NCBI GenBank assembly: GCA_051382295.1
Contig: JBBCAW010000031.1
Coordinates: 1-64,000, forward strand
Length of the DNA stretch: 64,000 nt
Direction of reading: 5' to 3'
Source of the DNA: Bdellovibrionota bacterium FG-1
GTDB taxonomy: Bacteria > Bdellovibrionota > UBA1018
The position numbers were made by a program, and so were the translations under genes. How positions within the stretch are numbered: position 1 is the stretch's first letter; every line of letters begins with the position of its first letter. A model generated the notes under the pieces. The model did no database searches. It saw only the letters and a program-made list of their open reading frames with translations, and was not told where the DNA came from. Shown here in pieces: positions 1 through 64,000 of this stretch.

Positions 1-136
1 AGCTAATGAGTTGCAAATTGAACTCGCTCGCAAAGACGGCGGAGTGATGAGGATTAAGGACCCAAAAGCCCACGGGGCATTCTTGAGCGTATTAATTCAA
101 AGCTTCATGGCGCACGGAGCGGGGCAGGCAACATGA
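1..136 (+). CDS. tnpA: IS66 accessory protein TnpA, C-terminal part (5' end outside window)
   Basis: Frame 2 is open from the window start: ANELQIELARKDGGVMRIKDPKAHGAFLSVLIQSFMAHGAGQAT*. The IEL..dG..MRI pattern resembles IS66 TnpA C-termini. Its stop overlaps the tnpB start (ATGA at 133-136). Confidence 0.6.
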   Translation, partial: ANELQIELARKDGGVMRIKDPKAHGAFLSVLIQSFMAHGAGQAT

Positions 137-522
137 TTCAGGTCACACCGCATATGCGAATTTATGTTGCCTACGGTAGCCCCGATTTTCGAAAGGGCAT
201 TGACGGGCTGAGTGCTGTTTGTCGCGAAGAATTAGGGCAAGACCCATTTTCAGGCGCGTTGTTCTTATTTCGCAGTCGTAAAGGCACCGACATTAAAATT
301 TTGGCCTATGATGGCCAAGGATTTTGGATTTGCCAAAAAAGACTCTCTACGGGCAAGTTTAAATGGTGGCCCAAATCTCCTGCCGACCAAACAGCAGCCT
401 ACACCGCCTTGGCGGCCCATGAACTCACCATCCTGCTTTGGAATGGTAACCCTAGCGCCGCTCCAGTGGCAGACCTTTGGAGGCCTTTACCAATGGCCGA
501 GGTCACTCACAGGGTTGCATAG
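133..522 (+). CDS. tnpB: IS66 accessory protein TnpB (Orf2)
   Basis: Motifs DFRKGIDGL, DPFSGALFLF, IKILAYDGQGFW..KRL..GKFKW are typical of the IS66 TnpB family. Confidence 0.93.
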   Translation: MIQVTPHMRIYVAYGSPDFRKGIDGLSAVCREELGQDPFSGALFLFRSRKGTDIKILAYDGQGFWICQKRLSTGKFKWWPKSPADQTAAYTALAAHELTILLWNGNPSAAPVADLWRPLPMAEVTHRVA

Positions 523-547
523 CTTTTCGGCCGAGTTCGTTCAGTGC

Positions 548-2287
548 TCATGCCATTTTTACGACCGGATTGGCGACCGGAATACTTTCCCTATAATTCC
601 AGGGCATCCAATCGCGAGGCGTTTTTAAAACAGCCGCCTGGTGCGTTTGAATGGCCACCAGATAATCATACGGACTTTCTCCTGCGAGCACGCACGTATG
701 GATGATTGACATGAACATGTCTCCGACGAGGGCGCCCCAGGGAGTGAGATAAAAAAGCGAGTTTTTTACGTGCCTTTTGATCATTTTGAACTTCTGTTCC
801 AGTTCATCGTTCGTGATTGGGGCGCCAGAAACCCGCAAAAAAAGCGTGAGGCCCGTCCAGTGCTTGATCGTGTAATCAATCGCTTCGCCAATTTCACTGT
901 TTTCCTCAAAGACCTTATTTTTCTTCTGCTCATCCAGCCACTGTTTGAGTTCCTCCATGATGGGTCCGCTTTTTTCTTGGTGAAGCTGTAGCCGCGCGAA
1001 GGCCGTGAGCTTGAGTCGTTTGGCTTGTGCCTCAACTTTATAGACTTCTTTGAATTTTTTGATCACATATGTGCTGGCTTGCTTGAAAGACTTGTAGCTC
1101 TTGATGAAATATCGTCTGTCGTGGGTCAGGCAAAGACCGCCGTGCACTTTGAACTTCCCTGGCGTATTCATCGTACTGGCATCCGACATCTGAATGGGCA
1201 TTGGCAAGGAAGCGTCGCGCTCAGCCAGGAGTGCTTCCAGATTTTCGCCAGCATTTTGATGCCCTGTGAAAAACAGCATGATCTTCACGGATCCGGTTTT
1301 GGCCAAAATTCCCGAAGTAAAAATGCCTTTCCGTGGCCCCTTGCCCTTGGGTTTGGGCACATCCTCCGCACGAAGCGCCTTTTGCTGCTCTCGGATGACG
1401 CTCATGATCTTATTCTTGGTGTCGTCGTTGTGGAGGACCTCCCCCTGCGCGGCAAAGAAACGCATTTCTTTCCAGACAACCAACCCAACAACGACCAAAT
1501 CCTTTAGTCCGCTCCAAAGTGCCGAGGCGCTTATCGGAGTTTTTAGATAACCCTGGACTTGAGCCTGCCGATAAAATGGCATCCCGGCGCCGTACTTCAT
1601 AATGGCCACCATGGCCCTGGCGGTGATGGATTCCCGTGGCCCCTTTGCCTCTTCCGGAAGCGGCGCCGACGAAATCCAGTCACAGGCGTTGCAACGGAGC
1701 TTATGCACATTGTAGAGGGTTGCTTGTAAGATCGGTGAGCCAATGAGCTTGATGATTTTTCCGACGGCGCCAATCATGGCATAAAGCTTCCCTTGTCCAC
1801 ATTTCGGGCAGATATCGCCAGGCTTCAACGTCGGATGCCTGCAGTCTATGACCTCCGCATCAGGATACGCTGCCGATCCACGGAGGCCTTTCTTTCTCTC
1901 TTTTTTGTAAGGCCTTTTGCCGGCACCGATGGGAGTTACGTTATTTGGACAAGGCGTCGCTTCGATGGGGCGGGGACTGGTTTGAGCTGAAGGCTCAGAA
2001 GACGATTGCTCGGATGGTACCTCGGGGGCGACCGTCTGATGCGCCTCCTGTTCGTCGATCTCTTTCAACACATTCCTTGAACTCTCGGTTTTCGTTCCCC
2101 AGAGCATCTCGCTGAGATTTCTGACCTTGAGCGTTTTCTTTCGGATTGCCTCAAGGAATCTTGGCGTTGATCGAACCCCGATCCGTAATATCCGCTGATC
2201 CCCCGGCCGCAGCTTGTTCAGTCGAATTCTTTCATCCAACCCTCTATAATCCAGCGTTTTGAGTTGATCCCGGAGCTTCGACTTCAA
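548..2287 (-). CDS. tnpC: IS66 family DDE transposase TnpC
   Basis: Zinc finger CPKC...CNAC, KY...PFYRQ, HNDDT, SDA, CLTHDRRYF, A.DY..KHW.GLT.FL, TNDELEQ, S.I.TC...G..PYDYL, W.PWN. Confidence 0.9.
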   Translation of the reverse strand: MKSKLRDQLKTLDYRGLDERIRLNKLRPGDQRILRIGVRSTPRFLEAIRKKTLKVRNLSEMLWGTKTESSRNVLKEIDEQEAHQTVAPEVPSEQSSSEPSAQTSPRPIEATPCPNNVTPIGAGKRPYKKERKKGLRGSAAYPDAEVIDCRHPTLKPGDICPKCGQGKLYAMIGAVGKIIKLIGSPILQATLYNVHKLRCNACDWISSAPLPEEAKGPRESITARAMVAIMKYGAGMPFYRQAQVQGYLKTPISASALWSGLKDLVVVGLVVWKEMRFFAAQGEVLHNDDTKNKIMSVIREQQKALRAEDVPKPKGKGPRKGIFTSGILAKTGSVKIMLFFTGHQNAGENLEALLAERDASLPMPIQMSDASTMNTPGKFKVHGGLCLTHDRRYFIKSYKSFKQASTYVIKKFKEVYKVEAQAKRLKLTAFARLQLHQEKSGPIMEELKQWLDEQKKNKVFEENSEIGEAIDYTIKHWTGLTLFLRVSGAPITNDELEQKFKMIKRHVKNSLFYLTPWGALVGDMFMSIIHTCVLAGESPYDYLVAIQTHQAAVLKTPRDWMPWNYRESIPVANPVVKMA

Positions 2288-3141
2288 CTACAAAGTTCCT
2301 TCCTAAAGGTGGGCGTCAGCGGGTAGAGCCAGATCGTCTTGATGGGCTGCACGCTTTGGTGCGTTGAATCGTACCGACCGCGGCCTTGAGTCTGTCCAAC
2401 CTGAATCCAGTTAGCCGCCTTGTAGCACGTCCCCGCAAAACGCTCTTTTTCCACGAAGGTCTCGAGCAAGACCGGACGGTATCCGTACCGAGTAAACCAA
2501 TCATCAGCAAGACGTCGGGCTGCCATCGAAAGCGCTTTGCTTGCCAGGCTATGGACCTTCACCCAGGGCAGGATTAAAAAACGCGCGTTATTGACGACCT
2601 TTTCGAGCGATTGCTCGCGTTGAGTCACGCTCCAGCCGATGAACTGATCGCGCGGGGCGGTCTTCCACGCCGCCGCGCTAAAGCCCAGACACCCAAGTAC
2701 CCGATCCTCGGATCGGATCAAGTAACGAAGCTGCGCTCCGCCCAAGGGCGTATATCCCAGATAATGATAGCGATCGACCAGTTCCGCCCAGAGCCGTTTG
2801 TCGGCGGGGCTTTGCACCAATTCCAATCGAATATCCCGGAGATCCCCAGCACGACAGCTCATCTCAGCTCCGGGATCCCCAATCAACGTATGTGCTGGAA
2901 TGGATCGGATTACTCCGCAGGCGCGTTTGCCAGGAGGAAGTGTAACCACTCCGTCTCGCTCCATTTGAAGCAGGGCCACCCGACAGGCCATGTCCTTTAA
3001 ACGCCCATCTCTCCGACGCCAATTCAGTGCCTCGCAAATAAGACAGGACAGTTTAACCCGGCCAAGCGTGCCGTTAGCCGCCAAAATACCTTTTATACTG
3101 ACAATTTCAGCGTCGCTGAATTCCCTGCCACGATAGCGCAT
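2284..3141 (-). CDS. DUF4338 (DruA-like) protein with N-terminal helical domain, IS-associated
   Basis: YHYLGY...GAQLRYL, RD.FIGW, VVNNARFLILPWV...LASKAL, YGYRPVLLETFV...RF.GTCYKAANW..VG.T.GRGR. TTGA overlap with the tnpC start. Confidence 0.85.
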   Translation of the reverse strand: MRYRGREFSDAEIVSIKGILAANGTLGRVKLSCLICEALNWRRRDGRLKDMACRVALLQMERDGVVTLPPGKRACGVIRSIPAHTLIGDPGAEMSCRAGDLRDIRLELVQSPADKRLWAELVDRYHYLGYTPLGGAQLRYLIRSEDRVLGCLGFSAAAWKTAPRDQFIGWSVTQREQSLEKVVNNARFLILPWVKVHSLASKALSMAARRLADDWFTRYGYRPVLLETFVEKERFAGTCYKAANWIQVGQTQGRGRYDSTHQSVQPIKTIWLYPLTPTFRKELCS

Positions 3142-3207
3142 ACATGAGTCATTGCCATAACAAGGGCTTCGTCGCCAGCGAAAAATCTCAAGCTACGCAC
3201 TTTCTGA

Positions 3208-5181
3208 AAAAGGACACGACTGTCAGCTACGCTGCTTAGTAAGTCCTTAGAGGACGCACGATCAATTGTGCACACCTGCATTCGCTGGGACAAGTCAAAA
3301 ACAAGGTCCGCACGATACGCGCAGACTCTGAATTCCGCCCTGGAGTTCTACAAATTGCAGTTCGACAAGATTCACAGTCAACAGAAACAAGGAGGGACAG
3401 ACCAGGAGCACGAAGAGCAAAACACTCGGATCGACCGGAAGGCAAGGGCACAGTTGGAGATGTTTCTCCGAAGGTACGTCAGCCGTATTCCTGAATCCGA
3501 CGCGAGAGAACACCATTTTTGGTATGTTGGGGTAGATCCAAATACTCCCATTAAAAACACCAGAACGGCACCGAGAATACCGGTTCCATCGAAACAGATG
3601 GACACCATATTTTCGCCGGGGCCTGATCTCTTCTCAAAAGATCACTTTAAGGCAGGCATAGAGGTACTACTCCAGTCCGATCAGGTTCAGCGAGATGATA
3701 CGCAGCGCTCTTTAGAGCTAGTCTCAGGCAGACACGCAGATCCGATCAAGGTCCGCGATGCAAAGGCAATAGCCATTATGCAAACCGAGGCAGTTATAGA
3801 AAACCTAACTAAAAAAATGGGACAGAAAAAGCCCAGGTATAAGCTGCTCATATTCTGTCAGAGAAAAAACGCAGCAAAAGCCTTTCGCACCGAATTTATC
3901 GCGAAACAAGGCAAGAAAGGGCAGAAGACCAAGCGTCGCTCCCATGTCGGTTTGGGTCCAGACATAAAGAGGCAATTACTAAAGTTTAGTCTGGAACTCT
4001 GTCGTCAGGATCGCCAGCTATTTCCAAATGGAAAACCCACCAACCCAACCCCTGTACTTGTAGACGAGGTGCGCTCACGACTGGGCGAGGATGTGGCGCT
4101 GCTTCTTGCTCGGAAGAAGACCTCCCTAAGGGAACGCGATCCTCTTCTTTTTGTTAGTGCACAGCTTGCGGCAAAACGAGCAAAAGGCTTGCGCGCCAAA
4201 GCGACCGCATTCACGGCAACGCTATATTCAAAATTGGGATTTACCAAAGACCAGTCTGACTCAAAGGTAGTTCGCTTATTGTCTAGGCGATCTGACCTTA
4301 GACGGGCAACCCTTGAAAAGTTGCAGTCTTTAGATTCTGGTCAGCGCTGTTATCAAAATCTTCTGGCCCTCTCAAAAATATCTATACGGAAAAACAGAAA
4401 ACGGACATTTCCATATGGCCCCTACATTTTTCAACATCCAAAAATTCTTGAAACGTTATTAGCCAATCCGTTTGCGCGGGCTGTAAGAAAATTTGTGGTG
4501 CAAATGGATGAAATCCCAAATCCAAAGACGAAGAACAGTGAAGAAGCTGGTGTGAGATTAAAGTTGGGCGCACTGATAGCGGAGGCAATTCATAGCGATC
4601 AAGCTGCGTTATCGGCTATTCGCCGTCTTGGAAGGAATAAGACATCGATAAAACATTTTTGTGTCGAACACAAATCGCTCACGCTGGTGAAGGCCCGGCG
4701 AAGTCGAGAAGTGGAGTTCTTGACCGGAGACAACAGTGATCGGCGAGAATCGGTTATTGAAGACTTCCTGAGTCCGGGAAATTCCATGGTGCTTGTCCTT
4801 ACAAAAGTATGCAGCATGGGAATAGATCTTCACCATTTTTGTTGGGATGTAATGCATGTTTCCCCAGAGTGGACGCCACACTTTCACGAACAGCGCACAG
4901 GCAGAATCGATAGACCACGACCAAAGGAGCTTCACGGCCTACTTCCGATAGCTCCCTACTGCAACTGGAGCCAGATTCGAGTTCATCACCTTATATGGCC
5001 ATACAGCTATGATGAACGGGTTTTCCGCCGCTTAAACAACCGAGCGGAATATGCTGATTGCCTTCTTCCAAAGAAGCTTGAGGGTAACCAAGAAGAGCAG
5101 GACCGAAAAGCTCGCCTGCTCAGGACACTGACACTTGACCTTCAACCAAAGTCTAATAAGCGTGTCAAAAGGGGACAGTAG
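3208..5181 (+). pseudogene. SF2/SNF2-like helicase, C-terminal RecA2 portion only; probably 5'-truncated by the IS66 insertion
   Basis: Motifs IV-VI-like: KLLIFCQR, VLVLTKVCSMGIDLH.FC..V.H...W.P...EQRTGRIDR, YDERVF.RL. No Walker A/DExH. The frame is open from 3208 (stop at 3205) with no convincing RBS before GTG 3268. Confidence 0.65.
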
Positions 5182-5429
5182 TCCCAGGTATACTTGCCGC
5201 CCCTGTTCGGTACGTCTGCCCAATCCCGCCGATCCGATCCAGTGACTTTGCGCTGTGGATTTGATCCCCATCCACACCCCGAATCCACACGGCTTCCACA
5301 ACACCCATGATTTTCGATGAGTTCACATGAGAATCGCGGATTTGATCTGCGGAGCCACTCCCTGCTAGGTTATTGGTTTGATTGTTTTATTTCTGCTTTT
5401 GATTGTTTCTAACGGAATCGCATAGTGAA

Positions 5430-5519
5430 TGGCGGAGAGGGAGGGATTCGAACCCCCGGTACGGTTACCCGTACTCCGGTTTTCAAAACCGGCGCATTCG
5501 ACCACTCTGCCACCTCTCC
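5430..5519 (-). tRNA. tRNA-Ser(TGA)
   Basis: Reverse complement is GGAGAGGTGGCAGAGTGGTCGAATGCGCCGGTTTTGAAAACCGGAGTACGGGTAACCGTACCGGGGGTTCGAATCCCTCCCTCTCCGCCA: 90 nt, long variable arm, anticodon TGA, encoded CCA. Confidence 0.97.
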
Positions 5520-5600
5520 GTATCATTAACCGCAAACCTAACCAGCGTGGTCACACTGATCTAACATTGGAAAACGCTCTTTTGCAGCAGAAATCCTGCG

Positions 5601-6950
<1,350 letters not shown>

Positions 6951-6959
6951 TTAGCACAC

Positions 6960-9900
6960 CTATCGATAACGCTCAAACGCTGCCTTATCGGGAGCATCGG
7001 GCTCCATTTCAAGGTACTTTCGAAAGGCCTGGGCCGCATTTTGCCCGTCTCCCATCTCCCGATAGGCCATCCCGAGGCGTTTGTAGATGAGGGGATTCGC
7101 CTTATCAATCTGCAACGCCCCGCTATAGAGCGCGACTGCCGCGGCAAAGTTCTTGAGCACATAGGCTGCGTATCCGGCCTGATGTTTTGCCTCAGAATTT
7201 GAAGGCTGAAGCTGCATCGCTTTATTAAAAAGCGCTTGCGCCCCCAAAACCTCTCTGCCGTCTTTGGTCTTAGCCGATAAAAGCTGTCCCAGTTCGAGCC
7301 GCTCCTTACCCAAACAAATAATCGTCGTCACATGGTTGGGGTTATTGAGAAGCTCTTTTTCGTACTCCTCCGCCGCGCCCCGGTGATTGCCCTGCGCAGC
7401 CAAAAGCCAGCCCTGGTAAAAGTGAAGTTTGGGATATTTAGGGAAAATCGCATAAATATGCGAGAGTTCGTCGTTTGCTTTTTCGTAGTCCATCTTTTTG
7501 AGATAGATATTATACTTTTCAAGATACCCTTGTGCGTCCGAGGGGTTTCGCTCGACATAAGACTGATAGGCTCCCAACGCCTTGTCCAGAGCGTCTTTTT
7601 CAAGATTCTCTTTATTCAAAAAAATTCGCGCCTGCATTCGGTACGAACCGGCATAGTCCGGATCGGCAGCCCGCGCTTGATCCACGTTTTGCTGGGCCAG
7701 TTCCCACTCACCTTTTTGAACGTCAAATTCGGCAACGGCCGTCAAAATCTCCGCGCTCGCGCGATTGGACTTGCTCAGCTCATCTTGCAACATCGAAATA
7801 GCGCGGTCGACACCATCCGTCTCGGCAATGCATTTGGCGGTTCCAAGAATCGCCTCGGTGCTTAAGGGATCAAAGCGCAAGGCGAGCGCAAAAAAGAAAG
7901 GCGCTTCCTTAAAGTTTCGCGTGGCCATCAGGCTTTTTGCGTAGGCAATGTAAACATCGGGATCGACCGTCTCGCGCGCCATGGCCTTTTTGTAATACAC
8001 TTGAGCTTCGGCGTGCTGGCCCTGTTTAGAATACCAATCCGCCGCCGCCTTATCGATGGCGCTTTGGGGCACGGGGAGATTGCGAAATCGGTCCATCGCC
8101 TTTTTGGCCTCGTCCCACTCATAGTTTTGAATCAACGCATTGATGTACTTAGACCAGACCTGAATGTTATTCGGCGCTTTTTCAGCGGCTTTTCGATAGT
8201 GGATCAGCGAATTACTCAAATCATTTTGCAGCCGAAACATATCGCCCATCTTCACCAGCGGCAGCGGCGAGGTCGGGTTGGCCTCTCCGGCCTGCATAAA
8301 CTGCACGAGCGCATCATGATATTTTCCAAAACGAAGCACTTTTTCGCCTTCGCTCAGAAAAAAGTACATGCGCGCTTCTTTTTGAACGCTTTTAATGCTG
8401 AGGTCTCCGGCCTTAGCGCGCAACGAATAGAGCTCAAGCTGAAAATCATGATTGTCGGCATCTAACTTCACCGCCCGCTCCATGTCACCCAACGCAACAT
8501 CGGCCTTATTATAAAGCTGACTGAGCTGTGCATGATAGTAATAGGAAAGGGCTAGATCTTTGGGTGCCAAGAGTCGCCCGTGGGTCACGAGATAATCCAG
8601 ATGTCCCGCCGCGTCCTTAAGGCGCCCCTTTTTGGAAAGCAACTCGGTCACTTTGAGATAGGATTTGGCATGCGCAGGATTGAATTTGACCGCCTTTTGG
8701 TATTCACCTAATGCGGCCTCAACGTCATTCAGCTTCTCAGCCACGCGGCCCCTCAAATAAAAAACCTTGGCGCTGAAAACCTTGTTGTCCGGAATTTGAC
8801 CTAGGTATCGAGCGGCCGTTTGAGCGTCGCCGCGATGAAAGAAGGAAAGACCGATGTAGTAGAACATCGACAAATCGATTTCGCGGTTTTTTGTAAACTC
8901 AACAATCCGGTTCTGGGCGGCCTCAGGTTTATTGATGGTAATAAAAAACTCGACCTCGGCAATCACCGTTTCAGGCAAACTGACATTTTTGGCGCGCGAC
9001 ATGTCGATGAGTTTGGTAATCACGGAAAAATAATTTTCGTCCTTATTCGACGAATCGATCAGGTTGATGTAGCTGGACGCCAGCATCGCCAGGGCCTTGA
9101 CGTTGGTGATGTCCAGGGATGCCGCTTGCCTCAATTTTTTCGCCGCATTTTCATAGCCGGTCACATGATCCAAAACATACTCCCGCATCGCCTCGGCGTA
9201 GAGTTTTCCACTCTCCTCGGGCTGCGGTTTGCCTTGAATCGCGTCGGGCAGCTTAGGCCGGACAGCCTCCCACTTATTCCTGCTTTGCTGAGACTGATCC
9301 CCCCCCATGATTTCATAGCCGAGCATTCCCAGCGCAACTGCAACGGCTATTCCCTTCAGTGCCTCGAAGATCTTATTTTTGGACCCGCCACGTCCAAAAA
9401 AACCACCTGAATTCGTCCCACAATGAGTAGGGTCTTTGGATCGTTGAAAAACAACGGTCTTTTCATTTGAAATTCGCCGCGACTGGTTTTCAGACGGTTC
9501 CGGAAAATCAAGAATGACCGGCGACTCCTCTGCCAGGACATTGTGCGCGACAGGATCAACCCGCGTTCGATCATCGTCGGGAGGAGCCGCGCCGGAGACG
9601 GCGACAACCGTTTTCTCTGCCTCGTCGTCAATCTCCAGCTCACTCAACGTTTCCAGGGGCCGGGGCTCAGATGGTTTTTCGTCGTCGGTAAAAAACGGCT
9701 TCGCACCGGGCAACACCTGCGTCTTGCCCGAATCCCCTAAAATCGGTGAATAACCAACAGCGGTTGCCGGGGAATGATCTTCTTTGCGCCCCAGGCGACC
9801 CTCAACCCGCGCCACCAAAAGCTCGCCGATCAAGGAAAGCGAATTAATATCCACCCAATCGCCCTTAGGGTATTCTCGCGCCGTCTCAGTGCCCACAATT

Positions 9901-10001
9901 TGATTCTTTAAAATCAAAAGACGGATTCGATCTAAGTCCAGCGGACCCAGAATTCGGCCTGACGCAAGCTTAACTTTATAGAGCTGACCTGAAGTTGGCA
10001 T
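6960..10001 (-). CDS. Single-pass membrane protein: N-terminal GYF_2-like domain, disordered linker, TM helix, long TPR array
   Basis: N-terminus YKVKLASGRILGP.....I......I.G.E.A.......W. Hydrophobic segment GIAVAVALGMLGY. Many TPR repeats (e.g. ALGEYQKAVKFNPAHA, AAQAFRKYLEMEPDA). Confidence 0.8.
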   Translation of the reverse strand: MPTSGQLYKVKLASGRILGPLDLDRIRLLILKNQIVGTETAREYPKGDWVDINSLSLIGELLVARVEGRLGRKEDHSPATAVGYSPILGDSGKTQVLPGAKPFFTDDEKPSEPRPLETLSELEIDDEAEKTVVAVSGAAPPDDDRTRVDPVAHNVLAEESPVILDFPEPSENQSRRISNEKTVVFQRSKDPTHCGTNSGGFFGRGGSKNKIFEALKGIAVAVALGMLGYEIMGGDQSQQSRNKWEAVRPKLPDAIQGKPQPEESGKLYAEAMREYVLDHVTGYENAAKKLRQAASLDITNVKALAMLASSYINLIDSSNKDENYFSVITKLIDMSRAKNVSLPETVIAEVEFFITINKPEAAQNRIVEFTKNREIDLSMFYYIGLSFFHRGDAQTAARYLGQIPDNKVFSAKVFYLRGRVAEKLNDVEAALGEYQKAVKFNPAHAKSYLKVTELLSKKGRLKDAAGHLDYLVTHGRLLAPKDLALSYYYHAQLSQLYNKADVALGDMERAVKLDADNHDFQLELYSLRAKAGDLSIKSVQKEARMYFFLSEGEKVLRFGKYHDALVQFMQAGEANPTSPLPLVKMGDMFRLQNDLSNSLIHYRKAAEKAPNNIQVWSKYINALIQNYEWDEAKKAMDRFRNLPVPQSAIDKAAADWYSKQGQHAEAQVYYKKAMARETVDPDVYIAYAKSLMATRNFKEAPFFFALALRFDPLSTEAILGTAKCIAETDGVDRAISMLQDELSKSNRASAEILTAVAEFDVQKGEWELAQQNVDQARAADPDYAGSYRMQARIFLNKENLEKDALDKALGAYQSYVERNPSDAQGYLEKYNIYLKKMDYEKANDELSHIYAIFPKYPKLHFYQGWLLAAQGNHRGAAEEYEKELLNNPNHVTTIICLGKERLELGQLLSAKTKDGREVLGAQALFNKAMQLQPSNSEAKHQAGYAAYVLKNFAAAVALYSGALQIDKANPLIYKRLGMAYREMGDGQNAAQAFRKYLEMEPDAPDKAAFERYR

Positions 10002-10030
10002 TTCTAGGTCAAGTATAACGAAGAACTCAA

Positions 10031-11539
10031 TTAAAGGCTAGTCACAGCCCTTTTTGCCGCCAACATCATCCTCGATGGAAGCAACCCAATCTGCAACGTC
10101 AAGATGACCATCGCGGCCACGACCAGAGCCGACCACACTGAAACGCGGGAGGCGGCTGATGGAGCCCCCACGGGGTCGCGCATATACATATACACGAGAA
10201 CCCGCAGATAATAATAAACGGAGACCGCGCTACACAGAACGCTGACAATAACCAAGGTCACTTCATTTGCCTGAACGGCCGAATAGAAAAGCAAATACTT
10301 GGCTGCGAAGCCAGCGGTAGGGGGGATTCCCGCCATGGAGAGCAAGAACAGACCCAACGCAAAGGCCAACCAAGGGTGCCGCCGCGAAAGTCCGGAAAGA
10401 TCATGAAGATTGAGACCCGAGTCTTCGCGTGAGGCAATGGCCGTCAACACGGCGAAAGCACCCAGATTCATAATCGCATAGACCACAAGATACATCACCA
10501 CCGGTCCATAGCCCTCGCCGCTTGCCGAGCCGGCGACCATTCCCACGAGCAAGTAACCGGTATGCGCAATCGAAGAGTACGCGAGCATCCGTTTTAAATT
10601 GGTTTGAGTGAGGGCCACGAAATTACCGAGTCCCATCGTCAGCACCGCGCATACCCACAAAATGTTGTGAATATGGTTTTGCACGATACCGGCAATCCCC
10701 TGACCGTAACCCAGCGAGACAAATACGCGCAAAAACGTAGCAAAGGCCGCGGCTTTGAGCCCAGTAGTCATAAAACCGGTCACAGGCGCGGGTGCGCCCT
10801 CGTAAACATCAGGCATCCACATATGGAAAGGCACCGCAGCGACTTTGAAAAGGAAACCCAAGATAACCAACCAAAACCCCAGCGTAAAAAGGGGCGTACT
10901 TTGCCCCGCATGCGCCTGAACAAAATGCAAAATCGGCCGAATTCCGGTCGAGCCGGTCGCTCCATACAGCAATGCCGCCCCATAAAGAAAGAGAGCAGAG
11001 GCCGCGGAACCCAGAATAAAATACTTCATCGCCGCTTCATTGGATCGCCTATCAGCCCGTCGAAAGCCAACGAGGGTATAAATAGCGAGCGACATGATCT
11101 CGAGCGAAATAAAGATCACGATTAAGTCCGTCGCCGAAGTCATCAGCATCATCCCTAGAGCAGAAAACAGAACCAAAACATAATACTCGGGATGCTGGAG
11201 CTTTTCTTTGTCGAGATACCTTAAAGAACTGAGCGCGGTCAGGCCCGCAGAAGATAAAAACAAAATATTAAAAAAACTCGCATAGGTATCAGACACCATC
11301 ATCCCATTAAACAAAAGAATGGACGGCTGATGAATGATGCCTGCGGCCGCGCAAATCCCTGCGACCACGGTGGCCAAAGTGAGCAGAAACACCGGCCATT
11401 TTGGCTTAATAACTCTCAATACCGAGCAAATAATTGCCAGGACTGTTCCGCCAAAAACCCAAAAATAAGGATGTAAGGCCCGACATTGCTCAGCGGAAAG
11501 GCTGAGGAGCTCGGGACGGATTGTCTGAAGGGTATCCAT
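10031..11539 (-). CDS. nuoN: NADH-quinone oxidoreductase subunit N
   Basis: SLEIMSL, EAAMKYFILG, FKVAAVPFHMW.PDVYEGAP, KRMLAYSSIAH, GIPPTAGFAAK. Confidence 0.96.
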   Translation of the reverse strand: MDTLQTIRPELLSLSAEQCRALHPYFWVFGGTVLAIICSVLRVIKPKWPVFLLTLATVVAGICAAAGIIHQPSILLFNGMMVSDTYASFFNILFLSSAGLTALSSLRYLDKEKLQHPEYYVLVLFSALGMMLMTSATDLIVIFISLEIMSLAIYTLVGFRRADRRSNEAAMKYFILGSAASALFLYGAALLYGATGSTGIRPILHFVQAHAGQSTPLFTLGFWLVILGFLFKVAAVPFHMWMPDVYEGAPAPVTGFMTTGLKAAAFATFLRVFVSLGYGQGIAGIVQNHIHNILWVCAVLTMGLGNFVALTQTNLKRMLAYSSIAHTGYLLVGMVAGSASGEGYGPVVMYLVVYAIMNLGAFAVLTAIASREDSGLNLHDLSGLSRRHPWLAFALGLFLLSMAGIPPTAGFAAKYLLFYSAVQANEVTLVIVSVLCSAVSVYYYLRVLVYMYMRDPVGAPSAASRVSVWSALVVAAMVILTLQIGLLPSRMMLAAKRAVTSL

Positions 11540-11542
11540 GAG

Positions 11543-13129
11543 TTAATTTCCTTTAACCAGAGAAACAAAAGAGACCGGCGAAACAGCCGGCTGATGAGGC
11601 ATTGTGGCGGCTACCGCTTTGCCGGTGCTTCGAGCCAGCAATCGCTCCACCGATGGATTGAGCTTCTCAAAAAAGAAGTTGGGATAAACTCCCATCGCAA
11701 AAATCGCAAAAACCAAAGGCGCCATCATAGCCATTTCGCGAAAGCTCAGGTCTTTGAGTTCCTTGTTTTCGTCGTGAGTCACGGGACCAAACATCACTCG
11801 TTGGAACATCCACAACATGTAAACCGCCCCAAAGATCACGCCAGTGGCCGCGATTGCCGTCAACCCCGGACTGGTCTGCCAAGAACCAAGAAGAATCAAA
11901 AACTCTCCGACAAAACCGTTCGTGCCAGGAAGGGCCACCGAAGAGAGCGTCACAATCATGAAGACCACGGCAAATAAGGGCATCACTTTGGTGATGCCGC
12001 CAAAGGCCGAAATTTCCCGGGTATGCCGTCGTTCATAAATCATGCCGACCAAAAGAAACAACGCACCAGTCGAGACCCCATGATTCAACATTTGATAATA
12101 GCCGCCCGTCATTCCGATCGAGTTCAAAGAAAAGAGTCCGAGCACCACATAACCCATATGACTCACTGAAGAGTAGGCGACGAGTTTTTTTATGTCCGGC
12201 TGAACCATGGCCACCCATGCGCCATAGATAATCGCGATCGTGGCCAAAATCATGAACGGCACCTGAAAAAATGCCACCGCCTGAGGAAAAAGCGGAAACG
12301 CAAACCGCATAAAACCATAACCACCCATTTTAAGTAAAACGGCGGCAAGGATGACCGATCCTGCGGTCGGCGCTTGCACGTGAGCATCAGGCAACCAGGT
12401 ATGAAGAGGAAAAAGCGGCACTTTGATCGCAAAGGCGAGCGCAAAGGCCATGAACAATAAACTCTGAGGCGCCCAAAAGGTCCCGCCCGGTGTTTGAACC
12501 TTGAAAAGATCCAATAGCGCCGTCGAGTAACTTCCAAACTGAATTTTATGTTGATAACTAAGATAAAAAATCGCCACCAACATCAACAGCGAGCCCACCA
12601 TGGTAAACAGAAAAAACTTCATCGCCGCGTAAACGCGTTCTTTGCCGCCCCAGATTCCGATCAAGAAATACATCGGAATCAGCATGGCTTCCCAAAAGAC
12701 GTAAAATAGGAAGATATCTAAGGAAACAAACGCTCCCAGCATACCCGTCTCAAGAGCCAGAAGAAGAAAGTAGTATTCGCTCAGTCGCTGCTCAATTGCC
12801 TTAAAAGATCCCAAAATCGCGATCGGCATCAAAAACGTGGTTAACAGGATCAACCAAAGGCTAATTCCGTCAATCCCCACGTTATACGAAATGCCCAGCC
12901 CCGGCAGCCAAGGGAAAATTTCAGTCAGCTGAAACTCCGCCCCATTGGCCTGGTATTGCTGAAAAAGCAGCAAAGAAAGGCCAAAGGTGACCAAAGAGCC
13001 CAACAACGTCCATACCCGAAGCGACGATTGACCGCCCGACGTCCCCGAGGGAATCAGCAGCCCCACAAACGCCCAGAGCAACGGAAAGAATACAACAACG
13101 CTCAGGAGATGATTATTTAGCAAGTCCAT
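11543..13129 (-). CDS. nuoM: NADH-quinone oxidoreductase subunit M
   Basis: FYVFWEAMLIPMY, IKVPLFPLHTWLPDAH, LLKMGGYG, GFVGEFLIL. Confidence 0.96.
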   Translation of the reverse strand: MDLLNNHLLSVVVFFPLLWAFVGLLIPSGTSGGQSSLRVWTLLGSLVTFGLSLLLFQQYQANGAEFQLTEIFPWLPGLGISYNVGIDGISLWLILLTTFLMPIAILGSFKAIEQRLSEYYFLLLALETGMLGAFVSLDIFLFYVFWEAMLIPMYFLIGIWGGKERVYAAMKFFLFTMVGSLLMLVAIFYLSYQHKIQFGSYSTALLDLFKVQTPGGTFWAPQSLLFMAFALAFAIKVPLFPLHTWLPDAHVQAPTAGSVILAAVLLKMGGYGFMRFAFPLFPQAVAFFQVPFMILATIAIIYGAWVAMVQPDIKKLVAYSSVSHMGYVVLGLFSLNSIGMTGGYYQMLNHGVSTGALFLLVGMIYERRHTREISAFGGITKVMPLFAVVFMIVTLSSVALPGTNGFVGEFLILLGSWQTSPGLTAIAATGVIFGAVYMLWMFQRVMFGPVTHDENKELKDLSFREMAMMAPLVFAIFAMGVYPNFFFEKLNPSVERLLARSTGKAVAATMPHQPAVSPVSFVSLVKGN

Positions 13130-15086
13130 AAATCAGATATCCCACTGTGGCCACGACGCCGATCATCAGCGACAAGGCATAAATTTGAATCGAACCCGTT
13201 TGAATCACTCGGACTGTTTGACCCGTCCACTCAGAAATACGGCCAAAACCGACAACCACTCGATCGATCACACCAACATCAATGCTTTTCCAAAGTCCCT
13301 TTGAAAGCGCCTGAATCGGACGAATAATGACAGCCTCATAAAGCTCGTCGACGTACCATTTGTTCTCAAGAACCTTGTAGACCGAAGCGAAGCGAACTTT
13401 GTAAGCGGCCGCCTTGGCGAGATCCTTGAAAACATTGAAAGCAATCGCTATCCCTAGAAGAGCTCCGGCCACGCTCGCCGCCATCAGGACCCACTCCATA
13501 CCCGCGCCTACGCCACTAAGTCCCTCGTGCACGGGAATAACAGGTTCAAGCCACTTTTCGAGCCAGGCATGGTGGGGAATCCCCATAAATCCGCCGACCG
13601 CGCTCAGCCCCGCAAGAACGATCAACGGAACCGTCATGGCCCAAGGAGACTCGTGAACCCCCGCATGTCCATGACCGTGATCATCGTGCCCATGGCTCAA
13701 ACCGATTTTTTTAGCGTCAAAGCGTTCAGTGCCCCAGAATGTCAGATACGTGAGCCGCGTCATATAGAAGGCCGTCATGATCGCCGTCAAAAAGCCCATG
13801 AACCACAGGGCCGTGCTCCCATGAGGGGCGCTAAACGCCTGCCAGAGAATTTCATCTTTGGAAAAGAACCCGGCAAAAGGTGGGACCCCGCAGATGGCGA
13901 GCCAACCCAAAAGCCAGGTGCCATAGGTGATCGGCATGTACTTACGCAACCCACCCATTTGGGTGATATCTTGCTGCTCATGCATTCCGTGAATCACGGA
14001 GCCCGCACCCAAGAAGAGAAGCGCCTTAAAAAACGCATGGGTGATGACGTGGAAAACTCCCGCAGTATATGCGCCGACACCGCACGCCAAAAACATATAG
14101 CCGAGCTGTGAAATGGTGGAGTAGGCCAGTACTTTTTTGATGTCTTTTTGCGCAAACGCGATCGTGGCTGCAAAAAAAGCGGTAAAAGCCCCCACGACCG
14201 CGACCACATTGAGTGCGAGCGGCGCAAGGCTATACATAAAGTTAAGACGAGACACAAGATAAACGCCCGAAGTCACCATCGTCGCGGCATGGATGAGTGC
14301 CGACACGGGGGTTGGGCCCGCCATTGCGTCGGGCAGCCAAACAAAAAGCGGGATTTGGGCCGATTTACCCATACAACCCACAAATAAGAGCAAGCAGATC
14401 ACCGTGAGCGTGTTGACGTCTGCCCCCGCCCCATGCCCCTGGGCGATGAGGTCATGAAGCTGCGCAAAATCGAGGGTTCCGAAATGATTGAAAATCATGA
14501 ACATCCCGAGGAGAAAGCCAAAATCCCCCACGCGGTTGACGATGAATGCCTTTTTCCCGGCCTTCGCCTTATCCATGTCGGTATACCAATAACCGATCAA
14601 AAGATAAGAACAGAGACCCACGCCTTCCCAACCCAAAAACAAAATAGGAAGAGACGCGCCAATCACGAGCATGAGCATCGCGAAGCAAAAAAGATTGAGG
14701 TAACTGAAAAACTTCCCCGGGGTTGCGTCGTGCCCCATGTAACCGATGGAGTAAAGATGGATCAGGGTACCCACACCGGTAACAACCAGGGTGAACAACG
14801 TACTGAGCGAATCCAGGCGAAAGGCCATATCCAGGTTGAAACCTGATCCGATGGTCACCCAATGAAAAAGGTGTTGTTCAATCACCCGATGCTCTTCGCC
14901 CATGCCCTGAAGCTGGACAAATAACAGCAGCGAAACCACGAAAGAGGCGCCAATGGCCAAGGTGGCGATCACGCCAGGAATCAACGCGCCAGCCTTGCGA
15001 TGACCCACGGGGGCCTGTGCGCCGGCATACCAAACACCATTGATCAAAAACCCGATCAGAGGAAAAAGCGGAATGAGTGCTAACAT
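13113..15086 (-). CDS. nuoL: NADH-quinone oxidoreductase subunit L
   Basis: GWEGVGLCSYLLIG, GKSAQIPLFVWLPDAMAGPTPVSALIHAATMV, HAFFKALLFLGAG, GFFSKDEIL. Confidence 0.97.
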   Translation of the reverse strand: MLALIPLFPLIGFLINGVWYAGAQAPVGHRKAGALIPGVIATLAIGASFVVSLLLFVQLQGMGEEHRVIEQHLFHWVTIGSGFNLDMAFRLDSLSTLFTLVVTGVGTLIHLYSIGYMGHDATPGKFFSYLNLFCFAMLMLVIGASLPILFLGWEGVGLCSYLLIGYWYTDMDKAKAGKKAFIVNRVGDFGFLLGMFMIFNHFGTLDFAQLHDLIAQGHGAGADVNTLTVICLLLFVGCMGKSAQIPLFVWLPDAMAGPTPVSALIHAATMVTSGVYLVSRLNFMYSLAPLALNVVAVVGAFTAFFAATIAFAQKDIKKVLAYSTISQLGYMFLACGVGAYTAGVFHVITHAFFKALLFLGAGSVIHGMHEQQDITQMGGLRKYMPITYGTWLLGWLAICGVPPFAGFFSKDEILWQAFSAPHGSTALWFMGFLTAIMTAFYMTRLTYLTFWGTERFDAKKIGLSHGHDDHGHGHAGVHESPWAMTVPLIVLAGLSAVGGFMGIPHHAWLEKWLEPVIPVHEGLSGVGAGMEWVLMAASVAGALLGIAIAFNVFKDLAKAAAYKVRFASVYKVLENKWYVDELYEAVIIRPIQALSKGLWKSIDVGVIDRVVVGFGRISEWTGQTVRVIQTGSIQIYALSLMIGVVATVGYLIYGLAK

Positions 15087-15093
15087 GGTCGGG

Positions 15094-15402
15094 TCACTCC
15101 CTAAGAAGCTGAATTTCGTCCGTATCCACGCTGCGCAGAGTCCGGAACATTGCGATTACCAACCCGAGGCCTACTGCGCTCTCGGCTGCGGCGACGGTGA
15201 TGATAAAAAACACCGACATCTGGCCGCCCAGATGATGAAGCTGTTTGGAAAAGGTCACAAAAGTGAGATTGACCGCATTGAGCATCAGCTCAAGGCACAT
15301 CATCACCACGATCACGTTGCGCCGAATGAGAACGCCCGCAAACCCGATAAAAAATATCGTGGCACAAAAAGAGAGCACCACCCACGGTTCGACTGAATTC
15401 AT
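15094..15402 (-). CDS. nuoK: NADH-quinone oxidoreductase subunit K
   Basis: RRN.....MCLELMLNA, VAAAESAVGL. Start moved to ATG 15402 (MNSVEP). Confidence 0.95.
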   Translation of the reverse strand: MNSVEPWVVLSFCATIFFIGFAGVLIRRNVIVVMMCLELMLNAVNLTFVTFSKQLHHLGGQMSVFFIITVAAAESAVGLGLVIAMFRTLRSVDTDEIQLLRE

Positions 15403-15403
15403 A

Positions 15404-15967
15404 TTAATGCCACCTTCCACCTGTGTGAGGACTTCCGGCGGGCAACGCCTGTTTACGTTTGGCGATCGCGACCGCGCCCACAATTGCCGCAAGAAGCAAA
15501 ACCGAAGTGAGCTCGAACGGCAAAATATATTCTGAGAACATCAACTCCGAAAGCACGCGGGTGTTTCCCCCCGCAGCCTCAATTTTTTCCGGGGTAACCG
15601 CGCCGATCGGCGCAAGCGGCGCGGTGTTTTTGAAAACCCAGACAAAAACACCGAGCATCATCGCGGCTAAAACGCCCGAAAGGAGACGAACGCCGATATG
15701 AGAACGGCCTAAATCGAAGGAAGGAACGTCCGCATTGAGAAGCATGATCACAAAAACAAAGAGGACCATGATCGCCCCGGCGTAAACCAAGACCTGCATC
15801 GCCGCGATCAAATGAGCATCCAACAAGGCATAAATCCCGGCAAAGGCGAAAAACACCAAGACCAGGCTAAACGCGCTCGAAACGGGGTTTTTTTTAAGAA
15901 CCACCAAAAGGGAGCAGGCAATCGCCAAAGCCCCGAACCCATAGAAAAAAACAGGGGAGATATCCAT
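15404..15967 (-). CDS. nuoJ: NADH-quinone oxidoreductase subunit J
   Basis: QVLVYAGAIMVLFVFVIMLL, YILPFELTSVLLL. Start moved to ATG 15967, overlapping the nuoI stop. Confidence 0.95.
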   Translation of the reverse strand: MDISPVFFYGFGALAIACSLLVVLKKNPVSSAFSLVLVFFAFAGIYALLDAHLIAAMQVLVYAGAIMVLFVFVIMLLNADVPSFDLGRSHIGVRLLSGVLAAMMLGVFVWVFKNTAPLAPIGAVTPEKIEAAGGNTRVLSELMFSEYILPFELTSVLLLAAIVGAVAIAKRKQALPAGSPHTGGRWH

Positions 15968-16410
15968 TACTTGTTTCCTCTCTGCTCGAGTAGAAACGCC
16001 TTGTCCCAGACTTGACGATGATCCGTACTCATTTCGTAAATGGTGCTGAGTTTGATCGCATCTTTGGGACAGGCTTCTTCGCACATCCCGCAAAAGCAGC
16101 AGCGGAGCGTGTCGATCTCAAATTTGACGGGGTACTTTTCTTTATCGGGGCGTTCGCCGGCCTCAATATGAATGCACTCCGCCGGACAAACCGTGGGGCA
16201 AAGCATGCACGCCGTACAATTTTCGACGCCATTGGTTGCCTTGATATAGTGCATTCCACGAAAACGATCAGAGTATTGTCGCCGTTCCTCAGGATACGAA
16301 ATGGTCACGGTGGGCGCAAAAAGCATATTGCGCATCGTGATCCTCATACCCTTAAAGATATCGATCCAATAGATTTCTGAAAGAAGGCTCTTCTTTTGTT
16401 TTACCAGCAT
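15967..16410 (-). CDS. nuoI: NADH-quinone oxidoreductase subunit I
   Basis: T.SYPEE, RFRG.H, CTACMLCPTVCP and CCFCGMCEEACP (2x 4Fe-4S). Confidence 0.95.
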   Translation of the reverse strand: MLVKQKKSLLSEIYWIDIFKGMRITMRNMLFAPTVTISYPEERRQYSDRFRGMHYIKATNGVENCTACMLCPTVCPAECIHIEAGERPDKEKYPVKFEIDTLRCCFCGMCEEACPKDAIKLSTIYEMSTDHRQVWDKAFLLEQRGNK

Positions 16411-16413
16411 AAT

Positions 16414-17526
16414 TCAGATCACCTTGTAATAGATCAATACGCCCGAGACAAAGATGTTCACCAGCGACAACGGGAGCATGACTTTCCAACCCAAATCCAT
16501 CAAATGGTCATAACGAAAGCGCGGAATGGTCCATCGAACCCAGACAAAGAACCACATAAAGAAAACAAGCTTGGACAAAAATGCCATCATCTCTAAAATC
16601 ACGCGTAGCCACTCGGCGGCCATCGCCGACAGCTGGGAATGCGCGACGATCAGCTGATGCAACCACCCCAGCCCATGGTAACCCCCAAAATAAAGGGCCA
16701 CAAACAGACCACAAGCCGTTGCCATGTTCTGATACTCCGCCATCTGATACATCGCGAACTTCATCGAACCGTACTCAAGATGATAGCCCGCGATCAACTC
16801 GGACTCACCCTCGGGCAAATCAAAGGGAAGTCGATTGGTTTCGGCAAAGGCGGCCGTCAAAAAGATCAAAAAACCCACGGGTTGAATCAAAACGCCCCAT
16901 TTATCGATGGAGAAAGGCCCTAACTTCAAAAGCGTCTCGGCCTGACCCACGGCAATGTCGCCCAGATGAACACTCGAATATGCCATGATAATGCCGACCA
17001 CGGAGAGGCCCATCGACAACTCATAGCTGATCATTTGTGAAGAGCTTCGAAGCGCGCCCATCAGCGCGTACTTATTATTCGAAGCCCAGCCCCCCATAAT
17101 GATGCCGTAAACCCCAAGAGAGGCGACCGCGAAAATATAGAGGACGCCAACATTAAGGTCGGCCACCTGAAAATGAATCAGATGATTGTCGATTTGGATT
17201 TGGCTCGCATAAGGAATGACGGCAAAAGTTAAAACCGCGGGCACAAACGAAATAACCGGCGCCAACATATAATAAAACTTGGTGACATGCGTGGAGACGA
17301 TATCTTCCTTGAAAAGAAACTTGATCGCATCCGCCACGGATTGAAATAAGCCCAGGGGCCCGAGGCGATTCGGACCGAGGCGATTTTGGATGAGCGCCGA
17401 ACCGCGACGCTCCACCCATGCCATGAGCGGCGCGACCGACAAAAGCATCAAGAACATCACCAGGACCTTGATGACCATGGTGGCCGTTTCGAAGTTATTC
17501 AAGAAGTAGTCCCTGAAAGAGTCCAT
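16414..17526 (-). CDS. nuoH: NADH-quinone oxidoreductase subunit H
   Basis: ERR..A.IQNRLGPNR, QMISYE, AETNRLPFDLPEGESELIAGY..EY, PRFRYD.LM.LGWK. ATG 17526 follows GGAG. Confidence 0.96.
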   Translation of the reverse strand: MDSFRDYFLNNFETATMVIKVLVMFLMLLSVAPLMAWVERRGSALIQNRLGPNRLGPLGLFQSVADAIKFLFKEDIVSTHVTKFYYMLAPVISFVPAVLTFAVIPYASQIQIDNHLIHFQVADLNVGVLYIFAVASLGVYGIIMGGWASNNKYALMGALRSSSQMISYELSMGLSVVGIIMAYSSVHLGDIAVGQAETLLKLGPFSIDKWGVLIQPVGFLIFLTAAFAETNRLPFDLPEGESELIAGYHLEYGSMKFAMYQMAEYQNMATACGLFVALYFGGYHGLGWLHQLIVAHSQLSAMAAEWLRVILEMMAFLSKLVFFMWFFVWVRWTIPRFRYDHLMDLGWKVMLPLSLVNIFVSGVLIYYKVI

Positions 17527-17550
17527 GTTACTTATGTCTCCACCGCTCAA

Positions 17551-18960
17551 TTAAGCTTTACGATTCATCCACATCATCAAAATCTCAGAAAGCGCCTTGG
17601 TCCCCGGAGGCGGAAGAATGGCTCGCTTGAGTTTTTGCTGCCGGCCCTGAAAGTTAACGATCGTGCCATCCTTCTCAACAAAGGTGGTGCTAGGTAAAAC
17701 CGCGGCAAACCGCTGCGCCTCTGTTTTCATAAAGACACCTACGCCAACGGTTTTGATCCCCTTGAGATCCGGAAGTTGCGCACGCCCCCCCCGGAAAACC
17801 AAAACCGCGTCCGTGCCCGAAGGGAGTTGATCGAAACCTTTGTATCCCAGCGCCTCTAAGCCATGAAGGTTGGCGGTTTTACTCTTTCGCTTCAAAATCT
17901 TGTCCGCATCAGCATCGTCGTCAGTCGCTTTGACTCCGGATGTGCCAAAATGAAAGACCTGCGCGCTTGGAATATGCTTAGGAATAAACTCCAAAAGCAG
18001 ACGCGCCTCTTCATTGGTGAGATCCGACCCGACCAGTACGACCGGATTTCTCGAAACCGCCAAAGTTGCCTTGGCCAAGTCTAACGCCGCAAACCATTCT
18101 GCGTTTGCCAATCCATTGGATCCCGCAATTGTGGGCTCAACCAATCGCGCCGAGTTGTGAACATAATGGAAATTGAAACGCCCTTCGTCACAAATCCAAT
18201 ACTTGTTGACCTCCAGGTTTTCGCGGGCAATACAGCGATAGATGCGATTTCCCTCTTGCTGCGTTTCCATACTGCAGCCGCGCGAACAGCCTTCGCAGAT
18301 CGTGGGCGTCTTTTTAAGAAACCAAGATCGCTTCTTAAAACGAAAATCCTTGAGCGTTAAAGAGCCCGTGGGGCAAATGTCGGCATAATTTCCGGCGTAC
18401 TGAGTCTCCAGTTCACGCTCGTCGACCGTGGTAATTTCGGTGTTATTGCCTCGCCTCACCGCCACCATCTCACGAATACCCGCGATTTCCGCGCCAAACC
18501 GGATGCAACGGGTGCAGTGAATGCAACGATTCATGTTCTTCTTGATCACCGGCCCCATATCGAGGTCAACATAGGTGCGACGCTCCTCGGTGTAGCGCGA
18601 GTTAGCATCGCCATAGCCGTACGACTGATCCTGAAGATCACACTCTCCCGATTTATCGCAAATCGGACAATCCAAGGGGTGATTAATCAGCAAAAATTCC
18701 ATCACGGCTTTTTGATTTTGTTTGGCGCGCGCGGATTGAGTATGGACCACCATTCCTTCCGCCGCTGGCGTCGAGCAAGCGGTTTGGAGTTTAGGCATTT
18801 TATCTATTTCGACAGCGCACATGCGACACTGCGCCACCACGGTGAGGCCTGGATGATAGCAAAAATAAGGGATTTCAATCCCCGCCTTTTTGGCAACCTC
18901 AATCAGATTTTGACCTGGGGTAAACTCAACCTCACGGCCATCAATTATGCACTTGGGCAT
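17551..18960 (-). CDS. nuoG: NADH-quinone oxidoreductase subunit G (short form, 469 aa)
   Basis: IPYFCYHP...CRMC...AC, NHPLDCPICD..GEC.LQD, RCIHCTRCIRF...CPTG, CEGCSRGC...WICDEGR. Confidence 0.92.
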   Translation of the reverse strand: MPKCIIDGREVEFTPGQNLIEVAKKAGIEIPYFCYHPGLTVVAQCRMCAVEIDKMPKLQTACSTPAAEGMVVHTQSARAKQNQKAVMEFLLINHPLDCPICDKSGECDLQDQSYGYGDANSRYTEERRTYVDLDMGPVIKKNMNRCIHCTRCIRFGAEIAGIREMVAVRRGNNTEITTVDERELETQYAGNYADICPTGSLTLKDFRFKKRSWFLKKTPTICEGCSRGCSMETQQEGNRIYRCIARENLEVNKYWICDEGRFNFHYVHNSARLVEPTIAGSNGLANAEWFAALDLAKATLAVSRNPVVLVGSDLTNEEARLLLEFIPKHIPSAQVFHFGTSGVKATDDDADADKILKRKSKTANLHGLEALGYKGFDQLPSGTDAVLVFRGGRAQLPDLKGIKTVGVGVFMKTEAQRFAAVLPSTTFVEKDGTIVNFQGRQQKLKRAILPPPGTKALSEILMMWMNRKA

Positions 18961-20213
18961 TTTCCGCTCCTGATGTGGGCCTCAAAGTCAGTCCCAAATT
19001 TCTTAACAAAACTCATCACCGGGCCTGCGGCTGCGTCGCCGAGGGCGCAAAGAGTCTTGCCATTAATGTTATTAGCAATGTCGAGAAGCAAACTCAGATC
19101 CTTCTCCCGACCATGGCCATGCTCAATGCGATGGAGAATATCTTCCATCCAGCGGCAGCCCTCGCGACAGGGGGTGCACTGCCCACAGGACTCATGCTCG
19201 TAGAATTTCGTGATTCGAGTCAGCAACTTAACGATGCAATAATCTTCGCTCACCACTATCAATGCCGCTGAACCCATCATCGTACCGATCTTCATCAAGG
19301 GTTCGATATCGTAGACCGCATCGATTTCGTCCGCAGTCAACACCGGTGCCGAAGACCCGCCAGGAATGACCGCTTTGAGCTTTTTATCGCCCAAGATGCC
19401 ACCACCCAGATCATAAATAATTTGCCGAATGGTCATCGAACCCGCATTGATTTCATAAACACCAGGTTTTTTAACATGGCCGGAAATCGAAAGGAGGCGG
19501 GTTCCTCCTGATTTTTCAATTCTTCCAAGCTTAGAAAACCACTCGCCGCCCTTGTTCACAATGAACGGCACATTCGCTAAGGTCTCGACGTTATTGACTA
19601 CGGTAGGACCACCGAACGCCCCGGCCTGGGCCGGAAACGGTGGTTTTACTCGCGGCTCACCCCGCTTGCCTTCGAGAGAATTCAAAAGCGCAGTTTCTTC
19701 GCCACAGATATACGCACCCGCACCTCGATGAACCGTCAGGTCAAAGTTAAACCCTGAACCACCTATATTTTTACCCAACCAACCCGCCTTGTAGGCCTCG
19801 TCAATTGCGGCATTCAAAAGCTTCGCTTCACGAGTATATTCGCCACGAATATAGATGTAACCGACGTTCGCGCCGATCGCATAGCCCGCGATGACCATTC
19901 CCTCGATCAAAAGATGAGGAATGTATCGCATAATATCGCGATCCTTAAACGTCCCCGGCTCCGATTCGTCGGCATTGCAAACGACATACTTGGGTTTGCT
20001 CGCCTGTTTAGGGATAAATCCCCACTTCATGCCCATGGGAAAACCAGCGCCTCCACGGCCCCGGACATTTGACTTTTTGACCTCATTAATGAGATCATCT
20101 TGAGTCATCCCGAAGGCTTTTTTGGCCGCCGTATATCCATCCATCTTGCTGAGATAGTAAGCCAGCGGACGGGCTTCTTCGTTAAAGTGCTGGATAAAAA
20201 GAGTTTCGCTCAT
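18945..20213 (-). CDS. nuoF: NADH-quinone oxidoreductase subunit F
   Basis: RGRGGAGFP.G.KW, NADESEPGTFKDR, GAGAYICGEETAL, ESCGQCTPCREG. Confidence 0.97.
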   Translation of the reverse strand: MSETLFIQHFNEEARPLAYYLSKMDGYTAAKKAFGMTQDDLINEVKKSNVRGRGGAGFPMGMKWGFIPKQASKPKYVVCNADESEPGTFKDRDIMRYIPHLLIEGMVIAGYAIGANVGYIYIRGEYTREAKLLNAAIDEAYKAGWLGKNIGGSGFNFDLTVHRGAGAYICGEETALLNSLEGKRGEPRVKPPFPAQAGAFGGPTVVNNVETLANVPFIVNKGGEWFSKLGRIEKSGGTRLLSISGHVKKPGVYEINAGSMTIRQIIYDLGGGILGDKKLKAVIPGGSSAPVLTADEIDAVYDIEPLMKIGTMMGSAALIVVSEDYCIVKLLTRITKFYEHESCGQCTPCREGCRWMEDILHRIEHGHGREKDLSLLLDIANNINGKTLCALGDAAAGPVMSFVKKFGTDFEAHIRSGKCPSA

Positions 20214-20230
20214 CTTTATGCCCTCGAGCC

Positions 20231-20707
20231 TTATTTCAGACTGTCCATCAGCTTATCCAGCTTCTGGGCATCCAGGTTTTCGTGATAATCATCGTTCAAC
20301 ATCATGGCCGGCGCCGTTCCGCAAGCGCCGAGACACTCTTCTTCCATGAGGGTGAATTTTTTATCCCCGGTGGTTTCACCACATCGAATATTGAGCTTCT
20401 TTTCAACATGCTCAACAAGTTCGTCGGCGCCTCGCAAACAACAGGCGACGTTGGTGCAGATTTTAAGGTGGTACTTTCCGACGGGCTTTAAATTATACAT
20501 GGTATAAAACGATGCCACCTCGCGCACTTGAGCGGGATGAATACCAATATAAGCCCCGATTTCCTCCATCACCGCAGGAGAAAGCCAGCTGGTTTCTTCC
20601 TGCGCCTGGTGGAGCGCTGGCAACAACAGCGCTACCCGACTGGGATAGCGCGGCACCAACTTGTCCATCTCTTGGTAAAATTTCTGGGAAAGAATTTTGT
20701 TTGCCAT
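20231..20707 (-). CDS. nuoE: NADH-quinone oxidoreductase subunit E
   Basis: VASFYTMY, CTNVAC.L.G, ECLGACGTAP. Start placed at ATG 20707 (MANK). Confidence 0.95.
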   Translation of the reverse strand: MANKILSQKFYQEMDKLVPRYPSRVALLLPALHQAQEETSWLSPAVMEEIGAYIGIHPAQVREVASFYTMYNLKPVGKYHLKICTNVACCLRGADELVEHVEKKLNIRCGETTGDKKFTLMEEECLGACGTAPAMMLNDDYHENLDAQKLDKLMDSLK

Positions 20708-20728
20708 AATCCCGTTCTCTCGCTCCAA

Positions 20729-21976
20729 TTAGCGGTCCAGCTCTCCCGCGATCACATTGATGCTGCCTAGCGCACCCACAAGGTCCGCGATCTTATACCC
20801 TGCGCACATGGTACTCAGACCTTGGTAATGATAAACGCTGGGACCACGAATTCTCATTCGATGCGCCTGCGGACCGCCCTTGCTCACAATATAAAACCCA
20901 AGTTCACCATTCACCGCCTCGATCGCCGAATACACTTCGCCCGCAGGCACGGAAAAGCCCGTCATGAAAAACTTAAAGTGATGAATCAAGCCTTCCATCG
21001 TATTATGAACGACATCCTTGTCTGGAATCCGAACCCGCTTGTCCTCAGACCAAATCGGTCCCTTTTTGATCCGGTCCGCGCATTGTGTGATAATATTGAG
21101 CGACTGCCGAATTTCTTCCATCCGTACTGCATAGCGATCAAAAACGTCGCCCGTCTGCGCAATCGGCACATCAAACTCAACCTCTTTATAATAGAGATAG
21201 GGCTGGTCTCGACGCAAATCGATGTCCACTCCAGCGGCGCGCGCGTTGGGTCCGGAATAACTATATTGTATGCATTGTTCTTTGTTAAAAGGCGTCACAC
21301 CGACGGTTCGTTGCTTCCAAATCTTATTGTTCGTCAACAGCCGGTCCATTTCGTCCAAGGTCTCACGAGTCTTCTTGACCCAAACCTTGACTTCTTTTTC
21401 CCATCCGTCAGGCGCATCATACGCCAACCCACCAATACGAGTGTATGACGTGGTTAAGCGCGCCCCCGTCAGCTTTTCAATCAATGTATAAGCCTCTTCA
21501 CGCTGATGAAACCCATACAAGAAGTAAGAAAACGCACCGAGGTCGACGGCATTGATCCCGACACAAATCAGATGGTCGGTGACTCGCGCGAGCTCCATGC
21601 AGATCATGCGAATCCAATTGGCCCGCTCTGGCACTTCAACGCCCATGAGTTTCTCGACCGCCAACGCATACCCGACATTGTTCATGAGCGAAGAGCAATA
21701 ATTCAGACGATCCGTGTAAACGATGAAATTGTGGTAGGTCCGATTTTCACCCAGCTTTTCTTTTGCGCGATGGGTATAGCCGAACTCACAGTAGCTTTTC
21801 TCAATCGTTTCACCGTTCAACTTGGCCACCATGCGCAAAGCCCCGTGCATCGCGGGGTGCGTTGGACCAATATTGACGATCATGCGAGAGTCACCCCAAA
21901 GATCGTCTGGATCGTGCTCGACCGAAATCCCGGAGGGGTATTGGGTATTCAGCTTGTTTTTCGTTTGTTCTGCCAT
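20729..21976 (-). CDS. nuoD: NADH-quinone oxidoreductase subunit D
   Basis: NIGPTHPAMHGALR, GYTHRAKEK, DRLNY, VDLGA, GELDR. Quinone-site His, Tyr and Asp are present. Confidence 0.96.
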   Translation of the reverse strand: MAEQTKNKLNTQYPSGISVEHDPDDLWGDSRMIVNIGPTHPAMHGALRMVAKLNGETIEKSYCEFGYTHRAKEKLGENRTYHNFIVYTDRLNYCSSLMNNVGYALAVEKLMGVEVPERANWIRMICMELARVTDHLICVGINAVDLGAFSYFLYGFHQREEAYTLIEKLTGARLTTSYTRIGGLAYDAPDGWEKEVKVWVKKTRETLDEMDRLLTNNKIWKQRTVGVTPFNKEQCIQYSYSGPNARAAGVDIDLRRDQPYLYYKEVEFDVPIAQTGDVFDRYAVRMEEIRQSLNIITQCADRIKKGPIWSEDKRVRIPDKDVVHNTMEGLIHHFKFFMTGFSVPAGEVYSAIEAVNGELGFYIVSKGGPQAHRMRIRGPSVYHYQGLSTMCAGYKIADLVGALGSINVIAGELDR

Positions 21977-22010
21977 AGTTGCTCTACCCCTTGTCGCTTC
22001 TCAATGCCGA

Positions 22011-22577
22011 CTAATCCAAAAGTTCCGGCCGAATCGGCATTGGCTCTGTAAACACCTGATAGCCACGGAGTGGATAATCCTTTCGCAGGGGGTGTCCCAC
22101 CCAGCGTTCATCCATCAAAATACGACGAAGATCGGGGTGCCCTTCAAAACGGACACCGTACATGTCCCAAACCTCGCGCTCCGCCCAATTCGCCGCCGGC
22201 CAAAGCAGCGTGGCGGTTGGAACCGATTCGCCATCTTTTGCTCGTGCTTTTACGCGAATCCGACTTTTTTTAGAAAGTGAAAACAGATTGTAAACCACCT
22301 CAAACCGCGGCTCAACTTCTTCATCGGTTGCCGTAAGGTCCGCCAAAAACTGGTAATCACAAGAAGGCTCTTGCTTGAGGAACTGAAGCACCTGAATGAG
22401 CTGCTCCCTTTTTACATAAATAATAGGAACATCGGTGGGAGACTCCACAGGGCTGCGAACCTCTTCGATTGCCGCACCAAATCGCGCCTTCACGGCCTCG
22501 ATTTGCCCTTTCCAAAGCTCACCAAACTTACCCTGCCAGTCGCCGCCATTATTAGGAATCGGAGTTCTGATATCCAT
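22011..22577 (-). CDS. nuoC: NADH-quinone oxidoreductase subunit C
   Basis: RFEVVYNL.S, ANWAEREVWDMYGVRFEGHPDLRRILM...W.GHPLRKDYP. Confidence 0.96.
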   Translation of the reverse strand: MDIRTPIPNNGGDWQGKFGELWKGQIEAVKARFGAAIEEVRSPVESPTDVPIIYVKREQLIQVLQFLKQEPSCDYQFLADLTATDEEVEPRFEVVYNLFSLSKKSRIRVKARAKDGESVPTATLLWPAANWAEREVWDMYGVRFEGHPDLRRILMDERWVGHPLRKDYPLRGYQVFTEPMPIRPELLD

Positions 22578-22588
22578 TTCTTTTTCCT

Positions 22589-23098
22589 TTATGGGTGAGC
22601 GTTAGCCGCACTGAAGTCCGCGATCCGGCGTTGTGAGTGCGTCTCGCCACGCTGAATTTTTTCCCGCAGCAACAAAAGCGCATGCAAAACGCCCTCTGGG
22701 CTCGGCGGGCAGCCGGGGATATAAACATCCACCGGGATCATCGTGTCCACCCCTTGAAGAACACTATACACGTTGAAGATTCCGCCTGATGACGCGCATG
22801 CGCCCATCGAAATCACCCACTTGGGATCTGCAATCTGGTCATAAACTGTTTTTAAAACCGGCGCCATTTTCAGATTGATGATTCCCGCCACAATCAATAA
22901 ATCGGCCTGCCGCGGTGAAAACCGAAGAGCCTCCGCACCGAACCGCGCAATATCGTAATCAGAGGCAAAAGCGGCCATCATCTCGATTCCGCAACAACTG
23001 GTTCCAAAGGGGAGGGGCCAAAGCGAGTTTTTTCGGCCCCAATTAATCATGGCATCGAGGCGAGTGGTGAGAAAGCCAACCTGTCCGTCTTTATTCAT
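22589..23098 (-). CDS. nuoB: NADH-quinone oxidoreductase subunit B
   Basis: [34 protein letters not shown]. Confidence 0.97.
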
Positions 23099-23105
23099 TT
23101 AATAT

Positions 23106-23465
23106 TTACTCCCATTCGAGCGCGCCTTTTCGGAGAACGTAAAAATATCCCACCAACAAGATGGCCACAAACGCCCCCATTTCCCACAAAATAAAGGAGT
23201 TGATGCTCAGGTATTTCTTAAAAACTACCGCCCAGGGGAAAAAGAAAACCGCCTCGACGTCGAACAAGAGAAAAAGAATCGCCACCAAATAAAAACGAAC
23301 GGAAAAACGATGTCGCGCATTTCCGATCGGCGGCATTCCACACTCAAACGGAGAGTTCTTTCGCCGAGAAGGCATCTTCGGCCCAATCAAGTAAGAGACT
23401 GTCAAAATGGCAGCCCCTACAAAAAGCCCCAGCGCCAGCAGAATCAATACAGGTATGTAGCCCAT
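23106..23465 (-). CDS. nuoA: NADH-quinone oxidoreductase subunit A
   Basis: PFECG, RFYLVAILFLLFDVE...FFPW, KGALEW. Confidence 0.96.
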   Translation of the reverse strand: MGYIPVLILLALGLFVGAAILTVSYLIGPKMPSRRKNSPFECGMPPIGNARHRFSVRFYLVAILFLLFDVEAVFFFPWAVVFKKYLSINSFILWEMGAFVAILLVGYFYVLRKGALEWE

Positions 23466-23497
23466 TTTTAATATATAACGTCAGGCGCAACTGCCCG

Positions 23498-24985
23498 CTA
23501 CCACAAAATAAAGCCTAGTGATTTACCCGCCCAATTTAAAACAAACTCCGCAAAAACACCCAGCATGACCACCGGCACCATTACGCCAACCAAAAAAGCC
23601 TGCCTCCCCCGACTCGGAGTAATGAATTTACCGTAAGACCCCGGTCGCAAGGACCCCGCCCTGAAATCGCCAACCAGATAAAACGCCATGCGCGCCACAG
23701 CCGCCGTAGAAAGGGTCATGGCTGCAATCGCCACTACGGCAAGAACATGCCAATGATGCCGAACCACCGCACCAATCAAAGCAAACTTACCCACAAAACC
23801 CGGCGTAGGGGGCAGTCCAATCAAGCAAAGCAGGAAGAGAACAAGAAAGCCGCACTCTGGAACCGCCCTAGAAAGCATTCCGCGCAAACCCTCGAGCGAA
23901 TCCGAACCTAATTCGTCGAAAAAAAAGGCCAATACAAAGAAACTGCCCATCAAGGCGAAAACCTCGACGACGAGGTTATAAAGGAGGGCGGCCACCCCCA
24001 CCTGATCCAAAACCAAAACACCCATTAAGAGAAACCCGGTCTGAGCAACGACCAGACACCCCACCATCCGCTTGGCCGCAGTTTGCCGCACCGCAAGAAG
24101 AGAGCCGATCAGCATCGTCATCCCAGAGACGAGAGCCACAATACGGGTCCAATCGAGCGCACCTAGAATTTGCCACTGCCCATCGAGATCGCTGCGCTGC
24201 GCAAACATTACAATCAAAAATCGAAGTGTAACGGCAACGCCCGCCGCGCGCACACCAAACGATAAAAACCCACTGGAGGAGGTAGGGGCCCCTTCTAAAA
24301 CATCAGGGGTCCAAAGATACATCGGAAAGGCGCTCAGCTGAAAGCTCAGCGCTAAAAAAATTAACATAAACACCACCAACATCGAGCTGTGTGTCAGCGG
24401 ATGGGTCACTAACGCTTTGTGGATTTCATAAATATTAAATCCATGCGTGAGCGCAAATAGCACCGCGAGCCCATACAAAAAAAGCGCGGCCGCAACAGAA
24501 CTAAAAACCATGTATTTAACAGCGGCCTCAGCTGAATAAATCGATCTTTTGCCAAAACCCGCCAAAAAATACCCAACAATATTCATGAACTGCAGGCAAA
24601 GAAAGGCCAACAATAAGTCCGCCGCCCCAGCGGCGAGAGACATCGCCAACGTTGAGGCCAAAACTAAAGCAAAGAACTCCGTCTGCCGCTCTTTAGCGAT
24701 TTCGCGACTTTGCATCGTCGTCCAAAGTGTCAGGCTCGCCAAAATGATAAAAAGTACTTTAAAAAAGAGCGAAAGCCCATCAATCGCAAGGGCCCCATCA
24801 AAAATCTGAGTCGCGCTATACTGATAGGTGATCAAGGTCTGCACAAACGCCGCCGCCAGTCCGACTTGCGCGGTACCGGCAACTAATCGCGTTCGCTCTC
24901 CGTGATAGCTGATCTCGGCCGCCACAATAAAGGCCAAAGTCAGCGCCAAGATAACTTCAGGCAAAATCAGGACGAATTCTCTCAC
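23498..24985 (-). CDS. nuoN: Divergent NuoN-like subunit (second complex I-like operon)
   Basis: EAAVKYM, LW.PDVLEGAP, KRM, GLPPTPGFVGKF. Key Glu/Lys replaced (see findings). Confidence 0.9.
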   Translation of the reverse strand: MREFVLILPEVILALTLAFIVAAEISYHGERTRLVAGTAQVGLAAAFVQTLITYQYSATQIFDGALAIDGLSLFFKVLFIILASLTLWTTMQSREIAKERQTEFFALVLASTLAMSLAAGAADLLLAFLCLQFMNIVGYFLAGFGKRSIYSAEAAVKYMVFSSVAAALFLYGLAVLFALTHGFNIYEIHKALVTHPLTHSSMLVVFMLIFLALSFQLSAFPMYLWTPDVLEGAPTSSSGFLSFGVRAAGVAVTLRFLIVMFAQRSDLDGQWQILGALDWTRIVALVSGMTMLIGSLLAVRQTAAKRMVGCLVVAQTGFLLMGVLVLDQVGVAALLYNLVVEVFALMGSFFVLAFFFDELGSDSLEGLRGMLSRAVPECGFLVLFLLCLIGLPPTPGFVGKFALIGAVVRHHWHVLAVVAIAAMTLSTAAVARMAFYLVGDFRAGSLRPGSYGKFITPSRGRQAFLVGVMVPVVMLGVFAEFVLNWAGKSLGFILW

Positions 24986-24992
24986 GCTCGCC

Positions 24993-26516
24993 TCATTTCA
25001 CGGCCGAAAGCAGAGTCAGTACGGTGGGCCGCACCAACTCCAACAAAGGCTTGGGATACAAGCCAAACAAAAGTAAACCGACCACGAGCGGCATCAAGTA
25101 TGCTCGTTCGCGAAGACTGAGATCAGAAAACTCTTCCACGGCCGCTCCAATTTTTCCAAAAAAGACACATCGATACATTGTAAATAAGCAATAATTGGCC
25201 ATCAAAAACGCCGCCCCCGTCGGGAAGATCGTCATTGGATGCACCGAATAGCTTCCAATCGTCAGAAGGGCGCCTCCCACAAAACCACCTAAGCCAGGAA
25301 AACCCAACAAGGACGCGATAAACACCCCGGCCACAAGCGCTAACGAAGGGGACCGCGCAACAATGCCACCCAGAGCCCTTTCACCCTGATCCGTTAAAAA
25401 CATCGAATGCCCGAGTCGCTCAGTAATGAGGCCCGCGAAGACACCAAAACCCGCCAAGCCGAGACCCAACACAAGTTGCTCGTAGACGGCGCCAACGACA
25501 CCCGCAGGACTCAGTGATCCAAAGCCGATGAGAATAAAACCCACGCCGCTCATCGTGATATAGGCCAAAAGAAGATTCAGGCGTCTTTGGGCAACAGCGC
25601 AAATGCCCCCCATCAGCAGGTTAACAACACCAATAACCACAACCCAATGAGCGGACGCAACCATCGTTTCAGGAAAGAGCGAATAACAGAGACGCACAAA
25701 GATGTACGCCGCAACCGGGACCGTTACCGCTGAAAGCGCGACAAAAACAGAGGGCGATGCCTCCTCCGCCGTTTGCGAAAACCAACCGTGAAGTGGCCAA
25801 ATCGGGGCGCGCAACGCCAAGCCCACGCAAGTCAGGCCAAACGCGACCCCCGGCACGGAAAGCTCGTGCCCCAGCATCTCAAATGTTTTTCCGTTGAGAC
25901 GCCCCCCTGCCAGAGCGTGAATTGAAAAGCCATGGGGGTCGATCGCGTAATAAACCAAAATGAGCATCGCGAACAACAGCGCATTGCCCAGTGAGGCGGC
26001 CACCATATATCTGAAGCCCGCGGTTTCGCGCTTTTCGCCACCCCAAATGCCAATCAAAAAATAAAAGGGCAAGGCCGACAGCGACCAAAAGAAAAAAAGC
26101 AAAAAAAGATCCTGCGCACAGACGGCGCCAAAAAAGGCCGTTTGAAGGACCAAGAAAAGCCCGTGCACACCTCTGACTCCAGTTTTTTGATTCCACTCAT
26201 AAGCAATTAAAACCGGAAAAATGAGCGCCACCAAGAGCACCATGATCGCATTGAGACCGTCTACCCCCATTTCATAACTAATGGCATAAGAGCCGACCCA
26301 AGGGAGCGTTTCGGTCGCTTGCAGCTCCGGCGTGCTTCCTTGCATGGAAATCACCAGCGCTAAAGCGCAAACACTCGAACCCACACTCGCCGCCAGCGCG
26401 GTCCAGCGCCCCACGGCGGCAGAATCCGACCAACCCCTGACTTTGGGCAAAAGAGCCTGAAAAAGCGCCCCCACCAGAGGCAGAAAAACCATCAATGTGA
26501 TTAAATGATGAACCAC
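24993..26516 (-). CDS. nuoM: Divergent NuoM-like subunit (second operon)
   Basis: W......ISYEMGVDGL, PFYFLIGIWGG, PIWPLHGW, PG.GGFVG, DLSLRE, GLYPKPL. Confidence 0.88.
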   Translation of the reverse strand: MVHHLITLMVFLPLVGALFQALLPKVRGWSDSAAVGRWTALAASVGSSVCALALVISMQGSTPELQATETLPWVGSYAISYEMGVDGLNAIMVLLVALIFPVLIAYEWNQKTGVRGVHGLFLVLQTAFFGAVCAQDLFLLFFFWSLSALPFYFLIGIWGGEKRETAGFRYMVAASLGNALLFAMLILVYYAIDPHGFSIHALAGGRLNGKTFEMLGHELSVPGVAFGLTCVGLALRAPIWPLHGWFSQTAEEASPSVFVALSAVTVPVAAYIFVRLCYSLFPETMVASAHWVVVIGVVNLLMGGICAVAQRRLNLLLAYITMSGVGFILIGFGSLSPAGVVGAVYEQLVLGLGLAGFGVFAGLITERLGHSMFLTDQGERALGGIVARSPSLALVAGVFIASLLGFPGLGGFVGGALLTIGSYSVHPMTIFPTGAAFLMANYCLFTMYRCVFFGKIGAAVEEFSDLSLRERAYLMPLVVGLLLFGLYPKPLLELVRPTVLTLLSAVK

Positions 26517-26527
26517 GCGTCAGCCCC

Positions 26528-28495
26528 CTAAGTTCGGATAAAGTGAGCGAGAATTGCTATTCCACTGCCCACCGCAAAAAACAGATACCATTGTACATCG
26601 CCGTTCTGAATGACCTGCAAAACCTTGGAAGGAACCTCGACCCAACGACGAAGAGCCCCTCCCACCCAAAAAGAAAACCGAGAATCCCCCAGGGCGATGG
26701 CCGCCGCCCCTCGGCGAAGAGCCGTCGTCAACCCATGAGGCAACCAAAATCCCCAAATTTCTCTATCCACGAGCCAGGTGCTAGCCCGGCCCACCCTGGA
26801 CAAAACTTCGGCAACCTTCTCAAAAAAAGGATCTACGCCGTACCCGGACGCCACAAACGCAGAAAAACGGGGAAGGGATCGACTGATCGCCGGCCACAAA
26901 TGAGGGCGCTTTCCAGCAGTCAAATACGCCGCGACGCTCGCAATCAGTAAAACCCCCCAGTAAAGCGCGCTGGCGGTACCGTAACTTCCTTCCTCTCCCC
27001 AGTTATTGGCAGCTGCACCAAAAAACTGCGTCAAAAAAGATGTCAAAAAACAATCTGGGTTACCCAAAACCACACCGCCCGTGGCTGTCCCGGTCCAGAC
27101 CACACCCAACCCCAAAACAATCAAAACAAAGGGAGCAAGTACGGCATTCCAAGAAACATCGGCGGCCTGTTTCGGGGGCTTAGCCGTCCATTTAGCGGGA
27201 GCCTTGACGGAGATCGCCATCCACGCGACCTTCCAGCCCAAAAAAGCGAAAAGAAAAAAGACCAAAATAGACGCCGTTGCGAGCGCTGGTTGTGCAATGG
27301 CAAACAGGAACCAATGAACATTTCCACCGGCAGTAACAAATCCCAAAAACCCCGTGCCCATGGCCGCCGCTAAACCACATCCCACTCTAGACCAAACTTG
27401 AATGTTGGCCGTTTTTTCTCTGTCCGCCGCCAAAGCGATTTCATCGAGGTTAGAGCCAAAGCCCGCGAGCGCACTAGCGGCCAGTCCAGCACCTAAAAAC
27501 ATACAAAACGCCGAAGAAGGTCCGTTAAAAGCCAAGAAGGCCACCGCGAGAGAAAAAGCAGAAGAAAGCCAGGCACTGAGACTCAAGCGCCACTGATTAC
27601 GAAAAACTCCCGAAGCCGCTGATAAAAAAGCTGACGCCAACCCCACCCATCCAAAAAACGGGAAAATCCCCGCCTCCCGAAAACGAGGTTCAAGACGAAG
27701 AAGAAGCGCTAAACTGGCCCACGCCGGAAACACCTGCGCGAGAACAATTCGAGCGAACCCAGGCGTGATCGAGTCGTGGGTTCCCCATCCTAAAAAAGGA
27801 AAAGGCTGCAATTGCACCATCGCACCCAGAAAAACGAACGAAGCCCCCATAAAGTCAGTGGTTTCACTCCAAGAAGACGCGCCGACCATACTCAGTGGCG
27901 CTCTCGCTCCCGCTAAAACACATAGCCCCACCAACGACAGGATAAAACCCCAAGAACGCTCCCATCCGAAACGGGTGGCAAGCGCGGCCTCTGATGAAAG
28001 ACCCCAATACGACCCCAAAGCTAAAAATCCGCCGACAATGGTCAATACCGACCCCGCCAAGGCCAACCACGGCGTAAGCCCAAACCAGGCAAACGCCACC
28101 CCCGCGCACGAAACCGCTAGCGCCGCATACAACCGCGCCGCTCGAGTGACACGAACCGTTCCGCTGGTCACAAGAAGCAAACAAGCCGAAACCAAAACCG
28201 TCAAAACGGCTACCGCCAACCCCACCGCATCACGGACCATACCAACGGTAATGGCTCCCTCTTCAGCCCGAGGCCAAATCCAACCCCTCAGCCAGGTTTG
28301 CGGCTGAAAAGAATCTTCGCTGAGTGCGATCCATCCTATTCCCGCATCGATCATAAGGGCCGCCAGACCCAAACCAACCAACCAATCCCCTTGACGCGGC
28401 AGCTTACGCCCCCAGAGCATCAAGACAATTCCACCCACCAGCAAAACCACCAACCCTGACAACAACAGTGCAGGAGAAGACGTAACGCCGTTCAT
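26528..28495 (-). CDS. nuoL: Highly divergent NuoL-like subunit (second operon)
   Basis: 655 aa, very hydrophobic, positioned between nuoK and nuoM. C-terminal amphipathic region GYGVDPFFE...LVD...IQNGDVQWY matches NuoL KWYVDELYE...IQTGSIQIY. Confidence 0.75.
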   Translation of the reverse strand: MNGVTSSPALLLSGLVVLLVGGIVLMLWGRKLPRQGDWLVGLGLAALMIDAGIGWIALSEDSFQPQTWLRGWIWPRAEEGAITVGMVRDAVGLAVAVLTVLVSACLLLVTSGTVRVTRAARLYAALAVSCAGVAFAWFGLTPWLALAGSVLTIVGGFLALGSYWGLSSEAALATRFGWERSWGFILSLVGLCVLAGARAPLSMVGASSWSETTDFMGASFVFLGAMVQLQPFPFLGWGTHDSITPGFARIVLAQVFPAWASLALLLRLEPRFREAGIFPFFGWVGLASAFLSAASGVFRNQWRLSLSAWLSSAFSLAVAFLAFNGPSSAFCMFLGAGLAASALAGFGSNLDEIALAADREKTANIQVWSRVGCGLAAAMGTGFLGFVTAGGNVHWFLFAIAQPALATASILVFFLFAFLGWKVAWMAISVKAPAKWTAKPPKQAADVSWNAVLAPFVLIVLGLGVVWTGTATGGVVLGNPDCFLTSFLTQFFGAAANNWGEEGSYGTASALYWGVLLIASVAAYLTAGKRPHLWPAISRSLPRFSAFVASGYGVDPFFEKVAEVLSRVGRASTWLVDREIWGFWLPHGLTTALRRGAAAIALGDSRFSFWVGGALRRWVEVPSKVLQVIQNGDVQWYLFFAVGSGIAILAHFIRT

Positions 28496-28782
28496 TGCTT
28501 GAGTGACCTCAATTCGTCGATATTTGTGCGGGTTTTTAGATAAAAAACACGGATAGCCAGCGCGTAGCCACCCGCCAACTGGGCAACGCCGGAAAGAACA
28601 ATAAAGAGCCCAAAAAGGTGGCCCTCAACCCGCGCGCCCGACATCACGCCCGCAAGGACAAACATCATTGCCGAACCCAAAACCAAAAGCTGAATGCCGA
28701 TCATAATGCCCAACAAGGTTCGCCGAGAAATTATGCAAACCAGACCAAGAGCACCCATCATCCCGGAGACAAGCATCATCAT
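28492..28782 (-). CDS. nuoK: Divergent NuoK-like subunit (second operon)
   Basis: Three TM helices; RRTLLGIMIGIQLL, GH.F..FI, T..IDELRSLK. ATGA couplings on both sides. Confidence 0.85.
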   Translation of the reverse strand: MMMLVSGMMGALGLVCIISRRTLLGIMIGIQLLVLGSAMMFVLAGVMSGARVEGHLFGLFIVLSGVAQLAGGYALAIRVFYLKTRTNIDELRSLKQ

Positions 28783-29294
28783 GGCTGTGACTCCTTTTTT
28801 GAACTTTGCTCTGGGCGAGCAATCACGCCACCGCCAATCAAAACGAGAAAGAGTGTCAGCGCCAAAACCTCTAACGAAAGCAAATGCTGGCTGGTCATTG
28901 TTTTTCCGAGCGCCGCCACATCGGTGCCGTCAACCGCTAGGCCAATTCCGTTTTCCGGAATTTGCCCCGCTCCAAACCAAATCACGGTCGAAAAAGCGAA
29001 CCCCAAAAGTACCGCCATCACCGTTTTAAATATTCGAGATCCCCCCGTCTTCTCCCAGTCGCTCGAGCCATATTCGCCAAACATCACCGAGAAGAAGACA
29101 AAAGAAATAACCACTAAAGTCGAAACAATCCATTGAATGACGGCAAGAAGCTCCGCTCCAAGCGTGAGGTACAAGGCGCCCACTCCGAGGCCGGCAATCC
29201 ACAACGAAAGGATTGCTCGTCGAATATCCCCAACAAAAGCGGCAAAAGCACCCGCCCCGAGGGTGATTACCGCAAAGATCCAACAAATCGTCAC
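28779..29294 (-). CDS. nuoJ: Divergent NuoJ-like subunit (second operon)
   Basis: Y..LGAELLAVIQ.IV, LG.......LLSLEV.AL.L...LIG..VIAR. GTG 29294 overlaps the nuoI2 stop. Confidence 0.85.
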   Translation of the reverse strand: MTICWIFAVITLGAGAFAAFVGDIRRAILSLWIAGLGVGALYLTLGAELLAVIQWIVSTLVVISFVFFSVMFGEYGSSDWEKTGGSRIFKTVMAVLLGFAFSTVIWFGAGQIPENGIGLAVDGTDVAALGKTMTSQHLLSLEVLALTLFLVLIGGGVIARPEQSSKKESQP

Positions 29295-29827
29295 AACAGC
29301 CCCCCTTCGCCGTCTTCCGTTGCGCGTCTCATTTTTGCCCAATGCGCCCGCTGTGGCTCAGTAATATGGCCACGCCCAAAATGACTCACCATCGCAGACA
29401 ACCGATAAACGGCGCCCTCATATTGCCGGGTATGCATAAGCGACTGTGGCTGACAAGCCTCAACACAAAGGCCACAAAAAATACACTTCGAAAAATCGAT
29501 ATCAAACGTGGACACCCAAACTTTAGCCGAATCCGCTCCAGGCTCTGTTTCGACCGAAAGGCAGTCCGTGGGACAAACGATTTCACACTCTTTACACCCG
29601 GTGCATCGCTCTATGTCATTATAAAGAAGCCCTCTTGACCGGGAAGGAAGGTCCTCGGGTGCCCGGGATGAAATGGGATCCGGGTACTGCTCTGTCACCT
29701 CTTTTCGAAATTCGCCAGCGCTCAACAAATACGGGATCGAGGTCAAACACGATCCAATGACCGACCGGGCCCCCCACAAGGCATCTCGAAAATAGTGTCG
29801 AAGTGTTGAAAAAACCGATTCAATCAC
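29291..29827 (-). CDS. nuoI: NuoI-like 2x[4Fe-4S] subunit (second operon)
   Basis: VTEQYPD, RSRG, CTGCKECEIVCP, FDIDFSKCIFCGLCVEACQP. GTG 29827 follows GGAG and overlaps the nuoH2 stop. Confidence 0.9.
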   Translation of the reverse strand: MIESVFSTLRHYFRDALWGARSVIGSCLTSIPYLLSAGEFRKEVTEQYPDPISSRAPEDLPSRSRGLLYNDIERCTGCKECEIVCPTDCLSVETEPGADSAKVWVSTFDIDFSKCIFCGLCVEACQPQSLMHTRQYEGAVYRLSAMVSHFGRGHITEPQRAHWAKMRRATEDGEGGLL

Positions 29828-30909
29828 AGCGCCCTCCATCCCGCCCAAAAGCCCACGCCAATCAGCGCAGCGAGCGAAAAAGGACTCAGGACCTTCCACG
29901 CAAAATCGGTGACCTGGTCCGTCCGCGTCCGAGGGTTAACTCGAGCGACCCAAACCACAAGAAGCATTAATAGAAAGGTCTTGATCAATAAAACGACCAA
30001 TTCCAAAAACTGCAAAACACCAAAAGCTTCGGCATCCTTGAGCGCGCTAAAAAGACTAACTGGAAGCTGCCAGCCCCCCAAAAACAAGACGACCGAAATC
30101 ACCGACCACAAAAAGAAACCATAGAACCGACTCAAGTTAAATAACGTCAGCCTTTTTCCATGCAAATAGGAAGAAACACCGCCTTGAATATCTGGATGCG
30201 AAAGCGCGGCATCCATCGGAGGAATCGCCAAAAGAATGAGTCCAGCAACAACAAACACGACCATCGCGATCAACTCGAACGGATTGGTCGTAGCCGCCCA
30301 AGTAAACGGAGAGGCCCCCTGAGAACCCGCCAAAACACTCCACTTAAAGCTCCCGGCTCTAACCCCAGCGCAAAGTAACGCCACCAACGCCGGAAAGGCT
30401 CCTGCCAAAGCCTGCGCGGCTACCCGTACGCCGCCCAACCACCCTGGCACCGAACCTTGGCTGAAGCCTAAAAGCATCGTACCTAAAGCCAAAACAAGCG
30501 CCGCCCAAAACGGCCAAAAGGCACTCATATCCGTATCCACTAACAACACGAGGGACCCCAGCGGCAATACGGCAACCGTTGAAAAAAGGGCCATGGTATG
30601 AACGCCCACCCAAAGAGCTTCGCGCCAGGTCCACGCTTGGTTGCCCTCTTTTTGGAGAAGCTTAAGCAGATCAGCAAGCGGTTGGAGCGCCCCGGCCGGC
30701 CCAGCCCGATTCGGGCCCACTCGGGCTTGAAAATCAGCGCCCAACTTGCGATCCAGAAAAGCCATCACGGTGGCACTAGGAAAAATGACCAAGAGATAGA
30801 TGAAGACTAGGCCACAGCCCGCAATCAACCATTGAGGGACTCCGGGCGGAAGTCGCAATAGATGCGCCCAAATGGTTGGCCAATTCATGTCCGTGCCCAA
30901 TGCGTTCAT
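29824..30909 (-). CDS. nuoH: Divergent NuoH-like subunit (second operon)
   Basis: DRKL.A.FQARVGPNRAGP.G.LQPLAD.LKLL.KE, LFLGGW, PR.RTDQ..DFAWK. Confidence 0.9.
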   Translation of the reverse strand: MNALGTDMNWPTIWAHLLRLPPGVPQWLIAGCGLVFIYLLVIFPSATVMAFLDRKLGADFQARVGPNRAGPAGALQPLADLLKLLQKEGNQAWTWREALWVGVHTMALFSTVAVLPLGSLVLLVDTDMSAFWPFWAALVLALGTMLLGFSQGSVPGWLGGVRVAAQALAGAFPALVALLCAGVRAGSFKWSVLAGSQGASPFTWAATTNPFELIAMVVFVVAGLILLAIPPMDAALSHPDIQGGVSSYLHGKRLTLFNLSRFYGFFLWSVISVVLFLGGWQLPVSLFSALKDAEAFGVLQFLELVVLLIKTFLLMLLVVWVARVNPRTRTDQVTDFAWKVLSPFSLAALIGVGFWAGWRAL

Positions 30910-32039
30910 CGATCCGCCTCCGCAACGCCAAGATCTAGGCTTGCCAGCAATACCGGCAGGTCTTCAATCCGAATCCCGGGCAACAAAGAAGGAACCATCA
31001 ACAAATGGGCCGAAGATGGCGTCCTAAACTGCACTCTCGCCGGTCGGGCACTACCATCGGAAACCACATGACAACCGAGCAGGCCTCGCGAACTCTCGAT
31101 TCGTGAGTAACCCTCACCTTCGGGCACGGCAAAGTCTCTATCGATCCTTCCGATAGCAAATTCGCCGGGCGGAATTTTTTCAGCCGCTTGCCGCAGAATC
31201 ACCACGCTCTGAGCGATTTCACGAAGATGAACCAAAAAGCGGGTGTGCGCCCCGCTGCCCGATGCTTGACTTTCGACCGGCACTTCAAAATCCCATTTTG
31301 AATATCCACTATAAGGATGCGCCCGGCGGATATCCATTCCCACGCCTGAGGCGCGTGCGCTAGGGCCGGTGACCCCCCACTTGGAAATTTGCTCGGGAGA
31401 CAAAACACCCACCTTCATCGTTCGCAACAAAAAGGCGTGATTATAAGTAAAAAGATCATTGTATTCTTTCAGGCGAACCTGGGCCAGATCACAAACCTCC
31501 AACACTCTCTCAATAAAACCTTCGGTCACATCCGCCCTCACGCCACCGAATCTCAAAAAATTCAGCGAAAACCGCGCGCCTGACAAAAGCTCAAACAAAT
31601 CCAATACCCGCTCACGATCCCGCAAAACATAATGAAGCATGGTCTCGGCACCTACAGCTCGAGCCATTTGAACCATAAAGCCCATATGTGAGGAAATTCG
31701 AGTAAGCTCGGACAAAATCACGCGAATCACTTGTGCTCGTTCAGGCACTTCGATTTCAGATATCTCTTCGACCGCCAGACAAAGCGCTAATTCACCAAAA
31801 GCCGCCCCTTCGGGATCCAAATGATCAGCATAGGGAATCGACGCCTGCCAACTATGGCGTTCAAAAGCTTTTTCGAGTCCGCGGTGCAAATACCCACAGC
31901 CCACCGTACCCGAAACGACAATCTCGCCATCAAGCTGAAGACTCAGCTTGATGGGTCCCGGCAGAGCACCGTGATAGGGCCCGATTTCCCAGAGCGTCAG
32001 GTCTGTAACAAGACATTCGGCTTCAGGGCTTTGATTCAT
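30906..32039 (-). CDS. nuoD: Divergent NuoD-like subunit (second operon)
   Basis: IGP.H, L.LDGE.V, GYLHRGLEK, PERA..IRVI..EL.RI.SH, G..GP.ARASG...DIR, ESSRG.LG, EADR. No NiFe CxxC motifs. Confidence 0.9.
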   Translation of the reverse strand: MNQSPEAECLVTDLTLWEIGPYHGALPGPIKLSLQLDGEIVVSGTVGCGYLHRGLEKAFERHSWQASIPYADHLDPEGAAFGELALCLAVEEISEIEVPERAQVIRVILSELTRISSHMGFMVQMARAVGAETMLHYVLRDRERVLDLFELLSGARFSLNFLRFGGVRADVTEGFIERVLEVCDLAQVRLKEYNDLFTYNHAFLLRTMKVGVLSPEQISKWGVTGPSARASGVGMDIRRAHPYSGYSKWDFEVPVESQASGSGAHTRFLVHLREIAQSVVILRQAAEKIPPGEFAIGRIDRDFAVPEGEGYSRIESSRGLLGCHVVSDGSARPARVQFRTPSSAHLLMVPSLLPGIRIEDLPVLLASLDLGVAEADR

Positions 32040-32532
32040 GAGAAATCCCTAAATATTCCGGTGGAAAAACATATTTTTTACGCAAAGGAAAACCCACCCA
32101 CCCCTGTGGAAGGCGCTGGCTTGGCAAATACACGGGCTGTCCGCTAGCGGACAAAAACCTAATCCCAAAAAGTTCGCCGGCCTCAACCTCAAAGGCGCCG
32201 GCCATCGCCCAGAGCTCGGCCACTGAAAAAAGTTCAGCCGGGACGGTCGGACCAGGCGGCACCGCTGAAACCCGCAAGGTCACAGTCAAGGCGCTGCTCG
32301 TTGAACGTAGAAAATAGGAGGCAACCAGTGTTTCTTCGACTTCGATCACGGAGAGATTTTCAAGCCAATCTAGAGCCACCCTGTTTTCATTTTTAAGAAA
32401 TGCTGCCACCGCCACCAGTAGGCGCCCCTCAATCCAAAAAGAGGGCGAAGTGGTGCGCCCGAAACACCCGTTTTCAAGCACGGCCCCAGGAACTGCTTGT
32501 TTAAGCTTTTTGAGAAGTTCGGTCGTGTCCAC
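32023..32532 (-). CDS. nuoC: Divergent NuoC-like subunit (second operon)
   Basis: SV..LW..A..FE.E..ELFGIRF, GW.GFPLRK.Y. GTG 32532 follows AGGA. Confidence 0.87.
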   Translation of the reverse strand: MDTTELLKKLKQAVPGAVLENGCFGRTTSPSFWIEGRLLVAVAAFLKNENRVALDWLENLSVIEVEETLVASYFLRSTSSALTVTLRVSAVPPGPTVPAELFSVAELWAMAGAFEVEAGELFGIRFLSASGQPVYLPSQRLPQGWVGFPLRKKYVFPPEYLGISHESKP

Positions 32533-32986
32533 GGATTTTTTCCTGTAAGGCGATAAGCCCATTCATGATGGCTTCAGGCCGCGGGGGACACCCTGGCACA
32601 TAGACATCCACTGGTAAAAGACGATCGACCCCGGGCATGACAGAATAACTGAACTCCGGTGCGAAAGGACCGCCACAGTTCGCGCACGAACCGATCGCAA
32701 GAACATATTTCGGTGCAAGCATCGAATCATAGACCGCGCGCAACGGAATGGCGGCCTGATACGAAACCACTCCAGACACAATGAGTAAATCCGCTTGCCG
32801 GGGATCTGCCTGCGGAAGGCAGCCAAACCGCTCAAGATCGTAACGACAGCCCATCGTATTTAAAACCTCGTCTGCACAACACCCAGAGCCCGTGGAAATG
32901 TACCAAAGCGAGTTGGCGCGAGCCCATTGAAGAACTTTTCCAATCGTCGAAACATAAAATGAGGGTTTTTCCGTCGCTGGGCTCAC
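32501..32986 (-). CDS. nuoB: NuoB-like [4Fe-4S] subunit (second operon)
   Basis: WAR.NSLW...[50 protein letters not shown]. Confidence 0.93.
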   Translation of the reverse strand: MSPATEKPSFYVSTIGKVLQWARANSLWYISTGSGCCADEVLNTMGCRYDLERFGCLPQADPRQADLLIVSGVVSYQAAIPLRAVYDSMLAPKYVLAIGSCANCGGPFAPEFSYSVMPGVDRLLPVDVYVPGCPPRPEAIMNGLIALQEKIRGHDRTSQKA

Positions 32987-33387
32987 GTTTTTTTATTTTC
33001 TCCTTTTTCCTCACGAAAACTCGTCAGCCAACTCAGATCCCCTTTGCGAACCGAGTAAAGAAGACCCAGGGCTGCAAAACCCGCGATTGACACGATCGCG
33101 ACCAAGCCGCGCAATAGCCCTTCGTGATCCGTTCCGGGCTGCAATATCCCCACACAGGGAACCAAAGCCAACATGAGTGCGATCAAAACCAGTGCTGCAT
33201 TTGCGGCGAGAAAAAATCGGGCATTTATTTTCTGACCCAAGACCGTTCGATTCGCTTCTACGGCTTCAGTCTTCGCACCGTTTTTGGGCGAAACCAAATA
33301 GGAAACCAAAGCTAAAGCGGCAGGAATGCCGAGAGCTAGGAATGCAGACAAAAAAACGATGTAGTAGACATCCCAGCCGCTGGGCAT
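32983..33387 (-). CDS. nuoA: Divergent NuoA-like subunit (second operon)
   Basis: Three TM helices; VSYLVSPK, RFFLAA, Y..RKGDLSW align with NuoA VSYLIGPK, RFYLVA, RKGALEW. First gene of the operon. Confidence 0.82.
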   Translation of the reverse strand: MPSGWDVYYIVFLSAFLALGIPAALALVSYLVSPKNGAKTEAVEANRTVLGQKINARFFLAANAALVLIALMLALVPCVGILQPGTDHEGLLRGLVAIVSIAGFAALGLLYSVRKGDLSWLTSFREEKGENKKT

Positions 33388-33406
33388 TGCGCCTTACCTC
33401 GCGAAA

Positions 33407-33435
33407 AGACTACGCAAGTCGAAATGGAGTGTCAA
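33407..33435 (-). promoter_or_regulatory. Sigma70-type promoter of the second (divergent) nuo operon
   Basis: Minus strand TTGACA (33435-33430), 17 nt spacer, TAGTCT (33412-33407), then GAGG/AAGG before ATG 33387. Confidence 0.75.
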
Positions 33436-33467
33436 GGTCGGTGATTCGATTTATGCTGAACACAACC

Positions 33468-34190
33468 ATGCTTTTTAATCCGACTGGCGGCTTGATCTAC
33501 CATTTGCGTGCGCTCCGATACCGCAACGCCCTTTGGCATGAGTTTCGGAACGCCCTCCACCCCTGGCTCGCTCAATGGGCACCTTCTGAGCGCGCTCTTC
33601 TGTTGATAGGCCCGAGTGGTGGTTATTGCTTACCCCCCTCTTTTTTGGCCCGCTTTAAGCAAATCAGCGCCGTAGATCCTGACCCCTGGGCCCCTATCAT
33701 CTTTCATCGACGCTTTAGACGCAACGCACAGTGGATTCGCCAAGATTATTTTTCACCCGTCCGGGGGGTTTTTGATCCTTCCCGCTTTGAGATATTAATG
33801 TCCAAACATCCTCACCATGCGGTTTTGTTTTGTAATTTTCTCGGGCAACTCCCGTTGTTAAACACCGCTGCGGCTACCCAACCTTCTTTTTCAAAATGGA
33901 AAGCGGCCCTTCCATCGCTTTTGGAGGGCCGCTCGTGGGCAACCTTTCATGACCGTTTGTCCGGGGAGCTTCGACCAACGCTTGCGACGAATTCCCCGCT
34001 CTGTCGCTATGAAGACTGCGTCGCGGATTCACGCCTTCTTGCGGATTTTTACAAGGCCCCCGCCGAAGATCGGCAAATTGAGCTTTCCGATCACTTGACC
34101 GGAGACCTTTTCCCCGGGCACCCTCGTCATTTTTTTCGCTGGCAACTGACCCCTGGAAACTGGCATTTAATCGAAGGAATTCAAAAATGA
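33468..34190 (+). CDS. Hypothetical protein, possibly class I SAM-methyltransferase-like fold
   Basis: LLLIGPSGGY followed by acidic VDPDP resembles motifs I/II. Start moved to ATG 33468 because the longer ORF overlaps nuoA2. ATGA-coupled to mfd. Confidence 0.55.
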   Translation: MLFNPTGGLIYHLRALRYRNALWHEFRNALHPWLAQWAPSERALLLIGPSGGYCLPPSFLARFKQISAVDPDPWAPIIFHRRFRRNAQWIRQDYFSPVRGVFDPSRFEILMSKHPHHAVLFCNFLGQLPLLNTAAATQPSFSKWKAALPSLLEGRSWATFHDRLSGELRPTLATNSPLCRYEDCVADSRLLADFYKAPAEDRQIELSDHLTGDLFPGHPRHFFRWQLTPGNWHLIEGIQK

Positions 34191-37100
34191 CCCCCCCGAG
34201 CCGGATCGAAAACATGATCCGTTCTCTCATTCAACTCGACGCACCGATCCACGTTACCGGATCTATCGGCCCCTCTCACGCTTGGCTAGTGGCACGATAC
34301 GCCCGCGAAATCCCTCATCCCCTAGTCGTTATTTGCCCCAATGATGATTTAGCGGCCGAGTTCGCTGCCGACATTGAATCACTCTCGGCTCTCGTTGAAC
34401 GGGCACCTCTTTTAGTCTGCCATTTTCCGACGTGGGAGCAATCGCCCTATAGCCCTATTGCCCCATCGCTTCGAACCCGACTTGCTCGGATCGCCGTTCT
34501 TCAGTCTCTTCGTTCTGAGGACCCCGCCGAGCGACCTCGGGTGGTAGTGACCACCATCGCTGCGCTCGGTCAAGCATCACTCTCGCCTGAGTTTTTTGCT
34601 CGATATTGCATCACCCTCCAGAAAGACCAAAGTATTGAGAGCCGCGAAGCCGTGATTTCACGCCTCATCGAAGCCGGATATCTGCGTGTCGACACGGTGG
34701 AAGACCCGGGCACTTTTGCCGTGCGTGGCGATATCGTAGATGTTTTTCCAGCTCATCATGAGCACCCGGTCCGAATCGAATTGTTTGGGGATTTCATCGA
34801 AAAGATTCGAAAATTCGACCCAGCCAGCCAACGTGCGAAAACAGGGGAGATTTCATCTCTTTCCTTTTCTCCCGCGCGCGAAATATTGATCAACCACGAG
34901 ACGACCCCGCTCATTCGTGAACAAGTCAAGGTCCGCGCCGATGATATGGGCATGCCTCGCGCCTCGCGTGACCCCATTTTGGCAGGAGTGCAACCCGGTC
35001 ACTACCCCGATCATTGTGACGCCTGGGCTCCTTTTGCTTATCCCCGTCCAGCCTGCCTGTGGGACCACCTTTCTCCTGACACTCAGGTCATTTGGAATGA
35101 CGAACTGACCTGTCAGCAATATTGGGATGAATTTTTTAAAGAACAAATACGCCTGTCTGCGGCCTCACCCCAAAGCCGCGTCGTCGCGCCCGCGGCCGAA
35201 CAGCTTTTTACCTGGTCACACGGATTGGATGAACGCGTTCACAAGAGTTCTCGCCTTTTTTTGGACCGTCTTGAAATGGCCGACCTTCCAACTATCGGAG
35301 AACTTGACGAGCTCGCCATCACTTCCGAGCCAAAACAAAGCCCGGTTTCGCCACGTCATCGCGTCGCGGTTCGAAACAACAGCGATCTTTCTTCAAAGGG
35401 TAAAAACGCCCTTGGGGCGCTCGATCCCAGCCTGAAGCTTTGGCAAAAACAGGGGTTCAAAACGCTCATTCTTGCCTCGACTCAAAGCCAGTTAGAACGG
35501 ATCCGCTTTTTATTAGAAGAACGCCATTTTGTTTGTCGACTAGAGCCCGAACTCCAGCCGTCCGCCATTCACCTGGCCATTGGCTCTCTCTCGCAAGGCT
35601 TTCGTTGGCCCGCCGAAGGACTAGTGGTCCTGACCGAGAGCGAAATTTTAGGAACCCGCTCGACGAAAAAACGACGCCAGCAGTCGACCACCGAAAGCGG
35701 CTCTGCCGCCAAAAATTGGTCGGGCCTGCAAGCTCTTTCGGACCTCGCGGTAGGTGATGCTATCGTACACGTCGACCACGGAATCGGTCGTTACCTGGGT
35801 TTGGTTCGCCTCGATCTGAGCGGAGCTCCTAGCGATTTTTTACTCTTAGAGTACGCCAGTAAGGACAAGCTCTACCTTCCTATCTACCGCCTCAACGTCA
35901 TCCAAAAATATGTCGGCGCCGGAGAAAGCGTGGCTTTAGATCGACTGGGTACCCAACAATTTACCAAAGCCAAAGAAAAAGTCCGCGAGGCGGTCAAACG
36001 TTTGGCGGTTGACCTCATTAAACTGTACGCCGAGCGCAAGGTCAGGCCTGGCCTACGTTTTTCGCCCCGAGATTCCTTATTTCGCGAGTTTGAAGCCTCT
36101 TTTCCTTTTGACGAGACTCCCGATCAACTCAAAGCAATTGATGACGTCATGGCCGATTTAGAGGCCGGAAAGGTTTCAGACCGTTTGGTTTGTGGTGATG
36201 TGGGCTATGGTAAAACCGAAGTGGCCATTCGGGCGGCCTTTAAGGCGGTCAGCGATGGGAAACAGGTTGCCGTTCTCGTGCCCACCACGGTTCTGGCCTT
36301 TCAACATGAGCAGTCTTTCAAGTCTCGCCTTAAAGATTATCCCATCCTCGTCGAATCCATTTCGCGCTTTAAGACGGCAAAAGAACAGAAGACCCTTTTG
36401 ACGGCTCTGGCGGAAGGAAAAATCGACATTATCATTGGTACCCATCGCCTCCTTTCAAAAGACGTCCGCTTCAAAGATCTCGGCTTGATTATCGTGGACG
36501 AAGAACACCGTTTTGGCGTCGAACATAAGGAAAAACTCAAATCCCTCAAAATCGACACGCACGTTCTCACGCTAACGGCCACGCCCATTCCCAGGACTCT
36601 CCATATGGCGCTATCTGGGTTACGCGACATCAGCCTCATCAACACCCCTCCGGTCGACCGCCTCCCCATTCGAACCTATGTCTCGAAGTTTGATGAGGAC
36701 CTGATCACCCGCGCGATTCACTTTGAATTGAGCCGCGGCGGACAGGTTTTCTTTTTGCACAATCGGGTGGATTCGATCTACCCTATGGCCAGCCGAATCC
36801 GCGAGCTCGTACCCACGGCACGCGTAGGCGTCGGCCACGGCCAGATGGCAGAAGGCGAACTGGAAGACACCATGGTCGCTTTTTACGAAAAGCGGACCAA
36901 CGTCCTCGTTTGTACCACCATCATTGAATCCGGCATTGACCTGCCAGACGCCAACACGATGATCATTAATCGTGCCGACACCTTGGGTCTAGCCCAGCTT
37001 TATCAGATCCGTGGCCGCGTGGGCCGCAGCCAGCAAAGAGCCTACGCTTATTTGCTCATCCCCGCCGAAAACGCCGTCACCGAGGACGCAAAAAAACGAC

Positions 37101-37738
37101 TTGAGGTGATCCAGCGCTTCGTGGAACTCGGAAGTGGTTTTTCAATTGCCTCCCATGATCTCGAGCTCCGGGGCGGCGGCGATCTTCTAGGTCCCCAACA
37201 ATCGGGCCATATTGCAACGGTGGGATTTGATTTATATACCGAGCTGCTCGAGGAGGCAATTCGGGAACTGGAGGGCCAGCCTTCCCACACGCCGGACCAG
37301 AGACGTGAGCCCGAAATCAAAGCGCCCTTTCCGGCCTACCTTTCAGACAGCTACGTTCCCGATGTCCATCAACGTCTTTCGCTCTACCGGCGATTTTCGA
37401 CGGCCGAAAACGAGGACCAGCTCAACGGGCTAGAAGAAGAGCTCCGGGACCGTTTTGGCGCTCTTCCCCCTGAGGCTCAGAACCTCATGTGGTTAATCCG
37501 GATAAAAATCCTTCTCAAACAAAATGGCATCGACACCTTAACCGTAGGCCCAGAGCGCGTATCGCTCGTTTCTGGTCCCCATAGCCGCCTCGATCCCGTT
37601 CGAGCAATCGCGTTGATTTCGGCCCATCGTGATCAATATCAGCTCACTCCTGACTCCAAATTTGTCGCCAAAGTTCCGACGGCCTCACTTCGAGATCTCT
37701 TTTTCGCCCTCGAACGTTTGTTTCGGGAACTTTCCTGA
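34187..37738 (+). CDS. mfd: Transcription-repair coupling factor
   Basis: UvrB-like N-terminus, RID (VHVDHGIGRY), ETPDQ, CGDVGYGKTEV, DEEHRFGV, TATPIPRT, QIRGRVGR, TRG motif, TRCF C-terminus. Confidence 0.98.
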   Translation: MTPPSRIENMIRSLIQLDAPIHVTGSIGPSHAWLVARYAREIPHPLVVICPNDDLAAEFAADIESLSALVERAPLLVCHFPTWEQSPYSPIAPSLRTRLARIAVLQSLRSEDPAERPRVVVTTIAALGQASLSPEFFARYCITLQKDQSIESREAVISRLIEAGYLRVDTVEDPGTFAVRGDIVDVFPAHHEHPVRIELFGDFIEKIRKFDPASQRAKTGEISSLSFSPAREILINHETTPLIREQVKVRADDMGMPRASRDPILAGVQPGHYPDHCDAWAPFAYPRPACLWDHLSPDTQVIWNDELTCQQYWDEFFKEQIRLSAASPQSRVVAPAAEQLFTWSHGLDERVHKSSRLFLDRLEMADLPTIGELDELAITSEPKQSPVSPRHRVAVRNNSDLSSKGKNALGALDPSLKLWQKQGFKTLILASTQSQLERIRFLLEERHFVCRLEPELQPSAIHLAIGSLSQGFRWPAEGLVVLTESEILGTRSTKKRRQQSTTESGSAAKNWSGLQALSDLAVGDAIVHVDHGIGRYLGLVRLDLSGAPSDFLLLEYASKDKLYLPIYRLNVIQKYVGAGESVALDRLGTQQFTKAKEKVREAVKRLAVDLIKLYAERKVRPGLRFSPRDSLFREFEASFPFDETPDQLKAIDDVMADLEAGKVSDRLVCGDVGYGKTEVAIRAAFKAVSDGKQVAVLVPTTVLAFQHEQSFKSRLKDYPILVESISRFKTAKEQKTLLTALAEGKIDIIIGTHRLLSKDVRFKDLGLIIVDEEHRFGVEHKEKLKSLKIDTHVLTLTATPIPRTLHMALSGLRDISLINTPPVDRLPIRTYVSKFDEDLITRAIHFELSRGGQVFFLHNRVDSIYPMASRIRELVPTARVGVGHGQMAEGELEDTMVAFYEKRTNVLVCTTIIESGIDLPDANTMIINRADTLGLAQLYQIRGRVGRSQQRAYAYLLIPAENAVTEDAKKRLEVIQRFVELGSGFSIASHDLELRGGGDLLGPQQSGHIATVGFDLYTELLEEAIRELEGQPSHTPDQRREPEIKAPFPAYLSDSYVPDVHQRLSLYRRFSTAENEDQLNGLEEELRDRFGALPPEAQNLMWLIRIKILLKQNGIDTLTVGPERVSLVSGPHSRLDPVRAIALISAHRDQYQLTPDSKFVAKVPTASLRDLFFALERLFRELS

Positions 37739-37750
37739 GCAAGATCCCCA

Positions 37751-37778
37751 TTGCCAGAAAAAATAGGCATGCTAACCT
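37751..37778 (+). promoter_or_regulatory. Putative sigma70 promoter for the PPIase-surA-pdxA genes
   Basis: TTGCCA, 16 nt spacer, TGnTAACCT (extended -10), then GAGG before ATG 37790. Confidence 0.5.
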
Positions 37779-37789
37779 AGAGGGTATCT

Positions 37790-38626
37790 ATGACGAAAAA
37801 AGTGACCTTACTCTTCGTATTTTCTCTGATTCCTCTGTGTTCTTTTGGACTGCCTCGAGCCGTCCAAGCAAACGAACTTGCGCGGGTGAATAACACCGTT
37901 ATTTCGTTGGAAGACTTCAACAAGAAATACAAAGAAAATTTAAAATTTTTCCAATTCCGCGCACCGACAAAAAAGGGCGTTTTGGACGATCTCGTCAAAA
38001 GGGAGCTTGGAATTCAAGAGGCGAAACGGCTCGGCTTAGATAAAGACCCCGAGGTGATCGACCGGATGAATACGGTCCTCTATCATGCCTTATTGGACAA
38101 AAAGCTCAGCAAGGAATTCGAGGGAATCCACATCACCGACGACGAGGCGAAAAACTTCTATGTTAAAAACCCAGAAATTCGCACCAGTCACATTTTTGTC
38201 GCGGTCAAACCCGATGCCAAGGCAGAGGAAGTCGCCCAAGCCAAAAGCCGGATCGAAAAGATTTTATCGGAGCACCTGATCAAAGAAAAAATGGGCTTTG
38301 CCGAAGCGGCCCAGCGTTTTTCTGAAGGTGTCGCGGCGCCCATGGGTGGTGACATCGACTTTCAGACCAAAGATAAGCTCGATCCAGATTACTATCGGGC
38401 CGCTTTAGCCCTCAAAGTAGGGGACTTTACCCAACAACCCATCCGCTCGCAATTTGGCTGGCACATTGTCCGTTTGACGGCCAAAAAATCCTGGGAAGAT
38501 GCTGACAAGGCACAGGTCAAACGTCTCGTGTTTGACGAGCAACGGGCCCAGATTTTCGAAAAATACATGACCGACCTCAAAAAACACGGAAAAGTCGCCG
38601 TTAATGAAGCGCTTTTAAAGAATTAG
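37790..38626 (+). CDS. Periplasmic parvulin-type peptidyl-prolyl isomerase (PpiC/PrsA-like)
   Basis: Signal peptide; IRTSHIFV, F.E.A..FSE.....GGD, IRSQFGWHIVRL. Confidence 0.9.
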   Translation: MTKKVTLLFVFSLIPLCSFGLPRAVQANELARVNNTVISLEDFNKKYKENLKFFQFRAPTKKGVLDDLVKRELGIQEAKRLGLDKDPEVIDRMNTVLYHALLDKKLSKEFEGIHITDDEAKNFYVKNPEIRTSHIFVAVKPDAKAEEVAQAKSRIEKILSEHLIKEKMGFAEAAQRFSEGVAAPMGGDIDFQTKDKLDPDYYRAALALKVGDFTQQPIRSQFGWHIVRLTAKKSWEDADKAQVKRLVFDEQRAQIFEKYMTDLKKHGKVAVNEALLKN

Positions 38627-38689
38627 AAAAAAAAGCCCCCCTGGAATTCCCGGATAGATTAAACTCAAGAACTATGGGAAAAACCTCCC

Positions 38690-39679
38690 ATGTTGCTCTT
38701 GATGGCCCTGTTCTTTTCCTGCGCGTCATTCGCTCAAAACACCCCAACAGGGGGACCCGTAATCGACCGGCTTGAAGCCTCTGTTAATGCGTCGCTGATC
38801 TTGCTTTCAGATTTGCGACATTTTCGTATTACCCAAAAGCTTCGCCAACAACTGGATCCTCTTTTTGCTGAAACCACTGTTGCCACCAAGGGTGCAAAAG
38901 CCTCTTCGGCTGAAATCGTCGACTTTCTCATCGACGAGCGCCTGATTACCCAAAATTTTCCCATTACAGATGTCGAGGTTGAAGCTCAGATTAATCAGAT
39001 TCAAGCGAACAACCATATTGAGCGGACCCAACTGAAAACGGCCCTCGGTGACCAAGGTTTTTCTTTTGATGATTATTTTGAACTCATTCGATCCAGCACC
39101 AGTAAACGCAACTTAATTGATCGAGATATTCGCACCAAAGTAACCATTTCGGACGACGACACTAAAAATTATTTTTACAATCATTACGCCAAGAGTGCGG
39201 CAACGCCCGCAGCTTATCATCTCCAAATCATCACCGTATCGCCAAAAAATTTCAAGAATGCCGCCGCTGCGAAGGAAGTCGCGATCAGGGCGATGAACGA
39301 CATCAAAGTTGGCGAGGCCTTCGAAGAAGTCGCAAAGCGTTCTAGCGATGGCCCAACCGCCCCCTCGGGGGGTGACCTGGGTATTGTTTCTGATGACCAA
39401 ATGTCGGGCATGGTTCGAGAGCAAGTTCGCAAGCTCAAGATAGGGCAGGTGAGTGATGTTTTTGGCACGCCGCAAGCCGGGTACACTATCGTCAAATTGA
39501 TTGATATCCAAACGGCCGATCGTGATCGTTACGAGAAAATGAAGGACGAAATTCGCAATCAACTCACCGCATCAGAATACCAGCATCAGGTCGGGCTTTG
39601 GCTCGAGCGGCAACGTCAGAGCGCGTTTATTCACCGTTTTGGAGAGGCCTCTATTGCCGGACTTCCCAGCGCGCCCTAA
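38690..39679 (+). CDS. surA: SurA-like chaperone/PPIase
   Basis: Signal peptide; SurA-N-like IDR..A.VN...I..SD, one parvulin domain (FEEVAKR.SD..TA.SGGDLG); upstream of pdxA. Confidence 0.75.
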   Translation: MLLLMALFFSCASFAQNTPTGGPVIDRLEASVNASLILLSDLRHFRITQKLRQQLDPLFAETTVATKGAKASSAEIVDFLIDERLITQNFPITDVEVEAQINQIQANNHIERTQLKTALGDQGFSFDDYFELIRSSTSKRNLIDRDIRTKVTISDDDTKNYFYNHYAKSAATPAAYHLQIITVSPKNFKNAAAAKEVAIRAMNDIKVGEAFEEVAKRSSDGPTAPSGGDLGIVSDDQMSGMVREQVRKLKIGQVSDVFGTPQAGYTIVKLIDIQTADRDRYEKMKDEIRNQLTASEYQHQVGLWLERQRQSAFIHRFGEASIAGLPSAP

Positions 39680-40694
39680 TCACAGGCCTATTCTAGTCAT
39701 CACCCCAGGAGACCCTCACGGGGTGGGGCCTGAGATCGTTTGGAAGGCCTTGCGTTCCCGCATAAACCGGAAAAAGTGGGGCCGCCTTTCGATGCTTTGT
39801 GTCGGCGCCCGAAAACCTTTTGATCAAATGGGCGCTCCCGTTATCGAGGCTGACCCCTCTCAACTCATTTATCCCAGGCAAAAAGGTCCCTTTATTTGGC
39901 TGCTCCCAGCTCCAACCCGCGCGCCACGTGGAGCGCTTCTTCCGGGCTTTCAGTCGGGTTGGGCCATTCAAACCGCAGCCCAATTAATTCAAAGAGGACA
40001 AGCCAAAGCCCTCATTACGGGCCCGATTAGCAAAGAGCGCCTTCAAAAAGGAGGCTTTCCCTATGTTGGCCACACTGATTTTTTAGCCGATCTGTGCGGA
40101 ATAAAAGAAGATTTTACAATGATGTTGGCCAACGAAAAGCTCCGGGTTTCATTAGTCACCACACATCTTGCCCTAGCAGACGTTCCGAAAGCCCTAAATC
40201 GCCATAAGATTCGTCGCGCCGTTTTGCAAACCGCCTCTCATCTTCGCGACTGGTGGGGAATTTCACGGCCACGGATTGGGGTAGCCGCCCTCAATCCTCA
40301 CGCAGGAGAGGGCGGCATCCTCGGATCCGAGGAACGCACGCTGATTACCCCAGTATTACGTGAACTCCGAAGATCTGCTCGCGGCCATTACCAAATTGAA
40401 GGCCCCCTGCCCGCCGATACTCTATTTGCGGGCCACCTCTCAACCCCCCGGTCCGAGCGCTTTGACGCAGTGGTGTGTATGTATCACGACCAGGGACTCA
40501 TTCCCGTCAAGTTGCTTGATTTCCCCAGGACCGTGAATGTAACTTTGGGGCTTCCCTTGATCCGTACTTCAGTCGATCATGGCACGGCTTTCGATATTGC
40601 CGGAAAGGGTATGGCCGACCCCTCTAGCCTTGAATCAGCGATTGCTTTAGCCATTCAAATTGTTCAGACCCGAGATAAAAAAGGACTCTCTTGA
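39639..40694 (+). CDS. pdxA: 4-hydroxythreonine-4-phosphate dehydrogenase
   Basis: T.GDP.GVGPEI, GHTDFLA, LNPHAGE.G..G.EE, PADT.F, MYHDQGLIP.K, IRTSVDHGTAFDIAG. Exact start uncertain. Confidence 0.95.
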   Translation: MERPLLPDFPARPNHRPILVITPGDPHGVGPEIVWKALRSRINRKKWGRLSMLCVGARKPFDQMGAPVIEADPSQLIYPRQKGPFIWLLPAPTRAPRGALLPGFQSGWAIQTAAQLIQRGQAKALITGPISKERLQKGGFPYVGHTDFLADLCGIKEDFTMMLANEKLRVSLVTTHLALADVPKALNRHKIRRAVLQTASHLRDWWGISRPRIGVAALNPHAGEGGILGSEERTLITPVLRELRRSARGHYQIEGPLPADTLFAGHLSTPRSERFDAVVCMYHDQGLIPVKLLDFPRTVNVTLGLPLIRTSVDHGTAFDIAGKGMADPSSLESAIALAIQIVQTRDKKGLS

Positions 40695-42136
40695 TGACTC
40701 TCCAAATTTACGCCTCTATTTTTCGTGAGTACGATATTCGTGGCATCGCTGGACGCGACCTTACCCCGGAGTTTGCGGAATGCTTGGGCCAAGCTTACGC
40801 CATGTACATTGCCAGCCGCACTCCGGTAGCAGGACGAAACCGACTCACGGTTTCGGTGGGTCGTGATTGCCGCCTCTCCAGTGATTCGTATGCCGAAGCC
40901 CTGGTTCAGGGAATGCGAAAAGGGGGCCTGGACGTCATCCGTCTTGGCATTTGCCCCACGCCGCTCACTTATTTCAGCCTTTTTCATCTCAATCTAGACG
41001 GTGGGATCATGGTCACGGGCTCACATAACCCCGCTGATTATAATGGCTTCAAAACTTGTGTTGGCCGAGACACGATTCATGGCAGCCAAATCCAAGAACT
41101 TCGCGCGCTCATGGAAAAAGTCGCGGCTGGTCACGCACCTAGGCCCACGGAAGGAAAGGTCTCTGACTACGCCATTATTCCGCCTTATATTGATCACCTG
41201 GTCAAAGGGGCGCGCCCGCTTAAACGTAAGAAGGTCGTACTCGATGCGGGCAACGGCACCGCCTCAACCGTGGCGCCCGAGCTTTTCAAGCGTTTAGGGG
41301 CCGAAGTGATTCCGCTTTATTGCGAGCTCGACGGCCGCTTTCCCAATCATCATCCGGATCCTACTGTTCCGGACAATCTGAAAGAACTCGTCGCCTCAGT
41401 CAAAAAGAACGCCGCTGACTTTGGCGTGGGTTACGACGGAGATGCCGATCGCATCGGCCTGGTCGACGAGACCGGCCACATCATCTATGGTGATGAGCTC
41501 ATGGTGATGTTCGCACGCGATGTCCTCAAAGAACACCCGGGCGCCACCATTATATCCGAAGTCAAATCCAGCCATAAACTCTACACCGATATCGCCGCCA
41601 GGGGCGGCCACGGAATTATGTGGAAGACCGGGCATTCCCTCATTAAATCCAAAATGAAAGAAACCAAAGCTGCGCTGGCGGGCGAGATGTCGGGACATAT
41701 TTTCTTTGCCGACCGGTATTTTGGCTATGACGACGCCATTTATGCATCCATGCGCGTCCTTGAAATCGCCAGCATTACGAGCGGCCCGCTTTCTACCACG
41801 ATTGCGGATCTTCCAAAAACCGTCTCCACCCCAGAAATTCGGGTTGATTGCGAAGAAGAAAAAAAATTCGCCCTCGTCGAAGAAACCAAGCGACGTCTCA
41901 CTGCTCTTGGAAAATATAAGATCAACGACATTGACGGTGTTCGTGTCGACTTTGGCGATAGTTGGGGACTGGTTCGCGCCTCCAACACTCAGCCTGTCCT
42001 CGTGCTACGATTCGAAGCGCCCACCCAAGAAATTCTGGACTCTTCGCGCCGGATTGTTGAAACTGCTCTGAAAGAGGCGGCTCTCGCTGTTGGGCATGCG
42101 CCGATCAATACCCATGGAAGTGGAGCAGGACATTAA
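40691..42136 (+). CDS. Phosphomannomutase/phosphoglucomutase (AlgC-like)
   Basis: [35 protein letters not shown]. Confidence 0.95.
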
Positions 42137-44747
42137 GGAAAAACGAGTTCCTTTGCCAGACGAAGCAATCGTCATTCGCGGGGCAAAGGTTCACAACCTC
42201 AAGAATATTAGCGCGGTCATTCCGCGTGATCGCCTCGTGGTGTTGACGGGGCCATCGGGATCAGGCAAGTCATCTCTGGCTTTCGACACCATCTATGCCG
42301 AAGGTCAGCGCCGCTATGTCGAAAGTCTCTCGGTCTACGCGCGGCAGTTTTTGGAGCAGCTCGGAAAACCCGACGTTGAATCGATTTCCGGCCTTAGCCC
42401 CACGATCTCCATCGAACAACGCACCACCAGTTACAATCCGCGATCGACTGTTGGTACCGTTACTGAGATTTATGACTACCTGAGACTATTGTTTTCGCGC
42501 GTTGCGAAACCTTTTTGCTGGAGTTGCGGCAAAGCCATTCGTTCGCAATCACCCCAGCAGATCACGGACCATATTTTATCGTCCGCTGACGGCACCAAGC
42601 TCGCGATTCTTGCTCCTATCGTGCGTGGCCGAAAAGGGGAGTACCAAAAAGAAATCGCGCAACTTCGTCAGCGGGGCTTTGTTCGGGTCCGCATAGACGG
42701 CGAGGTCTTAGATCTTTCAGAAGATGTTTTTCTCGATAAGAATAAGAAACACGATATCGATGTCTATGTTGATCGGTTAATCATTAAGGGCGACCGCGGC
42801 ACCTTGGCGACGCGCGTGAGTGATTCAGTGGAACTCGGCCTGAAACTCTCCGATGGCTTACTCGTACTTGAAGTAATCGACGGCAATGATCGACAAGAAA
42901 CGCTGATGTCTGAAAAATTTGCATGCCCGGACTGTCATATCAGTTATCCTGCCCCCGAGCCTCGAACGTTTTCATTCAATAGTCCGATGGGCGCCTGCCC
43001 GAAATGCGATGGCCTCGGCGTGGATCCCGCTGCTCAGAAGAGTACCGACGAAGAGGGGGCTCTTACCGAGGACGCAGACCGAGTGACCTATCCACATGAG
43101 GTCACGGCAGAAAATGCGCCATGTCCCGAATGCAAAGGTAGTCGTCTTCGCAAAGAAAGTCTTCATTTCAAACTGCAAGAAACCAGTATTTCCGACCTCT
43201 GCCGCCTTTCCATTGGAGACCTCGGACATTTTTTTAAGGCACTCGTACTGTCAGAGCGCGAACATCGGATTGCGGATCGAATCTTAAAAGAAATCCATGA
43301 ACGACTTCGCTTTTTGGCCGAGGTGGGCGTGGATTATCTGAGCCTCGGCCGAAGTGCTCAAACCCTTTCGGGTGGGGAGGCCCAACGCATTCGGCTTGCC
43401 ACCCAAATAGGAAGCTCCCTGGTCGGTGTCATTTATGTCCTCGATGAGCCCTCTATTGGACTTCATCAGCGAGATAATCACAAACTCATTCAAACACTGA
43501 CGCGTTTGCGCGATCTGGGCAATACGGTCCTCGTCGTTGAACACGACCGAGATACGATTGAGGCCGCTGATTGGATCTTGGATTTAGGCCCTGGCGCAGG
43601 AACCCAAGGCGGTGAAATTATCGCCTCGGGGACCCTCCAAGATATTTTGGCAAGCAAGGCCAGCATTACGGGCAAGTATCTGAGGGGCGAATTTGAGATT
43701 CCAGTGCCCCAGATCCGGCGCCCGTGGAGTAAGGATCGTGTGATTCGGATTGAGGGCGCGACGCAAAACAATCTCCAAAATACCACCCTTGATTTTCCAC
43801 TCGGCGTTTTCACCTGTATCACCGGAGTATCCGGAAGCGGCAAAAGCACGCTCGTTCTGGACACCCTGTATCGTGCCCTTTTAAGCCACCTCTATAGGGT
43901 CGATTCTGGAAACTTGGGGTTTAAATCGCTTACGGGTCTTGAACATATCGATAAGGTGATCGATATCGATCAAAGTCCCATTGGTAAAACGCCCCGCTCC
44001 AATCCAGCCACCTATACGGGGCTCTTTAGTTTGGTCAGAGAGCTTTTTGCCCAGCTTCCCGAGTCGCAGATCCGGGGTTACGGGCCAGGCCGGTTTTCAT
44101 TTAACGTCAAAGCCACAAATAAGGGTGGGCGGTGCGAGGCCTGCGAGGGTGATGGCCTAAAAAAAATTGAAATGCATTTTTTGCCCGACGTCTTTGTCCG
44201 ATGCGACATTTGTCAGGGTCGGCGCTACAATCGCGAGACGCTTGAAATCCGCTTCAAGGGTAAAAACATTGCGGACGTTCTCGAGATGACGGGGGCCGAC
44301 GCCTACGAGTTTTTTGATGCTATTCCAGGCATCAAGGCCAAACTCAAAGTTCTAAACGATGTGGGACTGGGTTATCTTCATCTCGGTCAAAGCGCCGTCA
44401 CGCTCTCCGGTGGCGAAGCCCAGCGAATTAAGCTCTCCAAAGAGCTTTCCAAGCGCGGTACCGGCCGCACGGTTTATATTTTAGATGAGCCCTCGACTGG
44501 TCTTCATTTTGAAGACATCAACAAGCTGATCAAGATCCTGCAAGCCCTTGTGGAGCAGGGCAACACGGTGATGGTGATTGAGCACAATCTGGATATCATT
44601 AAGGTGGCCGACCACATTATTGACATGGGCCCAGAAGGGGGCGCAGCGGGGGGACTCATTGTCGCACAGGGAACTCCCGAGGAGGTGGCGCAGGTTTCTT
44701 GCAGTTACACGGGGCAGTTTCTGAAACCTTATCTCAAAAAGAAGTGA
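42090..44747 (+). CDS. uvrA: Excinuclease ABC subunit A (true start may be slightly downstream)
   Basis: Two ABC ATPase domains ([26 protein letters not shown] twice) and zinc fingers. Confidence 0.96.
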
Positions 44748-44751
44748 TGCG

Positions 44752-45615
44752 ATGCGCGTTGCGGTGATCTCGGACCTTCACGGAAATTATCGCGCCCTTG
44801 AGGCCGTGATCGAAGACATCTCGCGGCAAAACGTCGACCTGACGGTTTGCGCCGGCGACATTATCGATCCTTTTCGTCGCTCTCTAGAAACCTGGCTCAA
44901 ACTCAAATCTTTGAAAATTCCCTGCCTTCGCGGCAATCACGAAGACTACTCGATGATCTACCATCACCGGCCAGACATCCGACCGGAGATTCGGACCGCA
45001 GTTCACTTCAAGCCGGTCCAACTCGTCGCCCAACATTTGGGCCCCGTCATCGCGAGCGAACTCGGGGCCTTGCCTTTGAGCTATACGGTTCCTGGCCCCG
45101 GCGGCGATGACCTTTTTATTTGCCACGCCTCCCCGTTAGCGAATAATCGAAGTTTTATCTACGGAATCGACGAAGACCTTTCCAAAAGTCTTCGGTCTAT
45201 TTCAGCTTCGACGATCGTGGCCGGACACATTCATCAACAGTGGGTCCATCAGTGGTCGGACAAGACCTTAATCCTCGCCGGAAGCCTTGGCCTACCTCTT
45301 TCTGGAACCCCTGAGGCCGAGTACCTAATCATGGAGTACCGAAAAAGCTGGACCCCTGTTCACCGCAAGATTCCCTATGACCAAGCCGGTGCGCTTGCCG
45401 AATATGCTGAAAGTGGCTGGCTTGTCGAGGGTGGGCCCATTGCATGGTTACTTTACGATGAGTTGCGATGTGCCTGGCCGAGGCTCGCGCATTTTATACC
45501 TGACATGTTGAAACGTGCAGACGCCGCGACCTTGCTTTTGGAGGATTGGCAGAGAGAGGCGCGACGGTATTTACTCGAGGTGGACGGTTGGGAGCGCATT
45601 CAAGGGTTGGTTTAG
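44752..45615 (+). CDS. Calcineurin-like metallophosphoesterase
   Basis: SDLHGN, GD, GNHE, CHA, GHIH motifs. Confidence 0.9.
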   Translation: MRVAVISDLHGNYRALEAVIEDISRQNVDLTVCAGDIIDPFRRSLETWLKLKSLKIPCLRGNHEDYSMIYHHRPDIRPEIRTAVHFKPVQLVAQHLGPVIASELGALPLSYTVPGPGGDDLFICHASPLANNRSFIYGIDEDLSKSLRSISASTIVAGHIHQQWVHQWSDKTLILAGSLGLPLSGTPEAEYLIMEYRKSWTPVHRKIPYDQAGALAEYAESGWLVEGGPIAWLLYDELRCAWPRLAHFIPDMLKRADAATLLLEDWQREARRYLLEVDGWERIQGLV

Positions 45616-46850
45616 ACCACCAACCAATGCATGGGCAACACCACTTCTCGTTCATTCAGAAACAAGGCCTGGGACTTCGGATGCGTATAAATCACCTTGG
45701 ATTGAGAAAAGTGCTTTAAAACGCTCGCTCCGGACGCCTTTTCAGAGCGCTGCGGAAGCACCTCTTCGCAGGGAATGATCCCCAGGGTGCAATGCTCACC
45801 TTGAACACAAAGAGGCACAATCGCACCGCCACGAGTCGAATATTGAAAAAATCGGACCGACAATTTGCCGGAGTATTCAGCCTGCCCCCTCATATGAAGG
45901 AAAATAAAATGCTTGTACGCCGTCATGCCGGAAAGCTTGAGTGGTGTAGCGGCTCGGGCCTCCGCGAAATCTTCGAAATAATAGACGATCGACCTGGAAT
46001 CGCCTTCGGCGGCTAAGGGCCGAATCAAAAAGACAGCTTCAAACGCATAGAGGAGCTTCTGAAGCGTGGGCACGGAAATGGCGGTCTCCCTGCTCATTTG
46101 CGTGAGGCGAATCGGGGTCCCTTGGGTCTCGGCCAAAAAACGCACGGCCTCCGCAATTTTGTAATCCGGAAGGGTGGTTTCATAAACCTGCCTAATGTCC
46201 CGTTCTAGAATGGTCCTTAGAATGTCCTTATGTCGCTTCATCCGAGAAACCGCGTCATGCAGGAAGCATATGCCAGGCATACCTCCTGTTTCTAGATAGC
46301 GCGACACGGCGGCTTGGCCCTCCTTCGAGGACAAGGGGCTCGAAAAAAAATTCGCCAGGTTCGAATCAAACACTGGTTTTTTAAGAAGGCGCTCAAGATG
46401 ATCGGGGAGGGGACGCTGCAGGTTTTCCGAAACAAGCATCGGAAGAAGTTCCAGATTCAAAATACGGCCCGTCAAGGACTCCTGAATGGCCTTTCGGCTC
46501 GTGAATTTTACCGAGCCCGTGAGTAAAAACTGGCCCGGCATTTTGTGCGTACGAACCCACTCCTTAAGTTCCGAAAAAAGGGGCGGCGCCTTTTGACACT
46601 CGTCAATAACCAGCGGAACTAGCGGCCTTTTAGCCAGGCCAGTCAACGCATGGCTTTTCAGGAACTCTAGGGGAGTCTCGTTCGCCTTCCTGAGGTTTTC
46701 CGTGGCATCCAACGTCAGATATTGCCCACAAATACCTTCACTGATTGTGGTTTTTCCGATTTGCCGATGTCCAATCAGGCCTGTGATTGAACTTTGCGTC
46801 ATTGCTTTTCCAATCAAAGGCTCTAGGTGACGTTTCCGCGTGTGTGGCAT
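45612..46850 (-). CDS. AAA_14 ATPase with C-terminal DUF4143-like domain
   Basis: GHRQIGKTT, IDECQK.P.L, FLLTGS, ESLTGR, Y..TGGMP, ERDI, HTH-like region. Confidence 0.85.
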   Translation of the reverse strand: MPHTRKRHLEPLIGKAMTQSSITGLIGHRQIGKTTISEGICGQYLTLDATENLRKANETPLEFLKSHALTGLAKRPLVPLVIDECQKAPPLFSELKEWVRTHKMPGQFLLTGSVKFTSRKAIQESLTGRILNLELLPMLVSENLQRPLPDHLERLLKKPVFDSNLANFFSSPLSSKEGQAAVSRYLETGGMPGICFLHDAVSRMKRHKDILRTILERDIRQVYETTLPDYKIAEAVRFLAETQGTPIRLTQMSRETAISVPTLQKLLYAFEAVFLIRPLAAEGDSRSIVYYFEDFAEARAATPLKLSGMTAYKHFIFLHMRGQAEYSGKLSVRFFQYSTRGGAIVPLCVQGEHCTLGIIPCEEVLPQRSEKASGASVLKHFSQSKVIYTHPKSQALFLNEREVVLPMHWLVV

Positions 46851-46858
46851 GCCCTTAT

Positions 46859-46921
46859 GAAAATAGCATCGGATGCAAAAACAATAAAGGGGTTTAGTAA
46901 AAATGCATCCGATGTATTTTC
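46859..46921. repeat. Inverted repeat with palindromic arms upstream of the AAA ATPase (putative operator)
   Basis: GAAAATAGCATCGGATGCA (46859-46877) is the reverse complement of TGCATCCGATGTATTTTC (46904-46921) except for one indel. Confidence 0.7.
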
Positions 46922-46985
46922 ACTAAAAACTGGGTCCTAGTCCCAGGCGCCTCGCCCAAACCCCAGGACCCAACTCAAACAAAAA

Positions 46986-47303
46986 TCAGCGGCCGCGTAC
47001 GATCGTGCAGTACTCAGCCCAAAGACCCAGAATCGATTTAGCCTTTTCATCGACCGAAGAAATCATCGTGATCCCACCATTACGACGAGCGGCTTCAATA
47101 CTAGAATCGCCCGTGGCAATCAGTCCAAGAATCGAAGACGCACACGCCTCACCCACGCGATTTCCAGCCTGGTTAGAAGTTGCGGCAACACCCGAGCGCA
47201 CATCGGCGTACCAAAAGCCACTTACTGGTGAACGTGCAGTGGCACAGCCCATCAAAACAACCACCGACGCAATCGCCAAAAATCCAAATTTCAAGTGCTT
47301 CAT
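46986..47303 (-). CDS. TRL-like lipoprotein
   Basis: Lipobox LMGC; GEACASSILGLIATGDSSIEAA...GGI..IS.VD....ILG....CTIVRG. Confidence 0.85.
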   Translation of the reverse strand: MKHLKFGFLAIASVVVLMGCATARSPVSGFWYADVRSGVAATSNQAGNRVGEACASSILGLIATGDSSIEAARRNGGITMISSVDEKAKSILGLWAEYCTIVRGR

Positions 47304-47342
47304 CTCTATCTCCCTGCTGTTAATCGTGAATATTCATTCGAG

Positions 47343-47370
47343 AGTCTAACAGGGACGTGGAAGGGGTCAA
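47343..47370 (-). promoter_or_regulatory. Putative sigma70 promoter for the TRL lipoprotein
   Basis: Minus strand TTGACC, 16 nt spacer, TGnTAGACT. Confidence 0.55.
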
Positions 47371-47380
47371 GAAGGGATAG

Positions 47381-47425
47381 AAAATAAAAAAGACCGAGTC
47401 TGGAAAGCTCCCAGACCCGATCTTT
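47381..47425 (-). terminator. Rho-independent terminator after atpE
   Basis: Minus strand AAAGATCGGGTCTGG-GAGCTTT-CCAGACTCGGTCTTT hairpin followed by TTTATTTT. Confidence 0.75.
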
Positions 47426-47458
47426 ATAAAACCTAATCACGTCTCAAACGACGAAATC

Positions 47459-47764
47459 TCAGTGAATCTTAACGAAGGCGATAACGAATGCGTACAAAAC
47501 GAGTGATTCGATCAGCGCCAAACCGATAATCATCGGAACGAAGATCTTGCCTTGAGCAGCCGGATTACGTGCAATCCCTTCAAGAGCGCTTGCCGCGGTC
47601 TTTCCTTGGCCGAGAGCGCCGCCAAAAGCAGCGATCGCGATACAAAGACCTGAGGCGAGGTTGGCAAACGGATCCGACGAACCACCTTCTGCTGCCATGG
47701 CTACAGAAGTGCCAAGAGTCATCGACAAGGTGCAAAATACAAGTAGGGCTTTACGGAAGCTCAT
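47459..47764 (-). CDS. atpE: ATP synthase F0 subunit c
   Basis: GxGxGxG-like IAAFGGALGQG, ARNP, LALIESLVLY. Confidence 0.96.
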   Translation of the reverse strand: MSFRKALLVFCTLSMTLGTSVAMAAEGGSSDPFANLASGLCIAIAAFGGALGQGKTAASALEGIARNPAAQGKIFVPMIIGLALIESLVLYAFVIAFVKIH

Positions 47765-47786
47765 TTGGAATGTCCTTTCTTTCCAA

Positions 47787-48497
47787 TCAATGGTCGTGTG
47801 CTATCGACAGTGAAATATAGACCATCGTCATCAAGCAGAAGACGAAAGCCTGAATAAAGGCCACAAATACCCCTAACCCGTAAAAAATGACGGGAAGGAA
47901 TAATGGAACCAATCCGCTAAAAACATGGAGAACAACGTGGTCGCCCATAATATTTCCGCGCAAACGAAGCGCCAAGGAAAGGGGGCGAAAAATATGAGAG
48001 GCCAATTCAATAATGAGCATCAATGGCGCCAACCAAATCATCGGCCCCAGAAAGTGCTTCAAATAGGCTACCCCATGGGCCCGTAGACCTGCGTAATTGT
48101 AATAAACAAAAACAAAGGTCCCAAGCGCCAAGGTTGTATTGAGATTATCCGTCGGAGGCAAAAAACCAGGAATCATGCCTACTAGATTCGAAAAGAAAAT
48201 AAAAACAAAGAGAGTTCCCACGACAGGGAAATAAATCGGAGCATCATGTTGACCAATGACGCCTTCGGTAAGTTTAAATAGGCCTTCCGCCATGATTTCG
48301 AAAAAACCGCGATAGGTCATCTTCGACTCAGGAACCAGTCCACCCTCTGCTGATCTCATCACGGCGTTCAGTTGCGCGCGCGCGACAAAGGTGGTCAAAA
48401 CCAGTGTCACGGCCACAAAAATGGCCATAACCACGTGATTCGGATACTCTCCGAGACCAATCAGGGACAACCACGTAAAAACTTTACCCTCATGCAT
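47787..48497 (-). CDS. atpB: ATP synthase F0 subunit a
   Basis: SNLVGMIPG..PPT.NLN, RPLSLALRLRGNI..DH, IQAFVF..MT.VY. Start moved to ATG 48497. Confidence 0.95.
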   Translation of the reverse strand: MHEGKVFTWLSLIGLGEYPNHVVMAIFVAVTLVLTTFVARAQLNAVMRSAEGGLVPESKMTYRGFFEIMAEGLFKLTEGVIGQHDAPIYFPVVGTLFVFIFFSNLVGMIPGFLPPTDNLNTTLALGTFVFVYYNYAGLRAHGVAYLKHFLGPMIWLAPLMLIIELASHIFRPLSLALRLRGNIMGDHVVLHVFSGLVPLFLPVIFYGLGVFVAFIQAFVFCLMTMVYISLSIAHDH

Positions 48498-48891
48498 GAC
48501 GTAATACTTTCTGGCTCCACCAGTACCCACCTAAAAGCGGGGTAACAATTAACGTCGACGACCCCAACACCATTCCCAACGTAGGAATAGTGGAGCTACG
48601 TAACAAAATTAAGCCTAAGATTCCCAGGCAAGCTAACTTAATCACACCCCAATAGGAAGCTTGAATTACGAGAGCCCCTCGTTTTTTTCCGGTCATGGTG
48701 GTTAGCCCAAGCACTGCACCCACGGCTCGCGCGAGCGCATAAAGATCTAAAAGACAAAAAGCCCAAATTAAGGCCATCCACCCAAATGTTTTGATGGGGG
48801 GTTGTGCTGTCGATGAAAAAACGAAACAAACCACTGCTCCCAAAACAAGCCAGCCAAGCCCGACCCAAATAAAAGGCTGGAGCTGTTTCAT
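48490..48891 (-). CDS. AtpI-like 4-TM membrane protein
   Basis: Four hydrophobic segments with the IKL motif, immediately upstream of atpB. Start uncertain (48891 or 48951). Confidence 0.6.
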   Translation of the reverse strand: MKQLQPFIWVGLGWLVLGAVVCFVFSSTAQPPIKTFGWMALIWAFCLLDLYALARAVGAVLGLTTMTGKKRGALVIQASYWGVIKLACLGILGLILLRSSTIPTLGMVLGSSTLIVTPLLGGYWWSQKVLRHA

Positions 48892-48947
48892 ATCAACTGA
48901 ATTTTCAATGGAAAGTTCCGCGTTTTTCAAATCCGTAACTCCGAAAG

Positions 48948-49190
48948 TCAAAAAACATCTCGTTGCGTCGTCTTATAAAGTCGAATCATGGAAATCGCGA
49001 GGCCGCCCAAACTCGCTAACAAAAGAACCCACCAAGGTGCGCCCCATTTTTTCCAAGCCAAATATCCAATCCCAATACCTGCTCCAGTAAATCCGATGAG
49101 ATCTCCCAAAATCAGGGAAAAATACCCAAAACTCCGCATCCAATGATCCTCGTTGGCGCTATTATCGGGTGGTTGCTTTTGTTTTTTCAT
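48948..49190 (-). CDS. AtpZ/AtpI (ATPase gene1) family protein
   Basis: Two TM helices with G..IGY......G.PW..L....GG; first gene of the atp F0 cluster. Confidence 0.75.
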   Translation of the reverse strand: MKKQKQPPDNSANEDHWMRSFGYFSLILGDLIGFTGAGIGIGYLAWKKWGAPWWVLLLASLGGLAISMIRLYKTTQRDVF

Positions 49191-49201
49191 GGAACGTCAG
49201 C

Positions 49202-49230
49202 GGGTTAACACGGTGAGTTTTGTTTTTCAA
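49202..49230 (-). promoter_or_regulatory. Putative promoter of the atp F0 cluster
   Basis: Minus strand TTGAAA, 17 nt spacer, TGnTAACCC. Confidence 0.45.
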
Positions 49231-50081
49231 TGAATCCTTTGAGCTTGGCGTTCGCGGATACGAGCCAGCTTGATAGCAATCACCTGAGGAGCGGGGTAGC
49301 TCAATCGGAGATCCTGGTACGCGTGATATGCTGCGTTAAGTTGCCCTAGTTCTTCTAAACAATTAGCTATTCCAAACTTGGCTTGTGGGACGAGTTCGCT
49401 TTTCGGATACATTTTAAGAAAAGCCTCATACGCGGTGATGGCCTCCTGATAGGATCCCCCGCCGGCGGCATGCTCTCGAGATGCCTTTCCTGGGCGCTGC
49501 TCTCCTCGCGTATAGTGAGTCACTCCAATCTCAAGTGCTGACTTCTCCGCCCATACCGTACCTTTAAACCTCATGATGATTTGCCGATAATCGGAAACTG
49601 CCTCATCAAATTGCCAAAGAAAAAAATGACTTTTTGCAATACGAAACTCAAACTCCGGAACCTCCGAAGCGTCCGGTTTGAGTTTCACCAGACCTTCATA
49701 GTGGGCGATGGCTCGGTCATATTGCTCAGTTTTTGAAAATAGAATTTCGCCAATCTGTTTTTGCGCATCCCAAGCCAATTGGGGGTCGACGCCGGGAGAC
49801 TCGGCATAGATCTTAAATTTTTTGACCGCATCTTCATACTGGGACAAAAATAACGTCTGCGTCGCTGCTGCTCTAAAAAGGGCCTGTAACCCAAGCTTGC
49901 TTTTGGGGTCCTTGGCAGTCACCTTGTCAAACTCTGACACGGCGGAAGAATACTTTCCGTCTGTCCACAGTTTTTCGGCCAAAATATACCGCTTTTTCGT
50001 ACTATTTGAGGTGCACCCGGCCACGCTTATCACCATTCCGATACAAACCCCAAGCGTAGCCAGGGTACGAAGCATGATCAA
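49227..50081 (-). CDS. TPR lipoprotein (BamD/CpoB-like repeats)
   Basis: Lipobox VAGC; TPR repeats such as [31 protein letters not shown]. Confidence 0.75.
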
Positions 50082-52591
50082 TGAACCGTATCCGGCGCGT
50101 CGTCTGGGGTGTCCTGGCTAGGTACCAAAGGTCCTGCAATTTGCGCCGCTTCTGCAAGTAGCTCAAACGAAACCACCTTTTCGCCTGACGAAACATTCAT
50201 TAAGCGGACCCCTTGCGCCATTCGGCCCTGTTCAGAAATACCCGCCACGTTCGTGCGAATCATTTGGCCTTTATTCGACACGATCATCACATCATCAGTT
50301 GCCATTACTTGGCGTGCTCCAAGGACCGGACCATTCTTGTCCGTGGTCTTCATTGTGATGACACCCTTGCCCCCTCGTCCCTGATGCCTAAAATCCGACA
50401 CCGGCGTGCGCTTGCCGTAGCCGCCCTCGGTAATAATAAGAACTTCTGCACCAGTGGCATTGGATGCTTCGAGAATTTCCATCGAAACCACCCGATCACC
50501 CTCGTCTAAACTCATTCCAATTACGCCGCGCGCCGTTCGACCCACCAAACGAACATCTTCTTCGCTGAAACGAATACTCATCCCGCTTCGTGAACATAAA
50601 AAGATATCATTTTTTCCAGTCGAAACTTTTGCGCTTAAAAGTTCATCGCCTTCATCAATCGTGATGGCCATAATCCCGGCATTACGGACATTACTAAAAT
50701 CGCTCAAAGGCGTCTTCTTGATTGTCCCACCACGAGTCACCATGAGAATGTACTCATTCTCTTTAAACTCTTTGACCGGTAAAATGGCCTGAAGTTTTTC
50801 GCCGGGCGCGAGCGAAATCAAATTCACAATGGCCTTACCCTTAGAAATACGAGTTCCTTCAGGTACTTTGTACACCTTAAGCCAATACATCCGCCCATGA
50901 TCCGTGAAACAAAGAAGATAACTCAAGGTCGTACACCGGTAAATTGCGGTGACAAAGTCCTCTTCCCCCGTGGTCATGCCACGAATACCCTTACCGCCCC
51001 GTTGTTGTGCGCGAAATTGCGAAGGATCCGAGCGCTTAATATACCCCGTGTGGGTAATCGAAACGAGAGTTTCCTCATCCGCAATTAAATCTTCCGCTTC
51101 AAACTCAGTGAGTTCGGATTGCACGATTTCAGTGCGCCGCTTATCGCCGTATCGCTCTCTGATATCGATCAACTCTTTTTTGATCACCTGATAAATCTGA
51201 GCTTCGCTGCCCAAAATTTGCTTCAATTCTTCGATAAGAGCGAGAACCTGCTTGAGTTCTTCGATAATTTTGTCGCGCTCCAGCCCTGTTAACCGCTGTA
51301 AGCGCATTTCTAAAATCGCCTGCGCCTGAATTTGGCTGAATTCAAAACGGCTCATCAAACCCATCCGCGCCTCTTCCGGCCCTTGAGCGGCCTTGATGAG
51401 CGCGATGACCTGATCGATATTCTCGACCGCTCGTTTCAGGCCATCTAAAATATGGGCACGGGCTTCGGCCTTCTTTAAATCAAAAGTGGTTCGACGTACC
51501 ACGACGTCTTTACGGTGCTCGACAAACGCCCAAAGCATATCACGCAAGTTAAACGTCTTGGGCTGACCTTGGTGGATGGCCAGTAAATTGATTCCAAAGT
51601 TGTCCTGAAGCTGCGTTAACTTATAAAGCCGATTCAAAATGACGTTAGAGTTTTCGCCTTTTTTGATTTCAATCACCATCCGCATACCGGTCCGATCGGA
51701 CTCGTCGCGCAGATCCGAAATGCCCTCGATTTTTTTGTCTCGAACTAAATCCGCAATTTTTTCGATAAGCCTGGCTTTATTGACCTGATAAGGCAGCTCC
51801 GTTACGATAATTCGTTCACGATCGCCTTTCCACGTTTCAATATCAGCCCTGGCTCTCATCGTCACGGACCCACGACCTGTACGATAGGCCTCTCGCAAAT
51901 CTGCGCCGCCGAAAGCAAACGCGCCCGTCGGAAAATCTGGTCCCTTCACAAACTGAAACATCGCGTTTGTATCGAGACTAGGGTCGTCGATCAGCGCCAA
52001 CGTCGCACCAATGATTTCCGTAAGATTATGAGGGGGGATACTCGTCGCCATCCCGACCGCAATACCGGTGCTGCCATTGATGATTAAATTTGGAATTCTT
52101 GCAGGTAAAACTTTGGGTTCCGTTAAACTATCATCGTAGTTGGGGCCAAAATCGACCGTTTCCTTGTCGAGGTCCGCCAACATCTCCTCGGTGATTTTGT
52201 CCATGCGAATTTCGGTATAACGCATGGCTGCGGGAGAATCTCCGTCGACCGAACCAAAGTTTCCCTGCCCGTCCACTAACGTATAACGGAGTGAAAAGTC
52301 CTGGGCCATTCGCACAATCGTGTCGTAAACAGCCACGTCTCCGTGAGGATGATACTTACCGATCACATCCCCGACCACGCGCGCTGACTTTTTATAAGGT
52401 TTATTATGTGTATTGCCCAAATCGTACATCGCGTACAACGCCCGCCGATGCACCGGTTTGAGACCATCGCGAACATCGGGCAACGCGCGCCCGACAATGA
52501 CGCTCATAGCATAGTCGAGGTATGCTCCACGCATCTCTTCTTCGATCGTTACCACCTGAATATTTTGTTTATCCTGAATCTGATCACTCAT
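50078..52591 (-). CDS. gyrA: DNA gyrase subunit A
   Basis: [28 protein letters not shown], GyrA-box QQRGGKG, beta-pinwheel CTD. Confidence 0.98.
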
Positions 52592-52614
52592 GCTGTTTTA
52601 AGCCTTTTTGCTGT

Positions 52615-57300
<4,686 letters not shown>

Positions 57301-57323
57301 TCGTATGCCCCTTTATTTAGAAC

Positions 57324-58430
57324 CTAAATGCGCATTGGCATAATCACGTAAGTATGATTTTGCTGACCGGACGCTCTTAGAATTCCTGGACTTAGACGAT
57401 CTTTTAGGTGCAACTCAAGTTGATCGCCTTTAACGACTCCCAGACACTCCAAGAGATACTTAGAGTTAAAGCCTACATCCATGGGCTCACCGACGTATTC
57501 GACATCCAGCTCTTCACGGGCTTCGCCCATATCAGGATTACTGGAGGAGATAGTCAGAGAGGTTCCTTGCAGGACGAGCTTAACGCCACGACTCTTTTCA
57601 TGAGCCAGAAGGCTGACTCGCTTAAGGGCCGAATTAAATTCTTCGCGATTCATCTTGACGATCTTATCCACAAGTTTAGGGATGACGACGCGGTAATCGG
57701 GATATTCGCCGTCAATCAATCTTACAAAAATATAGGTATTGTGGAGTTTAGCAAAAAGATAACCGCGTTCAAAAGCAAGTCCGACGGTTGAAGACGTTTC
57801 GCTGAGAAGCTTTCGAAGCTCAGTGAGACCTTTTTTAGGGATAATAATGCCTCGCTTGAGCTCAGGCATTTTAAGAAATACTTCTTGATCCACAAACGAA
57901 AGACGATGCCCGTCGGTTGCAGTCATTCGCATGACGTTGTTTTCAAGGTGTTCAAAGAAGACACCATTGAGGTGATAGCGAGTGGCATCGGTAGAAACTG
58001 CAAATTGCGTGCGATCGATCATGTCAACCAGTGCTTCTACACGAGCCTCAAAATAATTTTTTTCTTCAAAGGCTGGAAGAGGCGGGTATTCATCGGCGGT
58101 CAAACTGACAACGTTAAAACGTGATTTTCCACAAACTAATTCGACCCAGTTGTTTTCCTTACGGGTGATGTGAATTTCTTTGGAGGGTAATTCTTTGATA
58201 ATATCGAGAAAATGTTTTGCCGAAAGCGTGATTTTTCCTTCTTCGGCATTTTCAATAGGAAGGGTGACTTTAACACCAACCTCTAGATCTGTTCCACAAA
58301 GGGAAAGTTCATTGCCCTTGACGACACAAAGAATGTTTCCAAGAATTTGAATCGTGTTTCGCTTTTCCACTACCGACTGGACTTTTTGCAAGGCATCCAG
58401 GAGCGGATCCCGATGAATCGTAAATTTCAT
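57324..58430 (-). CDS. dnaN: DNA polymerase III beta clamp
   Basis: GTDLEV, R..LNGV, ATDGHRL, RLIDGEYPDY..VIP, GFNSKYL, VIMPMRI. Start moved to ATG 58430. Confidence 0.97.
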   Translation of the reverse strand: MKFTIHRDPLLDALQKVQSVVEKRNTIQILGNILCVVKGNELSLCGTDLEVGVKVTLPIENAEEGKITLSAKHFLDIIKELPSKEIHITRKENNWVELVCGKSRFNVVSLTADEYPPLPAFEEKNYFEARVEALVDMIDRTQFAVSTDATRYHLNGVFFEHLENNVMRMTATDGHRLSFVDQEVFLKMPELKRGIIIPKKGLTELRKLLSETSSTVGLAFERGYLFAKLHNTYIFVRLIDGEYPDYRVVIPKLVDKIVKMNREEFNSALKRVSLLAHEKSRGVKLVLQGTSLTISSSNPDMGEAREELDVEYVGEPMDVGFNSKYLLECLGVVKGDQLELHLKDRLSPGILRASGQQNHTYVIMPMRI

Positions 58431-58548
58431 TTCAGCACCCCTGATGAATCTCTCGCTGTTTTTTGACCGAATGACAAGAGTTCTCTCTTGTCTCAAAAGA
58501 TCCTTTTTTTGGCTTTCTACTAAAAGGCACTTTTATCTCAATTTCTTT

Positions 58549-59016
58549 CAGTAGTAGTAGTAGGGCCTGTGGATAAGTGGATAACTCACTTAAGTGTTCG
58601 TTTTTATATGATAAAGTTGGTGGATAATCCGGTGGATAACCGATGGGGATAACTTTTGCCATTTGGGGATAACTTTCACGAAATCTCAAAAAAGCGACTT
58701 ATCCACCGGTTATCCCCAAAAAAATGGGGATAACTTTAAATAATAGACAGTAAATGTCAGTTTATACCTTCTTTTAGCCAGGCAAATAAGGGGAGTCGAT
58801 GACTTATCCCCAAAAGTAGACTCTTTTATTTTAATTTTGGGGTTTCAAAAAGAATCGAAAATGACGTGGATAAGGGGATAACTTTTTTAGTAACTGAATT
58901 TAAAGAGTAAAACAAATTTAGTCTTGTGGATAACTATGGGGATAAAGCTGGGGATAACTATCGGATAACTTTTTATCCAACACTTATCAACAGAGTTATC
59001 CACCAGGTTATCCCCA
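58549..59016. other. oriC: Chromosomal replication origin oriC (DnaA-box array plus unwinding element)
   Basis: About 20 TTATCC(A/C)C(A/C)-type boxes on both strands, with perfect TTATCCACA at 58568-58576 and 58925-58933 (minus strand). GGCC followed by TAG trios at 58552-58567. AT-rich and directly upstream of dnaN. Confidence 0.9.
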
Positions 59017-59200
59017 AAAATTCAATATCTTATAAAAGTGGTTTAGTATAATGATAGATTTTTGGAAATTACTGCCGCAGCGGAGGTGAGGATGAAGGTT
59101 TGGCATTAAAAGTGGCTTGCCGGCGGTTTTTTGCGGCGATCAAGGATGAAGGTCCGGGAATTCACGCGACACTGGTTGCTTTAAAAGTCGAGCTTTCTGG

Positions 59201-59488
59201 ATGAAAATCGAACTGCTTGAAGAAGTAAGTGAGTTTTGTTCGAGTCGAACAGATGTGCATATTCCTCACCTTCGGCAGAAGGTGAGCAAAGCCCTGCAGA
59301 GCGGTGTTTTAGTCTTGGTTTCTCGCCAGGGGGTAAAGAGTATTACCGTGTCTTTTTTGGATGAATGGCTAGGACCTCTGATTGTCCAGTTCGGGTTAGA
59401 AAGGGTTCAAGCCGGAGTTCAGTTTGAGCCGCCTTTGGAACCATTTCTTGCCCAACAATTAGAAAGATCCCATCGGTTGCGGGGATAA
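59201..59488 (+). CDS. Small STAS-like (DUF4325-like) protein
   Basis: GVKSITVSFLDEWLGPL resembles the DUF4325 GV..I..SF.DE.FG.L pattern. Confidence 0.5.
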   Translation: MKIELLEEVSEFCSSRTDVHIPHLRQKVSKALQSGVLVLVSRQGVKSITVSFLDEWLGPLIVQFGLERVQAGVQFEPPLEPFLAQQLERSHRLRG

Positions 59489-59511
59489 AGGCAAATAAAT
59501 AAGATTAGCCC

Positions 59512-59907
59512 TCACCGCTTGGGCGCATTCTCCCGAATGTACGTCACCACTTCTTCTAAGCTCGCGCCCGGCGTGAACACCATATGAACGCCGATCTTTT
59601 TAAGGGCCACGATATCCTCGTCGGGGATAATTCCGCCGACAATAAAGAGTGCGTCAGTGAGCCCCTTCTTTTTAATGCCATCTACGATTTCGGGGACAAG
59701 CGCATTGTGAGCGCCCGACAGGATGCTCAACCCTACCACATTGACGTCTTCGTCAATTGCGGCGGTAATGACCATTTCAGGGGTTTGATGGAGCCCAGTA
59801 TAGATCACCTCAAAACCCGCATCGCGCAAAGCGCGAGCAATCACCTTAGCGCCACGGTCGTGGCCATCGAGACCTGGCTTAGCAACAAGAACACGGATCT
59901 TTTTCAT
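59512..59907 (-). CDS. icmB: Cobalamin-binding small subunit of acyl-CoA mutase (IcmB-like)
   Basis: [12 protein letters not shown] (DxHxxG), GLS.LSGAH, GGIIP, FTPG. Confidence 0.85.
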
Positions 59908-61589
59908 TAAAAACTCCCTGTTTCGCGATATTCGCCGTAAACGCCCCGAAGTGTATCACAGACTTCTTGGAGCGTTGCGTACGCTTTAACCGCTTGAATG
60001 ATCGAAGGCATCATGTTTTTGCCGGCGTGTGCGTCTTCTTTGACCAGGCGGAGCCCGTCAGCGTGGGCTTTCTGATCCCGTCGAAGTTTGAGGTCCGCGA
60101 GTCTTTGAGACTGATTTTTTTCGACATTGGCGCCAATCGAAAGGGTTTCAATCGTGCGCTTGGGTTCTTTTACTTGGTACTTATTTACTCCCACCATCAC
60201 TTTTTCTTTAGACTCTAAAAGACGCTGAAATTGATAGGCGCTGTTGGCGATCTCTGACTGTGGATAACCTCGCTCAATTGCCGCGATAATGCCGCCCATC
60301 TCGTCGATTTTACGGATATAATCTAAAGCCTCTCGTTCAACGCGGTTGGTGAGAGATTCCATAAAGTATGAACCGCCAAACGGGTCAACCACATTGGCGA
60401 CACCGCTCTCTTCGGCGATAATTTGCTGAGTGCGCAGGGCAATCATCACCGATTCGTCAGTCGGCAGCGCCAGCGTCTCATCCATCGAATTGGTATGCAG
60501 AGACTGAGTTCCGCCCATAACCGCGGCAAGAGCTTGGACCGCCACACGGACAATATTGTTATAAGGCTGTTGGGCGGTTAATGAGACGCCAGCAGTCTGC
60601 GCGTGGGTGCGAAGCATCCAGCTTTTTGGGTCTTTGGCGCCATAGCGATCGCGCATGAGACGGGCCCAAATTCGGCGGGCCGCGCGAAACTTAGCGATTT
60701 CCTCGAAGAAGTCGTTATGAACATCCCAGAAGAAGGAGAGACGGGGGGCAAAATCGTCAATAGGCATGCCTCGTTTGAGGCAGCCTTCCACATAGCCAAG
60801 ACCATCGGCAAGCGTGAAGGCGAGTTCTTGAACCGCCGTCGCGCCGGCTTCACGGATATGATACCCGGAAATACTCACCGTATTCCAGTTGGGGTAATGC
60901 TTGGAGCCGTATTCAATCGTGTCGATCACGAGTCCAAACGCGGGAAGAACAGGGAATAACCATTCTTTTTGAGCAATATATTCTTTGAGGATATCATTTT
61001 GCAGAGTGCCGCGGACTTTTTCCTTCGGAACCCCCTGTTTTTCGGCCACTGCCAGATACATGGCCAGAATGACAATCGCTGGACCATTGATCGTCATCGA
61101 GGTCGTGACATCGCCTAAGGAAATTCCGGCAAAAAGTTCTTCGATGTCTTCAATCGAGGACACCGAAACACCGCATTTACCGACTTCGCCTTTAGATTTT
61201 GGACTATCAGCATCGTAGCCCATCAGCGTTGGCATATCAAAAGCGGTCGAAAGTCCCGTTTGCCCATTGGCAAGCAGGAGTTTAAAGCGCTGATTGGTTT
61301 CCTTGGCGCTGGCAAATCCCGCAAATTGGCGCATCGTCCAGAGCTTGCCGCGATACATATTGCGCTGGACACCACGGGTGAACGGAAATTCACCGGGAAA
61401 ACCGAGATCACGAAGGTAATCCAAACCCTCGTTTTCAAGGTCAAGCGGCGTTGAAAGCATGGGGACGTCCATGTCGCTCAAAGTAGTAAAGCGAGCAGGG
61501 CGGGGAGCTATTTTTTTTTCAGCAGCCTTGAGACGCTGTTCCCATTCGTCTTTTTTTTGCTGAAGATTTTTATCGGAGGGGTTCGGCAT
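59907..61589 (-). CDS. icmA: Acyl-CoA mutase large subunit, isobutyryl-CoA mutase type
   Basis: FPG.FPFTRG...[47 protein letters not shown] and Q at the specificity positions. Confidence 0.8.
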
Positions 61590-61592
61590 AAA

Positions 61593-62747
61593 TCAAGCTC
61601 CGCTGAGTTCTTGTGCAGCAATCACAATTCGCTGAATCTCAGAAGTTCCTTCGTAAATTTCGGTGATTTTGGCATCCCGAAAGTTGCGTTCGACAACGTA
61701 CTCTTTGGTGTAGCCGTAGCCGCCGTGCACTTGAATCGCTTTAGTCGTAATCCACATGGCGGCTTCGGATGCGGCGAGTTTGGCCATCGCGGCGTCCTTG
61801 GTGTACTTGGCTCCCAGATCTTTTTGTCTTGCGGCAGACCAGGTGAGTAATCGCGCGCCTTGCAGGCGAGTGGCCATGTCGGCAATAAAAAATTGAATAG
61901 CCTGCAGTTTGGCAATAGGGGCGCCAAACTGTTCACGTTCGGAGGCAAATTTTTTGGAAGCGTCCAAGGCGCAACGGGCGATGCCAAGAGCCTGAGATGC
62001 GATACCGATGCGTCCGCCATCCAGAGTCGAAAGCGCGACTTTAATTCCTTGGCCTTCTTTTCCAAGGAGGCAATTGTCAGGAACAAAAACACCGTCAAAG
62101 AAAAGCTGGGCCGTGGATGAGGCAGAAATTCCAAGCTTCTCTTCAATTTTTGAAACCACAAAACCTTTGGATTTGGTGTCTACGATAAAGGCACAAACGC
62201 CCTTATGTCCTAGCGCTTTGTCGGTGGTGGCAAAAAGAATACAAACATCGGCTTCCCGGCCGTTGGTGATCCAGTTTTTAGTTCCGTCAATCTGATAGCC
62301 GCCGGGGACCTTCTTGACCATGCAGGTGAGCCCTGCGGGGTCGGAACCGGCACCGGGTTCTGAGAGAGCAAAACAGCCCAGCGTTTCACCACGAGCGAGG
62401 GGTATGAGCCACTTTTTCTTTTGTTCTTCAGTCCCAAAAGCTAAAATGGGGTAGCAAGAGAGCGAGTTGTTGACCGACATAATCACACCGGTCGAAGCAC
62501 AGGCCGCCGAAATCTCTTCTAATGCCATCGCGTAAGAGACGGTGTCCATTCCCGCGCCACCGTACTCTTCAGGAACCATCATGCCCATCAAACCCATTTC
62601 AGCGAGTTGTTTGATGATCTCGGTTGGAAAACGGCCTGTTTCATCGAGTTCTTTGGCTTTAGGAGCCACGTTGGCCCGCGCAAAAGCGCGAACTTGGTCG
62701 ATGAGCATTTGCTTGGATTCGTCTTGTTCTGGCCAACCGTTAATCAT
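61593..62747 (-). CDS. Short-chain (butyryl-CoA-type) acyl-CoA dehydrogenase
   Basis: FALSEPGAGSD, G.K.WITNG, LDGGRIGIA.QA.G, REQFG, QVHGGYGY, IYEGTSEIQR. Confidence 0.92.
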   Translation of the reverse strand: MINGWPEQDESKQMLIDQVRAFARANVAPKAKELDETGRFPTEIIKQLAEMGLMGMMVPEEYGGAGMDTVSYAMALEEISAACASTGVIMSVNNSLSCYPILAFGTEEQKKKWLIPLARGETLGCFALSEPGAGSDPAGLTCMVKKVPGGYQIDGTKNWITNGREADVCILFATTDKALGHKGVCAFIVDTKSKGFVVSKIEEKLGISASSTAQLFFDGVFVPDNCLLGKEGQGIKVALSTLDGGRIGIASQALGIARCALDASKKFASEREQFGAPIAKLQAIQFFIADMATRLQGARLLTWSAARQKDLGAKYTKDAAMAKLAASEAAMWITTKAIQVHGGYGYTKEYVVERNFRDAKITEIYEGTSEIQRIVIAAQELSGA

Positions 62748-63537
62748 GAGCTAGTCCCTCAAATTTGGGTTTACGCTTTTCCACAAATGCGGTCATACCC
62801 TCGCGTTGATCGGGCGACCCGAAGAGCTGACCAAAGGTCTGCGCTTCACCGTCGAGCTTATAGTTGAGCCCAACACTTTCTGAAAATTCGTTCATCAGCC
62901 GTTTTGCGCGCGCGATTGCCGAATGCGATTGCTGCGCGATGGTCCGGGCAAGTTCTAATACCGAAGTCATGAAGTTTTCCGCCGGAAAAACGTGATTGGC
63001 TAGTCCGATTTCTTTGGCTTCCGCAGCTTTAATTCGTTTTCCGGAAAAAATGAGTTCTTTGGCTTTCGGCCAACCCACAAAGCGCGCGAGGCGGATGGTG
63101 CCGCCAAAACCAGGAATGATTCCTAGGCTGACCTCAGGTTGACCAAAAACGGCCTTTTCGCTTGCGACAATAAAATCACAGGCGATCGCTATTTCAGTAC
63201 CGCCTCCCAAAGCAAAACCATTAACGGCCGCGATCGTGGGCTTGGGCATGAGTTCTAAAAGCTTGGTGATTTCGTGTCCGAGTTGTGAAAAGCGAACGCC
63301 TTCGCCCTGTGTTTTATCCTTCATTTCAGAAATGTCCGCACCTGCGATAAAAGATTTTTCGCCATCGCCGGTGAGCACCAAAACACGAATTTCCGGATCA
63401 ATGGCGTCTTGAGTGAGTTGGGTTTTGAGATCTTCCAGGGTTTGGGTATTTAAAGCGTTGAGCGCTTCGATGCGCGAGATCTTGATGACGCGGATTCCAG
63501 GTTCGAACGCCTCAACAACCAGGTTTTTAGACGTCAT
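62740..63537 (-). CDS. crt: Enoyl-CoA hydratase (crotonase)
   Basis: [36 protein letters not shown]. Start moved to ATG 63537. Confidence 0.9.
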
Positions 63538-64000
63538 AGCGATAAAATCCCCGTCCGGTTTTACGGCCGAGCCAGCCGGCGGCGACATATTGTTTCAGCA
63601 GGGGAGAGGGACGATATTTAGAATCGCCCAGGCCTTCGTGAAGAACTTGCATAATAGCTAAACAGGTGTCCAGACCAATAAAATCGGCCAAAGTAAGGGG
63701 CCCCATCGGCTGATTCGTGCCCAGCTTCATCGCTGTGTCGATGTCCTCAGCCGAAGCCACGCCCTCATGAAGCGCGGTGACGGCTTCGTTGATCATGGGC
63801 ATGAGAATGCGATTAACCGCAAAGCCAGGCTGATCCTTGGCCTCGATAAAGGTCTTTCCCATTTTTTCAGCAACGGCGCGGGTCGCCGAAAAAGTCTCGT
63901 CTGAAGTTTGTAATCCGCGAATTCCTTCTACGAGTTTCATGATTGGAACCGGATTCATAAAGTGCACACCCGCGACTTTTTCGGGGCGTTTGGTTTGGGC
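63527..64000 (-). CDS. hbd: 3-hydroxybutyryl-CoA dehydrogenase, C-terminal part (start outside window)
   Basis: [48 protein letters not shown]. Confidence 0.92.

Follow-up and report, generated by a model that had tools for sequence, protein, structure and literature searches.

Nearly a whole class of uncultured Bdellovibrionota (UBA1018/Bdellonasia) keeps, under strong selection, an eleven-gene operon encoding a complex I-like machine that has retained its Fe-S cysteines and lost almost all of its quinone-site and proton-axis residues. The copy described here lies in a window of 64,000 nucleotides (the whole stretch of DNA analysed, from Bdellovibrionota bacterium FG-1). The operon genes carry ordinary nuo or hypothetical annotation, and metabolic reconstructions would score a second proton pump, which the encoded complex probably is not.

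Gene content and predicted folds

On the minus strand, eleven stop-free and co-oriented ORFs (23498-33387) follow the order nuoA-B-C-D-H-I-J-K-L-M-N. Eight of their ten junctions overlap, the other two measuring 11 and 7 bp, and 32 bp separate the nuoN' stop from the canonical nuoA start. The ORF calls and junction count thus agree with a first-pass annotation of this DNA, which had described an uninterrupted, nuo-ordered operon just before canonical nuoA. All core subunits of the 11-subunit NUO type (A, B, C, D, H, I, J, K, L, M and N) are present as intact genes, listed below with primes for the degenerate copies; residue losses were read from a MAFFT alignment to E. coli K-12 nuo.

32983..33387, minus strand: nuoA', 134 aa; D79I and E81L, TM1-2 coupling loop degenerate
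32501..32986, minus strand: nuoB', 161 aa; N2 ligands C36, C37, C101 and C133 all present, Q-loop R87Q
32023..32562, minus strand: nuoC', at most 179 aa; missing from the operon in several relatives
30906..32039, minus strand: nuoD', 377 aa; H224P, Y273P and D325A, N2-neighbour R250 kept
29824..30909, minus strand: nuoH', 361 aa; E157A, E216L, E218H, E228Y and E241R, with R46 and D63 kept
29291..29827, minus strand: nuoI', probable GTG start, 178 aa; 8/8 cysteines for N6a/N6b
28779..29294, minus strand: nuoJ', probable GTG start, 171 aa; Y59S
28492..28782, minus strand: nuoK', 96 aa; E36Q and E72Q
26528..28495, minus strand: nuoL', 655 aa; NuoL fold, lateral helix (residues 554-630) and last TM, zero axis residues
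24993..26516, minus strand: nuoM', 507 aa; E144S, K234R, H248A, K265P, H322G, H348L and E407G
23498..24985, minus strand: nuoN', 495 aa; E133Q, K217Q, K247R and Y333E, K395 kept
10031..23465, minus strand: canonical nuoA-N, 14 genes with a short NuoG (469 aa); neighbour and control

Pfam assigned complex I subunit families to ten of the eleven proteins, the NuoA' match (E=0.002) falling short of the cut-off, and NuoL' had no match in Pfam or NCBIfam. The AlphaFold model of NuoL' (pLDDT 88.9) has the long lateral helix and the last TM, and superposes on NdhF/NuoL chains with a TM score of about 0.7 at 13-17% identity. The best PDB matches of NuoD' were NdhH (6hum) and Nqo4 (2fug); this subunit carries a family-specific histidine, His136, at the position of E. 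coli F333. NuoI' is marked by the family-specific motifs YPDPxSSR, WV and FGRG and by a C-terminal helix, the latter being all that its predicted fold (pLDDT 76.9) and a PDB search added.

Loss of the quinone site and proton axis

Out of 34 diagnostic quinone-site and proton-axis positions, the window copy retains three (NuoD H220, NuoH D213 and NuoN K395) and its canonical neighbour all 34; 33 degenerate copies together keep 127 of 1097 such residues. In NuoD, H224 and D325 are gone from all 33 rows and Y273 remains in 6/33. The E-channel acids and NuoJ Y59, which belong to the 11-subunit NUO type, have nearly vanished: NuoH E157 is left in 0/33 rows, E216 in 1/33 and E218 in 2/33, NuoA D79 and E81 in 0/30 each, NuoK E36 in 0/33 and E72 in 1/33, and NuoJ Y59 in 0/32. 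The antiporter residues of NuoL, M and N (GluTM5, LysTM7, Lys/HisTM8, Lys/GluTM12), a feature defined in PMC10212512, are reduced in the window to NuoN K395. NuoL' there shows E144V, K229Q, H254A, K342A and K399A; across the copies, K229, K342 and K399 persist in 0/32 rows and NuoM E144 in 1/33. All three coupling loops (the NuoA loop, the NuoD beta1-2 loop and the NuoH TM5-6 loop) are degenerate. Because these loops and the NuoL charges are gone, canonical pumping is very unlikely, and the sequences argue strongly that the complex does not pump, so that its role should lie outside energy conservation.

The Fe-S ligands have been spared. All 12 cysteines for N2, N6a and N6b are present in the window (NuoB' 4/4, NuoI' 8/8). 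Seven NuoI' positions are cysteine in 33/33 rows and the eighth in 32/33, as also in 6/6 further divergent copies and in 120/120 homologs among the matches listed; the NuoB' cysteines occur in 29-31 of 31 rows and in the same 6/6 copies. The loss is targeted: NuoD' keeps 80% of invariant D/E/K/H overall, yet the quinone-site His and Asp are gone from all 33 rows. NuoM' keeps 77% of invariant G/P/W against 30% of D/E/K/H. Families f2 and f7 are half-eroded, retaining Y273 and much of NuoM. At the other extreme, the only axis residues that align in the six copies of families f10, f13 and f28 are one M K234, one N K217 and one N Y333, and all 12 cysteines stay despite the near-absent axis.

The alignment and cysteine counts hence uphold the first-pass view that the Fe-S ligands are kept and the quinone and E-channel residues lost. 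Its claim that nearly all antiporter Glu/Lys/His are stripped also holds, a few charges staying or arising in NuoN' and NuoM'. These residual charges, checked as possible compensation, do not add up to an unbroken axis, and three families lack them.

Distribution, selection and origin

NuoI' occurs in 76 of the 79 genomes of the class. Values of dN/dS were 0.03-0.23 in the 5/11 pairs that were measurable, the other six being saturated; those of family f10 (0.032 and 0.039) resemble those of the canonical operon (0.034 and 0.032). Such figures run counter to the prospect, raised in the first-pass annotation, that missing orthologs and dN/dS near 1 would betray a relaxed duplicate. It would be extremely improbable for the operon to be a slowly decaying relic of an ancestral second complex I. 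Decay would fit its faster evolution (pairwise identity 0.20-0.50, versus 0.52-0.75 in the canonical operon), the repeated loss of nuoC', the shortening of L' and M' in f10, the split nuoD' of G035 and the failure to find the operon in G188 or G159. However, members of two orders keep the frames open, the promoter has been conserved and the losses are targeted; together with the class-wide presence and purifying selection, these observations favour a selected machine, as initially proposed, and decay is largely refuted. Lost catalytic residues in a fold kept under purifying selection are the pattern of a pseudoenzyme, although the retained Fe-S ligands would still permit electron transfer. NuoD matches in a plasmid search reached only 37-39% among the five listed, and the first match in an ESM Atlas search was a Bdellovibrionota cluster.

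The operon is not a copy of the neighbouring nuo: AU tests rejected a recent duplication (p=4.8e-9 for H+M+N, 7.8e-8 for B+D+I). In the H+M+N tree its sister group (SH-aLRT 99) is the intact "upstream" complex found in other Bdellovibrionota, and in the B+D+I tree (95) an intact ABCDHIJKLMN cluster of genome G008 (L080); the single-gene NuoD tree does not resolve the sister group. Phylogenetically, then, the operon descends from a separate intact complex, which other Bdellovibrionota still carry at this locus. This intact ortholog, made of nuoAHJKLMN (a cluster mentioned in PMC13147790) and stand-alone nuoBCDI, shares the locus position of the degenerate operon: a second nuo lies downstream of it in G042, G129 and G107, and in G042 and G047 it sits beside an mfd-like gene. 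In contrast to the degenerate operon, it retains every diagnostic membrane residue bar one E218D, and 18/18 stand-alone NuoD copies of the intact type keep the His/Tyr/Asp of the quinone site. Among the neighbours compared, no conserved partner gene was found beside the degenerate operon; its recurring neighbours are presumably mfd-like and SurA-like genes.

Promoters

33407..33435, minus strand: candidate sigma70 promoter of the degenerate operon, TTGACA, 17-nt spacer, TAGTCT, 20 nt 5' of the nuoA' ATG
23466..23497, minus strand: nuoN'-nuoA spacer, 32 bp, with a -10-like TATATA 6 nt 5' of the canonical nuoA ATG

A consensus promoter had been proposed to lead the operon. The TTGACA is present and the element is conserved in relatives, but the -10 matches consensus at only 3/6 positions and the element is absent from the consensus-scan list. 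Its spacer, with the consensus TTTCAACTTCAG, is conserved in relatives and may be an operator. There are 34 distinct matches at operon heads, window included, the instances having been gathered by the motif itself. The promoter at the operon head has the highest matrix score in genome G000 (32.2, the next being 19.8), and no second convincing site was found there. The TATATA of the nuoN'-nuoA spacer is a leaderless-type promoter candidate whose -35 region would overlap the nuoN' stop; judged by eye and unscored, many of the 32 spacers inspected carry a TATA-like hexamer 6-8 nt 5' of the ATG, about 20 nt past the N' stop. The canonical operon apparently having its own promoter, co-transcription with the degenerate one is not implied.

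Possible functions of the degenerate complex

Tentatively, we favour an uncoupled, membrane-anchored Fe-S electron relay that would probably reduce quinone without pumping. Expression, assembly and cluster occupancy are here presumed from the gene sequences, and the donor, acceptor and physiological role are guesses. The product would be an assembled, L-shaped, non-pumping derivative of the ancestral 11-subunit complex I. Electrons would enter at N6a/N6b of NuoI' from a soluble donor (ferredoxin, flavodoxin or a docking enzyme using the family-specific NuoI' surface), move on to N2 in NuoB' and finally reach a lipophilic acceptor, for which quinone is the likeliest candidate, in a reshaped pocket that is more hydrophobic. 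Without the loops and charged axis no proton would be transferred and turnover would be unrestrained by the proton-motive force, making the complex a possible redox overflow valve with the membrane arm as anchor and scaffold.

In favour of the relay, the redox subunits are the best conserved (pairwise identity 0.50 for B', 0.46 for I' and 0.44 for D', against 0.20 for L'), with cysteines kept even in f10, f13 and f28, and G000 has genes for ferredoxin-linked 2-oxoacid oxidoreductases (4 POR_N matches) and gave no NDH-2 match. The loss of His/Tyr/Asp is no proof against quinone reduction, which can outlast such changes: according to PMC11627005, the E. coli NuoD variant D325A retains about 61% of the decyl-Q reductase activity, and variants of the His/Tyr pair in Yarrowia work with short-chain quinones. 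MBS, too, has dispensed with H38/Y87 and still does chemistry at its proximal cluster, which sets a precedent (PMC7684303). No donor or acceptor gene was found linked to the operon. Docking of canonical NuoG residues 1-260 on NuoI' scored 0.00 and carries no weight either way. The charge of the one NuoI' loop compared (-2.0, versus -2.3 in the canonical and about 0 in the stand-alone BCDI type) is close to canonical and hence no pointer to a basic ferredoxin-binding patch. No futalosine MqnA/D match was obtained. Against the relay stand NDH-2-like genes in 41/79 class genomes, nearly all alongside the operon, since NDH-2 already performs uncoupled oxidation; the count of 41/79 also rejects the operon as a general substitute for a missing NDH-2. 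Moreover, some 1,600 residues of L'M'N' that a relay does not need are kept everywhere examined, and the clusters may owe their retention to folding or sensing and not to turnover. In coupled complex I, the NuoN axis mutants K247A and K395A also block electron transfer (about 10-17% NADH oxidase, PMC13073174), so that release from coupling is an assumption of the relay reading.

The same architecture could serve no catalysis at all. The main rival reading, which we hold to be somewhat less likely, is that the whole complex is a pseudoenzyme, a non-catalytic scaffold, assembly aid or regulator. It would give form to a respiratory supercomplex, or exchange or sequester true complex I subunits, the clusters being structural or a redox switch. 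Retention of the full architecture, down to the lateral helix and final TM of NuoL, and the biased conservation of NuoM' fit this reading. In NuoN', a basic residue at 247 is accompanied by an acid at 305 or 333 in 20/20 rows, versus 1/13 without basic 247, a pattern that a buried, charge-neutralising salt bridge would produce (the rows being kin and non-independent). The operon also adjoins canonical nuoA in 19/20 genomes of a sample chosen by canonical nuoB, but this adjacency is inherited, the intact ortholog already lying upstream of a second nuo, and the promoter candidates are separate. G188 has a whole canonical operon and no degenerate one at the locus, and the only NuoH in G053, G060 and G119 is of the canonical type, so the assembly of complex I does not depend on the degenerate operon. 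An apparently independent deltaproteobacterial operon, L217, likewise directly upstream of canonical nuo, has lost all NuoB cysteines and nuoI and keeps ten genes open; such a shell can therefore persist without redox chemistry, but L217, a singleton, could be a relic. With some reserve, bacteria may have converted a whole respiratory complex more than once into a roughly 400-kDa multi-subunit pseudo-machine that has taken on another job, L217 being the cluster-free end state; on the same tentative footing, that job could be a redox-switched scaffold or regulator of complex I, or a non-quinone Fe-S enzyme.

New chemistry or sensing at N2, uncoupled and in a pocket reshaped to take a substrate or signal other than quinone (sulfur species, O2, NO or a redox-active small molecule; compare MBS and polysulfide), is rather improbable. 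Conserved residues aligned to the quinone cavity would suit it (NuoD' Pro at Y273 in 23/33 rows and His at F333 in 27/33, NuoH' Arg at E241 in 25/33, NuoB' Gln at R87 in 22/31), as would the operon's own conserved promoter spacer. Yet these substitutions are absent from f2, f7, f13 and f28, so that there is no single new site class-wide, N2 keeps all four cysteines, unlike the three-Cys cluster of MBS, and no signalling gene was found linked to the operon. Less probable still, indeed very improbable, is a remodelled ion or solute transporter using the residual NuoN' and NuoM' charges. NuoN K395 is K in 20/33 rows and R in 8/33 (28/33 together), K247 is R in 18/33 and NuoM K234 is R in 31/33; in E. 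coli NuoN, K395 and K247 matter and losses of E133 and K217 are tolerated (PMC13073174). However, no row keeps NuoK E36, NuoH E157, NuoA D79/E81 or NuoL K229/K342/K399, NuoL has been proposed as the only exit, with all modules required (PMC10212512), and K395 and K247 are unaligned in f10, f13 and f28, where the alignment is weak.

Comparison with known systems

The 11-subunit complex I without NuoEFG (Moparthi and Hagerhall 2011, PMC3144371; Fpo, cyanobacterial NDH-1) has the same eleven genes, order and folds; like the degenerate operon it lacks N-module genes and has the N2/N6a/N6b ligands. The difference lies in the diagnostic residues, 128/136 of which are kept in intact 11-subunit clusters (four "third" copies). 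MBS, the Pyrococcus sulfane reductase, performs chemistry at its proximal cluster without the quinone ligands H38/Y87 (PMC7684303), and its complex I-like head shares that absence with the degenerate complex. MBS is a pump, with its three coupling loops and charged axis intact and a three-Cys cluster, whereas the degenerate complex has lost loops and axis and keeps four Cys. The loop and axis pattern of MBS/MBH is thus missing, NuoB' has a tandem Cys-Cys and two further Cys in place of a site-differentiated MBS cluster, and the invariant or nearly invariant columns of NuoD' hold no cysteine for MBH-type NiFe ligation.

Families f13 and f28 have an additional antiporter-like ORF between L' and M'. 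The 2M complex I homologs, for which more pumping has been proposed, also have an extra antiporter-like subunit, but that of f13/f28 aligns with zero axis residues. Under the relay reading, NDH-2 would be a functional analogue (quinone input without pumping), although it is an unrelated single flavoprotein, and NDH-2-like genes co-occur with the operon in about half of the class. A literature search of freely accessible main texts returned no description of such a system. The class offers a natural series of intact orthologs, half-eroded (f2, f7), fully neutral and shrunken forms, which makes it testable whether quinone is reduced without the axis and which elements enforce coupling. Complex I, NDH-1, MBH, MBS and Mrp, as described in the literature covered, all keep the charged membrane axis; its removal class-wide together with the coupling loops, in a machine that is kept, would point to an undescribed function for the complex I chassis.

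Structure of the degenerate operon and residue loss

The eleven open reading frames that the first-pass annotation had reported in nuo order are real and intact, lie on the minus strand and overlap or nearly abut, with the end of the set separated by 32 bp from canonical nuoA.

23498-33387, minus strand: degenerate operon, nuoA'-N' (A B C D H I J K L M N; primes mark its subunits)
10031-23465, minus strand: canonical nuoA-N, 14 genes

Ten of the 11 subunits were named by family searches, and the identity of NuoL' is confirmed by alignment and fold: residues 554-630 of its predicted model (pLDDT 88.9) form a lateral helix, and the model best matches NdhF/NuoL chains. Residue loss was scored at 34 diagnostic quinone-site and proton-axis positions (E. 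coli numbering), chosen on the basis of mutagenesis and structure work. Measured against E. coli K-12, the window copy retains three of the 34, in agreement with the loss initially described, whereas the canonical neighbour has 34 of 34. Among aligned positions, gaps excluded, 127 of 1097 are retained in 33 degenerate copies versus 912 of 915 in 27 canonical copies. Most of the 34 are named in the available portions of PMC10212512, PMC11627005 and PMC13073174. In NuoL, proposed as the sole proton exit (PMC10212512), K229, K342 and K399 are each found in 0 of 32 rows of the degenerate family, and the three coupling loops common to complex I, MBH and MBS (PMC7684303, in part) are all degenerate. 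The first reading had named compensating charges as one finding that would refute its proposal; those left in NuoN' covary as a buried salt bridge would (20/20 versus 1/13 rows), and they are unaligned in families f10, f13 and f28 of class UBA1018.

The retention of Fe-S ligands was confirmed, the 12 cysteines being nearly invariant across degenerate copies, and every one of the 33 rows has Arg or Lys at R250, the N2 neighbour. Motifs specific to NuoI' recur among the 120 homologs listed of 483 found (YPDxxSxR-type, 119/120; WV, 119/120; FGRG-type, 114/120). With these elements nearly invariant and the axis lost, it is the Fe-S head that makes up the conserved core.

Selection and promoters

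Nei-Gojobori counts on 11 pairs upheld the view that selection rather than decay shaped the operon: two close pairs from the most eroded family gave dN/dS of 0.032 and 0.039 (canonical operon, 0.034 and 0.032). A third pair gave 0.197 for the degenerate versus 0.108 for the canonical operon, two nearly saturated pairs 0.195 and 0.231, and the remaining six of the 11 are saturated (dN 0.14-0.50). Residue loss is targeted: NuoD' retains 80% of invariant D/E/K/H, yet has lost the His/Asp pair, and NuoM' retains 77% of invariant G/P/W versus 30% of D/E/K/H.

Regarding the consensus promoter claimed at the operon head, a promoter-like element is indeed present, its -10 being only of TAnnnT type. 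A motif search of 101 loci plus the window, many from the same genomes, gave 34 distinct sequences in which the candidate (TTGACA-17-TAnnnT, its spacer conserved) stands at the operon head; one internal match was dropped. Canonical nuoA may have a separate leaderless promoter, to judge from a TATA-like hexamer seen by eye 6-8 nt ahead of its ATG.

Distribution and origin

The closest database records carry the labels Bdellovibrionota, Oligoflexia, 'Bacteriovoracaceae bacterium UBA1018' and 'Bdellovibrionota bacterium FG-2', the last a member of GTDB class UBA1018, for which the name Bdellonasia is proposed in PMC13200544; the part of that source available has no mention of nuo genes. Orthologs of the set, first presented as a selected machine, are widespread in the class: a profile search found NuoI' in 76 of 79 class genomes (completeness at least 90%), including 41 of 41 other genomes of the same family. 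The operon adjoins canonical nuoA in 51 of 52 other genomes whose loci were read, 32 of them chosen by the degenerate gene and 20 by canonical nuoB; in the latter subset it is adjacent in 19 of 20, a contig end truncating two of these. The degenerate operon is absent from the locus in G188, where canonical nuoA has an mfd-like gene upstream. Other classes, in a sample of 150 genomes of the phylum, yielded 18 second copies of NuoD, all of which lie in intact stand-alone nuoBCDI clusters.

The degenerate operon, initially aligned to the neighbouring nuo operon as its paralog, is not a copy of it: in a tree of H+M+N (29 of 37 rows, eight dropped for speed) the degenerate-plus-canonical grouping was rejected (p=4.8e-9), and the sister of the degenerate family is the intact upstream-type ortholog of other Bdellovibrionota (SH-aLRT 99). 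The same grouping was also ruled out by a B+D+I tree (p=7.8e-8), in which the sister is an intact 11-gene cluster of G008. In three genomes of other classes (G042, G129, G107) a pair of intact membrane-arm clusters is arranged in tandem, and the upstream type also occurs in G047 and G045. These tandem orthologs and the trees indicate that the class inherited two complexes, of which the upstream one was neutralised. Branching order is similar in the degenerate and canonical NuoD subtrees (quick tree, long branches), which fits vertical descent.

Erosion is graded, G036 retaining 12 and G038 10 of the 34 positions, among them Y273 and NuoM K265/H322/H348/E407. Family f10 has lost nuoC' and has shortened D', H', L' and M', and f13 and f28 have gained an antiporter-like ORF (447-475 aa, between L' and M'; L037, L038, L177-L180), giving a 2M-like gene order, but with an extra ORF devoid of the charges. 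Elsewhere in Bdellovibrionota the intact ortholog is split into nuoAHJKLMN and stand-alone nuoBCDI (L021-L036, L039, L040, L202-L206, L210, L214). Because G047 has one NuoH match versus two NuoD matches, it may have two peripheral arms that share one membrane arm.

Other nuo-like loci and window surroundings

A third 11-subunit nuo cluster, largely intact, is present in genome G000 (L078, G000:C4, about 104500-114500) and adjoins a gene for 2-oxoacid:ferredoxin oxidoreductase (C4:116019-116657). Position K234 of the NuoM from this cluster is Leu, and so it is in related copies of G003 and G006. Several axis residues are replaced in NuoM-like proteins outside the degenerate family (P0054, P0056, P0063, P0085, P0099, P0119, P0148). 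The sole NuoH match in G041 lies in L213, a cluster of L-like, N-like, J, K, B, C, D, H and I that we take to be hydrogenase-4/Ehr-like. Canonical NuoG (window 17551-18960) is short, at 469 aa, in line with the 460-491 aa of the class copies examined; the E. coli ORF encodes about 910 aa. Starting 30 bp after canonical nuoN, a 1013-aa repeat-rich protein (6960-10001, minus strand) is presumably TPR-like, judged by eye, and the next gene presumably serS-like. The transposase-like ORFs at the contig end (133-3141) are assumed to be IS66-like. An AT-rich gap at 58500-59200 (43.5% GC in 58001-60000), upstream of what we take to be a dnaN-recF-gyrB-like run, is a possible replication origin; no dnaA-length ORF lies beside it.

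Possible function

Canonical pumping by the degenerate complex is, from its sequence, very unlikely, and on this our confidence is high. The leading reading, held tentatively, is an uncoupled relay in which a soluble donor would feed electrons into N6a, N6b and N2, and from there to quinone. The D325A variant still reduces quinone, as do His/Tyr-changed variants with short-chain quinones (PMC11627005, in part); the replacement of NuoH' cavity charges such as R209 and E216 by hydrophobic residues also speaks for it. However, 41 of 79 class genomes also have NDH-2-like genes, mutating the axis of a coupled complex I abolishes electron transfer as well (PMC13073174, in part), and a relay leaves the large membrane arm unexplained.

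A scaffold or regulator, somewhat less probable, would draw support from a second degenerate operon, on a contig deltaproteobacterial by the name of its NuoM.

L217:3203-12956 (Ga0156096_109): degenerate operon A'B'C D'H'(no I)J K L M N, ten genes

It again precedes canonical nuo (6 bp upstream of nuoA-B-CD-E-F-G-H), has no nuoI, and its NuoB' is missing all four cysteines; NuoD' carries H224R, Y273P and D325I, while NuoK still has E36 and NuoN some of its axis. In the placement of its NuoM, the operon falls with the intact upstream clade and not with the UBA1018 degenerate family, of which it is apparently independent. Since no close degenerate relatives appear among the best 120 NuoD matches, it may be a relic, which weakens the scaffold or regulator. 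New chemistry at N2 seems unlikely, a remodelled transporter more so, and decay is least credible, with a very slight chance; an uncoupled relay stays foremost.

Relation to known systems

For Bdellovibrionota, PMC4758237 and PMC13147790 mention nuo clusters that are split or additional, and their available parts do not note lost residues, and two-isozyme genomes are catalogued in PMC4453560, Bdellovibrio not being named in the part seen. No description of such a system was found in the open-access articles searched. The degenerate operon belongs to the complex I superfamily as a variant, and there is a genuine possibility that it represents a new kind of system. The 11-subunit complex I (PMC3144371, in part) has the same build, but the degenerate operon departs from it at the quinone site, E-channel and antiporters; NDH-2 or an uncoupled MBS would at most be what the degenerate complex works like.
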